From the NCBI GenBank assembly GCA_965209055.1, contig OZ242374.1:1120001-1184000 (forward strand): 64,000 bases of DNA, in the 5' to 3' direction. The translations under genes and the position numbers were made by a program. Below, piece after piece: positions 1 through 64,000 of the stretch; positions within the stretch are counted from its first letter, which is position 1; the number at the start of each line of letters is the position of its first letter. Source of the stretch: Acidobacteriota bacterium (GTDB lineage Bacteria; Acidobacteriota; UBA6911; RPQK01; JAJDTT01). The notes below the pieces were generated by a model, which worked only from the letters and a program-made list of their open reading frames with translations, did no database searches and had not been told where the DNA came from.

Positions 1-337
1 AGGCCGAAGGCGATCAGGGTCATTTCTCATGATTGCCGTTGTGACCTTAATCTCCGGGGACGGTTCCCGGCTTCCCAGGATGGCGTCCGTCCTTCACTAG
101 AGTCGGATTTGTCCGTTCCTTTGCTCAGCCCGTTCTCTATGGCAGACCGATCCACAGACCTGTTCAGGCAGAAGCGCCGACGGATGGCCGGCGGGGCGGG
201 TTCCTTGCCTAGCGAAGGTCAAGACCTGGAGACGGATCCCATCCATTGATCCGACGCGCTCGTTGAGGGGAATCTCGGGAGTCTGGACACCCAAACCGAT
301 CCCGGCGTCCATGAGCTTCGAGCGGACTTGCGCCGGA

Positions 338-740
338 TGGCGAGACTATCGGGTCGGGCCAGTTGAGCAGTATTGAGAACGTTGCAGACGGTCGCTGAGA
401 CTGTTACGCACTTGGCAGTCGCAAAGGCTGATGGAGGGCCGTTTCGGCTGTGCGAAAAGAGGGTCTCACGCCCGATCCGGGATGTGAATGGGACAAAGGG
501 GGTGGATTCACAAAAAGCGATCCCGGTGACTCACAAATGCACTCTCCCCGATCTTGTTTCCTTTCAGTCAGTTGCGGCCCTATTTCCGGCCACCGGGTGG
601 CCGCACGGGGAAAATGGAGGTGGACGGGAGCGACCCCCCCTTTTTGCCGCCCGGTGCGGGCGCGGGGGTGTTGCGCGATTCACATCTGCGCAACACCCCC
701 TGGGGGGGTCGCTCCCGTCGAATTGATCCCTGCGGGAAGG
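338..740. other. Conserved structured non-coding block (copy 1), candidate origin or ncRNA
   Basis: Inverted homologue at ~34676-35080. 18-bp outer stem (623-640/702-719) encloses a 13-bp inner stem (664-676/688-700). Confidence 0.7.
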
Positions 741-1099
741 CCCCTGCGAAGATTTCTGAAGACTTGTTGCGGTCATCCAAGGAGTTCATTCCCCCAACGC
801 GGCACTTATCCCGGAAACTCTACCTACGAAAGCACCACCGCTTCGGAGTTGGGGGGTCCCTACAAGCTCGAAGAGGGCTCCTAGAATTCGTCCTGCCTGG
901 GCAAAACCGAAAAGCTCCCCGAGAACCTGGTCTATTGCTCTATCGAGTGGCGGGAGGAGGATTTCCCCGAGAGGCGGAAATAATTCTGGCGAAGGCCATC
1001 TTGATCTGTTACGGAAGTTTTTCGGCGGCGGAAGTGGCACCGCCGTGTGAGCCGCAGAAGGTTACTGAAAATCCTATGGGCCGGCTATGTTGTGGCGTC

Positions 1100-1636
1100 T
1101 CAGTGGTTCTCTCGGCTGTCAGGTTCGTCAGCGCTGCTTGGACCACGAGGGGGGTCGATTCGATCCAGCCGTTTCAGTAACCTGTCGCCCATTTCCCTTA
1201 AGTCGCTACAACGATCACCGTCCGGGTAATTTCTCTCGACCCAACTGACAATCGCGTCCAAGCTATACATCATGTACAAGACATCCACATTTCCGAAAGG
1301 CGAATCGGAATAGTCTTCTGGCGGTTGTGTCAACGGAGGTTGGTCAATCCATTCTGCCCCTCCCTTGGAGTTAAAACCTTGGTCAGGCCAATTTGTTTGC
1401 CATGTGTGAATCAGGGCGTTCTCTAGCAGCCTAATAACTTCTTCGTCTCCCTCAGCTACCACCTTCCAAGAAAATCCATCGGCACCGTATGCTCGGATGG
1501 CTTGGTGGAAAAAGGTATTGTCCACCTCCTTCTTGGCATGGCTTTCGTGCGTACTCCTACGGAGACTCAGCGAGCCCTTGGTGATGCCGACATATCGCCT
1601 CCCACTCTCATTGTGCGTCGCCACGTAGCAGATCAT
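1100..1636 (-). CDS. GIY-YIG nuclease domain protein
   Basis: N-terminal ICY..T....GRRYVGIT....RR..H motif, later E and GFN, typical of GIY-YIG. Confidence 0.75.
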   Translation of the reverse strand: MICYVATHNESGRRYVGITKGSLSLRRSTHESHAKKEVDNTFFHQAIRAYGADGFSWKVVAEGDEEVIRLLENALIHTWQTNWPDQGFNSKGGAEWIDQPPLTQPPEDYSDSPFGNVDVLYMMYSLDAIVSWVERNYPDGDRCSDLREMGDRLLKRLDRIDPPRGPSSADEPDSRENH

Positions 1637-1739
1637 TGAATCCTTATCCTGTCCAGTCTATCCCTTGCCGGATTCGCGGACCTGGATCGAGCCGCGCCGC
1701 TGGAAGAGGCCTTTAGGGGGGAACTGTTCTACTGGCTAC

Positions 1740-1805
1740 TCAGCGGGGGCAGTGCTCCTCGTTCACCCGCAGGTACTCCACCAGGAACTCGTCGCTCTTC
1801 CTCTC
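1740..1805 (-). pseudogene. C-terminal remnant of a homologue of the 31125-31712 protein
   Basis: DEFLVEYLRVNEEHCPR* resembles RFRQEYLRVNKEDCRRR*. Confidence 0.5.
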
Positions 1806-2116
1806 CTGTGTCCGGTCTGGACCCCCAGCCCCCGTTAATCCCCTATATCTGCGACTGGGCGAGGGGAGGGGACGCCACGACACCGCTCCGCTGGGTGGCG
1901 TTCGGAAACGCTCGGAGTTGGACCAGGTCAACAAGGAGTGACACCCGGTCGCGGAGATCCCCGCTCCGTCGCGCTCCGCTGGCGGAGGCTGGACGGACAG
2001 CCACACGCCCATGCCTGACCTTAGTGACGGCCTTTCGAGCCAAGCTGTGCTAAATTTGCCGCGGAAGGGGCGGCACGGATGCTTGACTAAAGGGGACGCT
2101 CAGTGCACACGATCTT

Positions 2117-2158
2117 GCCAGGAGCCAGGAGCCAGGAGCCAGGAGCCAGGAGCCAGGA
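2117..2158 (+). repeat. Heptamer simple sequence repeat (GCCAGGA)x6
   Basis: Six exact tandem copies just upstream of the LRR gene start. Confidence 0.95.
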
Positions 2159-2176
2159 GCCCCGTCGCCTGCCCGT

Positions 2177-5100
2177 TTGATGGCCCGCACCCAGTTGGCG
2201 CCCTTGCTGCCTTTTCCGAAGCATTGCGCTGGCGCTGCCGCCCGGATGGGTGGGGCGATGCTCTCCCGCGCCCGCGGCGGTGTTGGCCTCCGCTGGCGCG
2301 GCTTGGCGATGGCTTTGTCGAGCCCGGTCTTCCTGTTGGGACTGGCAACCGAAGCTGGTGCACAGACCTCTTGCGCGGTGACCGACGTCGCGATCACCGG
2401 CGTGACACCTGCTCCCTCCGACCCCGCGGCGCTGTCCGACGACTGCACCACCCTGCTCGGGCTCATGGACACCTTGCGGGGCACGGCGAGCCTGAACTGG
2501 TCCAATACCCTGAGCATGACCTCGTGGGACGGGATCACCGTAACCGGGAGTCGGGTCACCGCTCTCCTCCTCCATAGCAAGCAACTCACCGGAACGATCC
2601 CGGCGGCCCTGAATAGCCTCACCGGCCTCGAATCCCTCTGGCTCCACACCAACCAACTCAGCGGGAGCATCCCGGACCTGAGCGTCCTGACCGGCCTCCG
2701 AACACTCCTCCTCTCCGACAACGAATTGAGCGGGGGGATTCCCGATCTGAGCGCCCTGACCAATGTGGTCAGTCTCCAGCTCGACAGCAACGAGTTGAGC
2801 GGGAATATTCCGGCAACCCTGAATAGTCTCACCAGCCTGACCACCCTCTCCCTCAACAACAACGAATTGAGCGGGGGGGTTCCCAATCTGAGCGCCCTGA
2901 CCAGCCTGACCACCCTCTCCCTCAACAACAACGAATTGAGCGGGGGGATTCCCAATCTGAGCGCCCTGACCAGCCTGACCACCCTCTCCCTCAACAACAA
3001 CGAATTGAGCGGGAGCATTGACGGCAGCGTTTTCCCGGCCAGCCTCCAAAGACTCATCCTCCACACCAACCAACTCAGCGGGAGCATCCCGGACCTGAGC
3101 GCCCTGACCAGCCTCACTATTCTCTACCTCCACCGCAACCAGCTCAGCGGGAGCATTGACGCCAGCGTTTTCCCGGCCAGCCTCCAAAGACTCGTCCTCA
3201 GTATCAACCAGTTCAGCGGGAGCCTTCCGGATTTTAGCGCCCTGACCAGCCTCGCCTGGCTCCTCGTCTCCGACAACCGATTGAGCGGGAGCATTGACGC
3301 CAGCCATTTCCCGCCCAACCTGATCCTCCTCTACCTCCATAGAAATCAACTCAGCGGGAGCATCCCGGACCTGAGCGCCCTGACCAGCCTCCGACGCCTC
3401 CTCCTCCACCAGAACCAGCTCAGCGGCCCGCTGCCCACATGGTGGAGCAGCCTGCCCGATCTCCAATGGTTGCATCTGGCTGACAACCCCCTTACCGGGG
3501 GGATTCCCAGCCAACTCGGCAGTCTGGCCAACCTGGCCGATCTCTCCCTGTGCGGCACGAATCTGGACGCCACCGCAACGCTGCCGGCGGCCCTCGAGAC
3601 CCGCCGCACGGACGACGACCTGACCGTATGGTCGTGTCTGCGCATCGAGGACGCCAGCGCCCCCGAAGGCAGCGCGCTCAGCTTCATGGTGGAGCACTCG
3701 ACCTATCCGGTGCGGGGGGTGGCCGGGGCCACGGGCGGCCTGACGCTGAGCTACGAGACGGAAGACGGCACGGCCAGCAGCGCCGATTACACCGGCACGG
3801 CGGCGGGCAGCGTGACGATCCCGGCCAACACCGACACCGATGATTCGACGAGCAGCACGGCCATCAGCGTGCCCACGACAGCCGACACTCTTGCCGACGA
3901 TGGTGAGACCCTGACCGTGACCCTGCTGCCGGCCGACCCAGAGGCGGGCTGGGCTCCGGTCTTCCCGCTGCGGCGGACCGCCACCGGGACCATCCTGGCC
4001 GACGATGGTTCTCTGCCGGGGGGGAGACTGGACCTCTCCGGCGGGGGACCGATAGGAAGCACAAGTGCCGTTGACGATCACCCCGGGTCCCAGTTGCTGT
4101 TTCTCGCCGATACGGGAATCGACGCCCGTGCTTATGCTCACTCCGACCCGTTGGCCCCAACGGCCTCCAGGAGCGTCTCAGGATGGCTGGGAGCGACCGA
4201 AGCCGCCCAGCGCAACTTCATCTCCGTCACCAACACTGCGGACGGGCAAGCCGTCACGCTGCTCGTCCAGTACCACAACGACCAGATGGAACCGGTGCTC
4301 TGGTATCTGCGCGTCCTGCGGGCCGGGGCCAACGTCCTGGTCGATCCCTTTCACCACGAGATCCCGGGAACGGACCAGGAAGACGGATCAGGACCGGTGA
4401 ACGTGAGGGAGATCCTCTTCGACGAGATCCCGGCCGTGAGTTTCAAAGACGAGACTGGAAAAGATCGACCCGGGTTCAACTCGGGTCGGTTCCTCATCGC
4501 CGTCACCGCCGTGGGGGCTCGCTCCGAAGAGGACGACCGCGCTCCGGGAGACCCCCCGGAAACGGCCAACGTCCTCTTCCCCGACTTTCTGGCCGAGGGT
4601 CTGCACGGCGCGGACAATATCGACGCCATCGGAGATCTCGGATTCCAGACCGTCGCTCAGTTCGCCACCGACCGACAACCTCAGGAATACGAGAAAGAAC
4701 GTACCGGCCGCAACGTCGGGCCCTTGACGGTTCACAACGTCGAGCCTGTCGCCTTCAACGACCTCGTCGGCCATCACACCGCCGCCGAGGTTTCCGCCCT
4801 CAACGGAGGGATCGCCTGGGGCGTCAACGCCTTGGTGCGCCCCGCCGTCACGGTGGCCAGCGGTGACGGTTCCGACCACCGGATCGGAGTCGCCTACGCG
4901 ATGCTGAACGGCACGAACGAGGCCCGTTTGTCCCCCAGGACGCACGGAGGAGTCGAGGCGGTCAACGCGGCCACCGATGAGGACAACCGGGCGGATGACA
5001 GCGGCGACGGGTCGCCTGTAGCCCTTGATCCGACCCCCACGGAGAACAACCGGGTCGTCAACGGCGGGGCGCTCGTCTGGTCCTCCCTGTACGGCAACGA

Positions 5101-5725
5101 CCCTATGGATCAGAGAGTGCAGTTCCTGTCCGTCGCGGATGACTACGGGGAGCCGGGGGAGTATCGGTTGATCGGTGCGAAAACACTCTACCGGATTCGC
5201 CTGTTCGATCCCAAGGGAAACGAATTGCCGGACCCGGTCTGGGTCCCTCCCGTGTATGGACCCATCGTGCCGCCCCACCTGCCGGGACTCTACCTTCTGG
5301 TCGATGGCATCGGGGTGATGCCGGACGCTTCCCCGATGGGCTGTACCGGAAACCCACGGGTCCAAGGGTGGAGCCTGTCCGACCTGACCGATCTCGTCCC
5401 CACGGTCCGGACCGGCGACGGGGACTTCCAGGGCCTGGATGCCGGGTTGGACCCGAACCGGAACGCCTCTCCCGGGTGGGTGGTGTTCCAGCGGACGACG
5501 ATGACCTGCACCGAGGACTACGGGGACGGAGACCCGTCCGACCTCACCACGATCGAGATTCCGGATGGAGTCCCGACTCAGGACCAGCGATCGTTCATCG
5601 GCGGGACCCTGGTGGTCGAGAAAGAGACCGCCCGCCGGACGTTCGTAACGGCGGGACAGGCCGTCCTGAGGTTCCTGACCCCCAACTCCACCTTCGCCGC
5701 CTCCTGGTGGCTGACCGTGAAATAG
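2177..5725 (+). CDS. Secreted LRR protein with Calx-beta domain and C-terminal module paralogous to 54361-56109
   Basis: Many LxLxxNxLSGxIP repeats, a Calx-beta-like motif (IEDASAPEG..YETEDGTASSADY) and a hydrophobic signal-like segment. Start uncertain. Confidence 0.85.
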   Translation: MMARTQLAPLLPFPKHCAGAAARMGGAMLSRARGGVGLRWRGLAMALSSPVFLLGLATEAGAQTSCAVTDVAITGVTPAPSDPAALSDDCTTLLGLMDTLRGTASLNWSNTLSMTSWDGITVTGSRVTALLLHSKQLTGTIPAALNSLTGLESLWLHTNQLSGSIPDLSVLTGLRTLLLSDNELSGGIPDLSALTNVVSLQLDSNELSGNIPATLNSLTSLTTLSLNNNELSGGVPNLSALTSLTTLSLNNNELSGGIPNLSALTSLTTLSLNNNELSGSIDGSVFPASLQRLILHTNQLSGSIPDLSALTSLTILYLHRNQLSGSIDASVFPASLQRLVLSINQFSGSLPDFSALTSLAWLLVSDNRLSGSIDASHFPPNLILLYLHRNQLSGSIPDLSALTSLRRLLLHQNQLSGPLPTWWSSLPDLQWLHLADNPLTGGIPSQLGSLANLADLSLCGTNLDATATLPAALETRRTDDDLTVWSCLRIEDASAPEGSALSFMVEHSTYPVRGVAGATGGLTLSYETEDGTASSADYTGTAAGSVTIPANTDTDDSTSSTAISVPTTADTLADDGETLTVTLLPADPEAGWAPVFPLRRTATGTILADDGSLPGGRLDLSGGGPIGSTSAVDDHPGSQLLFLADTGIDARAYAHSDPLAPTASRSVSGWLGATEAAQRNFISVTNTADGQAVTLLVQYHNDQMEPVLWYLRVLRAGANVLVDPFHHEIPGTDQEDGSGPVNVREILFDEIPAVSFKDETGKDRPGFNSGRFLIAVTAVGARSEEDDRAPGDPPETANVLFPDFLAEGLHGADNIDAIGDLGFQTVAQFATDRQPQEYEKERTGRNVGPLTVHNVEPVAFNDLVGHHTAAEVSALNGGIAWGVNALVRPAVTVASGDGSDHRIGVAYAMLNGTNEARLSPRTHGGVEAVNAATDEDNRADDSGDGSPVALDPTPTENNRVVNGGALVWSSLYGNDPMDQRVQFLSVADDYGEPGEYRLIGAKTLYRIRLFDPKGNELPDPVWVPPVYGPIVPPHLPGLYLLVDGIGVMPDASPMGCTGNPRVQGWSLSDLTDLVPTVRTGDGDFQGLDAGLDPNRNASPGWVVFQRTTMTCTEDYGDGDPSDLTTIEIPDGVPTQDQRSFIGGTLVVEKETARRTFVTAGQAVLRFLTPNSTFAASWWLTVK

Positions 5726-5932
5726 GCGGGGGAGTCTTTTCCTGCCGGACGTTCCTGGACGGACCTCCCGGGGGCGGTCATGGGCGAGGCGAATCTGCGC
5801 GGCGCATTTCTGGACGGAGCGCGGAGCCGCCGGACAACCCCTCCTGAAAAGTTTTTAGGTCCGATAAAATCCACTTATCGGACCCTGATCCGATCCCAGA
5901 GGGTCGTGGCTTTCCTCCCGCCGGCGCGCCGC

Positions 5933-6125
5933 CTACTGGGTGAGTGAGGGAACCGACGGAGCGGATGGCTCGACAATGAGGACGCCCCGCGCCAGCCCGA
6001 AGTTAAGATCCGGCCACGCCTCCTTGATCTTCTTCAACTTGCGGAGCGACCTCTTCCGAGAGTTATTGGCGGCCGCTTTGTCACCGGCCTTGGCGGGGTT
6101 CACGCCAAACTGGCGGTAGAAGTTG
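5933..6125 (-). pseudogene. C-terminal remnant of a plasmid RepA (RepA_C-like) replication protein
   Basis: FYRQFGVNPAKAGDK...LRKLKKIKEAWPDLNFGLARGVLIVEPS resembles RepA C-termini as I recall them; no N-terminal part. Confidence 0.55.
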
Positions 6126-6232
6126 CTGCCGGGTCCTCGCCCTGGAGGACTTGAACGCCGACGTTGATTTGCTTGAGCCGTGGTAGGATTCGCACCACGG
6201 CGAAGAACCCGGATCCAGAAAGGAGGAGATGC

Positions 6233-7348
6233 ATGGGCATCTACAAGGTGAAGGATCGCCGGGGGAGACGACGTTTCGTCGTCAGCAAGTACTGGCCGAA
6301 CGGATCCGGTCGGCTCAGAATGTACGCCCCCAACTACCGGAGCGCACAGGCGCTTCAAACACGAATCGAGTCCAGCATCCTGGACGGCACCTGGAAGCAG
6401 CTCAAGGAGGAGCTCGCCGGCGGGAAACGCTCCATCTGGACGGTCCAGAGCTTCTACAAGCGTTTTCTCGAGGAGTACTGCAAACCTCGTCTGCGCTCCT
6501 GGCGGAGCTATGAGGGTTCGTTCAAGAGCCTCAACTCCATGCTGGGGAACATTCCCCTGAAGGAGTTCCAACGCAAAGACCTGCACCGCTACGTCGCCCA
6601 GAGGAAGAAGCAAGTCAAACCGGCCACGGTGAACCGCGCCATTGCCGCCATCAGCAAGCTGTTTTCCTACGCGCTGGAGTGCGGAGAGGTGGACACGCAC
6701 CCGTTGATTCGGTTCCCCAAACTGAAGGAGCCGAAGAAGGTCTTCCGGCCTTTGACGGTCCAGCAGTTCCGCGACCTGGTCGAGGCGGTGGAGAATCCCT
6801 ACCTGCAAGCCATGATCGCGGCGATCGGCGAGACGGGGATACGAAAAGGCGAAGCTTTGTCGCTCACCTGGAAACGGGTGGACCTATCCCGGAGGCTGCT
6901 ATGGGTGGAATTCACCAAGAACGACAGGACGAGGGAGATACCGCTGTCGCAGTACGCCACCGGATATCTGGCAGGGCTCCCACGGTACCTGAACACCTCA
7001 TATGTCTTTGTCAACAGCAGGACCGGGACGAGATGGGTGAATCCCGACATGCCACTGCGCCGGGCCGGCGAGAGGGTCGGCTTGGAGGTCGGATTTCACG
7101 ACCTGCGGCGATTCCGGTGCAGCCACTGGCTGATGCAGGGGGTGGACGTGAGGACGGTGCAGAAGCTGATGGGCCACTCGGCGATCAGCACGACCATGCG
7201 GTATGCGGGGTACGTCAGTTCTCATGCGCTGGCCAGCATTCGGGAGGCACAGGCTAACGAAGACTCCCAAACGCAACCGGCAACAAACAGGCAACGAGTA
7301 AGAACCAAGAGGGAGCATTTAGAGGGGAGAATTGGGATAAACTGTTGA
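6233..7348 (+). CDS. Tyrosine recombinase/integrase (copy 1)
   Basis: GIRKGE, FHDLRR, MGHS and TMRY catalytic motifs; AGGAGG RBS before ATG 6233. Confidence 0.95.
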   Translation: MGIYKVKDRRGRRRFVVSKYWPNGSGRLRMYAPNYRSAQALQTRIESSILDGTWKQLKEELAGGKRSIWTVQSFYKRFLEEYCKPRLRSWRSYEGSFKSLNSMLGNIPLKEFQRKDLHRYVAQRKKQVKPATVNRAIAAISKLFSYALECGEVDTHPLIRFPKLKEPKKVFRPLTVQQFRDLVEAVENPYLQAMIAAIGETGIRKGEALSLTWKRVDLSRRLLWVEFTKNDRTREIPLSQYATGYLAGLPRYLNTSYVFVNSRTGTRWVNPDMPLRRAGERVGLEVGFHDLRRFRCSHWLMQGVDVRTVQKLMGHSAISTTMRYAGYVSSHALASIREAQANEDSQTQPATNRQRVRTKREHLEGRIGINC

Positions 7349-7390
7349 AAATACAGGACCAATCCCCTATCTCATCTGGACAGAGTAACG

Positions 7391-7472
7391 GATTTCCAAT
7401 CGCCCGTTCTTGCGTCGCTACGGTGAAATGCGAAGATCGGCGGTTGGGAAACCGCCGCCCCGCCCCCCCCCC
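7391..7472. repeat. REP doublet, first palindrome truncated by element 1
   Basis: GATTTCCAATCGCCC lacks its left GGGC arm; followed by CGGCGGTTGGGAAACCGCCG. Confidence 0.85.
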
Positions 7473-7806
7473 AGAGGACGGGTGAGGCCGCCGGGTTCCC
7501 ACCCTGATTCTGCGAAGCAAATGTACTTCCGGCGACCTCACCCGATCCAGTCGAAAACGGAGTCTCGGGTCCTCTTCCCAAAGCAACTTCGGGGCCAAAC
7601 CCGGTCCGGGAGGCGCGAGCCATCCATCAGATCCGGCCTTTGCTGGTAAACTGGCGGAAGGTTGCTGCGGCCGGAACGTGACTCCGGACCGGGAGTTGTT
7701 CTCTGGCCGGGGGCTCGTTCCAAGAAATGTCTTTTTGCGGCGAAGACATCGACCGGCCCTTGGAAAATCAGACCGAAAACGACTTTTCTTTAGACTTTCA
7801 GACGGT

Positions 7807-8385
7807 ATGGAGCATCCTCATCAAACAGGCAGGAGGATGAGTTTCAGCGACGAGAACTTGCTCCGATTGGCATTGGCCGGCGACGGCGGCTGTTTCGGCG
7901 AATTGGTGACCCGGTGGGAACGGAGGATCTACGGCTTCATCTTCCGCTACGTCGGCGATCGTGAGGAAGCCCGCGATCTGACCCAGGAGACCTTCGCCAA
8001 GGCGTACAAGAACCTGGGACGCCTGTCCGATCCCGGGAAATTTTCCTCCTGGCTCTACAAGATCGCCCTCAACGAGTGCCGGATGCGTTTCCGCCGGCGC
8101 CGTTGGGATACCGTGCCTCTGCCGGAGTCGGTCGAGGCGACTCTGGAAAAAGCCGACGAGCCGACGCCCGAGCAGGCTCTGGCCTCCAAGGAGAGGGTTC
8201 AACTGCTGCGGGAAACGCTGTTGAAGCTGCCCGAGGAACAGAAGACGGTCATCTTGATGAAAGAGTACCAGGGCCTGAAGTTTCGCGAGATCGCTCAGAT
8301 CCTGGATCTGCCCCTTTCCACCGTGAAATCACGCATGTATTTGGGATTGAAGACGTTGAGAAGATTGATGGAGAAGAGACTATGA
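7807..8385 (+). CDS. ECF RNA polymerase sigma factor
   Basis: Region 2 (DLTQETF..FSSWLYKIALN) and region 4 (EIAQIL..STVKSR). Start at 7807 or 7837. Confidence 0.92.
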   Translation: MEHPHQTGRRMSFSDENLLRLALAGDGGCFGELVTRWERRIYGFIFRYVGDREEARDLTQETFAKAYKNLGRLSDPGKFSSWLYKIALNECRMRFRRRRWDTVPLPESVEATLEKADEPTPEQALASKERVQLLRETLLKLPEEQKTVILMKEYQGLKFREIAQILDLPLSTVKSRMYLGLKTLRRLMEKRL

Positions 8386-8942
8386 ACTGCACGACCATGC
8401 ACGAGCGGATGATGGACGTCCTCTACGGAGAGGAGTTGGACCCCGGTCGCTGCCTGGAGTTCTTCCGCCACCTGGAGAGTTGCCCCGATTGCAAGGCCGA
8501 ATACCTGGAGCTGGTGGAGACCCGTTCGCTGCTGGCCCAGTGGGACCTGGGGCAGGCGGTTCCCGAGGTCCGCGCCGGCGCCGGCGGCAAGGTCAGCCTC
8601 TTTCTCCGCAGAATCGACCGCAGTCCGGCCTGGAGAGCCGTCTACAAGGCGGCGGCGTGCATCCTGATTCTCCTTGGGATGACGGTCATCGCCCGGGATC
8701 TGGGCTGGACGGAGCGGGCCGTCCTGGAGGTGAGCCGCCAGGAACTGGAGACCATGATCAACGACGTGGCGGTCGCCCGTCAGGAGGAGGAGCGGCGCCT
8801 CATCGGACAGGCTCTGATCCAGGTGCGCGACGACCTGGAGCGGGACATCGGCCAGGTCCATCGGTATCTGCAGGTCCTGGACCTGCAGCAGAGGGATGCA
8901 CAGGAGGACTACCGGGCCGTGCGCGCCCTGATCACGCGCTGA
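8382..8942 (+). CDS. Zinc-finger (ZAS) anti-sigma factor
   Basis: HLESCPDC motif and one TM helix; ATGA overlap with the sigma gene. Confidence 0.85.
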   Translation: MNCTTMHERMMDVLYGEELDPGRCLEFFRHLESCPDCKAEYLELVETRSLLAQWDLGQAVPEVRAGAGGKVSLFLRRIDRSPAWRAVYKAAACILILLGMTVIARDLGWTERAVLEVSRQELETMINDVAVARQEEERRLIGQALIQVRDDLERDIGQVHRYLQVLDLQQRDAQEDYRAVRALITR

Positions 8943-9064
8943 CCGTCCAGGTGTCCGGAAACGGGACAAACTGTCCGCTATCGGACACGTCCGGGGAAAA
9001 GAGGAATGAGGAAAGGACAAAGAGTGAAGGAACCGCGGGTTTTCACGTGCAAAGGGGGGCGAAG

Positions 9065-9616
9065 GTGATATGGTACATTGGACTGGCCGTGCTTGCGGGC
9101 TGGTTGTCCGGCGTGAACGGACTCGCCCAGCAGCATCTCAACCTGGAGCGGTTGAAACAGGACACCGAGATCTTCGAACGCATCGTCCACGAAGTGCTCA
9201 AGCAGAACTTCTCCGATCCGTTCGCCATTACGAGTGAGCCCCGGGGAGCCTATCTGCAGGGCTACGGGATGCTCTTCTCCTTCCAGATCAACGTCAATCG
9301 CCGGACCATTCGGACTCCGTTCGGCGAGGTTCGGGACCCGCGGCCGGTGTCGAGGCGCACCACCGAAGAGCACATGCGCGTGATCCGGACGACCCTCATC
9401 GACGCCTTGATCGAGTACGGCGACAGCATCAAGCAACTGGGGGGGCACGACCGCATCTCCATCGCCGCGTACGTCGACGACCGGAACGAGCTGGATGCCC
9501 GGAAGAGCCGGAAGACCCTGGTCCTGACCACCTCCAAGGACGACGTGGACCTGGTGGCCATGGAGAAGATCTCCGCCGAGAACTTCCGGGACCGGGTCGA
9601 CGTCATGGAGTACTGA
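9065..9616 (+). CDS. Exported hypothetical protein
   Basis: Signal-peptide-like N-terminus from GTG 9065; in operon position. Confidence 0.65.
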   Translation: MIWYIGLAVLAGWLSGVNGLAQQHLNLERLKQDTEIFERIVHEVLKQNFSDPFAITSEPRGAYLQGYGMLFSFQINVNRRTIRTPFGEVRDPRPVSRRTTEEHMRVIRTTLIDALIEYGDSIKQLGGHDRISIAAYVDDRNELDARKSRKTLVLTTSKDDVDLVAMEKISAENFRDRVDVMEY

Positions 9617-9630
9617 TTTCGAGAACTCCC

Positions 9631-11343
9631 ATGGTCAAACTGGCTGAGTTGAAGGAAAAGGCCCTCTTCGGAGAGGTGCTGGCGGAGCGGGGGATCATCT
9701 CGTCCGAGGAACTGGGCACGGCCCGCAATCTCCAGAGGCAGTCCCGGGAGAAGCTGGGGAAGCTGCTCATCGACATGGGCGCTCTCTCGGAGACCGATCT
9801 GGTCAAGCACCTGAGCGAGTACCTGGAGATCCCCTACGTCGTCGCCGAGAGCTTCCCCACGGTCCCGGTGGTGGAGAACACCTTCTCCGTGCAGTTCATG
9901 CGGGAGTGCAAGTTCGTTCCCGTCGGCGCCGACGACGGAGAGTTGACCATCGCCATGGTCGACCCGCTGGACCGCTCCACCCTGGATGCCATCCGCCTCT
10001 ACACCCGCTACGACCGGGTTACGGTGGTCCTGGCCCCGGAGAGCGAGATCCTGGATCTGATCGAGCGCTTCTACGGCAACCAGGCGTCGAGCCTGGGGCG
10101 CATCGTGGAGGGGATCGACGCCGACGTGGAGGGCCTGGGGGATGACACCGACGACGTGGAGCATCTCAAGGACCTGGCTTCCGAAGCTCCCGTCATCCGA
10201 CTGGTCAACCTGATCCTGTCCCGGGCCATCGAGTCCCGCGCCTCCGACATCCATATCGAGCCCTTCGAACGGGAGCTCAAGGTGCGCTACCGCATCGACG
10301 GCGTCCTCTACGACGTCGAGTCGCCGCCCAAGCGGCTGAAGGCCGCCACCATCTCCCGCATCAAGATCATGGCGAAGCTCAACATCGCCGAGCGCCGGAT
10401 CCCCCAGGACGGCCGGATCAAGATGAAGGTCCTGGGCAAGGACGTGGACCTCCGCGTCTCCACGCTGCCGACCATGTATGGGGAGAGCGTGGTCATGCGG
10501 ATCCTGGACAAGAGCAACACCCAGATCTACGACCTGGAGAAGCTGGGATTCGCGTCCGAAACCTACGAAGCGTTCCAGAAACTGATCCTGCGGCCCCACG
10601 GGATCATCCTGGTGACGGGCCCCACCGGCAGCGGCAAGACCACGACCCTTTACGGCGCCCTCAGCAAGATCAATCTCCCCGACAAGAAGATCATCACCAT
10701 CGAGGACCCGGTGGAGTACCAGATCAACGGCATCAACCAGATCCACGTCAATCCGCGGATCGGGCTGACCTTCGCCGCCGGGCTCCGTTCCATCGTCCGC
10801 CAGGATCCGGACGTCATCATGGTGGGTGAGATCCGGGATCTGGAGACGGCGGAGATCGCCATCCGCGCCGCCCTGACCGGCCACCTGGTGTTCAGCACAC
10901 TGCACACCAACGACGCTCCCAGCGCCATCGCCCGGCTGGTGGACATGGGGGCCCAGGACTATCTGCTGGCCTCCTCGGTCCTGGGCGTGCTGGCCCAGCG
11001 GCTGGTCCGGGTCGTCTGCCCCCATTGCCGTCAGGAGCAGTTGCTGGAGCCGGGATTCCTCAGGGAGATCGGCTTCCCGCTGCAGTCGGGGGTCGCCGCC
11101 TCCCAGGGAATGGGTTGCAAGGAGTGCGACCACACGGGATATCAGGGCCGGGTCGGGATCTTCGAACTGATGCTGATGCGGGAGCCGATCCGGAGGCTCA
11201 CCATCACCAACGCCGACTCCACCCGGTTGCGGAAGGCGGCCCTGGAGGGCGGGATGGCGGCGTTGCGCCAGGACGGTTTCGAGAAGGTCAAGTCCGGACT
11301 GACCTCCGTCTCCGAGGTGTTGCGAGTGACCCAGGACGCGTAG
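9631..11343 (+). CDS. gspE: Type II secretion ATPase
   Basis: GPTGSGKTTT, TIEDPVE, RQDPDVIMVGEIRD, STLHTND and tetracysteine motif. Confidence 0.95.
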   Translation: MVKLAELKEKALFGEVLAERGIISSEELGTARNLQRQSREKLGKLLIDMGALSETDLVKHLSEYLEIPYVVAESFPTVPVVENTFSVQFMRECKFVPVGADDGELTIAMVDPLDRSTLDAIRLYTRYDRVTVVLAPESEILDLIERFYGNQASSLGRIVEGIDADVEGLGDDTDDVEHLKDLASEAPVIRLVNLILSRAIESRASDIHIEPFERELKVRYRIDGVLYDVESPPKRLKAATISRIKIMAKLNIAERRIPQDGRIKMKVLGKDVDLRVSTLPTMYGESVVMRILDKSNTQIYDLEKLGFASETYEAFQKLILRPHGIILVTGPTGSGKTTTLYGALSKINLPDKKIITIEDPVEYQINGINQIHVNPRIGLTFAAGLRSIVRQDPDVIMVGEIRDLETAEIAIRAALTGHLVFSTLHTNDAPSAIARLVDMGAQDYLLASSVLGVLAQRLVRVVCPHCRQEQLLEPGFLREIGFPLQSGVAASQGMGCKECDHTGYQGRVGIFELMLMREPIRRLTITNADSTRLRKAALEGGMAALRQDGFEKVKSGLTSVSEVLRVTQDA

Positions 11344-11425
11344 GGGGGGCGGCGGTTTCCTAACCGCCGATTCTTTGCGAGTGACCCAGGACGCGTAGGG
11401 GCGCCCCTCGCTGGCGCCCTCTTCG
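11320..11425. repeat. 27-bp direct repeat of the gspE 3' end flanking a REP, followed by a GTAG-type palindrome
   Basis: TTGCGAGTGACCCAGGACGCGTAGGGG at 11320-11346 and 11375-11401. Confidence 0.85.
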
Positions 11426-11467
11426 ATCCTCGGCAGGATCGGCAATTTGAACCGAAGGAACTGAATT

Positions 11468-12697
11468 TTGGCTTTCTTCCAATACAAAGCGGTCACCGCC
11501 GACGGCCGTGTCATCGAAGGAACCTTGGAGGCGGCGGACGTGCGCGGCGTCACCTCGCGCCTCCGGGAGCAGGGCCAGTTCCCGGTGACCATCTCCTCCG
11601 CGGGCGCCTCCGAGTCGGGCGGCCTGCTGGGCCGCGAGATCAAGCTCCCCTGGCGCCGCAATCGAGTCCCGCAGGCCGACCTCATGGTCTTCACCCAGGA
11701 ACTCTCCACCCTGGTGAAGGCGGGTCTGCCCCTGGACCGGAGCCTGGGCGTGCTGGGCGAGTTGACCGAAAACCGCCATCTGCGCGACGTGGTCAAGGAA
11801 TTGCTGCGGGAGATCAAGGGGGGCAAGTCCCTTTCCGAGGGCATGGCCATGCACCCCCACATCTTCCCCAAGATCTACGTGAACATGGTTCGCGCGGGTG
11901 AGATCGGCGGCGCCCTGGACAAGATCCTGGAGCGTCTGCAGGAGTACCTGGAGCGCTCCGAAGAGCTGCGGAACTACTTCGTCTCGTCCCTCATCTACCC
12001 ACTGGTCCTGGCGCTGGTGGGCGGAGCCTCCATCATCGTCATGATCAGCTTCGTCATCCCCAAGTTCGCGGACATCTTCGAGAACGCCGGAGCTCCCATA
12101 CCCCTGCCCATGAAGATCATGCTGGCCGCCGGCGACGTCATGACCGGATACTGGTGGCTGATCCTGCTGGGAGGGATCGCCGTCTTCCAGCTCTTCAAGC
12201 GCTACCTCCGCACCGAGAAGGGAAGGCTCAACTGGGATGCCCGGTTGCTGAAGCTCCCCCTCCTGGGGTCCATCTTCCGCAAGATGGAGGTCAGCCGTTT
12301 CAGCCGGACCCTGGGGACCCTGCTGCGCAGCACCGTGCCCCTGATCCAGGCCATGAACATCGTCAAGGAGGTGATCGGGAACCAGGCCATCGCCTCCACC
12401 ATGGAGTCGGTCAAGTCGGGCATCAAGAAGGGAGAGGGCCTGACCAAGCCCATCCGCGATGCGGACATCTTTCCTCCCTTCGCCCTGCATCTGCTGGCGG
12501 TGGGCGAGGAGACGGGCCGCCTGGACGCCATGCTGCTCCAGATCGCCGAGGCCTACGACCGCGACCTGCGCACGGCGCTCAAGCGGTTCGTGGCCCTGTT
12601 CGAGCCGGTGCTCATCCTGTTCATGGGCCTGGTCATCGGCACCATGGTGGTCTCCATGCTCTATTCCATATTCAGCATCAACGACGTCCCGCTTTAG
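11468..12697 (+). CDS. gspF: Type II secretion inner membrane platform protein
   Basis: FQYKA start, RAGEIGG and VGEETG motifs, three TM segments. Confidence 0.95.
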   Translation: MAFFQYKAVTADGRVIEGTLEAADVRGVTSRLREQGQFPVTISSAGASESGGLLGREIKLPWRRNRVPQADLMVFTQELSTLVKAGLPLDRSLGVLGELTENRHLRDVVKELLREIKGGKSLSEGMAMHPHIFPKIYVNMVRAGEIGGALDKILERLQEYLERSEELRNYFVSSLIYPLVLALVGGASIIVMISFVIPKFADIFENAGAPIPLPMKIMLAAGDVMTGYWWLILLGGIAVFQLFKRYLRTEKGRLNWDARLLKLPLLGSIFRKMEVSRFSRTLGTLLRSTVPLIQAMNIVKEVIGNQAIASTMESVKSGIKKGEGLTKPIRDADIFPPFALHLLAVGEETGRLDAMLLQIAEAYDRDLRTALKRFVALFEPVLILFMGLVIGTMVVSMLYSIFSINDVPL

Positions 12698-12712
12698 GAA
12701 AAATCAGAGGAG

Positions 12713-13174
12713 GTGCTCGTGAGACGGACAGTCGGCCAACCGGTCAAGGTCATGGAAACGGAAGACAGGAAACGGAATCGGGGGTTCTCGCTGATCGAGC
12801 TCATCGTGGTGCTGGTGATCCTGGGACTTCTGGCCACGGTGGTGGGTCCCAAGGTGATGGAGCGCCTGGGCCGGGGCAAGAGCGAGATCGCCAAGCTCCA
12901 GATCGACCAGTTCGAAGGCGCCCTGGGGCTCTTTCGTTTTGACGTGGGCCGCTACCCCACCTCGTCCGAAGGCCTCACCAGCCTGCTGGAGAATGCCGGC
13001 CTCCACAATTGGAGCGGCCCCTACCTGGACAAGCGGACCCTCCCCAACGACCCCTGGGGCCGTGAGTACCAGTACCGCTCGCCGGGTCAGTACGGAGACT
13101 ACGACCTCTGGAGCTGGGGCGCGGACGGCGTGGAAGGAGGCGAATCCGACAGCGCCGACGTCACCTCATGGTAA
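12713..13174 (+). CDS. gspG: Major pseudopilin
   Basis: GFSLIEL prepilin motif, WSGPYL and DPWG. Start could be 12719 or 12752. Confidence 0.95.
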   Translation: MLVRRTVGQPVKVMETEDRKRNRGFSLIELIVVLVILGLLATVVGPKVMERLGRGKSEIAKLQIDQFEGALGLFRFDVGRYPTSSEGLTSLLENAGLHNWSGPYLDKRTLPNDPWGREYQYRSPGQYGDYDLWSWGADGVEGGESDSADVTSW

Positions 13175-13743
13175 GGGGGAGCGGCGGTTTCCAGCCGCCG
13201 AAGGAACGGCGGTTTCCAACCGCCGAAAGCGAAGCGCTCCCGCAACGCAACATGACCCAAGCCAAAGCCCCTGCCCCCTCCGCCTTCACCCTGGTCGAGA
13301 TCCTCGTCCTCCTGGTCATCATGGGCCTGGCGGCCATGCTGATCCTGCCGTCCTTCACCTCCGGCCTCCAGGGGCTGGAGCTGGAGGCCGCCTGCCGCGA
13401 TCTGGCGACGCACATGAAGCGGGCCCGTTTCGAGGCCATCGGCCGCCACACCGTCCGCCGCATCATCGTGGCCCAGGACGACATGGGACTCGGCTACTAC
13501 GTCCTGGCCAACGAGTTCGGAGAGGAGATCGGCAGCGTGGTTCTCCCGGACGGAATCGTGCCCCGGACCATTGACCAGGCACCGCTGCCGTGGCGGGTCA
13601 ACTTCTACTCCAACGGCCGCAGCTCGGGCGGCGCCATCGGCCTGGTCAACCGGCAGGAAAAGCGCCTCTACGTCACCGCCGACCCCGTCACCGGCCTGGC
13701 CAAGGTGTCGCCGATCCTCGTATCGCAGGGGAGGCCGAGGTGA
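13168..13743 (+). CDS. gspH: Minor pseudopilin GspH-like
   Basis: AFTLVEIL motif and FYSNGRSSGG. Start is 13168 (reading through REPs) or 13252. Confidence 0.85.
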   Translation: MVRGSGGFQPPKERRFPTAESEALPQRNMTQAKAPAPSAFTLVEILVLLVIMGLAAMLILPSFTSGLQGLELEAACRDLATHMKRARFEAIGRHTVRRIIVAQDDMGLGYYVLANEFGEEIGSVVLPDGIVPRTIDQAPLPWRVNFYSNGRSSGGAIGLVNRQEKRLYVTADPVTGLAKVSPILVSQGRPR

Positions 13744-14324
13744 AGCTGGAATTCGGCCGCACGAATGCCGCCGCTTCGCTCCGCTCCCCCGGCGGTAGGA
13801 AAACCGCCGGGCCCGGGTCGCTTCGCTCCCCCGGCGACAGGAAAGTCGCCGCTCCATGCCGCTCCCATGCGGGATTCACCCTCCTGGAGGTCCTGGTCGC
13901 GGTCTCCATTCTCGGCTTGGGCGTCGCCGTCACCATGCAGACCTTCTCGGGTGGCCTGAAGAACGTCCGGCGGATCGATCTCGCCCATCAGGCCATGGAA
14001 CACGCCGAGAACATCATGAACCGACTGCTCAGCGACGAGGACCTGGTGGGCCCCATCCAACTGGACGGCAACCTGGACGACGAGTTCGACTACACGGCCA
14101 TGGTGGACTTCTGGGACCCGCCCCGGCGGGGCCTCTCCCTGGAGATCGCCCTCCCGCCCGTGAACCTCCTGCTGGTGGAAGTCCGGGTGCGCTACAAGAA
14201 CGACAGCCGCGGCAAGTTCTACACCGCCCGCTGCCTCAAGCTGGTCCCCGATCCCAACGCCGCCCCGGCGAACCGGGGAGGGTCTCAAAGTGAAATGGAA
14301 AGGATCCTCCGTGGCGGACGGTAG
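13740..14324 (+). CDS. gspI: Minor pseudopilin GspI-like with REP-derived leader
   Basis: GTG overlaps the gspH stop with GGAGG upstream; GFTLLEVLVA motif. Confidence 0.85.
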   Translation: MKLEFGRTNAAASLRSPGGRKTAGPGSLRSPGDRKVAAPCRSHAGFTLLEVLVAVSILGLGVAVTMQTFSGGLKNVRRIDLAHQAMEHAENIMNRLLSDEDLVGPIQLDGNLDDEFDYTAMVDFWDPPRRGLSLEIALPPVNLLLVEVRVRYKNDSRGKFYTARCLKLVPDPNAAPANRGGSQSEMERILRGGR

Positions 14325-15102
14325 CGGAGCGGCGACTTTCCTGTCGCCGGGGGAGCGAAGCGACCCGGGAGCGGCGGTTTTCCTACCGCCGCAAGCGGAG
14401 CGTCCCGGAGACGCCGGCTTCACCCTCATGGAACTCGTCGTCGCCTTCACCATCCTGGGACTGGTGGCCGGAATCGTTTTCTCCTCCTTCCGCCTGGCTC
14501 TCAACAGCTACCAGAAGAGCCAGACCCGCCTGGAGGAGGAGGCGGCCGAGAGAATCCTCGGCGACCAGGTCAAACGCCAGGTCGCGTCCCTCTACCCCCT
14601 GCGCCCGGTGGCCCCGCCGGACCGGACGGGGTTGGGCCCGGTGGAATCTCCCACCCGCTTCCAGACGCCGCTCTTCTTCGGCGCCCCCGATTCGGTCACC
14701 TTCATCACCGTGGCGCCGCTGGTCATGCATGAGACGCCGGGACTGACGGTGGTCCGCTACGGACTGGCCGAAGACGAGTACGGAGACCGCTACATGGGCT
14801 CCATGGAGGCCCAGTTCGTGGGCCTGGACAGCTTCAACGCCATGGTCCGGATCCCGGGCGGGAAGCCGCTTCCCCTGATCCGGGGCATCGACGCGCTGGA
14901 GTTCCAGTACTACGGATACGACCCCCGCCAGCGGGCGTTCGCCTGGTTCTCCGAATGGCTGGGAGAGGAAATGCAGTCCGTGCCTCGGGCCATCCGCATC
15001 GTTCATAACAGAGGGGAGGTCTTCGCCTCCGTCAACGCCAGCTTCATCGGGCGCCGGGGAAGGTCGAACCGGGTGTTCGGAACGGCGGGGGATCAACAAT
15101 GA
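14290..15102 (+). CDS. gspJ: Minor pseudopilin GspJ-like with REP-derived leader
   Basis: GFTLMELVVA motif. Start is GTG 14290 or 14311. Confidence 0.85.
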   Translation: MKWKGSSVADGSGAATFLSPGERSDPGAAVFLPPQAERPGDAGFTLMELVVAFTILGLVAGIVFSSFRLALNSYQKSQTRLEEEAAERILGDQVKRQVASLYPLRPVAPPDRTGLGPVESPTRFQTPLFFGAPDSVTFITVAPLVMHETPGLTVVRYGLAEDEYGDRYMGSMEAQFVGLDSFNAMVRIPGGKPLPLIRGIDALEFQYYGYDPRQRAFAWFSEWLGEEMQSVPRAIRIVHNRGEVFASVNASFIGRRGRSNRVFGTAGDQQ

Positions 15103-16103
15103 GCAATCGATGGAGCGCCGGCGACGCCGAACGGGGCGCGGTCCTCATCATCGTCCTCTGGGTGATGCTGGCCCTGGGACTCTTGGCGCTGAGCTTCGGA
15201 GCGGCGATCCGCACCGAAATCGACGCCACCCGCAACCTGGTGGAGCAGAAGCGGGCGCACTACCTGGCCCGGGCCGGAATCGACTATGCCGTCTATCGGA
15301 TCATCGAATCCCAGATGGCCTTTGCCCAGAGCCGGCAGCGCATGGAACTGGGTCCGGGATCGGTCCCCGAAGTCATGACCGGCGCCGTCACCCTCCAGTT
15401 GGGACCCGATCTCGCCGACGTGCAGGTGGTGGACGAGACCGGGAAGATCAACCTGAACACCGCTCCGTCCCACTTGATCTACAACCTCCTGATCACGGTG
15501 GGAATGGAGCCGGGCGACGCCGACAGGCTCACCGATGCCATCGAGGACTGGAGGGACCCCGACGAGTTCTTCCGGCCCAACGGGGCCGAGAGCGACTACT
15601 ATCTTTCACTCCCGCAGCCCTACTACGCCAAGAACGGTCCCTTCGACGTCCCCGAAGAGCTGCTCCTGGTGCGGGGCGTGACGCCCGAGATCTACTACGG
15701 CCGCAAGGGGCTCACGCCCGAGGGCGACCGGGTCGAATACTTCGGGCTGGGCAAGTACCTGACCGTCTTCAGCCAGGTGAACCGGATCAACGTCAACTCG
15801 GCGCCGGTCCCGGTCCTGGCCGCCATCCCCGGCCTGACCTACGAGACGGCTCTGGTCATCGACGAGATGCGCCGCCAGTTTCCCCTGGGCGACGTGAGCA
15901 CCGCGTTGACCCAAATCCCCGGCCTGCCCACGGACACGGCCTCCTATCTTTCGACCCTTCGATCCAACGTCTACAGCCTGATCAGCACCGGACGCCTTTC
16001 GGGTTCGGAAGTGATCGGCCGCATCAACGCCGTGATCCAGGTCGGAGTCGGAATCAAGCAGTATGCTGTCCTCTACTGGAATGAAGCGAACACGGAACTC
16101 TAA
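15099..16103 (+). CDS. gspK: Minor pseudopilin GspK
   Basis: RGAVLIIVLW, DETGKINLN, DWRDPD and RINVNSAP motifs. Confidence 0.92.
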   Translation: MSNRWSAGDAERGAVLIIVLWVMLALGLLALSFGAAIRTEIDATRNLVEQKRAHYLARAGIDYAVYRIIESQMAFAQSRQRMELGPGSVPEVMTGAVTLQLGPDLADVQVVDETGKINLNTAPSHLIYNLLITVGMEPGDADRLTDAIEDWRDPDEFFRPNGAESDYYLSLPQPYYAKNGPFDVPEELLLVRGVTPEIYYGRKGLTPEGDRVEYFGLGKYLTVFSQVNRINVNSAPVPVLAAIPGLTYETALVIDEMRRQFPLGDVSTALTQIPGLPTDTASYLSTLRSNVYSLISTGRLSGSEVIGRINAVIQVGVGIKQYAVLYWNEANTEL

Positions 16104-16170
16104 GGAGCGGCGGTTTTCCTACCGCCGAGGGAGCGAAGCGACCCAGGATCGGCGACTTTCCTGTCGCCGA
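16104..16170. repeat. REP doublet between gspK and gspL
   Basis: GGAGCGGCGGTTTTCCTACCGCC and GGCGACTTTCCTGTCGCC. Confidence 0.85.
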
Positions 16171-16215
16171 AAGCGAATCGTCCCCGACCCCTCCCCCACG
16201 AGGTGAAATAGAACC

Positions 16216-17616
16216 ATGAGATTCAGCTTGGGCGCCGCCCTCGGCATCGAAGTCCACGGCCCGGACCTGGTCCTCGCCGTCGTCCGAAAGGGTTTCCGCC
16301 ATTTCGAGCTCCAGGACCACGCCGTCATCGAGGATTTCCGGACTCTGCCACCGGGCCGGCTCCGGGAGCGGATCCGCCAGTCCGTCCGGTCCTACGGCGC
16401 GCTCAAGGACCGGATCGTCCTGGGGGTTCCCCGTGACGAGGCCGTCGTCCGGTGGCTGGAACTTCCGCTGGAGGTGGAAGAGAACCTGGATCAGATGGTC
16501 CAGTTTCAAGTGGAGCGCCTGGAACCCACCGAGGAGAACGGGTCCTACTACGAATACCAGGTGCTGGAGAAGGACGAGGCCACAGGCAAGCTGCTGATCC
16601 AGATCACCATGCTGCCGCGGGCCACGCTGGACCGGTATCTGGAGATCCTCCAGCCCGCCGACCTCTACCCCGTGGCCATCCGCCTGTCCAGCATCGCCTA
16701 CCACCAGGTTCTGCTGGCTCACGCCGACGGACTGCCCGCGAAGCAGCCTTGCCTGGCCCTGGCTCTGAACCCCGGTTCCATCGAGATGGTGCTGATCTCC
16801 GGCTCCAGCAAGTATTTCTCCCAGAAGGTGGGGCTGGGGGAAGGGGAGGCGCAGACGCTGTCGTCGATCCTGCGCCACGTGGACGCCTTTCTCTCCCAAG
16901 TCAGTCCGTTGGGCGGCGAGCTTCGCAAGATCTACCTGAGCGGCTCACTGGCCCGCTCTCTCCTGGGCGAGTTCCGGGCCCGCTTCGAGGATTGCGAGCT
17001 GCTCCGCACGCATCTTCAATTGGCCCCCGGGAGCGTCCGGGCGGAGGCGGTGGAACCCTTTCTGCCGGCCGCCGGCCTGGCCATTTCAGGCCTGACCCGG
17101 TCGGGGCCCGCCCGGTACAACCTGATTCCGGAGGAGAAGCGCCTGGTGCTGGAACGGTCCAGCATGTTGCCGACGGCGCTGCTGGCCGGACTCCTGGCCG
17201 TGATGGCCGTGGCCCTGCTGGGCAGGGATTATTTCCAGCAGTCCGATCTGACCCACCAGATCCAGGTGGAGCTCAACGCCCTCCAGCCCAGGATCCAGGA
17301 GGTCATGGAGCTGCGGGAGAGGACCCGCCGGGCCGAACTCCGGCTGGCCGAGCTGCAGGAGTTGATGCAGGGCCGGGAGAAGGTCCTGGGCATCCTGCGC
17401 GAAATGACGGAGAAGACCCCCGACGACGCGTTCCTGGACCAGCTTTCGATACGAGGAGAACAGGTCACCATGGTGGGCTACGCGTCGTCGGCGTCCGGGC
17501 TCCTGTCCAACCTCACCACCACCGAGTCGCTGGACACCGTCGAACCCCGGAACATCGCGCCCGCCAGGGGGATGGGGGATCGGGAGAAGTTCACCTTCGA
17601 CGCCACGTCCAAGTGA
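16216..17616 (+). CDS. gspL: GspL/PilMN-like assembly protein
   Basis: Actin-like N-terminus (LGIEV), NLIP motif, TM helix and PilN-like periplasmic part; operon position. Confidence 0.75.
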   Translation: MRFSLGAALGIEVHGPDLVLAVVRKGFRHFELQDHAVIEDFRTLPPGRLRERIRQSVRSYGALKDRIVLGVPRDEAVVRWLELPLEVEENLDQMVQFQVERLEPTEENGSYYEYQVLEKDEATGKLLIQITMLPRATLDRYLEILQPADLYPVAIRLSSIAYHQVLLAHADGLPAKQPCLALALNPGSIEMVLISGSSKYFSQKVGLGEGEAQTLSSILRHVDAFLSQVSPLGGELRKIYLSGSLARSLLGEFRARFEDCELLRTHLQLAPGSVRAEAVEPFLPAAGLAISGLTRSGPARYNLIPEEKRLVLERSSMLPTALLAGLLAVMAVALLGRDYFQQSDLTHQIQVELNALQPRIQEVMELRERTRRAELRLAELQELMQGREKVLGILREMTEKTPDDAFLDQLSIRGEQVTMVGYASSASGLLSNLTTTESLDTVEPRNIAPARGMGDREKFTFDATSK

Positions 17617-17625
17617 AAGGGAACC

Positions 17626-18216
17626 ATGAGGAAGCTGACACTCAGAGAACGGCGCATTCTGCAGGGAGGGGGGCTGACGGCAGCGGTCGTGCTGGTCTAC
17701 TTCTTTGCGGTGGAACCCTTCAATGAAGCCCGGGCCTCCATCCCGGCCGAACTGGAGACCAAGGCCAAGTTGCTGCAGCGTTCAAGGCAGCTCCTCTCTC
17801 AGCGGGACTACTACCGGTCCCGGAGCGACGAGCTGGAGCGGCGGGTCCAGCAGTACGAGAATCGCTTCATCGACGCCGAGAATTCCAGCGACGCCACCAC
17901 CAAGGTCGAGCTGGCGGTGCGGGATCTGGCGTCCCGGCTGGGAATCACCATCGCCCGGAGCAGCCGGGTCCAGGAGCGGGTCCTGGACGACCGCTACGCC
18001 AGGATCACGCTGAGAGTGAATCTCCGGGCCGACCTGCGGCAGGTGTTGGAGTTCGTCCACGCCGTTTCGAACTACCCCAAGTTCCTCAAGGTTGAGAACC
18101 TGGAGCTCCGGGTCGCAAGGGTCAGAGGCAAGCGCCGCCTCAACCCCAGCATGCACGTCTCGGGGCTGATTCAACTTTCTCCCGCGCCGGGCATCTCTAC
18201 CAGGAGCGGAACATGA
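17626..18216 (+). CDS. gspM: GspM/PilO-like protein
   Basis: LTLRERRIL followed by a TM helix and coiled coil; operon position. Confidence 0.75.
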   Translation: MRKLTLRERRILQGGGLTAAVVLVYFFAVEPFNEARASIPAELETKAKLLQRSRQLLSQRDYYRSRSDELERRVQQYENRFIDAENSSDATTKVELAVRDLASRLGITIARSSRVQERVLDDRYARITLRVNLRADLRQVLEFVHAVSNYPKFLKVENLELRVARVRGKRRLNPSMHVSGLIQLSPAPGISTRSGT

Positions 18217-19010
18217 GGCAGGGAATCGTTTTGCTCAACCTGTTGCTGGTGGCGGGCGTCGGCCTGCTGGGAGAGCGCCTGATCTCGAATTGGCGCCATT
18301 TCCAGGAGTCCACCCGTCAGGAGGTCTATCAGCGGATCAACCGGAGTCCCGAGCGGCCGGAGGAAGCGTCGTTCCGGCAGGAACCGGCGCGGCCCATCAA
18401 CCACTACCTGGAGATCCACGAGCGGAACCTCTTCAACCCCGAACGCCGGCCGGAGGAGGAGGAGGCCGGCGCGGAGGAGATCGCCGTCCAGAAGCCCCCT
18501 CCACTGCCCATCAAGCCGACGCTGCACGGCGTCTCCACCATCCGCGGCGAGCAGAGGGCGTTTCTGACCGTTTTCGCGGGGAAGAAGAACCAGGGCGAGT
18601 CCCGGACGGTGATGCTGGGAGACATGGTGCAGGGGTACCGGGTGGGCGAGATCACGCCGACCACGGTCACGCTGGTATGGAATCATCACACCGAGCTGAT
18701 TGACATCATGGACTCCAGGAAGGGCAAGCAGCCCAAGAAATCGGCGGCCAACAAGGGCGGCGCCGGCGCGGTCAACATCGTGACCGTCGGCTCCACCCGG
18801 GCTGCGGTGGAGACGGTGGCCGCATCGGTCCCGCCCGCCGAAGAGGGGGCGCGCGCGGCCGTGAGTCCCGCCGCCGGCCAACAACGGGTCCGGTCCGGCG
18901 GAGCCGCCGCCCGGGGCCGAACCACCCTCACGGGCCGCCAGGGCGCCGCCCGCGGCCGCACCAGCACCGCCAGGCGTTCCGTCTATGGCACCGCCGCGAC
19001 CCGGAGATGA
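18213..19010 (+). CDS. GspC-like protein
   Basis: N-terminal TM, RNLFNPER and LHGV...GDMVQGYRVGEI (HR-like); precedes the secretin. Confidence 0.65.
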   Translation: MRQGIVLLNLLLVAGVGLLGERLISNWRHFQESTRQEVYQRINRSPERPEEASFRQEPARPINHYLEIHERNLFNPERRPEEEEAGAEEIAVQKPPPLPIKPTLHGVSTIRGEQRAFLTVFAGKKNQGESRTVMLGDMVQGYRVGEITPTTVTLVWNHHTELIDIMDSRKGKQPKKSAANKGGAGAVNIVTVGSTRAAVETVAASVPPAEEGARAAVSPAAGQQRVRSGGAAARGRTTLTGRQGAARGRTSTARRSVYGTAATRR

Positions 19011-19011
19011 G

Positions 19012-19092
19012 GAGGGGGGGCGGGGGCGGCGGTTTCCAACCGCCGATTCTTATATCCCATGCGAATCACGCGATCGGAAATCGCCCCTCCCG
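19012..19092. repeat. REP doublet
   Basis: GGCGGTTTCCAACCGCC and GCGATCGGAAATCGCCCTCC. Confidence 0.8.
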
Positions 19093-19147
19093 CCATGATT
19101 TCGAAATCTATACGTGACCCAATGACGACTCAAAAGAGGTTCAAATA

Positions 19148-21889
19148 ATGCGTGCGTTGATCGCAGTGGTTGTAATTCTTTTCAGCGGGAGCGAACTCTT
19201 CGTCGCTGCACAGCGCGTCGGCTTCGCTCAGCGTTCCGGGACCACCCGGCAGACGGGTCAGGAGCCGTTGATCGTCGATGACGGCGCTCCCCCGGCGTCC
19301 GGCTCGAGGTCCGACATGCAGGACGCGCTCCGGAAGCGCCGTGAGGCGCTTCAGAAGGTGTACGGAAGACAGGGACAGGAGGCTTCGGGCGGCTCCGGGG
19401 CGGCCACCGCGGCGGGATCCTCTCGCGATGAGCCGCGGACCCCGACCTCGGCCGGGAACCGGGCAGGGCGCTCCGGCAACGGCAACGGAGGAGTCAAGCT
19501 GGCCTTTACCGACATGCCCATCGACCGGGTGGTGAACGCCGTCATGACCGAGCTGGGCTACTCCTACGTCATCGACCCGGCTGTCTCCGGAACGGTCAGC
19601 CTGTTCACCATGGACGACATCCCCAAGAAGACCCTCTTCCGGGTCCTGGAGCAGGTGCTCAAGCTGTCCGGTCAGGCCATCGTCAAGCAGGAGGGGATCT
19701 ACGTCGTCCTGCCCATCGGCAAGAGTCCGCGCGTGCCGCACAAGATTCTGGCCCGGCCGCCTGTATCCGGCGCGAGCCCGGCCGTCCCCGCTCCGCTCCA
19801 GGAGAAGACAGACGCCCGGGAGGAGGAACCCGAGACCGCGCCTCCCGGGCGGGAATCCCCCGAGTCCGCTCCCTCGGAAGGCGCCGTGAGGGTGGTGTCT
19901 CCGGGGGGAACCGCTCCCGCGCCGGGAGCGGCTCTCTCCGGAGAGACGGCAACGCCCGCCACGACCGTGCTCTCTCAAGAGGAAGGGGCTTCCGCGGCGG
20001 AACAGGCGACGGCCTCGCAGGCCGCTCCCGGCCCCACCGTACTGACACCAGGGGAGTCGGAGGAGGCCCTCCGGCTGGAGGACGAAGAGGGCATCATCAC
20101 TTACGTCATCCCCCTCCACTACCTGCCCTCCGAAGACATGATCGAGATCGTGCAGCCCTTCGTCTCCGAGGGGGCCACTGTGGTCAACCTGGTCTCGGTC
20201 AACATTCTCCTCATCACCGACTACCGCCGGAACATCCAACAGGCGCTGAACCTGATCCGGATGCTGGACACCGAGTATTTCTCCATCAACACCGTCGATC
20301 TGATCACCATACGGCACAACCACGCCGTGGACGTGGCCACAGACCTGAGTGCGGTCTTCTCTCCAAGTGAGAAGGGCGGCGGCGTGCGCATCGTCGCCAT
20401 CGAGCGGCTCAACAGCATCCTGGTGGTCACGCACGCGCCTGCGGTCCTGCAGGAGGTCAAGACCTGGGTGGCCAAGCTGGACACTCCTTCCACCAACACC
20501 AATCTCAAGACCTACGTCTACGAGGTCGAGAACAACACCGCCGCCTACATCGCCGACGTCCTGGGCCAACTCTACTACCAGGGCATGGGCCTGCCCATGG
20601 GCGGCACCGATTCCACGGACCCGCAGGCGGACGATCAGCTCCGGCGGACTCCGACCCAGGACCCCGGCTTCCTCCGCCAGCAGCGGGGCTTCGGGGGCTA
20701 CGGCGGCGGCTACGGCGGGTACGGAGGCGGCTACGGCGGGTACGGAGGCGGTGGCTACGGAGGTTACGGTGGCGGCTACGGCGGGTACGGCGGTGGTGGC
20801 TACGGAGGTTATGGCGGCGGCTATGGCGGCTACGGCGGTGGCATGGGCGGCGGTTACGGGAGGGGATTGGGACCCTCACTGATGGGGCGTTCCCTCAGCC
20901 GCCCGTCCGGTATCCGGGTGGTGAGTGCGGGAGATATCCGCATCGTCGTCAACGATTTCAGCAACTCGCTGATCATCCAGTCCACGGAGGCGGACTACCG
21001 GTTCCTGCTGGACACCATCCGTCAACTGGACAAGCTGCCGCGCCAGGTTTTCATGGAGGCCCGGATCTACTCGGTGGAGTTGCGGGACGATCTCAGCTTC
21101 GGCGTGGCCGCCTTCCTCCGGGGCCGGCAGGCCGACGCCACGGGACCGCCCACCACCGGCAGCCTCACCGGAGCCTCTGACGCGGGCGGCGGAGGCGGCG
21201 CCCTGTCCATGGTCACCAAGGCCTTCATCGGGGCGCAAAGGGAGTTGGAGGCCGCTATCACCGCGCTCCGTTCCCGGACCAACGTGGAGATCCTGGAGGC
21301 CCCCACGCTGCTGGCGGTGGACGGCATGCAGGCCCGAATCAACGTGGGCGCCGAGGTCCCGGTCACGACCGCTTCCTACGGCGACCCCATCACCTCGGGA
21401 GTCGCCAGCGCCTTCGCCAACAGCATCAACTATCGTCCCACCGGGACTTCGCTCCTGATCATGCCCCGCACCAGCGCCAGCGGCATCGTGACCATGGACC
21501 TGGCCATCGAGGTCAGCCAGGCGGCGGGTTCCTCACTCACCCCCACCATCAGCCAGAATTACGTGGAGACCTCCCTGATCGTCCGGGACGGCGAGACGGT
21601 GGCTATCGCGGGCATCATCAGCGACATCAGCGACCGCAGCCGCAACCGGATCCCCGTGCTGGGGGACATCCCGGTGGTGGGAGCCCTGTTCGGGCGGACT
21701 GCCAAGAGCAAGCGCCGGTCCGAGCTGGTCGTCTTCATCACGCCCCACGTCATTCACGGCCTGCCCACGGCCGTGGAGGTCACGCTGGACTTCAAACGGG
21801 CGCTCCGAAACGCCTACCACACCATCAACCGAAAGGACCAGGAACGACGCGACTTGATCCAGAGGCGCAAAAACGAAGAAGGGCACTGA
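19148..21889 (+). CDS. gspD: Type II secretion secretin with a Gly/Tyr-rich insertion
   Basis: N domains, LDKLPRQV and IPVLGDIPVVGALF secretin signature. Confidence 0.92.
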   Translation: MRALIAVVVILFSGSELFVAAQRVGFAQRSGTTRQTGQEPLIVDDGAPPASGSRSDMQDALRKRREALQKVYGRQGQEASGGSGAATAAGSSRDEPRTPTSAGNRAGRSGNGNGGVKLAFTDMPIDRVVNAVMTELGYSYVIDPAVSGTVSLFTMDDIPKKTLFRVLEQVLKLSGQAIVKQEGIYVVLPIGKSPRVPHKILARPPVSGASPAVPAPLQEKTDAREEEPETAPPGRESPESAPSEGAVRVVSPGGTAPAPGAALSGETATPATTVLSQEEGASAAEQATASQAAPGPTVLTPGESEEALRLEDEEGIITYVIPLHYLPSEDMIEIVQPFVSEGATVVNLVSVNILLITDYRRNIQQALNLIRMLDTEYFSINTVDLITIRHNHAVDVATDLSAVFSPSEKGGGVRIVAIERLNSILVVTHAPAVLQEVKTWVAKLDTPSTNTNLKTYVYEVENNTAAYIADVLGQLYYQGMGLPMGGTDSTDPQADDQLRRTPTQDPGFLRQQRGFGGYGGGYGGYGGGYGGYGGGGYGGYGGGYGGYGGGGYGGYGGGYGGYGGGMGGGYGRGLGPSLMGRSLSRPSGIRVVSAGDIRIVVNDFSNSLIIQSTEADYRFLLDTIRQLDKLPRQVFMEARIYSVELRDDLSFGVAAFLRGRQADATGPPTTGSLTGASDAGGGGGALSMVTKAFIGAQRELEAAITALRSRTNVEILEAPTLLAVDGMQARINVGAEVPVTTASYGDPITSGVASAFANSINYRPTGTSLLIMPRTSASGIVTMDLAIEVSQAAGSSLTPTISQNYVETSLIVRDGETVAIAGIISDISDRSRNRIPVLGDIPVVGALFGRTAKSKRRSELVVFITPHVIHGLPTAVEVTLDFKRALRNAYHTINRKDQERRDLIQRRKNEEGH

Positions 21890-21891
21890 AA

Positions 21892-22848
21892 ATGAGGCGC
21901 GCAGCGTCTGCCGCACTGTTGCTGGCCTGGCTCGGTCCGTCCGCCGCCTCAGCCGCTTCTCCCCACCCGGTCCGCCTCGTCAAGACCGACGCGGCGCGGG
22001 TGGACATCTACGCCGGCGAGGCCCTGTTCGCCTCCTACCACTACGGCATCGGCCTGCACAAACCCATCCTCCATCCCCTGCGCAGTCCCGGAGGACACCG
22101 GATCACCAGGGGATTCCCCATGGTGTTCGGCATCCCCGGCGAGCAGACCGACCACTGGCAACACGAAGGCGTCTTCCTCACCTACCGCAACGTCAACGGC
22201 GTTGACTTCTGGTCCAAGTTTCCCCCCACGCGAGACCGGCCCGGCAGCGGCCGGATCCGCCACACCGGCTTCACCCGCCTGGAGGGCGGAGAAAAGGGCA
22301 TCCTGGGGACCACTGCCGACTGGATCGCCCCCACCGGCAAAGTCCTGCTGAAACAGGACTCTCAAATGACCATCCGAGCGGGACCCGACTGGCGAACCCT
22401 GGATCTTCAGATCACCCTGACCGCCCGGGACGAGCCGGTCACCTTCGGCGACATCGAAGAAGGCCTGCTGGCCATCCGCGTCGCCTCCGGCCTGCGCGAG
22501 GACCGCACCGGCCGCTACCTCAACGCCGAAGGCCTGGAGCTGGCGAAAAACGTCTGGGGCAAGAGGTCGCCCTGGGTGGCCCTGCGCGGAACCGTCCGGG
22601 ACGAGGACCTCACCCTGGCCATCCTGAACCACCCCCGCAGCGTCCGATTTCCCACTTACTGGCACGCCCGCGCCTACGGCCTCTTCGCCGCCAACCCCTT
22701 CGGCCGCGCCGATTTCGAAAAGGGCGCTCCGCCCCTGAACTACTCCCTGTCCCCCGGCGAATCGGCCCTCCTCCTCTACCGCATCCTCATCCACTCCGGC
22801 CACCTCACCCGCTCCCGGATCGAGGACGAGTTCCGCAAATACCGATAG
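21892..22848 (+). CDS. Exported DUF6807/PmoA-like family protein
   Basis: KPILHPL..ITRGFP..DHWQHEG..WHARAYGLFAANPFG; signal peptide. Confidence 0.65.
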   Translation: MRRAASAALLLAWLGPSAASAASPHPVRLVKTDAARVDIYAGEALFASYHYGIGLHKPILHPLRSPGGHRITRGFPMVFGIPGEQTDHWQHEGVFLTYRNVNGVDFWSKFPPTRDRPGSGRIRHTGFTRLEGGEKGILGTTADWIAPTGKVLLKQDSQMTIRAGPDWRTLDLQITLTARDEPVTFGDIEEGLLAIRVASGLREDRTGRYLNAEGLELAKNVWGKRSPWVALRGTVRDEDLTLAILNHPRSVRFPTYWHARAYGLFAANPFGRADFEKGAPPLNYSLSPGESALLLYRILIHSGHLTRSRIEDEFRKYR

Positions 22849-23563
22849 CAGGGGCGGTTTTCCTACCGCTCCGTGTCAGGCGAGTTGGCCGTCGATCGGC
22901 AAGCCAGCTCTCCTGCACCCTCTCGAAAAGAAGAAATTCCCCATCTCTCAATCCGGCTTTTTCCGGGTTCTCGCGGATGTATTCCAGACACTTCATGAAA
23001 TGCATCTCGTCCCTGATCAATCGGTCCCAATAATCCTTTTCCCAGAGCTTGCCCGACCTTCCGGTCTTCCGATTGATCTGACGAGCCGTAAACAGCTTCC
23101 AGGACCTTAGAATGTCTCCGAGCCGATGAGATCCAAGAGGTCTGAACAGCACATGAACGTGGTTGGGCATTACGACGAACGCGGCCAGTTCGTATCGTTG
23201 GCCGTCAAAGAATCGCAGTGCGTCAGCGACGATCCTGGACAATGCGGGATCCCTGAGGATGCAGGACCCGCTGCCTTGATCCAAACAGTTGTCAATCCGT
23301 CCGGAGAAACGTTTGCGGTAGCGTTTCGCCGTCTCAGAGTTCCAAGGTCGAGGATTTCGTTTCAACCAGAATTCGCGCTCCTCCCGCCACTGAGCCAGTT
23401 TGATTTGGGGAAGCGAATCTCCCAGCCGCCAGGTCACAAAAACGAATGTGTGATCCTGTTGCCAGTGGGGCAGGCGATTTTGGCGAACATCCCCGGGTCC
23501 ATAGGGGTCGAAATAGAATCGGGAGCGCGTTCCTTGCCGAACATTCTCGGGATCACGTGACAC
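22805..23563 (-). CDS. REP-associated tyrosine (HUH, Y1) transposase, RAYT/TnpA-REP
   Basis: FVTWRLGDSLP, VVMPNHVH (HUH), LWEKDYWDRLIRD and YIRENP; REPs on both sides. Confidence 0.88.
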   Translation of the reverse strand: MSRDPENVRQGTRSRFYFDPYGPGDVRQNRLPHWQQDHTFVFVTWRLGDSLPQIKLAQWREEREFWLKRNPRPWNSETAKRYRKRFSGRIDNCLDQGSGSCILRDPALSRIVADALRFFDGQRYELAAFVVMPNHVHVLFRPLGSHRLGDILRSWKLFTARQINRKTGRSGKLWEKDYWDRLIRDEMHFMKCLEYIRENPEKAGLRDGEFLLFERVQESWLADRRPTRLTRSGRKTAPAIGICGTRPRSGSG

Positions 23564-23604
23564 ATAGTCCCAAACGTCACCAAAGCAAAAACAACGAAAT
23601 CGAT

Positions 23605-23783
23605 GGGGGGGCGGGGGCGGGGGCGGCGGTTTCCCAACCGCCGAATCCCGAGCAGCAGGAGAACAGGAGCGATGCCGGGCGATTAGGAAATCGCCCCTCC
23701 GAAGGAGAACACGCGCAGTACCGGGCGATTAGGAAATCGCCCTTCCGAAGGAAAACACGCGCAGTGCCAAGCGATTAGAAATC
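23605..23783. repeat. REP cluster upstream of RAYT; last palindrome interrupted by element 2
   Basis: GGCGGTTTCCCAACCGCC, two GGGCGATTAGGAAATCGCCC, then a truncated GCGATTAGAAATC. Confidence 0.9.
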
Positions 23784-23833
23784 CTTTACTCTGTCCAACG
23801 GAGTCATGGGATTTATCCTGTCTTTTCAACAAG

Positions 23834-24940
23834 TTATCCTGATACTCCTCTCAAATTGTTCCCCTTGGCTCTTACCCGTTGCCTGTTTGTTGCCTGTTGC
23901 GTTTGGGAGTCTTCGTTAGCCTGTGCCTCCCGAATGCTCTGGAGCGCATGGGAACTGACGTACCCGGCGTAGCGCATAGTCGTGCTGATCGCCGAGTGTC
24001 CCATCAACTTCTGGACCGTTCTCACGTCCACACCCTGCATCAGCCAGTGGCTGCAGCGGAATCGTCTCAGATCGTGAAATCCGACCTTCAAGCCGACCCT
24101 CTCGCCAGCCCGGCGCAGTGGCATGTCGGGATTCACCCATCTCGTCCCGGTCCGGCTGTTGACGAAGACGTAAGGGATGTTCAGGTAGCGAACCAGTCCA
24201 GCCAGATATCCGGTGGCATACTTCGAGATCGGAATCTCCCTCGGCTCGTCGTTCTTGGTGAGTTCCACCCAGAGTAATCCGCGCCCTAGGTCCACCCGTT
24301 TCCAGGTCAGCGACAATGCTTCTCCCTTTCGGATGCCCGTCTCGCCGATCACTGCAATCATGGCTTGCAGGTAGGGATTGTCCGCCGCCTCGACGAGGTC
24401 GCGGAACTGTTGAACCGTCAAAGGCCGGAAGACCTTCTTGGGCTCCTTCAGTTTGGGGAACCGAACCAGCGGGTGCGTGTCCACCTCTCCGCACTCCAGC
24501 GCGTAGGAAAACAGCTTGCTGATGGCGGCAATGGCGCGGTTCACCGTGGCCGGCGCGACCTGTTTCTTCCTCTGGGCGACGTAGCGGTGCAGGTCTTTGC
24601 GTTGGAACTCCTTCAGGGGAATGTTCCCCAGCATGGCATTGAGGCTCTTGAACGAACCCTCATAGCTCCGCCAGGAGCGCATGCGAGGTTTGCAATACTC
24701 CTCGAGAAATCGCTCGTAGAAGCTCCGGACCGTCCAGACGGTGCGTTTCCCACCGGCGAGCTCCCTCTTGAGCTGCTTCCAGGTGCCGTCCAGGATGCTG
24801 GACTCGATTCGTGTTTGAAGCGCCTGTGCGCTCCGGTAGTTGGGGGCGTACATTCGGAGCCGACCGGATCCGTTCGGCCAGTACTTGCTGACGACGAAAC
24901 GTCGTCTCCCCCGGCGATCCTTTACCTTGTAGATGCCCAT
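23834..24940 (-). CDS. Tyrosine recombinase/integrase (copy 2)
   Basis: Highly similar to 6233-7348; catalytic residues intact. Confidence 0.95.
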   Translation of the reverse strand: MGIYKVKDRRGRRRFVVSKYWPNGSGRLRMYAPNYRSAQALQTRIESSILDGTWKQLKRELAGGKRTVWTVRSFYERFLEEYCKPRMRSWRSYEGSFKSLNAMLGNIPLKEFQRKDLHRYVAQRKKQVAPATVNRAIAAISKLFSYALECGEVDTHPLVRFPKLKEPKKVFRPLTVQQFRDLVEAADNPYLQAMIAVIGETGIRKGEALSLTWKRVDLGRGLLWVELTKNDEPREIPISKYATGYLAGLVRYLNIPYVFVNSRTGTRWVNPDMPLRRAGERVGLKVGFHDLRRFRCSHWLMQGVDVRTVQKLMGHSAISTTMRYAGYVSSHALQSIREAQANEDSQTQQATNRQRVRAKGNNLRGVSG

Positions 24941-25057
24941 GCATCTCCTCCTTTCTGGATCCGGGTTCTTCGCCGTGGGACGAATCGTACCACGGCGACA
25001 GAGATTCGACGTCGGCGTTCAGGTTCTTCAGAGCGAGAACGCGGTGGCGACTTCTAG

Positions 25058-26246
25058 GGAAGGTCTGATTAAGTCGAGTCAGCGTTCTGCACGATAATTC
25101 TTCCATCATCACTGCATGGAGGATAGATGATGTCGCAACGAACGTTCGCAGATCTGGAATACGACGGCAAGAAGCGGGTGACCCGTCGGGAGAGATTTCT
25201 GGCCCGGATGGACCGGTTGATTCCATGGGAGCAGTTGGAAGCCCGGATTCGGCCCGTTTACCCGAAAGCGGGACGGGGACGGCGTCCCTACCCGCTCTCG
25301 ACGATGCTTCGGATCCACTGCGTGCAGCTGTTTTACAACCTGAGCGATCCGGGGATGGAGGATCTGCTCTATGAGGTGGAGTCGGTGCGGCGGTTCGTGG
25401 GCCTGAAGCTCACGGGGCCGCTGCCGGACGAGACGACGATTCTGAAATTCCGTCATCGGCTGGAGGAGCATGGTCTGGGGGAGGCGCTGTTCGAGGAGAT
25501 CGGTTCTCACCTGCAGCGGCAAGGCCTGCGGCTGAGCCGGGGGACGATCGTGGACGCGAGTATCCTGGCGGCGCCTTCCTCGACCAAGAACAGGGAGGGG
25601 GCGCGGGACCCGGAGATGCATCAGACGAAGAAGGGAAAACAGTGGTATTTCGGAATGAAGGCCCACCTGGGGGTGGACGCCCAGACGGGGGTGGCGCACA
25701 CGGTGGTGACGGCGCCGGCTAACGAGCATGACGTGACGCGAGCCGGTGAGTTGCTGCACGGCTCGGAGTCTCAAGTTTGGGGGGATTCGGGATACCAGGG
25801 AGTGGGAAAGCGGTCGGAGAATCGAGATCGGCCGGTGGATTGGCAGGTGATGATGAAGCCGGGGAAGCGTTGGCGGCTGCCACCGGAGAGTGAGGCGGCG
25901 TTGGCCGAGCGGCGCAAAGCGTCGGTTCGGGCCAAGGCAGAACATGTATTCGGGTACCTGAAACGGCATTTCGGCTACGCGAAGGTGCGCTACCGGGGGC
26001 TGGCGAAAAACACCCAACGGATCTATTTGCTGGTGGGGTTCGCCAATCTGATGATCGCCGAGCGCTCTGGCGTGAACGCCTGATCCGGGCGCGGGAGAGG
26101 TGCGTCGAGATTCGGGGAATCAGTCTGAGAATGGGGGCACCCAGAGCCTTGCCAGGGTGGTACTCCTCATAATGAAGGTTTGGACACCGCAAAGCCGAAA
26201 CAATAACGGCTCTCACGTCCCTTGAATCGACTTGTTCAGACCTTCC
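25058..26246 (+). mobile_element. IS5-family element (copy 1)
   Basis: TIRs GGAAGGTCTGATTAAGTC / GACTTGTTCAGACCTTCC; CTAG target duplication. Confidence 0.95.
25127..26083 (+). CDS. IS5-family DDE transposase
   Basis: PDETTILKFR, TIVDAS, WYFGMKAH and GDSGYQG motifs. Confidence 0.95.
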   Translation: MMSQRTFADLEYDGKKRVTRRERFLARMDRLIPWEQLEARIRPVYPKAGRGRRPYPLSTMLRIHCVQLFYNLSDPGMEDLLYEVESVRRFVGLKLTGPLPDETTILKFRHRLEEHGLGEALFEEIGSHLQRQGLRLSRGTIVDASILAAPSSTKNREGARDPEMHQTKKGKQWYFGMKAHLGVDAQTGVAHTVVTAPANEHDVTRAGELLHGSESQVWGDSGYQGVGKRSENRDRPVDWQVMMKPGKRWRLPPESEAALAERRKASVRAKAEHVFGYLKRHFGYAKVRYRGLAKNTQRIYLLVGFANLMIAERSGVNA

Positions 26247-26710
26247 CTAGTGCTAGTTTGGGATGAGCCCCCCATAACTGCCTCTCGCGATCATTACGCA
26301 GTTGGTCCTGTGTCGGGACTTCCACCGAATACAACAGTCCGAAACACACCGCAGGCGTAGGGTAGCTCCCACGTCCATTCGGACGGACAGGTAGGCTCTT
26401 CAACTACCCAATTGAGGAATCGTTGCAGGACCGACTCCCATCCGGGGGTTTGGACGATCTTAGGTGACGCCGGGTTAGGGGAGAGTAGAAAAAAGTTTTT
26501 GCCCGCCGTGACTTCCGACGTCATATTTCAAATCGAAACAAACTAGACAGATAGTCCCGAAGAAAATACAAAATAGTCGGGTGAGAAGCCCAATGGCCCT
26601 GGAGAATACCGGGAAGTCGAACCCAGAGGTGGGAAGGTGTCGAGCCCTCGCGATATGACGATTGAGAAGGACGATACGCTTCTGCCTCCGACACAAGAGC
26701 CGGGAAGGCA

Positions 26711-27463
26711 GTGGAAGTGAACAGGCCCGCCGAAACCGTGAGGAAAGCCTACGTCACATCGGAAGTCGCTGAAGTACACCTTGAACCTTCGGACGATGCG
26801 CCAGTGGTGGTTCGTTTGTACAAGCGAGAACTCGTGGATGTCTTCGAAGAATCAGGCGAATGGGCCAGAGTGTCCCACTATTACGACCATTTTTGTGACG
26901 GTCGAATGCTCGCTCGGTGGATCAAGGATTCATGCCTGGGGTCGGAAAGACCCGCACCACCGAAACACGGATTACCCAATGACGCTTTGGGGAACGCACT
27001 TGCCAATTCGGACGATGTTGAGAGGTACTGGAAGCGGTTTCACCAAGGAGCGAAACGTGCAATGGAGAGAGGTTTGGCGTCTGTAGAGCATTTCATCGAG
27101 TGCGGCGGATGGATACGGTCTGGTACGGAAGGCTTCTACTTTGTTCACACCGAGTCACGCGTCCGGGGCCGAATCTACGTACATGGGCCAACCGGCAAGA
27201 TGGCCCAATGGCATCCTTGGATGGACGACAAACGAGCTTCCGAATACCTGTATCAGATACAGGATCGGAAATGCGCATTGTGTGAAGTCCCGTTCCCGCA
27301 TAGGAACCTTGAGGTAGACCACATCGTTCCGAAGAAGGTGGGGCGTAACGACAAACTCGCCAATCTCCAGCTTCTCTGTCCAGCATGCAATCGTCTCAAG
27401 GGAGACAGACCGATGGATTGGGCTGTAGGTCAGGTGCGTGATCTTGGAATCGTCAGAGAATAG
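26711..27463 (+). CDS. SH3-like domain plus HNH endonuclease
   Basis: CALC...EVDHIVP...NLQLLCPACNRLKG; N-terminal VDVFEESGEWARV. Confidence 0.8.
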   Translation: MEVNRPAETVRKAYVTSEVAEVHLEPSDDAPVVVRLYKRELVDVFEESGEWARVSHYYDHFCDGRMLARWIKDSCLGSERPAPPKHGLPNDALGNALANSDDVERYWKRFHQGAKRAMERGLASVEHFIECGGWIRSGTEGFYFVHTESRVRGRIYVHGPTGKMAQWHPWMDDKRASEYLYQIQDRKCALCEVPFPHRNLEVDHIVPKKVGRNDKLANLQLLCPACNRLKGDRPMDWAVGQVRDLGIVRE

Positions 27464-27601
27464 GGTGGCAGATAAGCCGACACCAGCACCGAGGGTTCCG
27501 CCCGAACTGGATGCTGCCGTAGACGCGGTGCTGATATTCAGGAAATCGTGAGGGAAGTGGGCTCCCGAACAGCCGAGACAGGATCTCCTTCAGCCAAGTG
27601 G

Positions 27602-30454
27602 TCATCGCGACACCGGGATCACCGGCAAGGTCGTAAAGATCCGGTTGTCGGGATCCATTTCCAATGCAACTCCGGTAAACCGCCCCTCGTCCGGGGCACT
27701 GCAGCGCACCACTCCCACGAAGTCAGACGTATCAGTCTCGAATATCTCATCAATGAACTTGGCTACTTGACCGTTGCCTGGCAGCGGGATCTCTTTCTCT
27801 TCCAGCACGGCACCCTTTCGCATCAACTGGCAGGTCAGTGTCATCGGGTCCGGTTCCAGGTTGCGGATGGCCGCGCCGGTATTGATTCCTCCTGCTTGGC
27901 GGCGAGCTGGAAAGACGGCAGCTGGGACTGATTGGCTGGCGCCGACTCCCGCCACACCGATGGCCGGAGCGTTGAAGCGCAGGACCCCACCGAGCGGGCC
28001 GTCAGAAACCACTCGTACCGATCCAATCCTCAACCTCCCTTCCCCAGTGGTTGATATCGTCCGCTCGCCCAGAGGCTTGATCTTCGTCCTGATGGTCAAA
28101 ACCCCTTCGTCTGTGAGTTCCAGATCGCCCGTCAAGTTCACCACTGAGTCGCCGGCGATGGTATTGCCCTTGGGATCGAAGAAGGAGAGAGTCGGGGTAG
28201 CGTCCGCACTGGACACGTTCACCAGCACCACCTCGGAAGAAATGGATTCTCCGTTGGCGAAGTGCGCAAAGTCCAGGCTCGCCGCCTGCTCTTCGGTCGC
28301 CACAGGCACGAGCGGCAACGTGGTGAAGATCCGATTGTCAGGATCCATCTCCAGAGCCACTCCGGTGAAGATTTCGTCGTTCGGAGCAGTGCAACGAACC
28401 GAGCCCACGAAGTCTGATGTATCGGTCTTGGTGAACAACTCCTGGATGAACTTGGCCGTCTGCCCGTTGCCGTCCAAAGGAATGTCCTTCTCTTCCAATT
28501 CCGTGCCGTCTTGCATCAATCGGCAACTCACTACGATCGGGTCTTCTCCCAGGTTCCGGATCGCCGCGCCGGTGTTGATTCCGCCCTCTTTGCGGCGCGC
28601 TGGAAAAATGGCGTCCCGGACAGGTTGGCTGGCGCCTACCCCGGCTACCCCAATTTCCGGAATGTCAAAGCGCAGGACCCCACCGATAGGACCGTCTGCC
28701 TCCACCCTCACGGACCCAGTCACCAACTCCCCTTGACCGCGGGTCGATATCGTCAGCTCCCCCAAGGGTTCCATCTTGGTTCGGACGGAAATTGCTCCGT
28801 CTTGTTCACTCCCCAAGTCTCCCCTGAGATCCACAATCGACTCTCCGCGAATGAGATGTCCCTGTTTGTTGTAGAAGGAGATGGTGGCCCGGATCGGCGC
28901 AGCGCCCACATTCACCAACACCAAGTCGGAGGTGATGGAAGCCCCGTTGGCAAAATGGGCGAAGTCCAAACCCGGCATGGGCGTGGATTCCGTCGTGGCC
29001 TCAGCGCCAGCGCCCTTGCTGTTCACTGCCCTCACCTGAAACTCATAGGACGTCCCATTGGTCAGACCCGTGATGGTGATGCTGCGCGCAGTGGCGCCGC
29101 CCTCGACTTCCATCCAGGTGCCCCAGCCGGCACCCGACTCGCGATAGCGGACATCGTAGTTGAGGATCGGGGAACCACCGTCATTCGCCGGCTCATTCCA
29201 CCGGAGTGTCACGGCCCCATTGCCGCCTCGGGCAGACAATGACGGGGTTCCCGGAACCGCGCCTGGCGTCTGGTTGACCATGGACGGCTCACCATCACCG
29301 ATGTCGTTCACGGCCCGCACTTGAAAGGCATACTCGATCCCGTTGGTCAGACCGGAGATGGTCACTCTGGTTGCGCTCGATCCTCCAGAGACTTCCGTCC
29401 ATTCGCTGTAACTGCTATTTCCGCCGCCGGCTCTATAGCGGTACTCGTAGCGGAGGATGCTGGAGCCACCGTCGGCCGCTGCATTCCAGCTCAAGGTGAT
29501 GCTTCCGTTACCCGCTGCGGCCATCAGTCCCACCGGTGCACCAGGAACAGAAGCCGCGCCCAAGCAGTTCAGTTCGGCCTCGCCGCCAGCGAGGAGCGTC
29601 TCAAGCGCATCACGCTCCGCCGGGTCGACACTCAACTCGTATTCTTGCTTCACGGCAATCACGCGAGCTGCGAACCAGGCGCGGTGTCGGGCCGGCGTCC
29701 AGTCGGCGGCATCCCGGTCACTCTTTTCCGACCGGTTCACCGTCGAGTCTGCGATCGTCAGGTTGTCGAGGTCGCTCGCGATGTCCCGGCGCCTGTCGTC
29801 GGCGATCCCGCTGTCGTGCGCCTCCGCCAGGGCGACGATGTGCTCGATGTCCGTTGCAGCGGTCCCCGCCACCGTAATGTCGAACGCAATGCAGGAATAC
29901 GGCGTATAGACTTGCCCGTCTTTCTTCATGGTCGCTGGCAGCGCCGCGATGATGTCGTCTTCCAGGCGTGTGTATCCCGATCCGTAATCATCGCGATCGT
30001 AGCCGTCGCGTGACCGCTCCGCGCAGACCTTCAGGCCACGCCAAGTCTCTGCATCCGCCGGGCATCCCGTGGACTGCGGATCATCGGTTCGTTTTTTTGG
30101 AATGTACCCTCTGGGGTTCGAGGATGAGTCACAAGCGATGTCGTCGTTGTCCGTGTCGCTCGACCGCTGCCGCTCAAGCCACTCGTAGATGATCCCGGTG
30201 CCGTCACGGTTGTCCTTGTATGCCGGCAACCGCAGCCCCTCATCGCGGTTCAATGCTTCAGAGCAGGTCAGGTCCCCGTTGCCGTTGCCGTCCCAGTAGG
30301 CGAACTCATCACGCGATTGTGCCCCTGCTGAAGGACTAGGCCCCAACACGAGAGCCGCGGTCATCAGGGCCATGATTCTCGGTTTCCAGCGGCCTGAGAT
30401 GTTTCGGGGATTTCCGCAGCCGGCCGGCGAGGTTTCTTGTATCTGACTGTTCAT
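27602..30454 (-). CDS. Secreted DUF1524/HNH-like nuclease with two FN3 domains and two C-terminal beta-rich repeat domains
   Basis: DIEHIVALAEAHDSG..NLTIA..VNRSEKSD; FN3 motifs (GLTNG.EY.FQVRAVN); two LDFAHFANG repeats. Confidence 0.8.
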   Translation of the reverse strand: MNSQIQETSPAGCGNPRNISGRWKPRIMALMTAALVLGPSPSAGAQSRDEFAYWDGNGNGDLTCSEALNRDEGLRLPAYKDNRDGTGIIYEWLERQRSSDTDNDDIACDSSSNPRGYIPKKRTDDPQSTGCPADAETWRGLKVCAERSRDGYDRDDYGSGYTRLEDDIIAALPATMKKDGQVYTPYSCIAFDITVAGTAATDIEHIVALAEAHDSGIADDRRRDIASDLDNLTIADSTVNRSEKSDRDAADWTPARHRAWFAARVIAVKQEYELSVDPAERDALETLLAGGEAELNCLGAASVPGAPVGLMAAAGNGSITLSWNAAADGGSSILRYEYRYRAGGGNSSYSEWTEVSGGSSATRVTISGLTNGIEYAFQVRAVNDIGDGEPSMVNQTPGAVPGTPSLSARGGNGAVTLRWNEPANDGGSPILNYDVRYRESGAGWGTWMEVEGGATARSITITGLTNGTSYEFQVRAVNSKGAGAEATTESTPMPGLDFAHFANGASITSDLVLVNVGAAPIRATISFYNKQGHLIRGESIVDLRGDLGSEQDGAISVRTKMEPLGELTISTRGQGELVTGSVRVEADGPIGGVLRFDIPEIGVAGVGASQPVRDAIFPARRKEGGINTGAAIRNLGEDPIVVSCRLMQDGTELEEKDIPLDGNGQTAKFIQELFTKTDTSDFVGSVRCTAPNDEIFTGVALEMDPDNRIFTTLPLVPVATEEQAASLDFAHFANGESISSEVVLVNVSSADATPTLSFFDPKGNTIAGDSVVNLTGDLELTDEGVLTIRTKIKPLGERTISTTGEGRLRIGSVRVVSDGPLGGVLRFNAPAIGVAGVGASQSVPAAVFPARRQAGGINTGAAIRNLEPDPMTLTCQLMRKGAVLEEKEIPLPGNGQVAKFIDEIFETDTSDFVGVVRCSAPDEGRFTGVALEMDPDNRIFTTLPVIPVSR

Positions 30455-30743
30455 GAGCCCGTCAATCTAACACAGGGTCCGGTGAGGGACGCTGCCACAT
30501 CCTCTCCCTGATGGACTGCGAGGCTACCACAGGCGGAAAGCGAGAAAATCCCGGATTCTAGAAAAATTCGAGCCCGTGAGAGGCCCCAGAATCGACGATC
30601 TCCCTTGATCCAGGGGTAAGGGCCTTCAGGCGTTGTCCCAGCGACTCGCGGCGAACCGGTAGGGAAGATCGCCCAGGACCTTTTGCTAGACTGCCGGAAG
30701 GATGCAACCCCCGAAGTCCGGAGCTTGAGGCCAAAGACAGAGC

Positions 30744-31067
30744 TTGACGTCCCCATTGGGGAGTCCACGAACACCCCCAATGAGGGTGTTGGGGCCACTG
30801 TTCCTCCCTTGGGTGGGAGAGGCAATCCGGGATGAAGAGGTGGCCGTGATCTTCCTGAAGGAATTCTGGTCTCAGATCGTAGGGGATCAGTCGGCGGAAT
30901 CGACGGTGCCGCTGCGTCTGCGAAAGTGCACTCTGGAGATCGGCGTCTCCGGCCGCGAATGGGAGCGGGTGCTCCAGGGGATGGCTCAGCCCTTGATGGC
31001 CAAGGTCAATGAGTTCTGGAGCCGGTCGCTGGTTCGGCGGCTGGATTTCCAGGTGGTCGATCCCTGA
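30744..31067 (+). CDS. DUF721/DciA-like protein
   Basis: W.QIVG...T.PLRLR...L.IGV...W...L......LMAKVN pattern. Confidence 0.6.
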   Translation: MTSPLGSPRTPPMRVLGPLFLPWVGEAIRDEEVAVIFLKEFWSQIVGDQSAESTVPLRLRKCTLEIGVSGREWERVLQGMAQPLMAKVNEFWSRSLVRRLDFQVVDP

Positions 31068-31124
31068 CCAGGGGAGCGCTCGGGCTGAGGGTGGCGGAGA
31101 GTGCCATCCTTGTCTTCTGTCGGC

Positions 31125-31712
31125 TCAGCGCCGACGGCAATCCTCTTTGTTCACTCGCAGGTACTCTTGCCGAAACCTAAGGATGAGGGAGTTTAGCGGT
31201 GCAAGGACGAACGACGCGCCGGTGAAGCGAAGCGCTCCAGGCGCTCCGGGGAGCACATGCCCTACTTGGTGAGCCCGCCAGACTGCCCCCAGGCGGTTGC
31301 TTGGCACTACCCCCCGCCCCCCCTTGTGGTACTCCACTGATACGTTGAACCCAGAACCAACGACGTGAGCGCTCACGTATAGAACGGACCCGTCTGTCTT
31401 GGTTCGGTCATAAGAATCCGAGTAGATGCCAACTGGGCGCAAGTGCGTCACCGCCGCAAGCCAGAGGCGATGCTCGGTTAGACCGATTCTCTTCGCATCG
31501 TTGCTCAAGCGTTTCACCACGACCGCCATGGGGCGGCAGGCGTTGTACAGCCTTCTCCGGTCGTGGTCGTTAATATGCTGGGCCTTGATGGATCCGGGTT
31601 GAATTACCGCGAAAACAGCGAGTGCAACGAACCAAGTTGGGAGTCTGCCAATCAGGAGATTGCGGTAACTCATGCGGTGAAATCCTACTACACCCTCTCC
31701 CGAGGCCGGCAC
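31125..31712 (-). CDS. Exported hypothetical protein
   Basis: Signal-like segment, LYNACRPM...EYLRVN; remnant paralogue at 1740-1805. Confidence 0.6.
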   Translation of the reverse strand: MPASGEGVVGFHRMSYRNLLIGRLPTWFVALAVFAVIQPGSIKAQHINDHDRRRLYNACRPMAVVVKRLSNDAKRIGLTEHRLWLAAVTHLRPVGIYSDSYDRTKTDGSVLYVSAHVVGSGFNVSVEYHKGGRGVVPSNRLGAVWRAHQVGHVLPGAPGALRFTGASFVLAPLNSLILRFRQEYLRVNKEDCRRR

Positions 31713-31766
31713 TGCTGCGTTCGTAACGCTTTACGGATATCATAAAGGTGGCTACCCTGACGCTCT

Positions 31767-32045
31767 ATGATCCGAAGCTTCAGTGACCGAAGTACCCGGC
31801 GCTTCTTCGAGGGCCATCGGGTGAGGGCGTTCCAGGGATTCGCGGATCAGGCTGTGCGACGTCTCACCCTGTTGGACAACGCGGAGTCCCTCCGGGACCT
31901 GGCCGGGCTGCCAAGCAACCGCCTGGAAGCGCTTCGCGGCAACCGGACCGGCCAGTACAGCATTCGGATCAATGCCCGGTGGAGAATCTGTTTCCGTTGG
32001 GGAGAGGATGGCCCCTACGACGTCGAGATCGTAGATTATCACTGA
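31767..32045 (+). CDS. higB: HigB-like (RelE/ParE superfamily) toxin
   Basis: MIRSF...PSNRLEALRGNRTGQYSIRINARWRICFRW...EIVDYH. Confidence 0.92.
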   Translation: MIRSFSDRSTRRFFEGHRVRAFQGFADQAVRRLTLLDNAESLRDLAGLPSNRLEALRGNRTGQYSIRINARWRICFRWGEDGPYDVEIVDYH

Positions 32046-32055
32046 GGAGGTCGAG

Positions 32056-32397
32056 GTGATGAGCTTCAAAAATGGAATGCGCCCGGTGCACCCGGGAGAA
32101 ATCTTGCGGGACGAGCTGGATGCGCTTGGTATGTCGGCCAATGCGCTGTCAAAAGCGCTGGACGTGCCCGTGAATCGAATCACGGCGATCCTGAGTGGGC
32201 AGCGGGGTGTGACGGCCAACACGGCATTGCGTCTGGCGCGTTACTTTGGGACGACCCCGCAGGTCTGGCTGAACCTGCAGAAGACGTGGGAGCTACGGCG
32301 GGAAGAGATCAACGCTGGGCGCCTGATTGCCGAGCGCGTTCAGCCCCGGCAAACGATGTTGCCGGGAGAAAAATATAGAACCGATGCCCGTTCCTGA
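32056..32397 (+). CDS. higA: HigA antitoxin
   Basis: PVHPGEILRDE, HTH, ALRLARYFGTTPQVWLNLQ. Confidence 0.92.
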   Translation: MMSFKNGMRPVHPGEILRDELDALGMSANALSKALDVPVNRITAILSGQRGVTANTALRLARYFGTTPQVWLNLQKTWELRREEINAGRLIAERVQPRQTMLPGEKYRTDARS

Positions 32398-32462
32398 CCA
32401 ATGGACATCAATATTCGACCGTGAGAGGCTGACAACACCCCTCGGGAAAAGGAGACTCCATC

Positions 32463-33572
32463 ATGGATTTCATTGACAAGCTCAAAGCGCTGTCTGTCCG
32501 CGCCCAAACTCATGCTGCCCACGCCCAGACCGAAGAAGCGACCAAGACCGCACTCGTTCTCCCATTCTTGAATGTTTTGGGATACGACGTCTTTAACCCT
32601 ACGGAAGTCGTCCCAGAATACACCGCCGACGTGGGCCAAAAGCGGGGGGAGAAGGTGGATTATGCCATTTTGAAGGACGGAGCACCCATCATCATTCTGG
32701 AGTGCAAGCCTGTGAGGTCCGATTTGAACTCAGAGAATGCCTCACAGCTTTACCGCTACTTCACAACTACAGAATCTCGCTTTGGGGTCCTCACGAACGG
32801 AATGGTCTACAAATTCTATTCTGACTTGGAAGAGCCGAATAAGATGGATCCCAGGCCCTTCCTGAAATTCGACCTGTCCAATTTCACTCCCAATACCGTG
32901 GAGAACCTAAAGCGGTTCACCAAAGACTCTTTCGATCTAGAAGACTCCATACGGGCCGCCACAAATTTGAAGTACACCACGGCCATCAAACGAATTCTGG
33001 CAGACCAGCTCAGGCGGCCCTACGAGGACTTTGTGCTGTTTATTCTGGGTCAGGTTTACAAGGGGGTGAAAACCAAGAGCGTCCGGGAAAAATTTGTGGA
33101 TTTGACCCAACACGCCTTTCGTGAGTTCATCAACGATCGGGTCAACGACCGGCTGCAATCAGCCCTGGAAAATGAGCCTCCCCCTGAACCTTCCGTGGAT
33201 GATGAGCCTTCCCCTGAGCCATCTTCGGAGACAAAAGAAGGGCCGCTCGAAATTGCGCGGAAGCCTGGAATCATAACTACGGAAGCGGAAATCCAAGCCT
33301 ATTCCATCGTGAAATCCGTCTTGGCTGAAGTTGTAGATCTGGACCGGGTAACGCTTCGGGATCTCAAGTCTTTCTGCAATGTCCTGCTAGACGACAGCTT
33401 GCAGCGACTGATTTGTCGTTTCCGTTTCGATTCTGAGAATAAGTCCGTTGGGGTGCCCAACCCCAACTCGGAGGAGGTCCGGTTCCCCATTGACTCCCTC
33501 AACGATATTTACGGTTTGAAAGATACTCTCCGAGAGCGCGTCTCGTTTCTCTTGTCCAAGTTCGGTTCATGA
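32463..33572 (+). CDS. HsdR N-terminal-like restriction endonuclease domain protein
   Basis: TEEATKTALVLPFL..LGYDVFNP.EV.PE..KVDYAI..ECK..LTNG. Confidence 0.8.
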   Translation: MDFIDKLKALSVRAQTHAAHAQTEEATKTALVLPFLNVLGYDVFNPTEVVPEYTADVGQKRGEKVDYAILKDGAPIIILECKPVRSDLNSENASQLYRYFTTTESRFGVLTNGMVYKFYSDLEEPNKMDPRPFLKFDLSNFTPNTVENLKRFTKDSFDLEDSIRAATNLKYTTAIKRILADQLRRPYEDFVLFILGQVYKGVKTKSVREKFVDLTQHAFREFINDRVNDRLQSALENEPPPEPSVDDEPSPEPSSETKEGPLEIARKPGIITTEAEIQAYSIVKSVLAEVVDLDRVTLRDLKSFCNVLLDDSLQRLICRFRFDSENKSVGVPNPNSEEVRFPIDSLNDIYGLKDTLRERVSFLLSKFGS

Positions 33573-33619
33573 GAAGACGGACTCGGTGACCAGAGACGGA
33601 TTCCCGGAAGAGGCGCCTC

Positions 33620-34417
33620 GTGGAGAACAGTCGAATTCAGGTGAGCCCCACTCCTGCACACGGCCGTTTTGAGTCCTTCCTCTATGCCCTCGTAGTGTTC
33701 GCGTGTCTCCTCACTCTGCCTGTCATTTACTACGAATGGCAGGGAGTCAATTCCAGACTGTTGACTATAGCCGACTGGTGCATCTGGGCGATCTTTGTAG
33801 TTGAATACGGAGTCCTTCTGACACTTGCCCGCGACAGGAAGCGATACATCGTAGGGAACTGGCTGAACGCCGGGATCATTGTACTGTCCTTCCCCCTACT
33901 ACCAGCGATGATGGGATCTGTCCGCCTCGTTCGTCTAACTCGCCTGGTTCGACTCTTCTTGGTGGCAACCAAGGGGCTCCGCACGATGAAGGTCGTCGTG
34001 AGCCAAAAGAGTTTCGTCTATGTGCTGAGCGTGACAGCGTTGCTTGTGGTAGTGGCGGCTCAGCTTCTCCACATGCTGGAGCCCATGCCCGGAGGATTCA
34101 CGGATGGGCTGTGGTGGGCGGTAGTAACCACGACTACCGTGGGCTATGGAGATATCACACCAACGACTGCAACAGGCCGTTTTGTCGCGGTCATGCTGAT
34201 GCTGGCGGGCACGGCTCTGATCGCCACAGTTGCGGCTTCGGTGTCGGCCTATTTCGTTGGAGCCGAACGAACTGAAGAGTACGAAGATCTCAAAGCCCGG
34301 CTGAGCCGAATCGAACGCATGCTGGAGAAAAACCTCCCACCGGCCTCTGGCCAATCGACACACGCAAGAAGCCACAATGAGGGCGATCCGTCGCCGCCAA
34401 AAACCTCACGCCCGTGA
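33620..34417 (+). CDS. Voltage-gated-type potassium channel
   Basis: Six TM segments, Arg-rich S4 and TTTTVGYGD selectivity filter. Confidence 0.9.
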   Translation: MENSRIQVSPTPAHGRFESFLYALVVFACLLTLPVIYYEWQGVNSRLLTIADWCIWAIFVVEYGVLLTLARDRKRYIVGNWLNAGIIVLSFPLLPAMMGSVRLVRLTRLVRLFLVATKGLRTMKVVVSQKSFVYVLSVTALLVVVAAQLLHMLEPMPGGFTDGLWWAVVTTTTVGYGDITPTTATGRFVAVMLMLAGTALIATVAASVSAYFVGAERTEEYEDLKARLSRIERMLEKNLPPASGQSTHARSHNEGDPSPPKTSRP

Positions 34418-34648
34418 GTGGATTATGTTCTGGTCCGCGACCCGGCACTTGAGCATCTGCTCCACGGCGAGAGGCGAGAGCGCCCATTCGGTCAGCGTGC
34501 TGTAGCGTCGCTGGCCAGCCCGAGACAACGGGAAAGCCTTGGGCGCGTCCGCGAGCCCGGGTTGTTCGATGTCGGCCGCGATCCACTCATCCAGGTCGTG
34601 CCGCACTGGGACCTCCGGGGCCTTGGCCCCTTTATCCACAAATTGCAT
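34406..34648 (-). pseudogene. Degraded internal fragment of a second tyrosine recombinase
   Basis: DKGAKAPEVPVRHDLDEWI...GLADAPKAFPL...AVEQMLKCR resembles the EKGGK.REIPVRHDL region of integrases. Confidence 0.5.
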
Positions 34649-34675
34649 ACTGCCACTTCATAGAGTGTTTAAAAC

Positions 34676-35080
34676 GCCTTCCCGCCAGGGATAATTGGGA
34701 CGGGAGCGACCCTCCCAGGGGGTGTTGCGCAGATGTGAATTGCGCAACACCCCCGCGCCCGCACCGGGCAGCAAAAAGGGGGGGTCGCTCCCGTCCACCT
34801 CCATTTTCCCCGTGCGGCCACCCTGTGGCCGGAAAAATGGCCGTAACTGACTGAAACGACAAGGGATCGGGGGAGACGGACTTGTGAACCACCGGGACCG
34901 CTTTTTGTGAATCCACCCCCTTTGTCCCATTCACATCCCGGATCGGGCGCGAGACCCCCGTTGTGCCCACCCGAAACGAGTCGCCGTAGACCTTTTCGAC
35001 TGCCAAGTGCAGAACCATCTCGGCGACCGTCTCGCAACGTTCACGATGTTGCTCACCTGGTCCGAACTGATAGTCTCGGC
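34676..35080. other. Conserved structured non-coding block (copy 2, inverted)
   Basis: Reverse-complement homologue of 338-740 with the hairpins retained. Confidence 0.7.
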
Positions 35081-35565
35081 CTCCATGTGTCCATCCTGCG
35101 ACACCGGCTCGGTGGGGGGCGAACTATTGTCGGTAAAGTTCGTTACCCAGGCTGCGTTGAAGAGGGAGGAGAGCGACCGTGAGGGGACCGAAGTTAGGGG
35201 TGCAAGTCGTCTTCTCCGGCGGAGAGTTTGCGATCTACCGGGCGGAGTCGGTGAACTGGGACCGGCGGACCGGAACATTGACCCTGGAGCATTCCGGCCG
35301 ATCCTCCGTGTTCGAGCATTGGGGCGCGAGCCTCCAGGTCGTCGCCTGGCGGTGGGTCGATGGGTCGATTCAGGACCGGACCTGGAGAGTGAAGACCGGG
35401 CACGGCGGGCGCCTCTAAGGCACAATAAGTTGATCTTATTGGACCCTGTGTCCTCCTAGAGGCGCTTGGACAGCTTCTCTCGGACCGTGTTACCGGGTAG
35501 CTCACGGTGGATCCCCGCCCCCCGAGAGAACCTGAGAAACCCGCTTCCTTCCCTCAGGATGTCCA

Positions 35566-36084
35566 TTAATTCGAGTTAACGGATGTCGAAGGATCTCTGG
35601 GAGCTTTGTAGACCACGATGGCCTCGCCCTTCGTCGCGGCATCGGTCGCCGCACCCAACCCAGCCCCGATTCCGAAGCCAATGCCGGCCATCATCAGATT
35701 ACCTAGCGCATTGAGATCGTTATCCGACTTGAGGGCAAGCGCACTCAGCATAACGCCAAATCCGATCCCGCCACCGATCAGCGTTCCGTTGGCAAGTCCA
35801 TCCTCCGGTTGAGTTGTGATCGTCTCGATGTCTTCTTTGGGAATCACCGCCCGGGAGATGTTGGTCACGAGCATCAGGTCGGTATCGGAAAGATCCTCGA
35901 AATGACCCTTGATTCGATCTCCGTCCTTTGTTTCCACCGTGATGGGGACCGTCACTTTCAAGGCCGCAACCTTCTCCCATCGTCCGGGGATCACCTCCGC
36001 GTGTGCTGGCATGGAGGTCAATCCGGCAAGAATCAAGGCGAGTGATTGAATCCGGCATGTCTTCATCGTTTGGGTTATCTTCAT
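35566..36084 (-). CDS. Exported/membrane hypothetical protein with glycine-zipper-like C-terminus
   Basis: Signal peptide and GxxxG-rich helices. Confidence 0.65.
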   Translation of the reverse strand: MKITQTMKTCRIQSLALILAGLTSMPAHAEVIPGRWEKVAALKVTVPITVETKDGDRIKGHFEDLSDTDLMLVTNISRAVIPKEDIETITTQPEDGLANGTLIGGGIGFGVMLSALALKSDNDLNALGNLMMAGIGFGIGAGLGAATDAATKGEAIVVYKAPRDPSTSVNSN

Positions 36085-36401
36085 GGCGCCTCCTTCTGCC
36101 TTGGAGTAACGTCGCTTCCTGTTAGCGACTCCTTGTCAGAAAATGTGATTTTTCCGTCGGAAGTGGCTCACCGAGGCGAGCGGACGATGATCGATCCTAG
36201 GTAGTCCCCGGCGAAAAACGGCATGGAGCCGCGAAGCGCGGAAGGGCGTGTCGGCGTTCAGGAGCCGATTCGGCTGCCTGTTTGTTGCCTGTGCAGCGTG
36301 CCAAACATAGGGAGTCAACCACTTTAACGATTCGGCGAAGAACCCGTTAAGTGATTGAAAACGTTAATGTTCGTTAGTCTTTGACTGAGGGACAGTAGGG
36401 A

Positions 36402-36854
36402 TTAGAAATCGCCGCTCCTGACGAGCTTTTGCGCGGAACGGTAGGTTTCCAGGGCTTCGTCGGTCTTGCCCTCGTCGCGGAAGACGCGGGCCTTGAACAT
36501 GAGGAGCATGAACCGGTTTTCCTGTGCGTCGACGGCCTTCAAGCTGGCGTCCACCGCCTGGCGGGCCAGACCATGCTGGTCCGCGTTCAGCAGCTCCTCG
36601 CTCAGGTTCAGCACCGAGAGCGTCAGCACGCCTTCATTCTCGGCGCCGAAGCCCAGGTCCAGGATCTCCTGGATCTCCGCCACGACCGCATCGTACTCGC
36701 CCGATTCGAGCTTGAGCTGGGCGATCTCGTAGTGAGTCGCGGCCGCCGCCAGCTTGGCGTTTTCCGCCGGGTTCGACGCCGCTGCGGAAACGCCCCGGAC
36801 CGGCGCCAATCCGAAAACCAGTAGAAATACGGAAAACCGGATCAGAGCGCTCAT
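36402..36854 (-). CDS. Exported TPR-like protein; last codons overlap the att core
   Basis: Signal peptide and helical TPR-like repeats. Confidence 0.7.
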   Translation of the reverse strand: MSALIRFSVFLLVFGLAPVRGVSAAASNPAENAKLAAAATHYEIAQLKLESGEYDAVVAEIQEILDLGFGAENEGVLTLSVLNLSEELLNADQHGLARQAVDASLKAVDAQENRFMLLMFKARVFRDEGKTDEALETYRSAQKLVRSGDF

Positions 36855-37351
36855 CTCTCTCCTCTGATCATATCAAAGGGATTCTCCCCCTTTTCCGCTC
36901 GTTGGGCGAGGGAAGAAGGGAAGGTCTCCCGTTTCAATGCCACCAGGAACGGGTTCTCCGCCTTGGCGAAGACTCGAGGCGCCGGCGGCGCCTCCTGGAT
37001 CCGTCCCATGAACCCGCCCGAGAGAATCGCCAGCACCACCAGGCTGGCCGCCGCGTACCGGACCTCGGGAAACCGGACCAGCGCCGCCAGTCCCGATCCC
37101 AACTGCTCCCAGAGGGAGTCCCGGGGAACCGGCAACCTCGACTCGATCCGGCTCCAGATCTCCGGAGCCGGCTCCGCGTCCGGCGACCCGGCCCTGAGCC
37201 AGTCCGACAACTCGCGCTGCTCCTCGTAGATCCGGGCGCACTCGGCGCACTCGGCGAGCTGGACCCGAACCGACGGCTCCGACCGCGCGTCCAGGCTGTC
37301 GTCGGCCAGCGCCGAAATCGAAAGCAGAAAACCTCGGCAGGAGCAATTCAT
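36851..37351 (-). CDS. Anti-sigma factor (degenerate ZAS)
   Basis: QLAECAEC motif and TM helix; coupled to the ECF sigma gene. Confidence 0.75.
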   Translation of the reverse strand: MNCSCRGFLLSISALADDSLDARSEPSVRVQLAECAECARIYEEQRELSDWLRAGSPDAEPAPEIWSRIESRLPVPRDSLWEQLGSGLAALVRFPEVRYAAASLVVLAILSGGFMGRIQEAPPAPRVFAKAENPFLVALKRETFPSSLAQRAEKGENPFDMIRGER

Positions 37352-37938
37352 TGCTTCCTCCCCATGTAGGTCTTCACGTGGTCCTTCACCACCAACCTGG
37401 CGCGGTAGATGTCGGTCTTCACCGAAAGCAGCGAGCGGCCCACGATTCTTGAAATCTCTTCGTACTTCATCTTCTGGAAAACAGCCAGCACGAACACGTC
37501 ACGATACTTGGGCGTGAGCGACCGCAAGGCGCAAAGAATGATCTCATTGAGCTCTTGAGAGAGAACCGCCCGCTCCGGATGCAGATCCATGCCCTCGTCG
37601 GCCAGGAGCCAGTCCAGGGGACCTTCCTCTCCCTCCAGGGAGATTTCACTGACCTTCTTGGTGCGGCGGAGCTTCTGGTAGACCTCGTTCCGGGCGATCC
37701 GATAGAGCCAGTAGCGAAACTGTTTCGGGTCCCGGAGCTTCTTGAGTTCCCGGTGAACCTTGAGGAAGGTTTCCTGTGTGAGGTCTTCGGCATCTTCCTT
37801 GGAGCCGATCAGCCGTAAGATAAAATTGTAAATGCGCTTGACGAACAGCTCGTAGAGCGCATGAAAGTCGGCAGCCGAACCCTGCTGGGCCCTCTTGACG
37901 ATTGCCGCCAACTCATCCGGGCTGATTTCGTCTGGCAT
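37348..37938 (-). CDS. ECF RNA polymerase sigma factor
   Basis: DAEDLTQETFLK..FRYWLYRIARN and region 4. Confidence 0.92.
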   Translation of the reverse strand: MPDEISPDELAAIVKRAQQGSAADFHALYELFVKRIYNFILRLIGSKEDAEDLTQETFLKVHRELKKLRDPKQFRYWLYRIARNEVYQKLRRTKKVSEISLEGEEGPLDWLLADEGMDLHPERAVLSQELNEIILCALRSLTPKYRDVFVLAVFQKMKYEEISRIVGRSLLSVKTDIYRARLVVKDHVKTYMGRKQ

Positions 37939-38100
37939 ACGTACGGACTAAAACGGAATTCAGGCCGCCCCAACCCGTCTCTCCGACATTGCCAAAGCTA
38001 CCAGCCCTCCTCTCTTCCAATCACTTTAGGAGATGACCCTGGCGGCAAAAAGTCGCAAGCGGGGGACGGGTGAGGGAAGTGGTATCATTGGCCATTATGC

Positions 38101-39786
38101 TTGCGGACGAGTCTTTCCGGATTCGTTCCCAACGGCCGGCTCGCGACTCGGCTCGAACGCCCGTCGGCGGCCCGGCGAATCGAATCGGAGTTTAATCCAA
38201 CCGTGAGTCGAACTGGCGGGAGGCGCGGGTATGGCAGAAGGCTGGGGAGCTTCGGCTTCTTCGCCTCCCTGGTGGCCGCGTCGTTGCTCTCGGCGCTGAT
38301 CTGGCAGTTCATCCCGAGTACCGGGGACGATTCCCACTACCGGCCGGATCCGGGTTCCTCCCGGGGAACCGCCGGCTGGAGCCGGGCGGACCGGACGGTG
38401 GCGGGTTCGTTTCCGTTTCCCCGCTCCTTCGGCTCGTCATCGCCAAGCCCCGGCGCCGGGACGTTTCAGACCTCCCGCTCCTCGTCGTCCGGCCGGCGCG
38501 CTTCGTCCCCGCGCCGCCGGACCAGCCAATCGAGAAGCACCTCGCGCGGCGCCTCCCCCGCAGTCGCCGCCTCCACCGGCGGGACCGCGGATGCGGCGGG
38601 TCCCGGAGCCGCAGTCGAGCCGATCGCTCCCGGGGGCCGCTCCACGGACGACATGATGGCCCGGGCGGACGAGCTCCGGCAGTTCGAGCGCGACTACCAG
38701 GCGGCCTGGAGCCAATTCAGCTCCGGCCTCTCGCCGGGGAACCCCTATATGAACGCCCGCAATCCCTTCCGGCGGGCGTTCCTCGACCGGGCGGACCCCA
38801 ATGACGTCACCGGCGACGACCCCGTCGACGAAACCGGAGACACCGGCGATCCGTCCACCGCCACGCCTCCGCCGGAGATGCCGAATCCGCCGCCCGCGCC
38901 ACCCGTCGGACCCGACCCCGTGCCCCCGGCTCCCCCTCCGCCCCCGTTTCGTCCCGGGGGCGGCGTCATCCGCCCGGACCCCCCCTTCGACTTCGTCGTG
39001 GTCGGCGACTACGGCTCCGGAGGGAGCGCCCAACGGGTCTACAAGGGCCGCCGGGACGCCCGGAACCGGTTCATTCTGGAAAACGACCGGACCTTCACCA
39101 TCGGGCCCAATCCTGAAGGGTACCGGGTGTTCGACGAGGACGAACGCCTCCTGGTGACCGACTTGAACGAGGACGGCCACCTGGACATGGTCCGGGCCAT
39201 GAACGGTCCCCTGGGCGCCCTGCTGAAGACGGAAATCGGCGACGGCACGGGCCAGTTCGAGCTCCAGGCACAAGGTCACCTTCTCCGCCGGCAGGTCCTG
39301 AATTTCGCCCTCTTCGATTTCGGCGGCGATGGAGAGTCGGAAATCGTCCTGGTGACCGACGTCGGACCCGGACTCACCATCTACACGCGGGACGGCGAGC
39401 AGTGGGTCCACGACAAGGAACTGGCCTTGGACTTTTCGCCCGGAATCGTCATGACCTCCAACCTCAGGCGCCTCGACAAGCGACTCTACATCCTGGACCG
39501 GGACATGGGCCGATCCATTTATTTCTCCACCTTCTTTCACGACGGGCGGCCAAGGCGGCTGACGTTTCCCCGGTACTCCCTCCACACCCTGGAAATGGAG
39601 GGCCCGGACGAAGAGGCGGCCCCGGAAGTGTTGGTCTACGAGGACTTCGGCTGTTTTTCCGTTTTCGAGAAGACGGAGCAGGGCTATGCCCTCTACGCGT
39701 CCTTTCCGGCGCCGCAATATCCCGGCTTGATTATCGTGGGAGACTACTTTAGGCTTGACTTCCGCCAGATGGTGGTGTGGTGGTGA
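38101..39786 (+). CDS. Membrane-anchored FG-GAP/VCBS-repeat protein with Ser/Pro-rich linker
   Basis: DLNEDGHLD and DFGGDGESEI motifs; one TM; start uncertain. Confidence 0.65.
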   Translation: MRTSLSGFVPNGRLATRLERPSAARRIESEFNPTVSRTGGRRGYGRRLGSFGFFASLVAASLLSALIWQFIPSTGDDSHYRPDPGSSRGTAGWSRADRTVAGSFPFPRSFGSSSPSPGAGTFQTSRSSSSGRRASSPRRRTSQSRSTSRGASPAVAASTGGTADAAGPGAAVEPIAPGGRSTDDMMARADELRQFERDYQAAWSQFSSGLSPGNPYMNARNPFRRAFLDRADPNDVTGDDPVDETGDTGDPSTATPPPEMPNPPPAPPVGPDPVPPAPPPPPFRPGGGVIRPDPPFDFVVVGDYGSGGSAQRVYKGRRDARNRFILENDRTFTIGPNPEGYRVFDEDERLLVTDLNEDGHLDMVRAMNGPLGALLKTEIGDGTGQFELQAQGHLLRRQVLNFALFDFGGDGESEIVLVTDVGPGLTIYTRDGEQWVHDKELALDFSPGIVMTSNLRRLDKRLYILDRDMGRSIYFSTFFHDGRPRRLTFPRYSLHTLEMEGPDEEAAPEVLVYEDFGCFSVFEKTEQGYALYASFPAPQYPGLIIVGDYFRLDFRQMVVWW

Positions 39787-39941
39787 CGCGGTTACGAATG
39801 TTGCGACTTTCGAGAACCTGTGGCATCTCTAGGAAAATCAGTTTCGGCGGAACAAGTAGCGTGTTTTTGTAGTCGGACGGCAGTATTTCGGTGCGGTCCG
39901 CGTTATTGTTTCCAATCGTCATTTTGCAGAGGAGTAAGGGA

Positions 39942-40586
39942 ATGAACAAATCGAGAGCGATGCTTTTTTCGGCAGTCCTGCTGACCGTGGCCTTCGGCGC
40001 AACGGCTATGGCAGGCACCTCAGTTTCCTTCATGGCGGCCGGGCACACGTCAGAGCAGTCTGCCGTTTTCGCCAGCTACCTGGTCAGCATTCCCAATGAA
40101 GATCCCATGTATGCATTCGACACGGCCATTTCCGTGAGCAACGTCCTGGCAGCGCCGGCCGGGATCGACGCCACGGGCGGCTATGGCGAGGGCTACAACG
40201 AGATGGGCACCCTGGAGATCTACCTCTACAACCGGGACGGCACCATGATGATGCATGAGACCTCCATGGATTCGCCCGGCTCCGGTTTGACCGACGGGAT
40301 GCTCGGCAAGGGCCAGACCTACACTGTGCTCTTGAGCGAGATCGTGGGTGACATGGACTTCGTGGGCTACGGCTGGGTCGTGGCCAACTTCGACGGTGTC
40401 GCCGGAACCCGCACCGTCATCGGCAGCTTCGTGAATCAGCACGGAACCATGTCGCCGCCCGTGTCCCGCCATGGCGCAGGGATCAAGCCCATGATGGTGA
40501 GCTCGGACATGGACATGGGGCACGACGACGATGACGACGATCACGATCATGATCACGACGACGATCACGATCACGACGACGAGTAG
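39942..40586 (+). CDS. Secreted beta-rich protein with His/Asp-rich tail
   Basis: Signal peptide, RBS GAGGAG, tail HDDDDDDHDHDHDDDHDHDDE. Confidence 0.8.
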   Translation: MNKSRAMLFSAVLLTVAFGATAMAGTSVSFMAAGHTSEQSAVFASYLVSIPNEDPMYAFDTAISVSNVLAAPAGIDATGGYGEGYNEMGTLEIYLYNRDGTMMMHETSMDSPGSGLTDGMLGKGQTYTVLLSEIVGDMDFVGYGWVVANFDGVAGTRTVIGSFVNQHGTMSPPVSRHGAGIKPMMVSSDMDMGHDDDDDDHDHDHDDDHDHDDE

Positions 40587-40717
40587 CGGAATACTCCGGT
40601 CTTGAACACCGTCATCGCCGCATGGTGACGGTGAGGTTCCCTGCAAAATATTTTCCAGGCAGGGACTCGCGCTGCCGAACCGGGAAATCCGGGGACGGGA
40701 GCAACGGAAGTTGAAGT

Positions 40718-40763
40718 CGGGGGCTGCCCCTGGGTCAAGGAGCAGCCCCCGGCTCTTTTTCTT
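40718..40763 (+). terminator. Rho-independent terminator
   Basis: CGGGGGCTGC...GCAGCCCCCG followed by a T-rich tract. Confidence 0.7.
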
Positions 40764-40851
40764 TGTCCATCGTTCAATACGGTTCTTTCCCACTTGGGAC
40801 GTTCTCCCGAGTGGGAATTTTTGGTTCCGTTCGTTTCGGGAGGCTCCGGAC

Positions 40852-41727
40852 ATGACTTGGCTGCTCCTTTACCTGGGCCTCTTCTCAACTCCCGCCGTCG
40901 ACCCGGAATTGGAGAAGTCGGTCCAAACCTTCTGGGACCTGCTTCAGAAGGGCGACAAGGTGGGAGCCCTCCAATACGTCGTTCCGGAGAGCCGGAATCC
41001 GTTCCTCAACCGCCCCGCCAACAACTTTCGCTCCTGGGAGCTGGACCGGATCGAACTCCGATCCCCGGACGAAGCGCTGGTGACGGTGAAGGTGCAGCAG
41101 ATGCTTTTGCCGTCTGCGAGCTACTATCCCGTGCCCACCCGCGAGATCTGGATACGCCAGCCGGACGGATGGCGGATTCGGATTCTTCCCCGGAATCCGG
41201 AGCAGATCAGAAGGGCGTTCATCGGCGGCCCGGCGCCCAAACCGACCGGCCCGAACCCGGGAACGTTGGAGGTGGTCCCCCGGCAGGTCAAGATCCACTT
41301 CCTGGACCGGACGCAACAGGGTGCGGTCCGGATTCGCAACGGCCTGTCTGAAACGGTCCACATCTCTCGAATCGACTACGACCGGACCCGTTTCGAGCTG
41401 CTGGAGAGCGCCGGCTCCGTCGCCGCGGGCCAGGACCTCCGCCTGTCGTTCCGCTACATCGGGAACGAGTCCGGGAAGGGCTTGAGCAACGAACTCCGCC
41501 TTCTGCTGAAACGGGGCGGCGATGAAGATGCCAGGGAGCAGCTCTTCACCGTCCGAGTCCTCTACAACTACGTGAGTCCCGGCGCCAGAGGCCTCCTGGG
41601 TCTCACCGGGAAAAAGCTGGACCGGCTCAAGCGCGGCGAGTCCGTGAAGCCCGTGGTCGACAGCCCCGTGTCACCCCCTCCCCTCCCCGGCCTCCCCTCC
41701 GCCGTCGAGCCGGAAGCCAAGCCGTAA
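40852..41727 (+). CDS. Exported hypothetical protein
   Basis: GGGAGG RBS and a short hydrophobic N-terminus. Confidence 0.65.
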   Translation: MTWLLLYLGLFSTPAVDPELEKSVQTFWDLLQKGDKVGALQYVVPESRNPFLNRPANNFRSWELDRIELRSPDEALVTVKVQQMLLPSASYYPVPTREIWIRQPDGWRIRILPRNPEQIRRAFIGGPAPKPTGPNPGTLEVVPRQVKIHFLDRTQQGAVRIRNGLSETVHISRIDYDRTRFELLESAGSVAAGQDLRLSFRYIGNESGKGLSNELRLLLKRGGDEDAREQLFTVRVLYNYVSPGARGLLGLTGKKLDRLKRGESVKPVVDSPVSPPPLPGLPSAVEPEAKP

Positions 41728-41847
41728 AAGGAGTGAGGAAGGCGATTTCAATCGCCCGTTCTTCTCTTCTCTCTCACACCCATTCCCTCCCGCGGCCAGC
41801 CCATAACCGAATTGCACTCAACATCGTTCGGAAGTAATGTGATGTAA

Positions 41848-42096
41848 ATGCAATCAACTGACATCACAGAAACCAAGACCCAGATTACCGCGCGCCTGCC
41901 GAATACGGTGGTCAGCGCGCTGGATGCAGCCGCCCGCCGTCTCAGGCGCAGCCGGGCGGAGGTCGTCCGCCGGGCGGTCGAGCGTTACCTCGAGGATTTC
42001 GACGATCTCTCCGCAGCCGTCGACCGGCTGCGGGACCCGAGCGATCCGGTGCTGGATTGGGACCAGGTCAGGCGTGATCTTCTCGATACGGATTAA
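41848..42096 (+). CDS. CopG/RHH antitoxin
   Basis: QITARLP..LDAAA...SRAEVVRRAVERYLED. Confidence 0.85.
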   Translation: MQSTDITETKTQITARLPNTVVSALDAAARRLRRSRAEVVRRAVERYLEDFDDLSAAVDRLRDPSDPVLDWDQVRRDLLDTD

Positions 42097-42340
42097 GGCC
42101 AGCGCGGCCAAAGAGTTGAATCGGGTCGTCAAGCCGGACCAAAGACGGATTGTTGCGGCCATCGACCGCTTGGCGGAGAATCCTTTCCTCGGCAATGCGC
42201 TGAAAGGAGATATGCGGGGCCTCCGCCGGCTTCGCGTCGGGGATCACCGTGTCATTTACGAAGTGGGCGAATCGATCCTCGTCGTGCTGGTTGTCCGCGT
42301 CGCCCACCGCCGGGATGTCTACCGGCCAAGACCGGATTGA
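42074..42340 (+). CDS. RelE/StbE-family toxin
   Basis: LKGDMRGLRRLRVGDHRVIYE...VAHRRDVY; overlaps the antitoxin gene. Confidence 0.85.
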   Translation: MIFSIRIKASAAKELNRVVKPDQRRIVAAIDRLAENPFLGNALKGDMRGLRRLRVGDHRVIYEVGESILVVLVVRVAHRRDVYRPRPD

Positions 42341-42354
42341 AGACGGACCTTCGA

Positions 42355-42432
42355 GGAGGGGCGATTTCCAATCGCCCGTTCGTTGGTGGTAGATAGGCGC
42401 TCCGGATTCCGGCGGTTGGGAAACCGCCGCTC
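42355..42432. repeat. Intact REP doublet (unoccupied attB-like copy)
   Basis: GGGCGATTTCCAATCGCCC and CGGCGGTTGGGAAACCGCCG. Confidence 0.85.
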
Positions 42433-42435
42433 GTG

Positions 42436-42681
42436 TCAGACGGCGCCGCGGCCTGATCCCACGAAGTATTCCCGGAGCACGTCGAGAGTGCCTTCGGTGC
42501 GGGCCATGCGTTCCCCCAGCGAGACTTCCATCCGAGCCATGCGCTTCTCCAGCGAAACTTCGAGGTGGGACATGCGTTCGCGGATATCGGCGCGTTCCCG
42601 TGCGGCTGCGCGGGACTGCGTGAGGATGAGGCCGCCGAGTGTGATGGTGGCGGCGATGATTGCCATGAGTTCAAGGGTCAT
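42436..42681 (-). CDS. Small TM plus coiled-coil protein (paralogue of 53324-53611)
   Basis: Shared MTLEL start and ERMAR.EGTLDVLR..F end. Confidence 0.7.
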   Translation of the reverse strand: MTLELMAIIAATITLGGLILTQSRAAARERADIRERMSHLEVSLEKRMARMEVSLGERMARTEGTLDVLREYFVGSGRGAV

Positions 42682-42720
42682 CGGACTGTTCCTTTCACTC
42701 ACTCTCCCCGATGCCCAATT

Positions 42721-43662
42721 TTACTCCGCCCCGCCAGGTGGATCAACAGGAGACCGGTGCGAGGGGCGTCGTCCGCCCTCCCGCAGACCCCGGTAGAAAC
42801 CCCCCGCCCAGACCGCCAGCCCCGCCGCCAACCCGGGAAGCCGCGCCAGGGCCTTCATCCACACCATATTATTAATAAGGAACAATCGCCCCATGATCAG
42901 GGGCAACCGCCACAGCGGAAGCGCCAGGCTCAGCGCCGGGCAATGCCGCAGCCACGAACCCGGCACGCGCTCCAGGGTCCGAAATCGCCCACTCCAATAC
43001 CCCAGGCGTCCGAGATGAACCCGGGCCCGGTCCCAAGCGACGTCGTTCGGGTGCCAGACCCCCGTCGACCCCTCGAAACAGAGCCGTCCTCCCCCGCGCC
43101 GCCCGATCTTCCGGCAGAGCATCAAGTCCTCCGCCATCTCCATTTCCTCGTCGAAGCCCCCGCAAGCCGCCAGGTCCGCCTTCCTGACCAGTAGATTGCA
43201 ACTGGACAGGGCGTCCCGATCTCCCGAAGCCAGCCCCGGCAGGAACGACGAGAACTCGATCCAATGCAGCACCTGGCCCGCCGCGCCGGTCCCCGGCGGG
43301 AGCCCCACCCACCCCGAAACCATGGCGATCCGTTCCGAGGACAGCAGGCGGGCATGAAGCGTCTCCAGCCACCCGGCCTCCGGGACCGCATCCGCGTCGA
43401 CAAAAGCCAGCACGGCGCCGCGCGCCTCCGCCGCCCCCCGGTTCCGCGCCGCCCCCGGAAACAGCCGTCCCTCCCGAGACACCACCCGGACCCCGGGAAA
43501 TCGCCCCTCGAGCCGCCGCGCCGCCTCGTCTCCCCCCGACTCCACCACCAGGACCTCGAAATCCAGTGACGTCTCCTGAGCTTCCAAGGCCTCCAACAGC
43601 CGGGGCAGCAACTCGGCATGCCCGTAGCAAGGAATGACCACACTGACCGCCGGACCTCTCAT
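42721..43662 (-). CDS. Glycosyltransferase family 2
   Basis: VSVVIPCY, GAARNRG, FVDADA and GGFDE..AED motifs. Confidence 0.9.
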   Translation of the reverse strand: MRGPAVSVVIPCYGHAELLPRLLEALEAQETSLDFEVLVVESGGDEAARRLEGRFPGVRVVSREGRLFPGAARNRGAAEARGAVLAFVDADAVPEAGWLETLHARLLSSERIAMVSGWVGLPPGTGAAGQVLHWIEFSSFLPGLASGDRDALSSCNLLVRKADLAACGGFDEEMEMAEDLMLCRKIGRRGGGRLCFEGSTGVWHPNDVAWDRARVHLGRLGYWSGRFRTLERVPGSWLRHCPALSLALPLWRLPLIMGRLFLINNMVWMKALARLPGLAAGLAVWAGGFYRGLREGGRRPSHRSPVDPPGGAE

Positions 43663-43832
43663 CACACCGGAATCGTAACAGGAGCGACGGAGCGACGACT
43701 TTCCAGTCGCCAAGGGAGCGGAGCGACCCAATTCGTCAACGTTCCTTCCTCATTTTCCTTCGTTACTTTTTCTCCTTTCTCCGTTATGGAATGAGTCGCC
43801 TTCACCATCTGCCGCAAACCTTGCGGGGGAAC

Positions 43833-44478
43833 GGGGCGGCGGTTTCCCAACCGCCGATTCCCGAGCAGGAGGAGCACAGGAGCGCAGCCGGGCGATTAGG
43901 AAATCGCCCTTCCAAACACTGGGGCGGGGGCGGCGGTTTCCCAACCGCCGATTCCCGAGCAGGAGGAGCACAGGAGCGCAGCCGGGCGATTAGGAAATCG
44001 CCCTTCCAAACACTGGGGCGGGGGCGGCGGTTTCCCAACCGCCGATTCCCGAGCAGCGGGAGACCAGGAGCGCAGCCGGGCGATTAGGAAACCGCCCTTC
44101 CAAACACTGGGACGGGGGCGGCGGTTTCCCAACCGCCGATTCCCAAGCAGCAGGAGAACAGGCGCCGTACCGGGCGATTAGGAAATCGCCCTTCCAAACA
44201 CTGGGGCGGGGGCGGCGGTTTCCTAACCGCCGATTCCCAAGCAGCAGGAGAACAGGAGCGCAGCCGGGCGATTAGGAAACCGCCCTTCCAAACACCGGGG
44301 CGGGGGCGGCGGTTTCCCAACCGCCGATTCCCGAGCAGCAGGAGAACAGGAGCGATGCCGGGCGATTAGGAAATCGCCCTTCCAAACACTGGGGCGGGGG
44401 CGGCGGTTTCCTAACCGCCGATTCCCGAGCAGCAGGAGAACAGGCGCCGTACCGGGCGATTAGGAAATCGCCCTTCCA
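43833..44478. repeat. Tandem array of ~7 x 94-bp REP doublets (BIME-like)
   Basis: Unit is GGCGGTTTCCCAACCGCC, a linker, GGGCGATTAGGAAATCGCCC, then TTCCAAACACT. Confidence 0.95.
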
Positions 44479-44495
44479 ATCGCCTTCCCTCTCCC

Positions 44496-47400
44496 CTATC
44501 GACTCCAATCCTCCTCCGCCGGAATCCCGCGACTCGTCAGCACTTCCATTCCCGGCTCCACCGCCAACGCGGACACGGCATCGACCCCGCTCCCGTCCCC
44601 TGCCGCCGGACCCCGAAAAATCCCCCGGATCTCCCCTGTCCGCGGATCCCGCAGGATGCTCACCGGCCGGTCGGTCTCCTCATCCAACCTGGCCGACCCT
44701 CCCGGCCCCGACAGCGTGATGCCGGCCAACTCGCCGGCCCATCCGGCCCGGACGGGCAGAACAAACGCGAACGACGACCTCCCGTCCCCGTCGGCCAGCT
44801 CCGGCATGGCGAAGCTCAACGAAAACAACTCCTCCCCGTCCCCATCCTTCCCCGTAATCTCATACTCCCCGCCGGACCGCGGAAGCCGCGCCGGAGCATC
44901 CACCACGAACGCCGGCTCCAGGTACGGAGTCCCGTCGGACCCGACGCCGCCCCAAAGCAGGAGGCTCTTCGCCGGCGCCGCCACCAGCGCGGACCCCTCG
45001 GCGCTGCCTGCGGCGTACAAGCGGTAACGGAGCGCGTTGGTGAAGTGATAAGCGCCGATCCACTGGGCCTCGGTGCGGCAGTAGGCCATCAGATCCGGCC
45101 AGACCGGCGGAAACACCCGCCCAGGCTCGATGAGATCGTATCCCCAGTCGCCGATGGAACCGTCCATCTGCGGAAACGCCGGATCCAGCGCGGCCGGCGC
45201 GCCGCAGGGCGCATGGGCCAGGCTCAAGTTGTGGCCCAGCTCATGCGCCATGATCACCGGATGGGGTATGGAGAAACTGATCAGGCCGGGTCGTTGGCCC
45301 AAACCGGCGAGACCACCGGTGAACTCGCCTCCAATCGTGCCCATGTAGTACCCACCAGCCCCTTCCATGGCATGGATGATTGCGGTTTCGCCGAACAGCG
45401 ACACGGGGTCGTTGGTCGAGGTCGACACGGGCGCATGGGCCTTGACGTCGAGTTCCTTGATGGGCAGCAGCGCCCGTGTCTCCTTGAGCAGGGGATGGCC
45501 CCCGGGGTCACGGGCCATGCCTTCGGCCAATTCCACGATCGACGAATCCGGATTCTCATCCCATAGGAATGGAATCACGGTCAGATCGAAGACCGGCATC
45601 GTCCGGACGTCGACCGCCAGGCGGCCGCTCTCCGGGATCCGCTTCGTCACGCCCGCATCGGGACCCGGCGTTCCCTCCGGGTCGACGTCGATCACCATCT
45701 CCAATCCCGGTTGCACCACCGAACCGGGCACCAGAACGTTGGCGGAGGCGTTCAGATCCCCTTTGTAAAACTCTCCCGGTATCGGAACCGGCTTCCCCGG
45801 AATGTCCACCACGTGCGTCATCGTCCCGTTCCGATAAAAAGTGGCCCGGACCGGAGGGAGATCCGACCCGGTCCCGCGGTCCGGTTCCACGAACACCCGG
45901 AGCAGGGCTTCCTCTCCCGCCACCAGCGGCACCGGGAATTCTCGCGACTGGACGGCCTGAGTCAGGATCACGTCCGGCGGATCGCCGGCGCCGCAGATCC
46001 CGATCCGCCGTTTCCAGACGCCGGACAGCCAATCCTGAAACCCGGCGTCCGAAGGCGCGCAGAGGTTCGCGCCGTGGGCCAGAAGTTCCTCCAGCCGGCC
46101 CAGATCCGTCAGCCGGGCGGGCAACGCTCCGGTCATCCCGCCGTTATTCGAGAGCACGATGCTGCGCAAACTCTCCAAGCCACCGAATTCCGGCGGCACG
46201 GCGCCCGTCAGTTCATTGTCCTGCATCCGAAGGAACTCCAGCCTGGTCAGTCTCCCCAGTTCCGGCGGGACGGCGCCCGTCAGGGCGTTCCCTTCGAACC
46301 ACAGCCCTTCCAGGTTCTCGAGGGCGCCCAGTTCCGGCGGGATGGAGCCGGTCAGATCATTCCAGGCGAGGTCCAGCGTCTTCAGGCTGGCGAGCGACCC
46401 CAACACCGCCGGGATCGTTCCCGTCAAGCCGTTGGCCCGGAGCCACAGGCTCTCCAGGTTGGCGAGTGCGCCGAGTTCCGGGGGAATCGGGCCGGACAGG
46501 GAGTTTCCCCTGATCCACAAATTCCTCAAGTTCGTGAGCGAGCCCAACTCCGGCGGGATGGAGCCGGTCAGGCCGTTCCCGTCCAGGTTCAGGTCCGTCA
46601 GGTTGGCGAGCGACCCCAACTCTGCCGGGATCCCTCCCGTCAACATGTTGCCGAAGAGCCGCGACGTCTCCAGGTTGGAGAGTGCGCCCAGTTCCGGCGG
46701 GATCGGCCCGGTCAGCCGGTTGTAGTTGAGGTTCAGGTGGATGAGCTCGGCGAGCGAGCCGAGTTCCGGCGGGATGGGACCCGTCAAGGCATTGTAGCCG
46801 AGATTCAGATCCGTCAAGCGGGTGAGCGAGACCAGCTCCACCGGGATCGTTCCCGTCAAGTTGTTGTTCGAGAGATACAACGTAACCACGCGCCCGTCGT
46901 CGTCGACTCCGACGCGGCGCCATTCCTCCAGGGGACGGTCCGTCATCCAGTTATCCCGCTCGGTCCAGTGCGGACCCCCGGTCGCATCGAACAGCACCGA
47001 CAGGATTTCCCGGTCCGACGGAGGCGGACAATCCGTGCCTGTCCCCTCGTGAGACGGTATGCCGCTCATCCACGCCCGGAACGATTCCCCGGCCGGGACA
47101 CAGAGATCGGTGTCCGCGTAGTGGAAGTCCTGAAGCGAAGTGAGTGAAGACAGGGACATGGGCAGGCGGCCGGAGAGGGCGTTGCCGCCGATCCTCAGCT
47201 CGGTCATCTGCCGCAAACTCCCCAAGTTGCCGGGAACCCGCCCCTCCAGTCCGTTGCCGGCCAGGTCGAGCGCCGTGACCCGGCCCTGGGAATCGACGCT
47301 GACGCCGTGCCATTCTCCCAACGTTCCTTCTCCGCGCCACCCGTCCGAGTTCGTCCAGTCCGGGCCGCCGGTGATTTCGAAGAACGCCTCCAGCACCGCC

Positions 47401-50330
47401 CTGTCCGACTCGTTGCAGTACGCCCTGCCGTGAAGCACCTCGATTTCGCTCGACCAAGCCGTGAAATCGGGGCTTCCGGGTATGCAGAGACCTGCGTTCC
47501 TTTCAATCCGGAACTCCTCCAGGTCCATCGCCAAGAGGCTTTCCGGCAGCGGTCCGGTCAGGCGGTTCCAGTCCAGAAACAGGAACCGCAGTCCGGCAGC
47601 CGACCCCAGTTCAGTTGGAACCGGTCCGGTCAGGCGGTTGAGGCGTAGAGACAAGTTCCACAGCTTGGCCAGCGCACCGAGTTCGGGCGGGATCGCATCC
47701 GTCAACTGATTGCGGGAAAGCCACAAATGCTCCAATTCGGCGAGCGAGCCCAATTCCGGCGGGATCGAGCCCGTCAGTCTGTTGCGGTCGAGTCTGAGGG
47801 TATTCAAGTTGGCGAGATCGCCCAGTTGAGGCGGAATCGAACCCACCAGAAAATTGTTCTGGAGCGACAATTGCTCCAGTTTGGCGAGAGCGCCCATGCC
47901 TGGCGGGACGGGACCGGTGAGGGCGTTGTCGCTCAGGTCGAGGGTCCTCAAGTTTGAAAGTGAATTCAGCTTCACCGGAATCGGGCCGGTGAGGAAGTTG
48001 CTCTGCAGGCTGAAAGACGTCGCCTCGGCCAGTGAACCGAGTTCGGGCGGGATCGGCCCCGTCAGGTTGTTTCCATTCAGACCGAGGCTCGTCAGGTTGC
48101 CGAGGGACCCCAGTCCCGGTGGTATCCGCCCGGAGAGGTGATTGTCGTTGAGACTGAGAAGTTCCAGGTTGGCGAGCGAACCCAGGCCGGACGGGATCGG
48201 CCCCGTCAGGGCATTTCCCCCGAGCTCCAGGGTTTCCAATCTGACGAGGGACCCCAGTTGAGGCGGGATCGGCCCGGTCAACTCATTGTTCCCGAGCGCG
48301 AGAGACGTCAGGTTGACGAGCGAACCCAGTTCCGCCGGGACCGGTCCCGTCAGGGCATTGCCGCTGAGATCGAGGGTCGTCAGGTGAGTCAGGGCGCCCA
48401 GTTCCGGCGGGAACTCGCCCGCCAGCCCATTGTCCCTGAGGACCAACCGGGTGACGCGCCCCCCGGCATCGACATCCACCCCGTGCCATTCCCCGAGCGG
48501 ACGGCCGGTCCCCCAGTTCCCGCTGTCGGTCCACCCGGACCCGCCGGCGAACTCGTAGAGCGCCGTCAACGCGGCCTGCTCGGAAACCACCACCCCCACC
48601 GTGACCGACGCCGTCTGCGTCCGTCCGACGGCGTCGCGCACGGTGATCCGATACGTCGTCGTGGCCCGCGGCGACACCGGCCGCGATCCCGACGCCGGCA
48701 CCGCACCGATGTCCGGCGTGATCTCCGCACCCACCGCGTTCGTCGAAGACCAGGTCAACGTGGCGCTCTCACCCCAATCGATGGAACCCGGCGAAACCGA
48801 CAGCTTCACCGTCGGGGGAGGCGCCACGCCTCCGCTGGCCCCGTCTCCGTCCATGACCCGCACCGCCGGCACCGACGAGAGCGAATGGCTCGTCTTTCCG
48901 AACCGCAGTCCCAGTGGAGCGAATTGCGAATCGTCCTCGCTTCGAAGGAACAGCAGACCCCGAAAGTCCGCCAGGAACCCCGTATCCACTCCTTCCGCGC
49001 CGAGCCATTCCGGGAGCGTTCGCGCCAGTTGCCGAAAGTTTCCGTGGTTGATGAACACCCCCTCCAACGGGTCGTTCCCCTCTTCATCCCGAACCCGTAG
49101 CTCCACGGTCGAAGCGGCGTCCGGTTTGAAGATGGCCACTCCGGCGCCGATCGCCGGCGACTCCTCCACGAACAGGGCGAACTGGCTTCCCAGCTCCACC
49201 GGTTGCACGCTCACCTCAACACCCGTCCCGGCCTGCCGGTAGGTCAACAACCCGCTGACCGCCGCCGACTCGGACTCCACCTCGATCCAGCCCCGCCGGA
49301 TCGCCCCGGCGCCGGCGCTCTTCAGCACCCGGCTGCCCAACGACGGAATCAGGAACGCCGGTTCCACATCGAACAGATCCCGGACCGGCCGGCCCTCCTC
49401 GTCGAAGACTTCCACGATCACCGACGCAGAGGCTTCCGCGGCGATGTTGCTGAGCGCCAACTGCACCGACCAGCCGCTTCCGTCCACGTAGTCCGGAAAG
49501 TAAAGGGTCGTCTCCGTCGGTTCCTGCGCCTCGTCCCGGATCGCCGGCACCGACGAGAGTGATTGGTTCCGCTTTCCGAACCGCAGCCCCAGCGGAGCAA
49601 ATCTCGACTCGTCCTCGCCACTCAGGAACAAAAGACCCCGGAAGTCCCTCAGGGATTCCCGGTCGATCCCCTCCACGTCGAACCATTCGGGCAGCGTGCG
49701 CGCCAACTGGTGAAAGTTCCCGTGGGACACGATCCCCCCGTCCAGCGGGTTGTTCCCCTCTTCGTCCCGGACCCGGAACTGGATGCTCGACGACGCCTCC
49801 GGTTTGAAGACCGCCACTCCCGCTCCGACTTCGTCCGTCTCCTCCACGAACAGCGCGAAACGCCCGCCCAGCCCGGCCGGCTCCACGCTCACCTCGATCC
49901 CCGTCGTTCCCTCCTTGTAGGTCAACAGTCCGCTGACCGAGTCCGCACGGGCGCGGACCTGGATCCAGCCGCGCCGAATCTCCCCCGCGCCCGAGCTCCT
50001 CAAAACCCAGCTGCCCAAGGCGGGAATCTCGAAAGTCAAACCCGACTCGAACAGATCCGGTACGGGCCGGCCCTCCTCGTCGTAGACCTCAACCACAACC
50101 TCGGCTCCCGCATCCGGATCGACATTGCTGAGCGCCAACTGCACCGACCATCCGCCACCGTCCACATAGTCGGGAAAGTAGAGAACCGTCTCCTCCGCTT
50201 CCTGATTCTGATTCCGGATCGTCTCCCGGACTTGGAGTTGGGCCTTCTCCGGCCCCTCGGCAGGCGACTGACTCGAAAACGAGGCCGCTAAAAACAAAAA
50301 GGCAAACAACGGAACCAAAATCTTCCTCAT
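44496..50330 (-). CDS. Large secreted protein: two N-terminal repeat domains, LRR blocks and a zinc metallopeptidase (M66-like) domain
   Basis: Two LYFPDYVDG.GWSVQLALSN domains, many LxLxxNxLTGxIPxELG repeats, HELGHNLSLAH zincin motif. Confidence 0.85.
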   Translation of the reverse strand: MRKILVPLFAFLFLAASFSSQSPAEGPEKAQLQVRETIRNQNQEAEETVLYFPDYVDGGGWSVQLALSNVDPDAGAEVVVEVYDEEGRPVPDLFESGLTFEIPALGSWVLRSSGAGEIRRGWIQVRARADSVSGLLTYKEGTTGIEVSVEPAGLGGRFALFVEETDEVGAGVAVFKPEASSSIQFRVRDEEGNNPLDGGIVSHGNFHQLARTLPEWFDVEGIDRESLRDFRGLLFLSGEDESRFAPLGLRFGKRNQSLSSVPAIRDEAQEPTETTLYFPDYVDGSGWSVQLALSNIAAEASASVIVEVFDEEGRPVRDLFDVEPAFLIPSLGSRVLKSAGAGAIRRGWIEVESESAAVSGLLTYRQAGTGVEVSVQPVELGSQFALFVEESPAIGAGVAIFKPDAASTVELRVRDEEGNDPLEGVFINHGNFRQLARTLPEWLGAEGVDTGFLADFRGLLFLRSEDDSQFAPLGLRFGKTSHSLSSVPAVRVMDGDGASGGVAPPPTVKLSVSPGSIDWGESATLTWSSTNAVGAEITPDIGAVPASGSRPVSPRATTTYRITVRDAVGRTQTASVTVGVVVSEQAALTALYEFAGGSGWTDSGNWGTGRPLGEWHGVDVDAGGRVTRLVLRDNGLAGEFPPELGALTHLTTLDLSGNALTGPVPAELGSLVNLTSLALGNNELTGPIPPQLGSLVRLETLELGGNALTGPIPSGLGSLANLELLSLNDNHLSGRIPPGLGSLGNLTSLGLNGNNLTGPIPPELGSLAEATSFSLQSNFLTGPIPVKLNSLSNLRTLDLSDNALTGPVPPGMGALAKLEQLSLQNNFLVGSIPPQLGDLANLNTLRLDRNRLTGSIPPELGSLAELEHLWLSRNQLTDAIPPELGALAKLWNLSLRLNRLTGPVPTELGSAAGLRFLFLDWNRLTGPLPESLLAMDLEEFRIERNAGLCIPGSPDFTAWSSEIEVLHGRAYCNESDRAVLEAFFEITGGPDWTNSDGWRGEGTLGEWHGVSVDSQGRVTALDLAGNGLEGRVPGNLGSLRQMTELRIGGNALSGRLPMSLSSLTSLQDFHYADTDLCVPAGESFRAWMSGIPSHEGTGTDCPPPSDREILSVLFDATGGPHWTERDNWMTDRPLEEWRRVGVDDDGRVVTLYLSNNNLTGTIPVELVSLTRLTDLNLGYNALTGPIPPELGSLAELIHLNLNYNRLTGPIPPELGALSNLETSRLFGNMLTGGIPAELGSLANLTDLNLDGNGLTGSIPPELGSLTNLRNLWIRGNSLSGPIPPELGALANLESLWLRANGLTGTIPAVLGSLASLKTLDLAWNDLTGSIPPELGALENLEGLWFEGNALTGAVPPELGRLTRLEFLRMQDNELTGAVPPEFGGLESLRSIVLSNNGGMTGALPARLTDLGRLEELLAHGANLCAPSDAGFQDWLSGVWKRRIGICGAGDPPDVILTQAVQSREFPVPLVAGEEALLRVFVEPDRGTGSDLPPVRATFYRNGTMTHVVDIPGKPVPIPGEFYKGDLNASANVLVPGSVVQPGLEMVIDVDPEGTPGPDAGVTKRIPESGRLAVDVRTMPVFDLTVIPFLWDENPDSSIVELAEGMARDPGGHPLLKETRALLPIKELDVKAHAPVSTSTNDPVSLFGETAIIHAMEGAGGYYMGTIGGEFTGGLAGLGQRPGLISFSIPHPVIMAHELGHNLSLAHAPCGAPAALDPAFPQMDGSIGDWGYDLIEPGRVFPPVWPDLMAYCRTEAQWIGAYHFTNALRYRLYAAGSAEGSALVAAPAKSLLLWGGVGSDGTPYLEPAFVVDAPARLPRSGGEYEITGKDGDGEELFSLSFAMPELADGDGRSSFAFVLPVRAGWAGELAGITLSGPGGSARLDEETDRPVSILRDPRTGEIRGIFRGPAAGDGSGVDAVSALAVEPGMEVLTSRGIPAEEDWSR

Positions 50331-50676
50331 TTCAATACTCTCGACATCAAGACTCTCCCCTGGGAGTATCCATGTTGCAAGGGGTGGGTTCTCATCGGTG
50401 ATTCCATCCCGGGTCGTTAGTCAGTGAGGTGTCCGGTTTCCTGTTGGCATGTGATCTGTCCGGTTCACTGGGCGCGGATACGCCCTGGGGAGCCTCGGGT
50501 CAAGCCTACGGCTCCTCCGCTTCGCTGCGGCCCTTCGGGTGACCCGACGCTCCCCAGGGCGTGAAGAGCTTTCAAGGCCGTAAGCAAGCTTCCGGCCAGG
50601 CCTGACCGGAAGTTCTACAGATCATTCCTCGGGGGACCCGTCACGCCCCCTTTCCTCCTCATCTCGCTCCGTCGCT

Positions 50677-51624
50677 TCAGCAGACCACACGGGGCGCTTC
50701 GGGCAACCAGGTGCGGTCCTGACTCACCAGGGTGTTGGCTAGGACGATGAGCTTGCGCATGACGGCGACCAGGGCCACCTTGCCGGGCTTGCCACGCCCG
50801 GTCAGTCTCCCATAGACCTCGGCCAGGTCGCGGTTCCAGCGCAGGGCGGCCACCGCCGGCATGTACAGGAGCCGTCGCGCCCGCGCTCGTCCGCCCCGGA
50901 TGAAGGCCCGTCCCTGCCAAGCCCCCGACTCGCGAGGAACGGCGGCCAACCCGGCCAGACTGGCGACGGCCTTACCGCTCAGGGTGCCCAGCTCCGGCAT
51001 CTCGGCCAGTAGACCCGCGGCGGTGGTGGCCGCGATCCCGGGAATGGAGGTCAGGATCTCCCACTTGCGCGCCCGCTCCGGATCGGCCGCGATCAGTTGC
51101 TGTATTTTTCGGTCAATGGCCTTCGCCTGGCGCTCGAACAGGTTGATCTGGGTCTGGTTCTGCCGCTTGGGCAGGGGATCGCGCAAATGGGCGCGGCGGT
51201 TCAGCGCGGCCGTGCGCTGGCGCATCAGCGCGTCCCGGCACCCCTGCAGTTCCTGGAGCCGGCGTTGCGTCTTGGACGGCGCCGGGGTCCGGCGCGGATC
51301 CAGGCTGGCCCCCATCTGGGCCAGCATCCGGGCGTCTACGGTGTCGGTCTTCGCGCGGCTCCCGGTCGCCTGAGCAAAACACCGGGCCTGCCAGGGATTC
51401 ACTCTCGACAGCGGCAGCTTCGCTTTCCACAGCGCTTCCTCGAGGTTCCGGTGATAGGGGCCGGTGGCCTCGTAGGCGACGCACTCGACCGGAGTTCCGA
51501 TCCAATCGATCAGCGCCCGGAAGCCGGCCGGGTCATTGTCGAACCGGGCGGATCGGCCGTCGGCCAGCCGGTGGGCGTCCAGGTGCGCTTTCGAGATGTC
51601 GATGCCTACGGTATGCTGTTTCAT
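50677..51624 (-). CDS. IS110 DEDD recombinase/transposase
   Basis: GIDISK, YEATG, KTDTVD, SIPGI and RESG motifs. Confidence 0.95.
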   Translation of the reverse strand: MKQHTVGIDISKAHLDAHRLADGRSARFDNDPAGFRALIDWIGTPVECVAYEATGPYHRNLEEALWKAKLPLSRVNPWQARCFAQATGSRAKTDTVDARMLAQMGASLDPRRTPAPSKTQRRLQELQGCRDALMRQRTAALNRRAHLRDPLPKRQNQTQINLFERQAKAIDRKIQQLIAADPERARKWEILTSIPGIAATTAAGLLAEMPELGTLSGKAVASLAGLAAVPRESGAWQGRAFIRGGRARARRLLYMPAVAALRWNRDLAEVYGRLTGRGKPGKVALVAVMRKLIVLANTLVSQDRTWLPEAPRVVC

Positions 51625-51726
51625 CTTTCCGGTCTCCTATGCTTGTCATTCGGGCCTTGATGCCCTCGTATCCATTCAGGACATCGGGAAAGACGGTGGC
51701 CGACCTTACTCCACATCCGGATCTAA

Positions 51727-52915
51727 GGAAGGTCTGATTAAGTCGAGTCAGCGTTCTGCACGATAATTCTTCCATCATCACTGCATGGAGGATAGATGAT
51801 GTCGCAACGAACGTTCGCAGATCTGGAATACGACGGCAAGAAGCGGGTGACCCGTCGGGAGAGATTTCTGGCCCGGATGGACCGGTTGATTCCATGGGAG
51901 CAGTTGGAAGCCCGGATTCGGCCCGTTTACCCGAAAGCGGGACGGGGACGGCGTCCCTACCCGCTCTCGACGATGCTTCGGATCCACTGCGTGCAGCTGT
52001 TTTACAACCTGAGCGATCCGGGGATGGAGGATCTGCTCTATGAGGTGGAGTCGGTGCGGCGGTTCGTGGGCCTGAAGCTCACGGGGCCGCTGCCGGACGA
52101 GACGACGATTCTGAAATTCCGTCATCGGCTGGAGGAGCATGGTCTGGGGGAGGCGCTGTTCGAGGAGATCGGTTCTCACCTGCAGCGGCAAGGCCTGCGG
52201 CTGAGCCGGGGGACGATCGTGGACGCGAGTATCCTGGCGGCGCCTTCCTCGACCAAGAACAGGGAGGGGGCGCGGGACCCGGAGATGCATCAGACGAAGA
52301 AGGGAAAACAGTGGTATTTCGGAATGAAGGCCCACCTGGGGGTGGACGCCCAGACGGGGGTGGCGCACACGGTGGTGACGGCGCCGGCTAACGAGCATGA
52401 CGTGACGCGAGCCGGTGAGTTGCTGCACGGCTCGGAGTCTCAAGTTTGGGGGGATTCGGGATACCAGGGAGTGGGAAAGCGGTCGGAGAATCGAGATCGG
52501 CCGGTGGATTGGCAGGTGATGATGAAGCCGGGGAAGCGTTGGCGGCTGCCACCGGAGAGTGAGGCGGCGTTGGCCGAGCGGCGCAAAGCGTCGGTTCGGG
52601 CCAAGGCAGAACATGTATTCGGGTACCTGAAACGGCATTTCGGCTACGCGAAGGTGCGCTACCGGGGGCTGGCGAAAAACACCCAACGGATCTATTTGCT
52701 GGTGGGGTTCGCCAATCTGATGATCGCCGAGCGCTCTGGCGTGAACGCCTGATCCGGGCGCGGGAGAGGTGCGTCGAGATTCGGGGAATCAGTCTGAGAA
52801 TGGGGGCACCCAGAGCCTTGCCAGGGTGGTACTCCTCATAATGAAGGTTTGGACACCGCAAAGCCGAAACAATAACGGCTCTCACGTCCCTTGAATCGAC
52901 TTGTTCAGACCTTCC
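51727..52915 (+). mobile_element. IS5-family element (copy 2)
   Basis: Same TIRs and length (1189 bp) as copy 1, identical protein; CTAA target duplication. Confidence 0.95.
51796..52752 (+). CDS. IS5-family DDE transposase
   Basis: Identical protein to 25127-26083. Confidence 0.95.
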   Translation: MMSQRTFADLEYDGKKRVTRRERFLARMDRLIPWEQLEARIRPVYPKAGRGRRPYPLSTMLRIHCVQLFYNLSDPGMEDLLYEVESVRRFVGLKLTGPLPDETTILKFRHRLEEHGLGEALFEEIGSHLQRQGLRLSRGTIVDASILAAPSSTKNREGARDPEMHQTKKGKQWYFGMKAHLGVDAQTGVAHTVVTAPANEHDVTRAGELLHGSESQVWGDSGYQGVGKRSENRDRPVDWQVMMKPGKRWRLPPESEAALAERRKASVRAKAEHVFGYLKRHFGYAKVRYRGLAKNTQRIYLLVGFANLMIAERSGVNA

Positions 52916-53323
52916 CTAACGGTCAGCGGCGACACGGTCCAGCCACCGCCGCCCGGGCCGCTCATGAGCGGCCCGGGCGGACTTATTTAAACAGACAAGC
53001 GGCGACTTTCCTGTCGCCAGGGGAGCGAAGCGACCCCATCCCGCCAATTTTTCCGTCGCCGACCGCGAGAGTCCGCGAGGGAACATTCCAACCCCTCCTC
53101 TTCAACACCGCCCCCGCTCCCAACATTTTTCTTCGTTACTTTTTCTTCTTCCCCGTTATGGAATGGGTAGAGTTCACGAAACCAGCTCATGACGACCGCG
53201 ACGAGAGGCTCGACCGCGAACACCCCTGAACCCTTTCCGCATTCCGTCGTCCGGTCTCCGGAACTCCGAAGAGGTTCCCCGCCGGGACAGGAACCGATAT
53301 AATTCCAACTCTGGGAAAAACAG

Positions 53324-53611
53324 ATGACCCTTGAACTTCTCCAGTGGATTTCCCCTGCCGTCATCATCGGCGTCATGCTCTACCTGCATCGCCTCAACCG
53401 CCAGGACATCAAAGGACTGCGCGGCGAAATCACGGATCTCCGAAACCATGTGGATACCGATATCGGGAATCTCCGCAGCCACGTGGATACCGGCCTCGCC
53501 GATCTCCAAAACCGCATGGGCCGGCTCGAAGAACGCATGGCCCGCTTCGAGGGCACGCTCGACGTCCTCCGCCAATTCCTGGTCCGCAACAACCGCGGCA
53601 CCGCCGCCTGA
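53324..53611 (+). CDS. Small TM plus coiled-coil protein
   Basis: TM helix and 11-aa repeats (DLRNHVDTDIG/NLRSHVDTGLA). Confidence 0.7.
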   Translation: MTLELLQWISPAVIIGVMLYLHRLNRQDIKGLRGEITDLRNHVDTDIGNLRSHVDTGLADLQNRMGRLEERMARFEGTLDVLRQFLVRNNRGTAA

Positions 53612-53919
53612 TCTCCCCCAAGAGCGAAAGGAGCGGCGGTATCCTTACCGCCGACCGCATCCCTGCATCCCCCCGAGCTCTGCTGCCGTACGACCGCCAG
53701 TCCTCCTCCGCATACCGGCCAATGACACCGGCATCTTCCCGAGCGCTTCGCCGGAAGTTGCCTTGGAAATGACCGGCTGGAGGATTGGCTCGCCAACCTC
53801 ACGGCAATCTCTCCTCCGGCCGGGAACGGAAACACCGCCCTCACGGGACCCCGAGTCCGTGAAATCCAATCCCCAAACCCTCCACGGTTGGGTCACGCCC
53901 CTTTTTCTCTTTCCGTCTC

Positions 53920-53948
53920 TTGACATTGCCTCGCGATTGCCTCAAACT
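53920..53948 (+). promoter_or_regulatory. Sigma70-type promoter candidate
   Basis: TTGACA-N17-CAAACT, about 410 nt upstream of ATG 54361. Confidence 0.5.
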
Positions 53949-54360
53949 TCCTCGTCACTGTTCAAAAACGGCAGCGCGGAACCGGGAGAGTCCGTGTCGC
54001 CGACGCAGTGTAACGCAACTTTTCGAAAGGGACAGCATCTTTCTTAACCGTCACTGTCGGAAAGGCGCCTGATTCGGCGTCTTTCGTGTGGCTTGTGCTC
54101 ATGGAGAAGTTGAGAACGCGTTTCAAGCCATCGCCATGCCGGTCGGACGAAACACGCAACTATTCGGAAAGGGCGGCATCTTTCCTAATCGACACTGTTG
54201 GAGACGAGGGGCTTTGGTGATCGAATTTTGTTTTGTGCGTCAAGAGGGAACCAGCGGTTTGGTTCCGTCCTTCCCGGAGGAGGAGTCTCGGGACATTCTC
54301 CACTCCGGGGAATTTCTGTTTTCAGGGGATTTGTAAACTTATTCGAAGGAGGACTTTCCA

Positions 54361-56109
54361 ATGAAAGGATGGTTGAAACTACTGGTTCTGGCCGCTGTGC
54401 CAGTCCTCGCGGTCACTATGGTCGCGAATCCGGCGCTCGCCGCCGACAAGGGGTCGCAGTTGATCTTCCAGAGCAACATGGCCCATCAGAGCTTCATTTC
54501 CGTGATCAACGCCAACGATAGCCGCGCGGTTACGGTACTGGTTCAGTACTACAACGACGAGATGACGAGGGTTGCCTGGTATTTGAGAGTGATCCCCGCC
54601 GACACGAACCTTCTGGTCGACCCTTTCAACCACGCGATTCCGGGCACGGCAAAGCAGGATGATGACGGTGAGGACATCGCGGGGTCGGAAACGAACATAA
54701 GTGAGGTTCTTGGCTCCCTGCCCGCAATGACCAACGATGATGACGGCCCCGGAATCAATACCGGCCATTTTGTGATCGCTGTCACCGCAGTTGGCGCCAA
54801 TACGGTGGACGACCCAGACACCACTGACTCCGAAGCCAACACTGCGGCTACGGTGAACATCCTTTTCCCGACTTTCCTGGCTGCGGATCTGCATGGGACG
54901 GACAACATCGACAATGGCGGCGCACTTAGCCTCGACGGCATGGGTCTCGACCCCACCGAGTTCGAAGCCACCGAGGCGGTGCCGGATGACAATACCACCA
55001 AGAACGTCGGAGACTTGAGCATCAGCAACGCTCAGCCCGTCGCATTCAACCACCTGACGGGGCATTTCACGGAGGCGCTGACCTCCACCGGCGCGGGTGG
55101 CGCCGATCAGACCGCATCCTGGGGTGGCACACCGGTAGTCCGGCCGGCTGTCACCAATACGGCCAACGCGGCGACCATAAGCGCCGACTACACGACCCTG
55201 AACGGCCTGAACCACGTCGATGGTACTGCGTCGGGTCGTCTGGCCGAAAAGGACGCCGGTGGGACGGAGGTGAATGCGCTACCGGACACCTTTATGGTTT
55301 CCGGCTATACGAACCAGGGCGGCAATATGAGCGACGCCGGCGGCAAAATCCAAAATGGCGACCGCGACCACAGGGCCCTCACCGGCGGTGCTTTCGTGCT
55401 CCCCGCTCTTCACGGTGGCGGAGAGATGGCCCAGCAGATCATGCTGTTGATGTCCGTATCGGAAAATTGGGGCGATCCGGGCAGCTACGAATTGGTCCCC
55501 GCCATGACGGGAATCAATGTCCTCCTCATGGATGGCCAGGGCGACCCCTTGGATAGCGTAGCGATCAGCGATCCCAACGCAGGTGTAGTCGGCGGTGGCG
55601 GGACAGATCCTGCGGCGGATTCTGCGACCACCAGTATCATCGTCAAGGGCATCCAGGTCATGACCGATGCCGATCTTTCCAAGTGTACTGGCACCGCAAT
55701 CTCCGGGCCTTGGAGTCTTGCCAGTCTGACGAGCCTCATTCCCGAGGCGACTGCAGGCGGAGACAAGTTTGCGGGTCTGGATGCCGAGCTTGATCCGATG
55801 ATGAACCTCTCGCCGGGCTGGATAAAGTTTGCGCGCAGCAACTTGAGTTGCGAGGTGAGTTATGGAGACGGCGATGCTGCGGCTACTGAGACATTCGAAA
55901 CTCCTGACGGTGTTCCTCCGGTAGACGACCGGACCTATACCGGCGGTACGCTGATCGTGGAGGAGCAATCCGCTGCCACGCGTACATTCGTCACCACGGG
56001 TCGAGCCTTGTTGAAGTTCATCACGTCGGATTCGACTTTCGCGGCCTCATGGACCCTGAAGTCTCCTGTGGCCGACACGACGGGCGAAGACGGCGACGCC
56101 TCCAACTAG
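54361..56109 (+). CDS. Secreted acidic Thr/Gly/Ala/Asp-rich protein, candidate major surface protein
   Basis: Signal peptide (PALA), AGGAGG RBS, own terminator; paralogous to the C-terminal half of 2177-5725. Confidence 0.85.
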   Translation: MKGWLKLLVLAAVPVLAVTMVANPALAADKGSQLIFQSNMAHQSFISVINANDSRAVTVLVQYYNDEMTRVAWYLRVIPADTNLLVDPFNHAIPGTAKQDDDGEDIAGSETNISEVLGSLPAMTNDDDGPGINTGHFVIAVTAVGANTVDDPDTTDSEANTAATVNILFPTFLAADLHGTDNIDNGGALSLDGMGLDPTEFEATEAVPDDNTTKNVGDLSISNAQPVAFNHLTGHFTEALTSTGAGGADQTASWGGTPVVRPAVTNTANAATISADYTTLNGLNHVDGTASGRLAEKDAGGTEVNALPDTFMVSGYTNQGGNMSDAGGKIQNGDRDHRALTGGAFVLPALHGGGEMAQQIMLLMSVSENWGDPGSYELVPAMTGINVLLMDGQGDPLDSVAISDPNAGVVGGGGTDPAADSATTSIIVKGIQVMTDADLSKCTGTAISGPWSLASLTSLIPEATAGGDKFAGLDAELDPMMNLSPGWIKFARSNLSCEVSYGDGDAAATETFETPDGVPPVDDRTYTGGTLIVEEQSAATRTFVTTGRALLKFITSDSTFAASWTLKSPVADTTGEDGDASN

Positions 56110-56176
56110 GCCAGGTTTTCTCATCTGAGGACCATCTCTCCACCAACGAGAGGCGGTCGACGGAGCGAGACGAACC

Positions 56177-56214
56177 AGGGGGGAGCCCATACCGGGCTCC
56201 CCCCTTTCTTTTTT
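56177..56214 (+). terminator. Rho-independent terminator
   Basis: GGGGGGAGCCC-ATACC-GGGCTCCCCCC followed by TTTCTTTTTT. Confidence 0.85.
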
Positions 56215-56406
56215 CACCATCCAACCTTGCCGGCTTTCGGCTCATAACCTCAGACTGAATTGCGACCCTTCTGAATTTGCGTCATCTTTCCCAACTAGCG
56301 TTGGCGTGGAGCGGCGGTTTCCAACCGCCGAACTCCGGCCGGAGCATGGGGAAACTCGGCGTCGGCAAGACGATCGTTTTCGACCTGCAATCAGGAGTTC
56401 TGTGGA

Positions 56407-57882
56407 GTGCATACCCAGAGCAGACAGTTGGTAAGGAACTTCTTCAGTGTCGTTGTTCTCTTGGCTCACGTTGCGGCGTCTGCGCAGGGTGTGACCGCGA
56501 ACCCGCAGGAATGGCGGCTGCTTTCACGTGGTCAGGTCAACCCGCCGGGAGTCCAGGCTTTCGTGGAGACTTTCTTCTCCTACAATCAGTTGAATGCCGT
56601 TCCTGATGGGGATCTGCTGCTTGGTTTTTCTGCGGTTCGCAATACCAATCCCAAAAAGGATACGGATGTCTTCGTGTCTCGCTTCGTCCGATCGGAGGAT
56701 CGCTGGAATCCACCTGTTCCAATTGCCGGAAGCACCGATCTCGAGAGGTCGCCGACAATGTGGATTGACGTCCGTTCGGGTGTGGTCCACTCCGCTTGGG
56801 TCGGCAATGAGAGGAAAAAGTCGAAAGGGGAGAGGAGTGAGCTCCGGGTCGGCTATCGGCGGTCGGAGGACGGAGGAGCCACTTGGAAGCCAGCCCGGCA
56901 ATTTCCCGTCGGGACAGCGCTTGCGCGGCGCCCACAGTTGGTCGGGGACGGCCATGGCGGCTTCCACCTGACCATCTCCAATGGCTATCCGAGCAAGCAA
57001 GAGCGAATCCACCTGTTTCACAGTGTCGATGAGGGCGGGACTTGGCGTCCGGTGGACGTCAATTTCCCTGAAGATCAAAAAAGGGGGAACACGATATCTC
57101 CCCAGTTGGCCGTGAAGCCGGCCGGTGGCGCCTGTATTGTCTGGCTCGACCCGACTGCCGGACGCAGGGCGGTCGTTTTCAGCATGACGAACGCGGAATC
57201 CGTCTGGTCGGCGCCGGTTCGCGTCAATGACGATCCGGCAATGAGCTGTCTCAAGCCCCGGCTGGCAATTCAGGGAGATTCGGTCTACGCCGCCTGGCAT
57301 GTGGTAACGGGCGACCGAACGACTCTCTACTTCGACCATTCGCCGGACGGCGGCGCCACCTGGAACGAGGACCAGGTGATATTCGATCGGAAGGCGCTGT
57401 CGGTCCAGGCTTCCCTCCAAACCTTCGACGGCGGACTCCTGGCCGGCTGGGTTGAATCGGAAACCCAGATGGGCCGTACGAATCGGAATCTCTCCTATCG
57501 CCTCTATTCTCCTGCCACCGGCTGGACGGCCCCAAAAGGGGAGAGTGACTCCCTGGCGGGAGACCATGGGCCCGGCCGGTTCTACTACGGCTTCGATCTG
57601 CTGCCCTGGAAGCAGGGATGCCTGGTGGCCTATTCCAAGGGGGCATTGGGCTTGTCGCCGGAGATCTACCTCGCCTGGAGTCGCGACCTGAACGCCGGCT
57701 TCTCGGAACTGATGAAAATAAGTGCGCCCAAAAAGGGTTTCGAGCATCTATATCCACGATTGATCCGTTCGGGCGACAACGAGGTCGCCGTGGTCTACAA
57801 CCGGCGAAAGATCCGCCGGTCGCCCTTGGAGCCGCGGGTCATCTTGGGAGATGTGCTGGTGGCTCGAATCGGAATACCGTAG
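56407..57882 (+). CDS. Exported BNR/Asp-box (sialidase-like beta-propeller) protein
   Basis: SEDGGATW, SVDEGGTW and SPDGGATW Asp-boxes. Confidence 0.8.
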   Translation: MHTQSRQLVRNFFSVVVLLAHVAASAQGVTANPQEWRLLSRGQVNPPGVQAFVETFFSYNQLNAVPDGDLLLGFSAVRNTNPKKDTDVFVSRFVRSEDRWNPPVPIAGSTDLERSPTMWIDVRSGVVHSAWVGNERKKSKGERSELRVGYRRSEDGGATWKPARQFPVGTALARRPQLVGDGHGGFHLTISNGYPSKQERIHLFHSVDEGGTWRPVDVNFPEDQKRGNTISPQLAVKPAGGACIVWLDPTAGRRAVVFSMTNAESVWSAPVRVNDDPAMSCLKPRLAIQGDSVYAAWHVVTGDRTTLYFDHSPDGGATWNEDQVIFDRKALSVQASLQTFDGGLLAGWVESETQMGRTNRNLSYRLYSPATGWTAPKGESDSLAGDHGPGRFYYGFDLLPWKQGCLVAYSKGALGLSPEIYLAWSRDLNAGFSELMKISAPKKGFEHLYPRLIRSGDNEVAVVYNRRKIRRSPLEPRVILGDVLVARIGIP

Positions 57883-59909
57883 TCGGAGGTAAGGTCTGGA
57901 AGACCCCTTGAATTGTGGGCAAACTCTTATGCGGACACGGTTTGTCGATAGCTGTGTGCCGTGTCAGAGGAGTTGTGCTATTGTGAGTCAGTGACTCTGC
58001 CCGTATTGTGCCGAGAGCACATATCTTGCTTATATCGAGAAACGCATTCAGTGCGCCGAATTGGGAGGAATACCCATGTTGAGACGTGATTCCGGTCAAT
58101 CCGTATCGTTCCGTGACGGTTTCAGACGACCTTGTTCGTTCCATATGGGGGGCGTTTTCCTCTCTCTCCTAACCGTTATGCTGCTCGCCGCGCCGCAGCT
58201 GGCCTTCGGCCAGTCCAATGTGACGGTGACGGTCAGTCCTAGGTCGCTGGAAATCGACGAAGGTGCGACCGGTACGTACGACGTGAATCTGGACGCTTCA
58301 CCGGCTGCAGGCGTGACAGTGACGGTGAACGTTGCCGGGACGACAGATGCTGTGACCGTGGACGCGACTGCTTCCGCAGGATTGGAATTTACCTCCGCCA
58401 ACTGGGTTGCCGACACCCCAAGGACTGTTACGGTAACCGTGGGCACAGACCTGAATGCAGTGGATGAGGTGGTGACCCTCACGCACACGGCCACGATCAC
58501 CGACTCCGAGGACAACGAAGAGGAAGTGACGTTGAGGAACGCGTCGGTGACCGTGACGGTCGACGATGCTCAAACGCAGGGCGTAACCCTAGGGGACCTG
58601 ACGCCGGCTGAGGTCCCCGAGGCCGGCAGCGCTACGTACACGGTGGTGTTGGACACGCAACCCACCGTTCCCGTCACCGTGGATATAGGGGGGACGTCCG
58701 GTGAGATCACCGTGAGTCCTTCGAGGTTGGTCTTCAATCCTACCGGCACCGTAAACCTCTACAGCACGGAGCAGACGGTGACGGTGTTTGCCGGAGAGGA
58801 TTTCGACGCTGAGGACGACACGGCGACTCTGACGCACACGGTACGCGGCGGGGACTACACCGGTGTGTCGGCAAACACCGTACCCGTGACGGTCGACGAC
58901 AACGACACGCGTGGCGTGACCGTGGTACCCGCCACGCTCAACATCGCTTCCGGCGCGATAGGGACGTTTACCGTCGTGCTGAACACTCAGCCGACGAACT
59001 CGGTGAGGATCACGATGGCCGAGGACCAGGCCGATCTCAGCGTCAGCCCGTCCAGCCTGAGTTTTTCGTCGGTCACTTGGAACCGTCCACAGACGGTTAC
59101 GGTTCGGGTCGCCTCAGGTTATTTTCGTGATAGCTTGGTCACCCCACACCCCACCTCTGTGACACTGACCAACTCAATAAATACTTCCTCGAGTAGCAGG
59201 GACGAGGCCTACGACACGGCCGAAGTAGCCAATGTCGAATTGACGATCTCCAACTCCGATACAGCGCCCGCCGTGAGATTGAGTACAAGCTCGGTGACCA
59301 TAAACGAGGGCAAGGATGCAACATACACCGTGAGGCTGGCGACGAATCCTGGCGTGGGTGAGAGTGAGACCGTCACGGTGAACGTCCCCACGGGTTCGGG
59401 TTTCGGCGTGGATACGGCTTCATTGACCTTTGCAGGGGACACCTCTGAGGGTGCCGCGGATGCGACCTGGAACACAGCGCAGACGGTGACTGTGACCGGA
59501 CCCGTCGACGACAACGCGGTGCAGGAGACGACCACGATAACGCACACGATCGGCACCGTGATCGTCGCCAACAGCATCTTGCGGGCGACGGTGCGGGAGA
59601 GCGACACGCGCGGCATTACGATCACGCCGACGTCACTTGAGGTCACCGAGGGCGGGACCGCAAGGTACAACATCGTGCTCGATTCCGAGCCGGTTGGTGA
59701 CGCTGAAGACAGGGTGACGGTGAACGTAGGTGGAGTGTCAGGTGATGTGACTGTGGCCCCGTCACAGCTTCTCTTCACGGGCGGTGCCACTGGAACTTGG
59801 CAAACGGCGCAGGAAGTGGTAGTCAGCGCCGCTCCCGACGACGACGGCGAAACCGATGCTCCCGTGACTCTTAGTCATACGGTGCGAGGCGGGGACTACG
59901 ACCGCCTGA

Positions 59910-61814
59910 CCTGACTTCGACGGTTTTGAACCGTAAGTTATTGATTTAATTATGCAAGTGTTCTCAGAGTACACTACAGAGCTAGGAAATGGAGAGCGGG
60001 GCGGGGTTCAACTCTGGGGACGATTTGGCGACAACAGCAGGGTCGTGGTCCGGCGGAGGGTGAGGCCGACCGTCTTGTAGAGCAAGCGCTGCTCCCGGGT
60101 GGAGCCGAAGGGGACCAGGTAGCGGTTGCCGTTGCCCTGATCGCGGATCAGCGAGACGGTCACGTTGCCGAGTTCCGCCAGGATTCGGTCCTCGCTCAGC
60201 GACGGCTGGCCGGCATGCTGCCGGGCGTACTTCCAGCGCAGGATGCGCAACAGCGCGAAAGCGACGTAACAGAGGGCGACGTGGGCGCGAACCCGGCGCT
60301 CAGTCCAGTGAAAGACCGGGCGTACCCGGAGCGTGTGTTTGAGCACCCGGAAGCCCTGCTCGATCCTCCACAACTCGGCATAATGCGCCCGGATCTGTGA
60401 GGCGGGGGGTTCGCCCAGGCTGGTCCAGACCCCGTGCAGTCCATCAAAGAGAGCATCGCGTTCGATCGCCTGGCGGTTGAGCGTGACCGCATGGCGTTTC
60501 AGCTTCAGGAACCGTCCCGGGCGCCGCCCGAGCGGTTCTCCCTTCGCGATCTTCTCTTCGGCCTTCTTCACCGCCTGCTCTCGGGCTCGGGCGTCCCGGC
60601 GCGCCTTGCTCGGACAGTACCGCACCACCAGCCGGCGACCGTTGACTTGCCGTTCGGTCAGACGCCTCAGACGTCCCTTCCGGTCCAGCGGCTGTGGAGT
60701 CCACTCCTGCGGAGAGCCCAGGGCAGCGAAGTCGGCCCGCTTGAGCTGCCGGAGCCGTGCCGCGACCACCCAGTCCAACCCCGCCTTTGTCAGCGCCCGC
60801 AGGTTCTTGTCGCTCAGCAACCCGGCGTCGGCCACCACCACCGCCCGTCCAACTTCGAACTGCTCTCGCAACTCCTGAAGCATCGGCAACAGCGTCTTGA
60901 CCTCCGTCGTGTTCCCCGGGAACAAGCGATACCCGACCGGCAACCCTTCCGTCGTCTGCATCAACGCCAGCACCACTTGCGAGCGATACGGTTTCCCGTC
61001 CTTGCTGTATCCCTTGCGTCGCAAATCGTCTTCCACTTCGGTCGCGAAGGAGAGCGTCGTCGTGTCCAGGAACACGACTTGCACCGGCCCTCCCAACAAG
61101 CCCCGGACGGTTCCGTCCAAATGCTTCAGCAATCGGCTCTGCCGCTGACGATTCAGGCGATCCATCATCCGGTAGACCCGCTCCAGGGGGAGGTTCACCC
61201 CCTGCTCGGACAACTCCGCCGCCAGGTGGCGCTTGCTTTTGCCGGGCGCAGCCAGGCGCGCCAGCATCAACTGCCGGAACACCCGCTCGGACCCCCGTTG
61301 ATTCCGGGGCCAGAGGCGAGCCAGACCGAGATCGTCGTAGAGTTGGCCGAAGACCTCGTGAAAGCCCAGCTTCAGATCCTTTTCTCCCTGGAGCTTCCGG
61401 GCGTCGGCAATCGGGATCGGCCCCAAAGCCTTCCGCTCCCGCCGCGCGGCCACCGCCTGCTCGGCCAGATACGCCGGCGGGAACAGCGCGGGCTGCCGTT
61501 GCTCCAGCAGGCGCACCTTCTCGTACTCGGCGACCCGGAGGAGTTCCTCAAGTGCGGGCCCCTCGGGAGCGGAACCCATGGAGCGGATCAGGCGCTGGCG
61601 GGGTTGACGGTGTTCGTTGCGGTAAGACTCGACAATTTGGACGACGACATTGGGCGTGTGTCGGCGGCGAATCTGTCGCACAAACATGGGGAAAGTCTAA
61701 CAGAACAATAAGATAATATCAATATTCCAGGTACACTACAGACGGGCCCAAAACTCAACCTCAATGGGCTCAAACGTTTCCGAGCCTCAGCGCCGATAAT
61801 TTGTCGAAGTCAGG
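59910..61814 (-). mobile_element. IS1634-family element with a 107-bp direct repeat
   Basis: TIR CCTGACTTCGAC / GTCGAAGTCAGG; direct repeats at 59803-59909 and 61815-61921. Confidence 0.93.
60008..61687 (-). CDS. IS1634-family transposase
   Basis: VVFLDTTT, GYSKDGK, VVADAG and YAELWRIEQGFRVLK..VRPVFHW motifs. Confidence 0.92.
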   Translation of the reverse strand: MFVRQIRRRHTPNVVVQIVESYRNEHRQPRQRLIRSMGSAPEGPALEELLRVAEYEKVRLLEQRQPALFPPAYLAEQAVAARRERKALGPIPIADARKLQGEKDLKLGFHEVFGQLYDDLGLARLWPRNQRGSERVFRQLMLARLAAPGKSKRHLAAELSEQGVNLPLERVYRMMDRLNRQRQSRLLKHLDGTVRGLLGGPVQVVFLDTTTLSFATEVEDDLRRKGYSKDGKPYRSQVVLALMQTTEGLPVGYRLFPGNTTEVKTLLPMLQELREQFEVGRAVVVADAGLLSDKNLRALTKAGLDWVVAARLRQLKRADFAALGSPQEWTPQPLDRKGRLRRLTERQVNGRRLVVRYCPSKARRDARAREQAVKKAEEKIAKGEPLGRRPGRFLKLKRHAVTLNRQAIERDALFDGLHGVWTSLGEPPASQIRAHYAELWRIEQGFRVLKHTLRVRPVFHWTERRVRAHVALCYVAFALLRILRWKYARQHAGQPSLSEDRILAELGNVTVSLIRDQGNGNRYLVPFGSTREQRLLYKTVGLTLRRTTTLLLSPNRPQS

Positions 61815-64000
61815 AACGGCGCAGGAAGTGGTAGTCAGCGCCGCTCCCGACGACGACGGCGAAACCGATGCTCCCGTGACTCTTAGTCATACGGTGCGAG
61901 GCGGGGACTACGACCGCCTGAGGGCGGACAACGTCCGTGTCACGATCAAGGAAATAGATAGCCGTGGCATAGTTGTGGATGCGGACCCGAGTGACGAAGC
62001 GCTTACCAGCGATATGCCCGCCATAGCGGAAGGTGGGACCGGCACATACAGGGTCAGGCTGGAGTCAAAGCCGACCGGAACAGTGACCGTTCGGGTGCTC
62101 GGCGTGTCGGGCGACGTTTCCGTGTCTCCGTCGACCCTGACCTTTACCACCAGCGACTGGAATGACTGGAAGATGGTGGAGGTGAAGGCTGGTCGGGACG
62201 ACGACGCGGATCAGGACCCTGCCGTGACGCTGACGCATGCGGCCAGTGGCGGCGGGTATTCCACGACCTCGGGTGCGGTGACGGTGACGATCACCGAAAG
62301 CGAAACCAGGAGTGCGATAGTGACGCCGAGGGCACTGGAGGTCACGGAGGGAGCGGCGGCGAAAAGCTATACGGTGGTCCTGACCACGGAACCCTCAGGC
62401 ACGGTGACGATAACGTTGGGTAGCGCGGGCTTGGCGGCCGCCAGGTCACACTCTTTGACGGTCAGTCCCACGTTGCTGACGTTCACGCGGGGCAACTGGA
62501 ACGTTCCGCAGGCAGTGACGGTGAGGGCCGCAGAGGACGAGGACGCAATCTCGGCCGACAACGCCGACGGAACCGCGGACACAGCGGACGACATCGTAGT
62601 GCTGACGCACGAACCGCGTGGCGGCGGCTACGATGCCGTAACGGTGTTGCCCGTGTCGGTGACAGTCGAGGATAACGACTCGGCGAGTATCATTGCGAGT
62701 ACCCCGTCACTGGAGATGGCCCAGGGGACGCGCCGCACCTATACGCTCGTGCTCGGTTCCAAGCCGGCGGCGAACGTATCGGTGGCGTTTTCCACCCCAC
62801 CCACCGGCGTAACTGTTAGCCCGGTATCGCCGGTGGTATTCACACCGAGCGACTGGTCCAACCCCCGGACTATGACGGTGCACGCGGCGTCCGCTACGGC
62901 GACGACCCCTGCGGCGATCGGAACCACGAATCTGGAACACACGGCAACCGGAACCGGCTACGACCCCGACACCGTCATCTTGGAGATCAAGAGCGGGACC
63001 CAGCCGGATGTCGCCATCAACCCGAGGTCATTGGAAATCACGGAAGGGGGCAGTGACTCCTACACCGTGGTGCTCACCAGCGAACCATCGGCGACTGTAC
63101 ACGTGGACGTATCCGGGGCGGCTGATGATGTCCGGGTGAGCCGAACGCGGCTGAGCTTCTCGACCAGCAACTGGAACCGGGAACAGTCAGTGACCGTAAG
63201 CGTCTCCGACGACGACGATGCGGTTCCCGAGCCCGTCGCAACATTGACCCACGAAGTGACCGGCGCGAGTGAGTACGAAAACCCCACGACTCCATTCACG
63301 GTCTCATCCGTGATGGTGACTCCCAAGGAGAACGACGAGGCGGGGGTGACGGCGTCGCCAACTTCATTGGATGTTGCAGCGGGGTCCAGCGGGACCTATC
63401 GAGTCAGGCTGACTTCGGAGCCGCTGGCTGCCATAACGGTGACGGTGATTAGCCCGTCCGACGACATTACGGTGACCGAGTCGCCGCTCGTCATTATGCC
63501 GGCCGACTGGAGTAGGGAGCATACTCTCACGGTGAACGTGGCTGCGGACGCCGGAAAGGATACGGAACAGTCTTTCACGCTGACCCATACGGTGGACGGC
63601 GACAGCTACTACGCTAATGTCCCAGGTCCGTCCGTGACGGTTAGGGTACCGGTGGAGGGCGCCCCGGGCGCACCCACGGGACTGACGGCAGAAGCCGGCG
63701 ACCAGAGTGTGGCCCTGACCTGGAACGCACCGGCCAACGACGGCGGATCGGCGATCACCCGCTACGATGTCCGCCACCAGGAGGTCGGCGGAAGCTACGG
63801 CGCCTGGTCCCGCGTTCCCGGCGGCGGGAGTGCCAGGAGCACGACCGTTGGGAATTTGGAGAACGGAAAGTCCTACGAATTCCAGGTGCGGGCGGCAAAC
63901 GCCACCGCTGCCGGCCAACCGGCCATAACCAGCGCCACGCTGGCGGAATCCGCTCCGGGTGCGCCGGCCAACTTCACGGCCACCGCCGGTGACGAGCAGG

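What the first reader, a model, noticed from the sequence alone, without database searches (positions are those of the whole stretch)
23773..36410. Tyrosine-integrase element that uses a REP palindrome as its attachment site
Seen: an exact 11-bp direct repeat GATTAGAAATC at 23773-23783 and 36400-36410 bounds a 12.6-kb block with an integrase at one end. Deleting the block restores the palindrome GCGATT-AGA-AATCGC as the last unit of the REP cluster beside the RAYT gene, and the duplication keeps the stop codon of the TPR gene intact. The sister element ends at the same position of another REP (GATTTCCAATC, 7391-7401; reverse complement GATTGGAAATC), with homologous sequence up to the junction (GGACAGAGTAA.G|GATTTC). 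Established: tyrosine-integrase elements usually target tRNA or other single-copy genes, while REP targeting is known mainly for IS (IS110, IS3 families). Inference: a multicopy-target genomic island family that exploits RAYT-spread REPs and carries surface and defence cargo. I do not know of a description of this.
Basis: partly seen in the sequence, partly recalled or inferred. Interest (0 to 1): 0.92.

Follow-up and report, generated by a model that had tools for sequence, protein, structure and literature searches.

The report
Integrase islands that insert into REP hairpins
This 12.6-kb block is one of 26 copies of a mobile island whose integrase, descended from one that targets a tRNA-Arg gene, now inserts into short repeated palindromes (REPs) scattered through the genome, so it can multiply and carry defence genes with it.

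Summary
GATTAGAAATC occurs only at 23773-23783 and 36400-36410. It bounds a 12,616-bp element with a tyrosine integrase (23834-24940, minus strand) at one end.

The genome holds 26 full-length copies of this integrase (88-94% aa identity). Each pairs with the same conserved ~158-bp far end. The elements measure 2.7-25 kb and total 261 kb, 4.3% of the genome.

All 25 assessable copies lie inside a split REP-type palindrome. Twenty have a perfect 11-bp repeat. Five have imperfect repeats that limit the shared segment to 7 bp in four copies, as expected of site-specific recombination rather than target duplication.

The integrase-proximal end keeps a relic of the 5' half of tRNA-Arg(UCU). In congeners the nearest integrases (83% and 71% identity) sit in real tRNA-Arg genes. 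In the tree the REP-targeting integrases form one clade nested among tRNA-targeting ones.

The exact empty site occurs in public contigs. Six of eight congeners have the flanks adjacent.

Larger copies carry type I restriction-modification systems, Cas3-type genes and GmrSD.

Seven literature searches found no description of this. It is a new variant of a known kind. No attP circle was seen and no activity was tested.

The parts
22805..23563 (-). RAYT-like gene (Y1_Tnp). It is outside the element, and its REP cluster supplies the target.
   Evidence: Pfam PF01797, E 7.7e-7. It is one of only 2 Y1_Tnp matches in the genome. REPs lie on its upstream side.
23624..23742 (.). REP cluster: CGGCGGTTTCCCAACCGCCG (23624-23643) and two GGGCGATTAGGAAATCGCCC units (23677-23696, 23723-23742).
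   Evidence: Sequence. Genome census of palindromes. All REP families share a GGAG flank.
23771..23783 (.). Left half of the split third REP unit (GC + GATTAGAAATC). The 11-bp repeat copy is 23773-23783. This is the integrase-proximal junction (attR in integrase orientation).
23784..23833 (-). Integrase-proximal element end. On the minus strand, 23773-23797 reads TGGACAGAGTAAAGGATTTCTAATC, a relic of tRNA-Arg(UCU) positions 17-41.
   Evidence: blastn against the genome's own tRNAs gives 22 of 25 identical to tRNA-Arg(tct). Other copies match positions 4-41. Rfam and ARAGORN call no tRNA here.
23834..24940 (-). Tyrosine integrase, 368 aa.
   Evidence: PF00589 plus N-terminal SAM-like domains. 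The R, HxxR and H..Y motifs are intact in 26 of 26 copies. Best NCBIfam hits are Xer-like but far below cut-off.
23880..23893 (+). Candidate arm-type integrase site (TGCCTGTTTGTTGC) within the 3' coding end of the integrase gene, about 100 bp from the core.
   Evidence: Three matches in the window, all at element arms (23880, 36275, 7280). The core motif occurs exactly twice per element, at fixed positions, in 22 of 26 elements.
25053..26253 (+). Nested IS5-family insertion sequence (DDE_Tnp_1 + DUF772). It is a later passenger, not part of the family.
   Evidence: Pfam. Nine listed rows at 100% rounded identity in the genome: 8 outside the query stretch, including window ~51722-52918, plus this copy.
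26711..34417 (.). Cargo. HNH endonuclease 26711-27463(+). 950-aa FN3 protein with a weak, sub-threshold GmrSD_C match 27602-30454(-). Unknown ORFs 30451-30825(-), 31125-31712(-) and 31752-32222(-). HSDR_N nuclease-like protein 32463-33572(+). K+ channel 33620-34417(+).
   Evidence: Pfam, PADLOC, NCBIfam. GC is 54-63% in the block against about 65% in the flanks.
34676..35010 (-). Conserved non-coding 'module 2' with a long hairpin (GACGGGAGCGACCCCCC...GGGGGGTCGCTCCCGTC). Present in all 26 elements. Role unknown.
   Evidence: No Rfam family. There are 66 copies in the genome, 33 of them outside these elements; in the 2 outside regions examined (6 copies) they lie beside a second integrase family.
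35566..36084 (-). 172-aa ORF of unknown function.
   Evidence: No Pfam, NCBIfam or PADLOC family.
36242..36399 (.). Conserved far-end arm of the element (P' arm). It includes the second arm-type motif at 36275-36288 and the terminal GGACAGTAGG, which is inverted relative to the other end.
   Evidence: blastn finds about 158 bp conserved at 30 loci. Motif positions.
36400..36416 (.). Second copy of the 11-bp repeat (36400-36410) plus the right arm of the split REP. It contains the stop codon of ORF 36402-36854(-).
1..7401 (+). Sister element, 8,602 bp in total, starting 1,211 bp upstream of the window. It carries a GIY-YIG ORF 1100-1636(-), an LRR protein 2177-5725(+) and an integrase within ORF 6164-7348(+). 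The repeat copy GATTTCCAATC is at 7391-7401.

Best explanation
The block is an integrated copy of a site-specific integrative element. It moves by a tyrosine integrase, and its chromosomal attachment site (attB) is a REP-type palindrome.

Proposed mechanism. The excised circle carries an attP of about 280 bp. This comprises an arm that overlaps the 3' end of the integrase gene, a core, and the ~158-bp conserved far end. Each arm bears one copy of a GCAACAAACAGGCA-type motif about 105-116 bp from the core. These are probably arm sites for the integrase N-terminal domain. The core is an imperfect palindrome. Strand exchange occurs in a 7-bp overlap (here TTTCTAA) flanked by GA and TC. In the REP, this overlap is the loop plus the innermost stem pairs, and the G+C-rich stem halves serve as the two inverted integrase-binding sites. 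Integration splits the REP and leaves the 11-bp identity at both junctions. Because the overlap is asymmetric, it fixes the orientation of the insert.

Origin. The lineage descends from integrases that recombine in the anticodon loop of tRNA-Arg genes and whose attP carries the tRNA 5' half. The 11-bp core of the window element differs by one base from the tRNA-Arg(UCU) anticodon arm (GACTTCTAATC). REP hairpins resemble that arm. By switching to them, a single-site island became a multi-copy, IS-like carrier.

Shown here: the element anatomy, the junctions, hybrid junctions that limit the shared segment to 7 bp in 4 of the 5 imperfect copies, empty sites, identical copies at different loci, and the phylogeny.

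Inferred: catalysis by the integrase, the role of the arm sites, the circular intermediate, how copy number rises, and whether an excision factor or module 2 is needed.
For: 1. Copy number. tblastn finds 26 full-length integrase copies at 88-94% aa identity. All 26 keep the R, HxxR and H..Y motifs, and stops occur only in the C-terminal tail.

2. Shared ends. Each of the 26 pairs with a conserved far end. Of the 25 assessable elements, all 25 are bounded by a repeat that splits a palindrome: 20 perfect at 11/11, 1 at 10/11, 4 at 9/11.

3. Recombination rather than duplication. In the 4 copies at 9/11 (e7, e13, e16, e11), the left copy reads G-T-[7 bp]-T-C and the right copy G-A-[7 bp]-C-C. The outer positions therefore derive from attB on one side and attP on the other, and only the 7 bp are shared. 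e11 carries an A-clade integrase but sits in a C-type palindrome that shares only TTTCCAA.

4. The target is a REP. GCGATT-N3-4-AATCGC has 132 copies. All palindrome families share a GGAG flank. The window site is the third unit of a cluster beside a RAYT-like gene.

5. Empty sites. The joint 23772->36400 (skips 12,627; 11 letters fit both sides) appears in one contig of run X1 (depth 20.7, side 70) and one contig of run X19 (depth 7.5, side 25). None of the 15 spanning 31-mers of that junction is in the assembly. The flanks are adjacent in G001, G002, G003, G004, G006 and G008. G004 has an unoccupied REP with core GATTAGAAGTC at the orthologous position.

6. Recent movement. e15 and e23 are 100% identical over 2,777 bp. 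e10 and e25 are 99.96% identical. e7 and e13 are 100% identical over 9,350 + 1,165 bp. Each pair lies at different loci.

7. tRNA origin. Element ends match positions 4-41 of the genome's own tRNA-Arg(tct); for example 28 of 29 nt match in e16, E 2e-10. The 83%-identical integrase in G003 abuts a complete tRNA-Arg(TCT), and its far junction carries the displaced 5' tRNA fragment. The 71%-identical integrase in G010 abuts tRNA-Arg(TCG). Relatives at 38-52% identity abut tRNA-Arg or tRNA-Leu genes. In the careful ML tree the REP clade has support 99/92, its sister is the G003 tRNA-Arg integrase (100/97), and next out is G010 (100/100).

8. Arm motif. It occurs exactly twice, at fixed positions and in the same orientation, in 22 of 26 elements.
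Against: - No circular attP junction was seen. No 'goes back 36399->23784' joint is among the 15 joints listed, and 26 more joints were not shown.
- No excisionase-like gene is evident in the 2.7-kb minimal elements.
- The X19 joint is weak: side 25, min_likeness 90, one contig. X19 may be the window's own source sample. The joint is absent from X20 and X23.
- Target families B and C are low-copy (about 13 and 1 unoccupied sites), and none of them is shown to be mobilised by a RAYT.
- The RAYT-like gene has REPs on one side only.
- Rfam and ARAGORN do not call a tRNA at the element ends, so the relic is partial.
- At the orthologous intergenic site, 5 of the 6 congeners with adjacent flanks carry other REP types rather than this one.
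- e25's right end is cut by the contig end.
- Pairing of the largest elements (20-25 kb) with their far ends rests on proximity, and some of them may be composites.
- The tree is rooted at the midpoint only.
Confidence: 0.85

Rival explanations
1. The elements are transposon-like. The 11-bp repeats are target-site duplications made by staggered cuts at palindrome loops, as with IS that prefer REP loops. The integrase would be a passenger or would act only in resolution.
For: In the integrated state a duplication and a shared core look the same, and 20 of 25 repeats are perfect. DDE-type IS that prefer REPs are known (recalled, not tested). An IS5-family IS lies inside the window element.
Against: The minimal 2.7-kb elements contain no convincing protein-coding ORF other than the integrase, and their other ORFs were not scanned against Pfam. 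The nested IS is absent from most copies. Four copies show the same non-identical left and right repeats sharing only 7 bp, which a fresh duplication would not produce. The core sequence is specific to each integrase clade. The close relative in G003 is a classical tRNA-integrated island with a 41-nt shared segment.
Confidence: 0.05
2. The blocks are mobilised by the RAYT (HUH transposase) as oversized REPIN-like units bounded by REP halves, or were spread by homologous recombination between REPs. Integrase-mediated site-specific recombination would play no part.
For: A RAYT-like gene lies 210 bp from the junction. The REPs are abundant repeats that could support recombination.
Against: All 26 copies have the same element-specific ends inside the REP halves, at one exact position of the palindrome. 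Only one REP-flanked RAYT-like gene exists, and most elements lie far from it. Homologous exchange between 20-bp REPs would not create conserved ends, arm motifs, or a tRNA relic.
Confidence: 0.03
3. The family was REP-targeted once but is now fossil. The copies are immobile remnants, and the integrases are retained for another role or are not yet decayed.
For: No attP junction was seen. No excision factor was found. Fragments and 4 unpaired far ends show that decay occurs.
Against: All 26 of 26 integrases have intact catalytic motifs. Three pairs of copies at 99.96-100% identity lie at different loci. An empty-site contig at depth 7.5 occurs in a run whose other contigs are identical to the window, and the element's internal depth is 19-24 against 26-30 in the flanks.
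Confidence: 0.07

Closest known systems
Genomic islands integrated in tRNA genes by tyrosine integrases, anticodon-loop ('A') class, as catalogued in Islander (PMC4383910; one passage read)
   Same: Both have a tyrosine integrase at one end reading towards the junction, a crossover in a 7-nt segment flanked by a short inverted repeat, an attP that carries a copy of part of the target, and cargo between the ends. The 83%-identical relative in G003 is a member of this class. It belongs to the rarer type that displaces a 5' tDNA fragment (159 of 3,919 islands in that paper's table, against 3,760 with a 3' fragment).
   Different: The window element and its 25 paralogues are not in tRNA genes. Their attB is an extragenic, repeated palindrome, so there are many sites and many copies per genome. 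The tRNA part of their attP is a relic with no tRNA to restore.
Insertion sequences that target REPs: IS110 family such as IS621, ISPpu9 and ISPpu10; IS3 family IS1397 and ISKpn1. Names recalled. IS110, bridge RNA and REP appear together in PMC11208158, seen only in the search listing.
   Same: Both insert site-specifically into REP palindromes, use an extragenic multi-copy target, reach many copies per genome, and cause little gene disruption.
   Different: Those IS use DEDD or DDE transposases (RNA-guided in IS110) and carry no cargo. The elements here use a tyrosine recombinase with arm-type attP architecture and carry up to about 22 kb of cargo.
Integron integrase with attC sites, including the Vibrio VCR repeats once classed as REP-like (recalled)
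   Same: A tyrosine recombinase acts on a family of repeated imperfect palindromes.
   Different: Integron integrases carry a specific extra domain and act on folded single-stranded attC sites to move promoterless cassettes. The NCBIfam integron-integrase model scores 63 bits here against a cut-off of 265. Here the integrase travels with the element, and attP has long arms.
Xer-dependent elements: IMEX at dif, and pdif modules of Acinetobacter plasmids (recalled)
   Same: Tyrosine recombination at short palindromic sites that may be multi-copy. The catalytic domain here is most similar to Xer-type models.
   Different: Those elements use the host XerC/XerD and encode no integrase of their own. 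Here XerC scores 99 bits against a cut-off of 335, the element encodes its own integrase with an N-terminal extension, and the target is not dif.
Strand-biased circularizing integrative elements, which are tyrosine-recombinase elements that transpose repeatedly (bioRxiv 10.1101/2022.09.22.508988; listing and start of abstract only)
   Same: Tyrosine-recombinase elements that behave like transposons and carry cargo to several sites.
   Different: As recalled, those have several core genes and short, non-palindromic targets. A REP target and a tRNA-derived attP are not described in what I saw.

Membership tests
Tyrosine recombinase / phage integrase superfamily | Catalytic domain PF00589 with the R...HxxR...H/W...Y residues | tested here: met
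   PF00589 E 6.9e-25, above cut-off. Motifs G-I-R-K-G-E, H-D-L-R-R and G-H-S...R-Y are found in 26 of 26 copies.
Tyrosine recombinase / phage integrase superfamily | Conservative recombination across a 6-8 bp overlap flanked by inverted binding sites | tested here: inconclusive
   Hybrid junctions limit the shared segment to 7 bp between palindrome arms in 4 elements. No biochemical test was possible.
tRNA-gene-targeting genomic islands (anticodon-loop class) | Integrated within a tRNA or tmRNA gene, regenerating it and leaving a displaced fragment | tested here: not met
   There is no tRNA at either junction of the window element (ARAGORN, Rfam). The feature is met by the relative in G003.
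tRNA-gene-targeting genomic islands (anticodon-loop class) | attP carries a copy of tRNA sequence ending at the anticodon loop | tested here: met
   Element ends match tRNA-Arg(tct) positions 4-41. The window copy matches 22 of 25 nt, and e16 matches 28 of 29.
REP / REPIN (the target) | Short imperfect palindrome, extragenic, in tens to hundreds of copies | tested here: met
   Family A has 132 copies. The window site lies in a 3-unit cluster between genes. Families B and C are low-copy.
REP / REPIN (the target) | Associated with, and mobilised by, a RAYT (Y1 HUH transposase) flanked by the same REPs | tested here: inconclusive
   A Y1_Tnp gene lies beside the cluster, but REPs are on one side only. 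Mobilisation cannot be tested here.
Insertion sequence (ISfinder sense) | Encodes only a transposase (DDE, DEDD, HUH or serine) and has terminal repeats | tested here: not met
   The minimal elements encode a tyrosine integrase and no recognisable transposase. The DDE gene in the window copy belongs to a nested IS5-family IS.
Integron integrase | IntI-specific model or extra domain, with attI and attC partners | tested here: not met
   TIGR02249 scores 63 bits against a cut-off of 265, and NF011946 scores 29 against 435.
XerC/XerD | Equivalog-level match and action at dif | tested here: not met
   XerC scores 99 bits against 335, and XerD scores 86 against 330. The sites are REPs, not dif.

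The most novel reading that the evidence does not exclude
A tRNA-Arg anticodon-arm-specific integrase lineage has been retargeted to REP hairpins that mimic that arm. This would create a second tier of parasitism. REPs spread by a domesticated transposase become an expanding set of landing pads for cargo-bearing integrase islands. The islands then proliferate like IS (26 copies, 4.3% of the genome) and shuttle defence systems. Specificity would be set almost entirely by a 7-bp overlap, so it could be re-programmed by point changes. The conserved hairpin module shared with a second integrase family would be a required cis element for transfer or excision, such as an oriT or a regulatory RNA.
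Probability: 0.35. Interest if true: 0.9.

Novelty: new variant of a known kind. Interest (0 to 1): 0.8.

Why it matters
Tyrosine-integrase islands are normally confined to one or a few single-copy sites per genome, mostly tRNA genes. That limits their copy number.

Here a lineage has escaped the limit by moving to a repeated palindrome. The ancestral state is preserved both in a congener and as a relic inside every copy, so the steps of an integrase target switch can be read directly: tRNA-Arg anticodon arm, then a REP one base away, then other REP families.

The finding also links two kinds of genomic repeats that are usually studied apart, REP/RAYT systems and integrative islands. It gives a concrete vehicle for spreading restriction-modification and CRISPR-type genes in these Acidobacteriota, whose relatives and matching runs come from sponge and marine metagenomes.

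In practical terms, the system is an integrase whose site choice appears to depend on a 7-bp overlap plus a loose G+C-rich dyad. That makes it an attractive system for studying, or engineering, integrase specificity.

Tried and rejected
Is there a real tRNA at the junction? Rfam at E<=10 on window 23600-24000 found no tRNA. ARAGORN called none at any of the 26 element ends. The resemblance is therefore a partial relic, not a gene.

Rfam on window 34400-36420 found no family for module 2 or the far end. Only chance miRNA-level hits appeared.

RNAalifold on 22 distinct module-2 copies gave equally good folds on both strands and almost no compensatory changes. I therefore make no claim on whether it acts as RNA or DNA.

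I looked for an excisionase or other ORF in the minimal elements. Only R/G/P-rich, unconvincing ORFs turned up. Pfam at E<=0.1 found nothing for 8 small ORFs around module 2.

PADLOC on the 8 cargo ORFs of the window element returned only HNH-domain hits to PtuB and Cas9 models. No defence system can be named for this copy.

Reads. No attP-type 'goes back' joint between 36399 and 23784 is among the 15 joints listed, and 26 more were not shown. All runs were contigs, which drop rare variants, so this says nothing about absence. The joints 24996->34780, 25004->30566 and 34802->24518 are best read as other family copies laid on this one at 90% likeness. Depth figures cannot rank genes.

The tRNA-Arg(TCT) gene of this genome (307704-307778) is unoccupied.

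The second Y1_Tnp gene (3750831) has no flanking REPs.

G005 and G007 have about 6.6 kb between the orthologous flanks. No family far end maps there. I did not examine what it is.

Literature. Seven searches found no paper describing a tyrosine integrase with a REP attachment site. The library lacks most subscription journals. PMC11448139 matched on terms, but the find in its main text gave 0 occurrences of 'REP sequence(s)'. PMC3390384 discusses REPs and integrases separately. The VIPR preprint concerns guide RNAs that match REPs, not integration. I did not ask for supplementary files. Island catalogues in supplements could list non-tRNA palindromic targets that I could not see.

G016 is flagged as unpublished.

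Full report
**Observation**

The 11-mer GATTAGAAATC occurs exactly twice in the window, at 23773-23783 and 36400-36410. Shuffles expect 0.03 matches, and 0 of 100 reach two.

The left junction reads CCAAGC-GATTAGAAATC|CTTTACTCTGTCC. The right junction reads GGACAGTAGG|GATTAGAAATC-GCCGCTCC. Removing the 12,616 bp between the copies restores GCGATT-AGA-AATCGC. This is the third unit after two GGGCGATTAGGAAATCGCCC units at 23677-23696 and 23723-23742.

The cluster lies upstream of a Y1_Tnp (RAYT-like) gene at 22805-23563(-). ORF 23834-24940(-) is a tyrosine integrase (PF00589, E 7e-25). GC content in the block is 54-63%, against about 65% in the flanks.

The stop codon of ORF 36402-36854(-) lies in the right repeat copy, so the insertion preserves it. 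Pfam and NCBIfam assign that ORF to no family, so 'TPR' is unsupported.

The sister integrase at 6164-7348(+) is 91% identical and ends GGACAGAGTAACG|GATTTCCAATCGCCC.

**A 26-copy family**

The window is G000:C1:1120001-1184000 in a 6.08-Mb single-contig genome.

- tblastn with the integrase finds 26 full-length copies at 88-94% aa identity, plus fragments.
- A 250-bp probe from the far end of the window element finds a conserved stretch of about 158 bp at 30 loci.
- Each of the 26 integrases pairs with one far end in the expected orientation. Four far ends remain unpaired.
- Element sizes run from 2,673 to 25,055 bp and sum to 261,310 bp, which is 4.3% of the genome.
- All 26 integrases keep the R, HxxR and H..Y motifs. 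The four with an internal stop have it at residue ~360, in the C-terminal tail.

**Junctions**

One element, e25, has its right end cut off by the contig end. Of the other 25, all are bounded by a repeat that splits a palindrome. Twenty repeats are perfect at 11/11, one is 10/11, and four are 9/11.

There are three target families:

- **Family A:** GGGCGA-TTTCCAA/TTTCTAA-TCGCCC (5 elements).
- **Family B:** GGGGGA-CTGTTAG-TCCCCC, used in either orientation (16 elements).
- **Family C:** GGGGGT-TTTCCTA/TTTCCAA-CCCCC (5 elements).

Family A is a true high-copy REP, with 132 matches to GCGATT-N3-4-AATCGC. Families B and C have only about 13 and 1 unoccupied sites. All the palindrome families share the same GGAG 5' flank, so they belong to one REP superfamily.

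The four 9/11 cases are the most informative. In each, the left copy reads G-T-[7 bp]-T-C and the right copy reads G-A-[7 bp]-C-C. The outer bases therefore come from attB on one side and attP on the other, and only the 7 central bases are shared. This is the signature of conservative site-specific recombination across a 7-bp overlap. It is not the signature of a target-site duplication.

e11 carries an A-clade integrase and an A-type attP but sits in a C-type palindrome that shares only TTTCCAA. This suggests that overlap identity plus a loose G+C-rich dyad is sufficient for integration.

**attP architecture (inferred)**

Three blocks are conserved in all 26 elements: the far ~150 bp, a non-coding module of about 335 bp, and the integrase with about 120 bp upstream of it and its downstream end.

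The motif CAAACAGGCA occurs exactly twice in 22 of 26 elements, always in the same orientation. One copy is at position 116 from the far end. The other is at a fixed position about 105 bp before the near core, inside the integrase 3' coding region. In the window it lies at 23880-23893 and 36275-36288, and in the sister element at 7280-7293. I read these as arm-type sites for the integrase N-terminal domain. That reading is an inference.

The minimal 2.7-kb elements show no convincing ORF other than the integrase, so no excisionase is evident.

**tRNA origin**

I compared the integrase-proximal ends with the 68 tRNAs that ARAGORN finds in this genome. They match the 5' half (positions 4-41) of tRNA-Arg(tct):

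- e16 matches 28 of 29 nt (E 2e-10).
- e18 matches over 38 nt at 87% identity.
- The window copy matches 22 of 25 nt.

The window core GATTTCTAATC differs by one base from the anticodon arm GACTTCTAATC. The 7-bp overlap corresponds to anticodon-loop positions 32-38.

Neither Rfam nor ARAGORN calls a tRNA at the element ends, so this is a relic rather than a gene. The genome's own tRNA-Arg(tct) gene is unoccupied.

Relatives confirm the ancestral state:

| Genome | Integrase identity | What the integrase abuts |
|---|---|---|
| G003 | 83% | A complete tRNA-Arg(TCT), co-oriented with the integrase |
| G010 | 71% | tRNA-Arg(TCG), arranged the same way |
| Sister genus | 38-52% | tRNA-Arg or tRNA-Leu genes, or their 3' fragments ending at the anticodon loop |

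The G003 element is about 47 kb. Its far junction carries the displaced 5' tRNA fragment joined to a homologous far end.

In a careful ML tree of 44 rows (41 distinct), the 32 REP-targeting integrases form one clade (support 99/92). Its sister is the G003 tRNA-Arg(TCT) integrase (100/97), and next out is G010 (100/100). Target families map onto subclades, with e11 as the exception. The root is at the midpoint only.

Islander's table gives 159 of 3,919 islands with a displaced 5' tDNA fragment and 2,083 with anticodon-centred attP sites (PMC4383910; one passage read). The ancestral type is therefore a known but minority class.

**Evidence of insertion and mobility**

Flanks of the window element are adjacent in 6 of 8 same-genus genomes: G001, G002, G003, G004, G006 and G008. 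They are separated by 95-1,063 bp there, against 12.7 kb here. G005 and G007 have about 6.6 kb of something else.

The intergenic REP clusters differ between species. G004, however, has an unoccupied REP with core GATTAGAAGTC at the orthologous position next to the downstream gene.

Laying public contigs on window 23300-36900 gave a joint 23772->36400 that skips 12,627 bases, with 11 letters fitting both sides. It appears in two runs:

- **X1**, a sponge metagenome: one contig, depth 20.7, side 70. The contig differs at 14 of 501 letters over 36400-36900.
- **X19**: one contig, depth 7.5, side 25.

X19's other contigs are identical to the window. Its flank depth is 26-30 and its element-internal depth is 19-24.

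The X19 signal is weak, and the run may be the window's own source. It was laid at min_likeness 90. The joint is not seen in X20 or X23.

None of the 15 spanning 31-mers of the predicted empty site occurs in the assembly, and each flank-plus-core is unique at up to 3 mismatches. The joint therefore does not come from another locus of this genome.

Within the genome, e15 and e23 are 100% identical over 2,777 bp. e10 and e25 are 99.96% identical. e7 and e13 are 100% identical over 9,350 + 1,165 bp. Each pair sits at different loci with different flanks.

**Spread**

Integrase matches at E<=1e-60 number 28 in G000, 9 in G004, and 0-2 in the six other congeners.

Of 30 far-end junctions in G003, G004, G005 and G007, 26 abut a REP half with the GGAG flank. 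One abuts the tRNA, one abuts another element's end (a tandem), and two are unclear.

By their record titles, close relatives are Acidobacteriota MAGs. Runs holding parts of the stretch are mostly sponge or marine metagenomes, but only four runs were laid.

**Cargo**

The window copy carries:

- an HNH endonuclease;
- a 950-aa FN3 protein with a weak, sub-threshold GmrSD_C match;
- an HSDR_N nuclease-like protein;
- a K+ channel;
- several ORFs of unknown function;
- a nested IS5-family IS.

This IS matches 8 further places in the genome at 100% rounded identity. PADLOC names no defence system for this copy.

I then searched 20 large ORFs from 9 other elements. They include:

- type I R-M genes in e12 and e22 (HsdR, HsdM, HsdS);
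- an HsdS in e18;
- ORFs of matching sizes in e6 that I did not search;
- Cas3-like and GSU0054-family Cas proteins in e14;
- a DNA methylase with a ResIII helicase in e0;
- GmrSD_N in e11;
- a reverse transcriptase in e21.

The sister element in the window carries a 1,182-aa LRR protein and a GIY-YIG ORF.

**Comparison and novelty**

Mechanistically this is a classical tyrosine-integrase integrative element. What is new is the target, an extragenic repeated palindrome, together with two consequences: IS-like multiplication, and a visible evolutionary path from a tRNA anticodon arm to REPs.

As I recall, REP targeting is known for DDE and DEDD insertion sequences. Tyrosine recombinases acting on repeated palindromes are known for integron attC and for Xer/pdif. 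Neither matches this element (see the membership rows).

Seven full-text searches found no description. The library is incomplete, and I did not consult supplements.

**Verdict**

- It is a new variant of a known kind.
- Confidence in REP-targeted integrase elements is about 0.85. Confidence in the tRNA-to-REP direction is somewhat lower.
- Recombination activity, the circular form, the arm sites and the role of module 2 remain untested.

Noticed in passing
window 34676-35010 (-); also L099:2063-3854 and L100:1795-3713: A conserved, structured, non-coding module of about 200-335 nt with a long hairpin has 66 copies in the genome, 33 of them outside the REP-targeting elements. In the 2 outside regions examined (6 copies) the copies lie directly downstream of a second, unrelated integrase family (Arm-DNA-bind_3 + Phage_int_M + PF00589). 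No Rfam family matches. Its role is unknown; it could be an oriT, a regulatory RNA, or a MITE.
   Followed up: partly
genome 3841235-3841319 and 5203736-5203820 (outside the window): ARAGORN-nt 'tRNA-Val' genes here. These are the module-2 hairpin, so they are probably false tRNA calls.
   Followed up: partly
window 25053-26253 and about 51722-52918: An IS5-family IS (DDE_Tnp_1 + DUF772, 318-aa ORF) gives 9 listed rows at 100% rounded identity, 8 of them outside the query stretch plus the query copy. One copy is nested in the element, and a second lies elsewhere in the window.
   Followed up: partly
genome 463,000-485,000 (outside the window): This region holds two unpaired element far ends (474734, 484587), five module-2 copies, an integrase fragment and a tRNA-Leu(taa). 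It looks like a graveyard or tandem array of decayed elements.
   Followed up: no
genome-wide: There are six tRNA-Leu(taa) genes, one of them (2104898) inside element e5. More distant relatives of the integrase target tRNA-Leu genes, so these extra copies may mark other islands.
   Followed up: no
L046 (G004:C1, around 410820-410983): A far end directly abuts the integrase-proximal end of another element. This is a tandem arrangement, as seen for tRNA-targeting islands.
   Followed up: no
genome end 6076041-6077182: Element e25 is cut about 25 nt before its core by the end of the single contig, and the contig start is unrelated coding sequence. The assembly may have been closed or trimmed inside this repeat.
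   Followed up: partly
G005:C1:2526556-2533180 and G007:C2:4658876-4665582: About 6.6 kb lies between the orthologous flanks in these two congeners. No far end of this family maps there, so something else is inserted at the same REP-rich intergenic site.
   Followed up: no
genome 782738-782999, next to element e1: A degenerate second copy of the RAYT-like gene (tblastn fragments at 54-66% identity) lies immediately beside the integrase-proximal end of element e1.
   Followed up: no
B-clade integrases: Elements whose overlap is CTGTTAG and those with its reverse complement CTAACAG are intermixed in the tree. The orientation of the overlap has therefore flipped several times within the B clade. 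How this happens is unexplained.
   Followed up: no

Follow-up and report, generated by a model that had tools for sequence, protein, structure and literature searches.

IS621 of E. coli (PDB 8wt6) and ISCro4 (PDB 9t56) are RNA-guided (PMC11208160). The two loops of the IS621 bridge RNA occupy nt 34-98 and 110-177 (65 and 68 nt), and under its handshake rule the nucleotide that follows each right guide on the 3' side pairs with the other, non-cognate DNA at position 7 (PMC11208158). IS621 has REP-type targets; according to Durrant et al. (2024; PMC11208160), bridge RNAs are predicted in 85.7% of IS110-group elements, and REPs are named as typical targets. The IS1111 group shares the recombinase superfamily and the RNA-guided logic, with its RNA (a seekRNA or right-end bridge RNA) in the right end and with longer subterminal inverted repeats (PMC11208160). 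ISPpu10 and ISPpu9 of Pseudomonas putida are described as inserted beside a GC-rich stem-loop within a repeated intergenic element, a location to which that of the present element is likened by description.

The locus analysed here lies in a 64,000-nucleotide stretch of DNA (the window). The host is a sponge-associated Acidobacteriota bacterium. Judged by its sequence, the minus strand at 50365-52999 is an IS110-group insertion sequence, an ordinary member of a known family, with the following features:

50365..52999, minus strand: entire IS110-group element with its two CT cores and a nested IS5-family element; ends taken from three copies with different flanks
52998..52999, minus strand: left core copy, CT
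50365..50366, minus strand: right core copy, CT, followed by the right target CCCA (50364-50361)
53006-53000, 52999-52998 and 52997-52994, minus strand: left junction, GTCGCCG, CT and TGTC, read directly
50373-50367, 50366-50365 and 50364-50361, minus strand: right junction, ATGGATA, CT and CCCA, read directly
50367..50676, minus strand: right non-coding end, 310 nt, with the left donor ATGGATA at 50373-50367
50380-50375, minus strand: -35-like TTGCAA in the right end
50677..51624, minus strand: recombinase gene, intact, 315 aa
51625..51692, minus strand: donor-binding loop, holding both donor guides and the handshake C
51641, minus strand: donor-loop handshake C
51647-51642, minus strand: right donor guide GACAAG
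51675-51668, minus strand: left donor guide ATGGATAC
52950-52936 and 51705-51692, minus strand: target-loop stem, GGCGGTGGCTGGACC and GGTCGGCCACCGTC
51693..51726, minus strand: target-binding loop, 3' half, with GGAG, the handshake UA and an outer stem strand
51708-51707, minus strand: target-loop handshake UA
51712-51709, minus strand: right target guide GGAG
51727..52915, plus strand: IS5-family insertion sequence, 1189 bp, in the distal loop of the target-binding loop
52920..52949, minus strand: target-binding loop, 5' half, with an outer stem strand, GTCGCCGCT and the start of the distal loop
52933-52925, minus strand: left target guide GTCGCCGCT
52950..52979, minus strand: 5' stem-loop of the bridge RNA, 13 pairs (RNAalifold)
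52985..52990, minus strand: -10-like TTAAAT in the left end, weak, without A at position 2
53001..53018, minus strand: REP-like hairpin GGCGAC-AGGAAA-GTCGCC, in which the 3' arm together with a G forms the left target (53006-53000)

The recombinase carries PF01548 and PF02371 (E 1.1e-21 and 9.1e-19), the same domain pair as IS621, and scores 205 bits against NF033542, 'IS110 family RNA-guided transposase' (cutoff 140). Its D9, E52, D94, D97 and S233 align to D11, E60, D102, D105 and S241 of IS621, whose roles are described in PMC11208158; all five catalytic residues are thus kept and the enzyme is of the DEDD/Ser type. Over residues 3-297 the HMMER E value against IS621 is about 1e-36 to 1e-37, which makes the protein a distant orthologue. 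ISCro4 transposase, compared at the protein level alone, is the best-scoring solved homologue over the same residue range (E 8.2e-38). The non-coding right end (310 nt) includes a long inverted repeat at about 50472-50569 and exceeds the left end (180 nt) in length, which runs against the usual trend in the IS110 group (PMC11208160) and is a difference from IS621, as is the uncultured Acidobacteriota host.

Three copies of the element are present in the genome (the window copy, L002 and L003), with identical ends and different flanks. All are inserted between GTCGCCG-CT on the left and CT-CCC(A/G) on the right. The genome also has a degenerate IS110 paralogue (L035/L036; 39-46% amino acid identity, one internal TGA), which was rejected as a readable copy; its ends are unreadable, and the match of L035 to the covariance model described below is weak (22.7 bits). 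Additionally, a contig of public run X8 departs from the window sequence exactly at 50366 and joins it to 53049, 50 nt past the left end; because the letters between are unread, this joint is not an exact empty site.

The left end of the window copy is interrupted by the IS5-family element, which has a transposase ORF at 51796-52752 on the plus strand (Pfam PF01609 and PF05598; NCBIfam NF033581), a 4-nt target duplication, TTAG, at 51723-51726 and 52916-52919, and nine identical copies in the genome. Its computational removal is not guesswork, since L002 and L003 carry uninterrupted left ends that read ...CTGACCGTTAGATCCGGATG... as predicted. The left end that the first-pass annotation had reconstructed without the IS5-family element matches both exactly, and the joint 51722 to 52916 is found in contigs of runs X1, X5 and X8. 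Similarly, the positions it gave for the stem, guides and junctions were all recovered on the minus strand, and the two intact copies share the ends and target that it described.

Directly upstream of the recombinase gene, and in the left end as in IS621 (unlike the IS1111 group), an RNA gene of approximately 167 nt is predicted, comprising a 5' hairpin and one binding loop each for target and donor. When 17 left ends are folded together in RNAalifold, the consensus shows the 5' stem-loop and a pair of stem-loops with internal loops, 64 and 69 nt long and near-equal in length to the IS621 loops. The single-sequence minimum free energy fold of the intact left end is without the target-loop stem, which is present in the centroid and alignment folds. 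A Shine-Dalgarno sequence, AGGAG (51638-51634), sits in the 3' strand of the basal stem of the donor loop. Rfam, which is without a bridge RNA family, gave no relevant match for the window region or intact L003 at E up to 10; the matches returned, to microRNAs and sRNAs, were at chance level, arose mostly in the long right-end inverted repeat and were discarded.

The guides follow the strand logic of IS621, in that 5' guides copy the top strand, 3' guides complement it and the CT core is included, while the guide sequences, donor ends and target differ from those of IS621. In all three copies the left target guide GTCGCCGCT matches left target plus core at 9/9. The left donor guide ATGGATAC matches 8/9 of left donor plus core; the second core base is unmatched, and so, in another difference from IS621, only the first core base is paired. 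The right donor guide GACAAG is the reverse complement of CTTGTC. The right target guide GGAG, the reverse complement of CTCC, is only 4 nt long, which again differs from IS621, and pairs just 2 bases past the core in all three copies. In agreement with the handshake rule, the target-loop UA fits donor A7 and T6, and the donor-loop C fits target G7. As a chance control, the 167-nt RNA was shuffled 200000 times, and core-anchored matches at least as long as those observed were counted. These were reached in 223/200000 shuffles for the 9-mer left target guide, 260/200000 for the 8-mer left donor guide and 9181/200000 for the 6-mer right donor guide. On its own GGAG falls short of significance, since 157883/200000 shuffles match as well, and all four matches jointly (9, 4, 8 and 6 nt) were reached in 0/200000.

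When the two ends are joined, TTGCAA and TTAAAT are 17 nt apart, each hexamer being weak (4/6 consensus positions). Across 49 distinct junctions, the right end has a -35-like CTTGAY box whose spacing to the core is constant, and the left end has a -10-like box; the six-letter words counted include CTTGAT (17) and CTTGAC (14). A strict sigma-70 scan of the integrated element found no promoter. Four public runs were searched, all as Logan contigs, and the circle joint 50367 to 52997 was not listed in the contigs of any, which as contigs cannot show absence. In metatranscriptome run X20, the recovered pieces (90-99% alike) are from relatives only; one contig spans the donor loop, target loop and gene start of a relative, and no discrete RNA is shown by it.

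Taken as a whole, the element very probably moves by bridge-RNA-guided recombination as IS621 does. Extrapolating from IS621 biochemistry, it would excise as a circle in which the right-end TTGCAA and left-end TTAAAT, at 17-nt spacing, may drive the RNA; a recombinase tetramer with this RNA would then pair the circle junction with the REP foot GTCGCCG-CT-CC, and strands would be exchanged at the CT core. The IS5-family element has landed in the distal loop of the window copy, between the left and right target guides, so that this copy could move only with RNA from the two intact copies in the genome. It is unlikely that the element is a bridge RNA element by descent which is no longer active in this genome. 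One copy is broken by the IS5-family element, the public-run contigs show no circle junction, and there are just three copies for the 62 perfect 11-nt target sites in the genome. However, the copies are near-identical (99.8% over 1448 nt between L002 and L003, and about 100% over 1361 nt between the window copy and either), the recombinase reading frames are open in 3/3 copies with 99-100% amino acid identity, the guides match their own sites perfectly, and a contig from another sample is without the element at this locus.

In 20 close relatives (recombinases 81-88% identical in amino acid sequence), the target loop varies in step with the flanks, which supports guided recombination. The GTCGCCGCT guide occurs with a GTCGCCGCT flank in L002, L003 and L023 at 9/9 and in L016 at 8/9, and in a separate comparison the left flank of the window copy is the same GTCGCCGCT flank. 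A ACCGCCGCG guide occurs with a ACCGCCGCT flank, at 8/9 in 11 loci and at 7/9 in L018, and a ACCGACGCG guide with a ACCGACGCT flank in three loci, which are inserted at ACCGACG-CT, a sequence that is not the REP hairpin of the present target. Additionally, the right target guide is extended in step with the right flank at some loci, namely L013 (8 nt), L018 and L025 (7 nt each). The left-flank counts omit L013, L015 and L031, whose left ends could not be fixed, and the right-flank counts omit L017, L021 and L028, in which the right-end motif is absent within the locus. Upstream of L013, L015 and L031 lie a degenerate second donor-loop-like module and a gene remnant.

The target itself, in longer form GGCGACAGGAAAGTCGCCG-CT-CCC, is the 3' foot of a REP-like hairpin, as had been claimed for the RNA from the window alone; unlike the situation described for ISPpu10 and ISPpu9, the guided left target includes the 3' arm of the hairpin. 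Since 3/3 copies and most close relatives are located 3' of a hairpin, and the target stem-loop of ISPpu10 is reported to add specificity beyond pairing (10.64898/2026.03.19.712850), the target might be chosen mainly through hairpin structure, by protein or as single-stranded DNA, with the RNA match secondary. This is very unlikely, given the three ACCGACGCG-guide relatives inserted away from this hairpin and the REP composition of the genome: among 217 strict hairpin+GCTCC units, the commonest type, ACC (135 units), is unused by the present element, whereas all three insertions are at the matching GTC sequence (36 units).

The predicted RNA extends well beyond the close relatives. A covariance model of these 17 left ends matched 73/75 wider loci, with partial matches in L054 and L108 and the weak one in L035; in 72 loci the match is directly upstream of a recombinase gene, at 47-67% amino acid identity and in several phyla. 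Left target matches of at least 5 nt are found for 18/49 cognate flanks versus 44/2324 non-cognate flanks, and right target matches of at least 4 nt for 37/56 versus 133/2994. Compensatory changes occur in 39/46 stem pairs, including 12/12 pairs of the main helix of the 5' stem-loop, and 92.3% of cells are paired, versus 71.1% in shuffles and no more than 49.4% after sliding the partners, although the alignment (A3) was fitted to the model and thus favours its structure. Of the handshake positions, that of the target loop holds U in 70/71 rows (those with a letter at that place), and its counterpart, donor position 7, holds A in 66/66; that of the donor loop holds C in 69/74, and its counterpart, target position 7, holds G in 48/59. 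That the left end is merely a structured leader, or else a group of subterminal sites at which the transposase binds DNA, with no RNA-guided target choice and with repeats between end and target left over from past insertions (for instance, a captured REP fragment), is extremely unlikely: the Shine-Dalgarno sequence in the donor-loop stem means that the fold could serve translation control, and the sole metatranscriptome contig that covers the region comes from a relative and may reflect carried-over DNA, but such a fragment leaves unexplained a reverse-complement 3' guide on the opposite side of the same loop, as well as the handshake bases and compensatory changes, both target guides covary with flanks across distinct guide/flank pairs, and the protein is a clear homologue of the RNA-guided IS621 and ISCro4 (PMC11208160).

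The bridge RNA reading of the left end, with bipartite target and donor loops around CT, is therefore supported by the fold, guide matches, covariation, handshake bases, catalytic residues and a weak promoter-like motif at the junction. The first-pass annotation had further presented the locus as a natural guide-target pair usable as a new bridge recombinase. The matches hold, but use as a tool reaches further than the sequence evidence, and the window copy cannot make its own RNA because the IS5-family element lies between its left and right target guides. The novelty was overstated, since Durrant et al. (2024; PMC11208160) had already predicted such RNAs in 85.7% of IS110-group elements with REPs as typical targets; a literature search for IS110 together with Acidobacteriota and sponge found no paper.

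The known mechanism is unchanged by the present element. What it adds is an annotated natural set of guide, target and donor for an uncharacterised, predicted bridge recombinase from an uncultured phylum, along with two uninterrupted copies for reference and a range of close relatives that differ in their target loops, as raw material for ortholog screening and for the study of target-loop evolution. It also indicates that such an RNA can be decoded correctly from sequence without tools, even through a nested insertion. Across the family, donor loops are near-invariant, as are the donor ends. There is about an even chance that these elements form a clade across Acidobacteriota, Longimicrobiales, Alphaproteobacteria and others in which the donor module A[T/C]GGATA-CT-TGTC and its matching donor loops are held constant and the target loop changes rapidly, which would make them a natural series of retargeted elements on a single scaffold. 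On that same reading, 88%-identical elements of sponge-associated Acidobacteriota would be aimed at the GTC and ACC REP subtypes, and the ACCGACG guide at a non-REP repeat. If so, the series would offer an existing panel of specificities to draw on, and a way of studying the natural origin of new guides.

The IS110-group element occupies 50365-52999 on the minus strand and is associated with the following features:

44496-50330, minus strand: leucine-rich-repeat protein gene, 1944 aa, with a weak Peptidase_M66 match
50677-51624, minus strand: IS110 recombinase gene, 315 aa, with PF01548 (E 1.1e-21) and PF02371 (E 9.1e-19)
51727-52915: IS5-family element, 1189 bp, between the recombinase gene and the IS110 left end, with its own transposase (PF01609, PF05598, NF033581)

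The ends of the IS5-family element are inverted, and the 4-nt sequence TTAG is duplicated at its borders. The IS110 element is present twice more in the host genome (a single contig, 6.08 Mb, 62.8% G+C), as L002 and L003; both lack IS5, they are 99.8% identical over 1448 nt, and their left ends continue uninterrupted across the IS5 insertion point. The left end obtained on removing IS5 is that of these intact copies, and the joint from 51722 to 52916 is also present in contigs from three public runs. All three copies span TGTCTG... to ...ATGGATA and lie in matching sites, with GTCGCCG-CT as left flank and core, and CT-CCCA (window copy) or CT-CCCG (L002 and L003) as core and right flank. Additionally, a contig from a run of another study (X8) tracks the window to exactly 50366 and picks up again at 53049; therefore, both insertion sequences are absent from this locus in the X8 population. 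Its left breakpoint lies 50 nt beyond the IS110 element, within a repeat array.

Several further observations concern the insertion itself. A gap of 35 nt separates the end of the IS110 element from the start codon of the downstream leucine-rich-repeat protein gene (window 50330-50366), and the double insertion parts this gene from its native upstream region. The IS5-family element looks recently active; it has 9 genomic copies at 100% identity, with a second identical copy inside the window (25058-26246), and a variant (about 93.5% identical over 1028 nt) has 15. The 310-nt right end contains a long inverted repeat, some 83-98 nt in length (window 50472-50569), to which Rfam gave chance-level microRNA matches and of which one partial copy exists elsewhere (84% identity, host genome 2368156-2368230). 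In sponge metagenome runs, contigs reach very high depth here and leave numerous loose ends at 50509 and 50543, and indels among relatives affect the inverted-repeat part of the right end. The inverted repeat could be a small repeat in its own right, nested in the right end.

The hairpin GGCGAC-AGGAAA-GTCGCC supplies the left target, which consists of its 3' arm plus G, and the insertion point is inside the foot, GCTCC. Genome-wide there are 62 occurrences of the 11-mer GTCGCCGCTCC, mostly within hairpins of this kind and frequently arrayed in tandem, and a strict search yielded 217 hairpin-and-foot units (135 ACC, 36 GTC, 23 GCC, and 23 ATC). These units are a REP-like family, of which the IS110 element uses the second most common subtype.

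The first-pass annotation had read a bridge RNA programmed against this foot from the reconstructed left end, and the coordinates that it gave for the stems and four short words were all correct on reading the window, confirming the observation. RNAalifold, applied to 17 left ends (two from the host genome and 15 from relatives), gave a consensus of a 13-pair 5' hairpin followed by 64-nt and 69-nt stem-loops, each with an internal loop. IS621 RNA has the same part order, its loops being 65 and 68 nt long (PMC11208160 and PMC11208158, available portions). The first internal loop carries GTCGCCGCT on its 5' side, which is the left target plus core in top-strand sense, and GGAG on its 3' side, the reverse complement of CT-CC; the second carries ATGGATAC and GACAAG (reverse complement of CT-TGTC), respectively. 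The guides thus match the target GTCGCCG-CT-CC and the donor ATGGATA-CT-TGTC, with the strand logic described for IS621 in the available text of PMC11208160. Under the IS621 handshake rule, as given in the accessible part of PMC11208158, the UA that follows GGAG in the target loop pairs with A and T at donor positions 7 and 6, and the C that follows GACAAG in the donor loop pairs with G at target position 7. All four guide matches together arose in 0 of 200000 shuffles, and the 9-mer and 8-mer alone each in about 0.1%; the 4-mer match arose in 79% and therefore carries no weight by itself. In the window copy, IS5 cuts the bridge RNA gene between its two target guides. The bridge RNA interpretation of the left end is supported, while recombination activity and the proposed use as a tool are putative.

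Among close relatives (20 loci from four other Acidobacteriota MAGs, protein identity 81-88%; left end not readable in L013, L015, and L031), left ends have 93% mean identity and the target loop holds nearly all variation. The left target guide tracks the left flank.

Left target guides and left flanks by locus
Guide GTCGCCGCT: flank GTCGCCGCT; L002, L003, and L023 at 9/9; L016 at 8/9, flank GCCGCCGCT
Guide ACCGCCGCG: flank ACCGCCGCT; 11 loci at 8/9; L018 at 7/9, flank GCCGCCGCT
Guide ACCGACGCG: flank ACCGACGCT, a site other than the window's REP; 3 loci

The window copy flank, checked separately, is GTCGCCGCT, as in L002, L003, and L023. Several loci likewise have a 3' target guide that follows their right flank, over 8 nt in L013, 7 nt in both L018 and L025, and 5 nt in L022. 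Against this pattern, L026 to L028 have GCAG, not GGAG, and in the two of these with a readable right flank (L026 and L027) the guide matches the flank at the core only.

Two other arrangements were observed. The loci with guide ACCGACGCG (L012, L029, and L030) have near-identical non-REP flanks, ...GAGCCGTCACCGACG-CT-CCCTAAAATAAGGGGAACAG..., and their target is itself a repeated sequence. L013 (1390-1760), L015 (1390-1765), and L031, from two other MAGs, have a degenerate second donor-loop-like module (left guide AATGGAGAC) upstream of the complete bridge RNA, followed by recombinase gene-start remnants and then a right-end-like ...TTGCAAAGCTGGAGACT. Because the arrangement is common to all three loci, the composite may be mobile as a whole; a search for its left end at those loci found none.

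When the 17 left ends were used to build a covariance model, it matched 73 of 75 wider loci, which were found with protein alignment (47-67% protein identity, several phyla), and in 72 of the 73 the match immediately precedes the recombinase gene. The matches of L054 and L108 were partial and that of L035 weak; L107 and L037-L042 either gave no match or lay outside the search. Compensatory changes occur in 39 of 46 pairs, and 92.3% of cells are paired; shuffling lowers this to 71.1%, and sliding the partners to no more than 49.4%. Fitting the family alignment to the model biases these figures in its favour. Donor loops are nearly invariant, as are the ends A[T/C]GGATA-CT-TGTC, and handshake positions are maintained family-wide. 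Target loops differ greatly among loci, and their agreement with cognate flanks is far better than with non-cognate ones: left matches of at least 5 nt occur in 18/49 cognate and 44/2324 non-cognate comparisons, and right matches of at least 4 nt in 37/56 and 133/2994, with many cognate pairs low on this strict contiguous measure, partly from the heuristic used to find ends. The last base of left target and left donor guides is often not T, despite the CT core (e.g. ACCGCCGCG, ATGGATACG; left-end alignments A1, column 60, and A3), and left guides in the clade often pair the first core base alone.

When the ends are joined, TTGCAA (right end) and TTAAAT (left end) lie 17 nt apart as a putative promoter; both are weak hexamers in the window element. 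A CTTGAY box at the same core distance and a TATGAY-like left-end box are found across 49 distinct junctions, a layout consistent with the promoter that the available text of PMC11208160 describes at the IS621 junction. A strict promoter scan of the integrated copy found none.

The 315-aa protein is labelled "IS110 family RNA-guided transposase" by NCBIfam (NF033542, 205 bits; cutoff 140), and its residues 3-297 match the solved structures of ISCro4 (9t56, E 8.2e-38) and IS621 (8wt6, E 1.2e-36). D9, E52, D94, D97, and S233 align with IS621 D11, E60, D102, D105, and S241, whose roles are taken from the accessible part of PMC11208158. The Shine-Dalgarno AGGAG of the gene (window 51634-51638) is within the 3' strand of the donor-loop basal stem, and would therefore be hidden in a transcript folded as bridge RNA; folding may in this way be coupled to recombinase translation. 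A second, degenerate IS110-family gene (L035/L036, host genome 2084638-2085542; 39-46% aa identity) reads as two pieces with one internal TGA, with only a faint bridge RNA model match upstream.

Overall, the IS110 element joins the already known bridge RNA family and is no new kind. According to the available text of Durrant et al. (PMC11208160), bridge RNAs were predicted in 85.7% of IS110-group elements, and that study drew on thousands of natural guide-target pairs. Specific to this case are the IS5-split bridge RNA gene, with two intact copies elsewhere in the genome, and the close relatives, a natural series retargeted to different REP subtypes.
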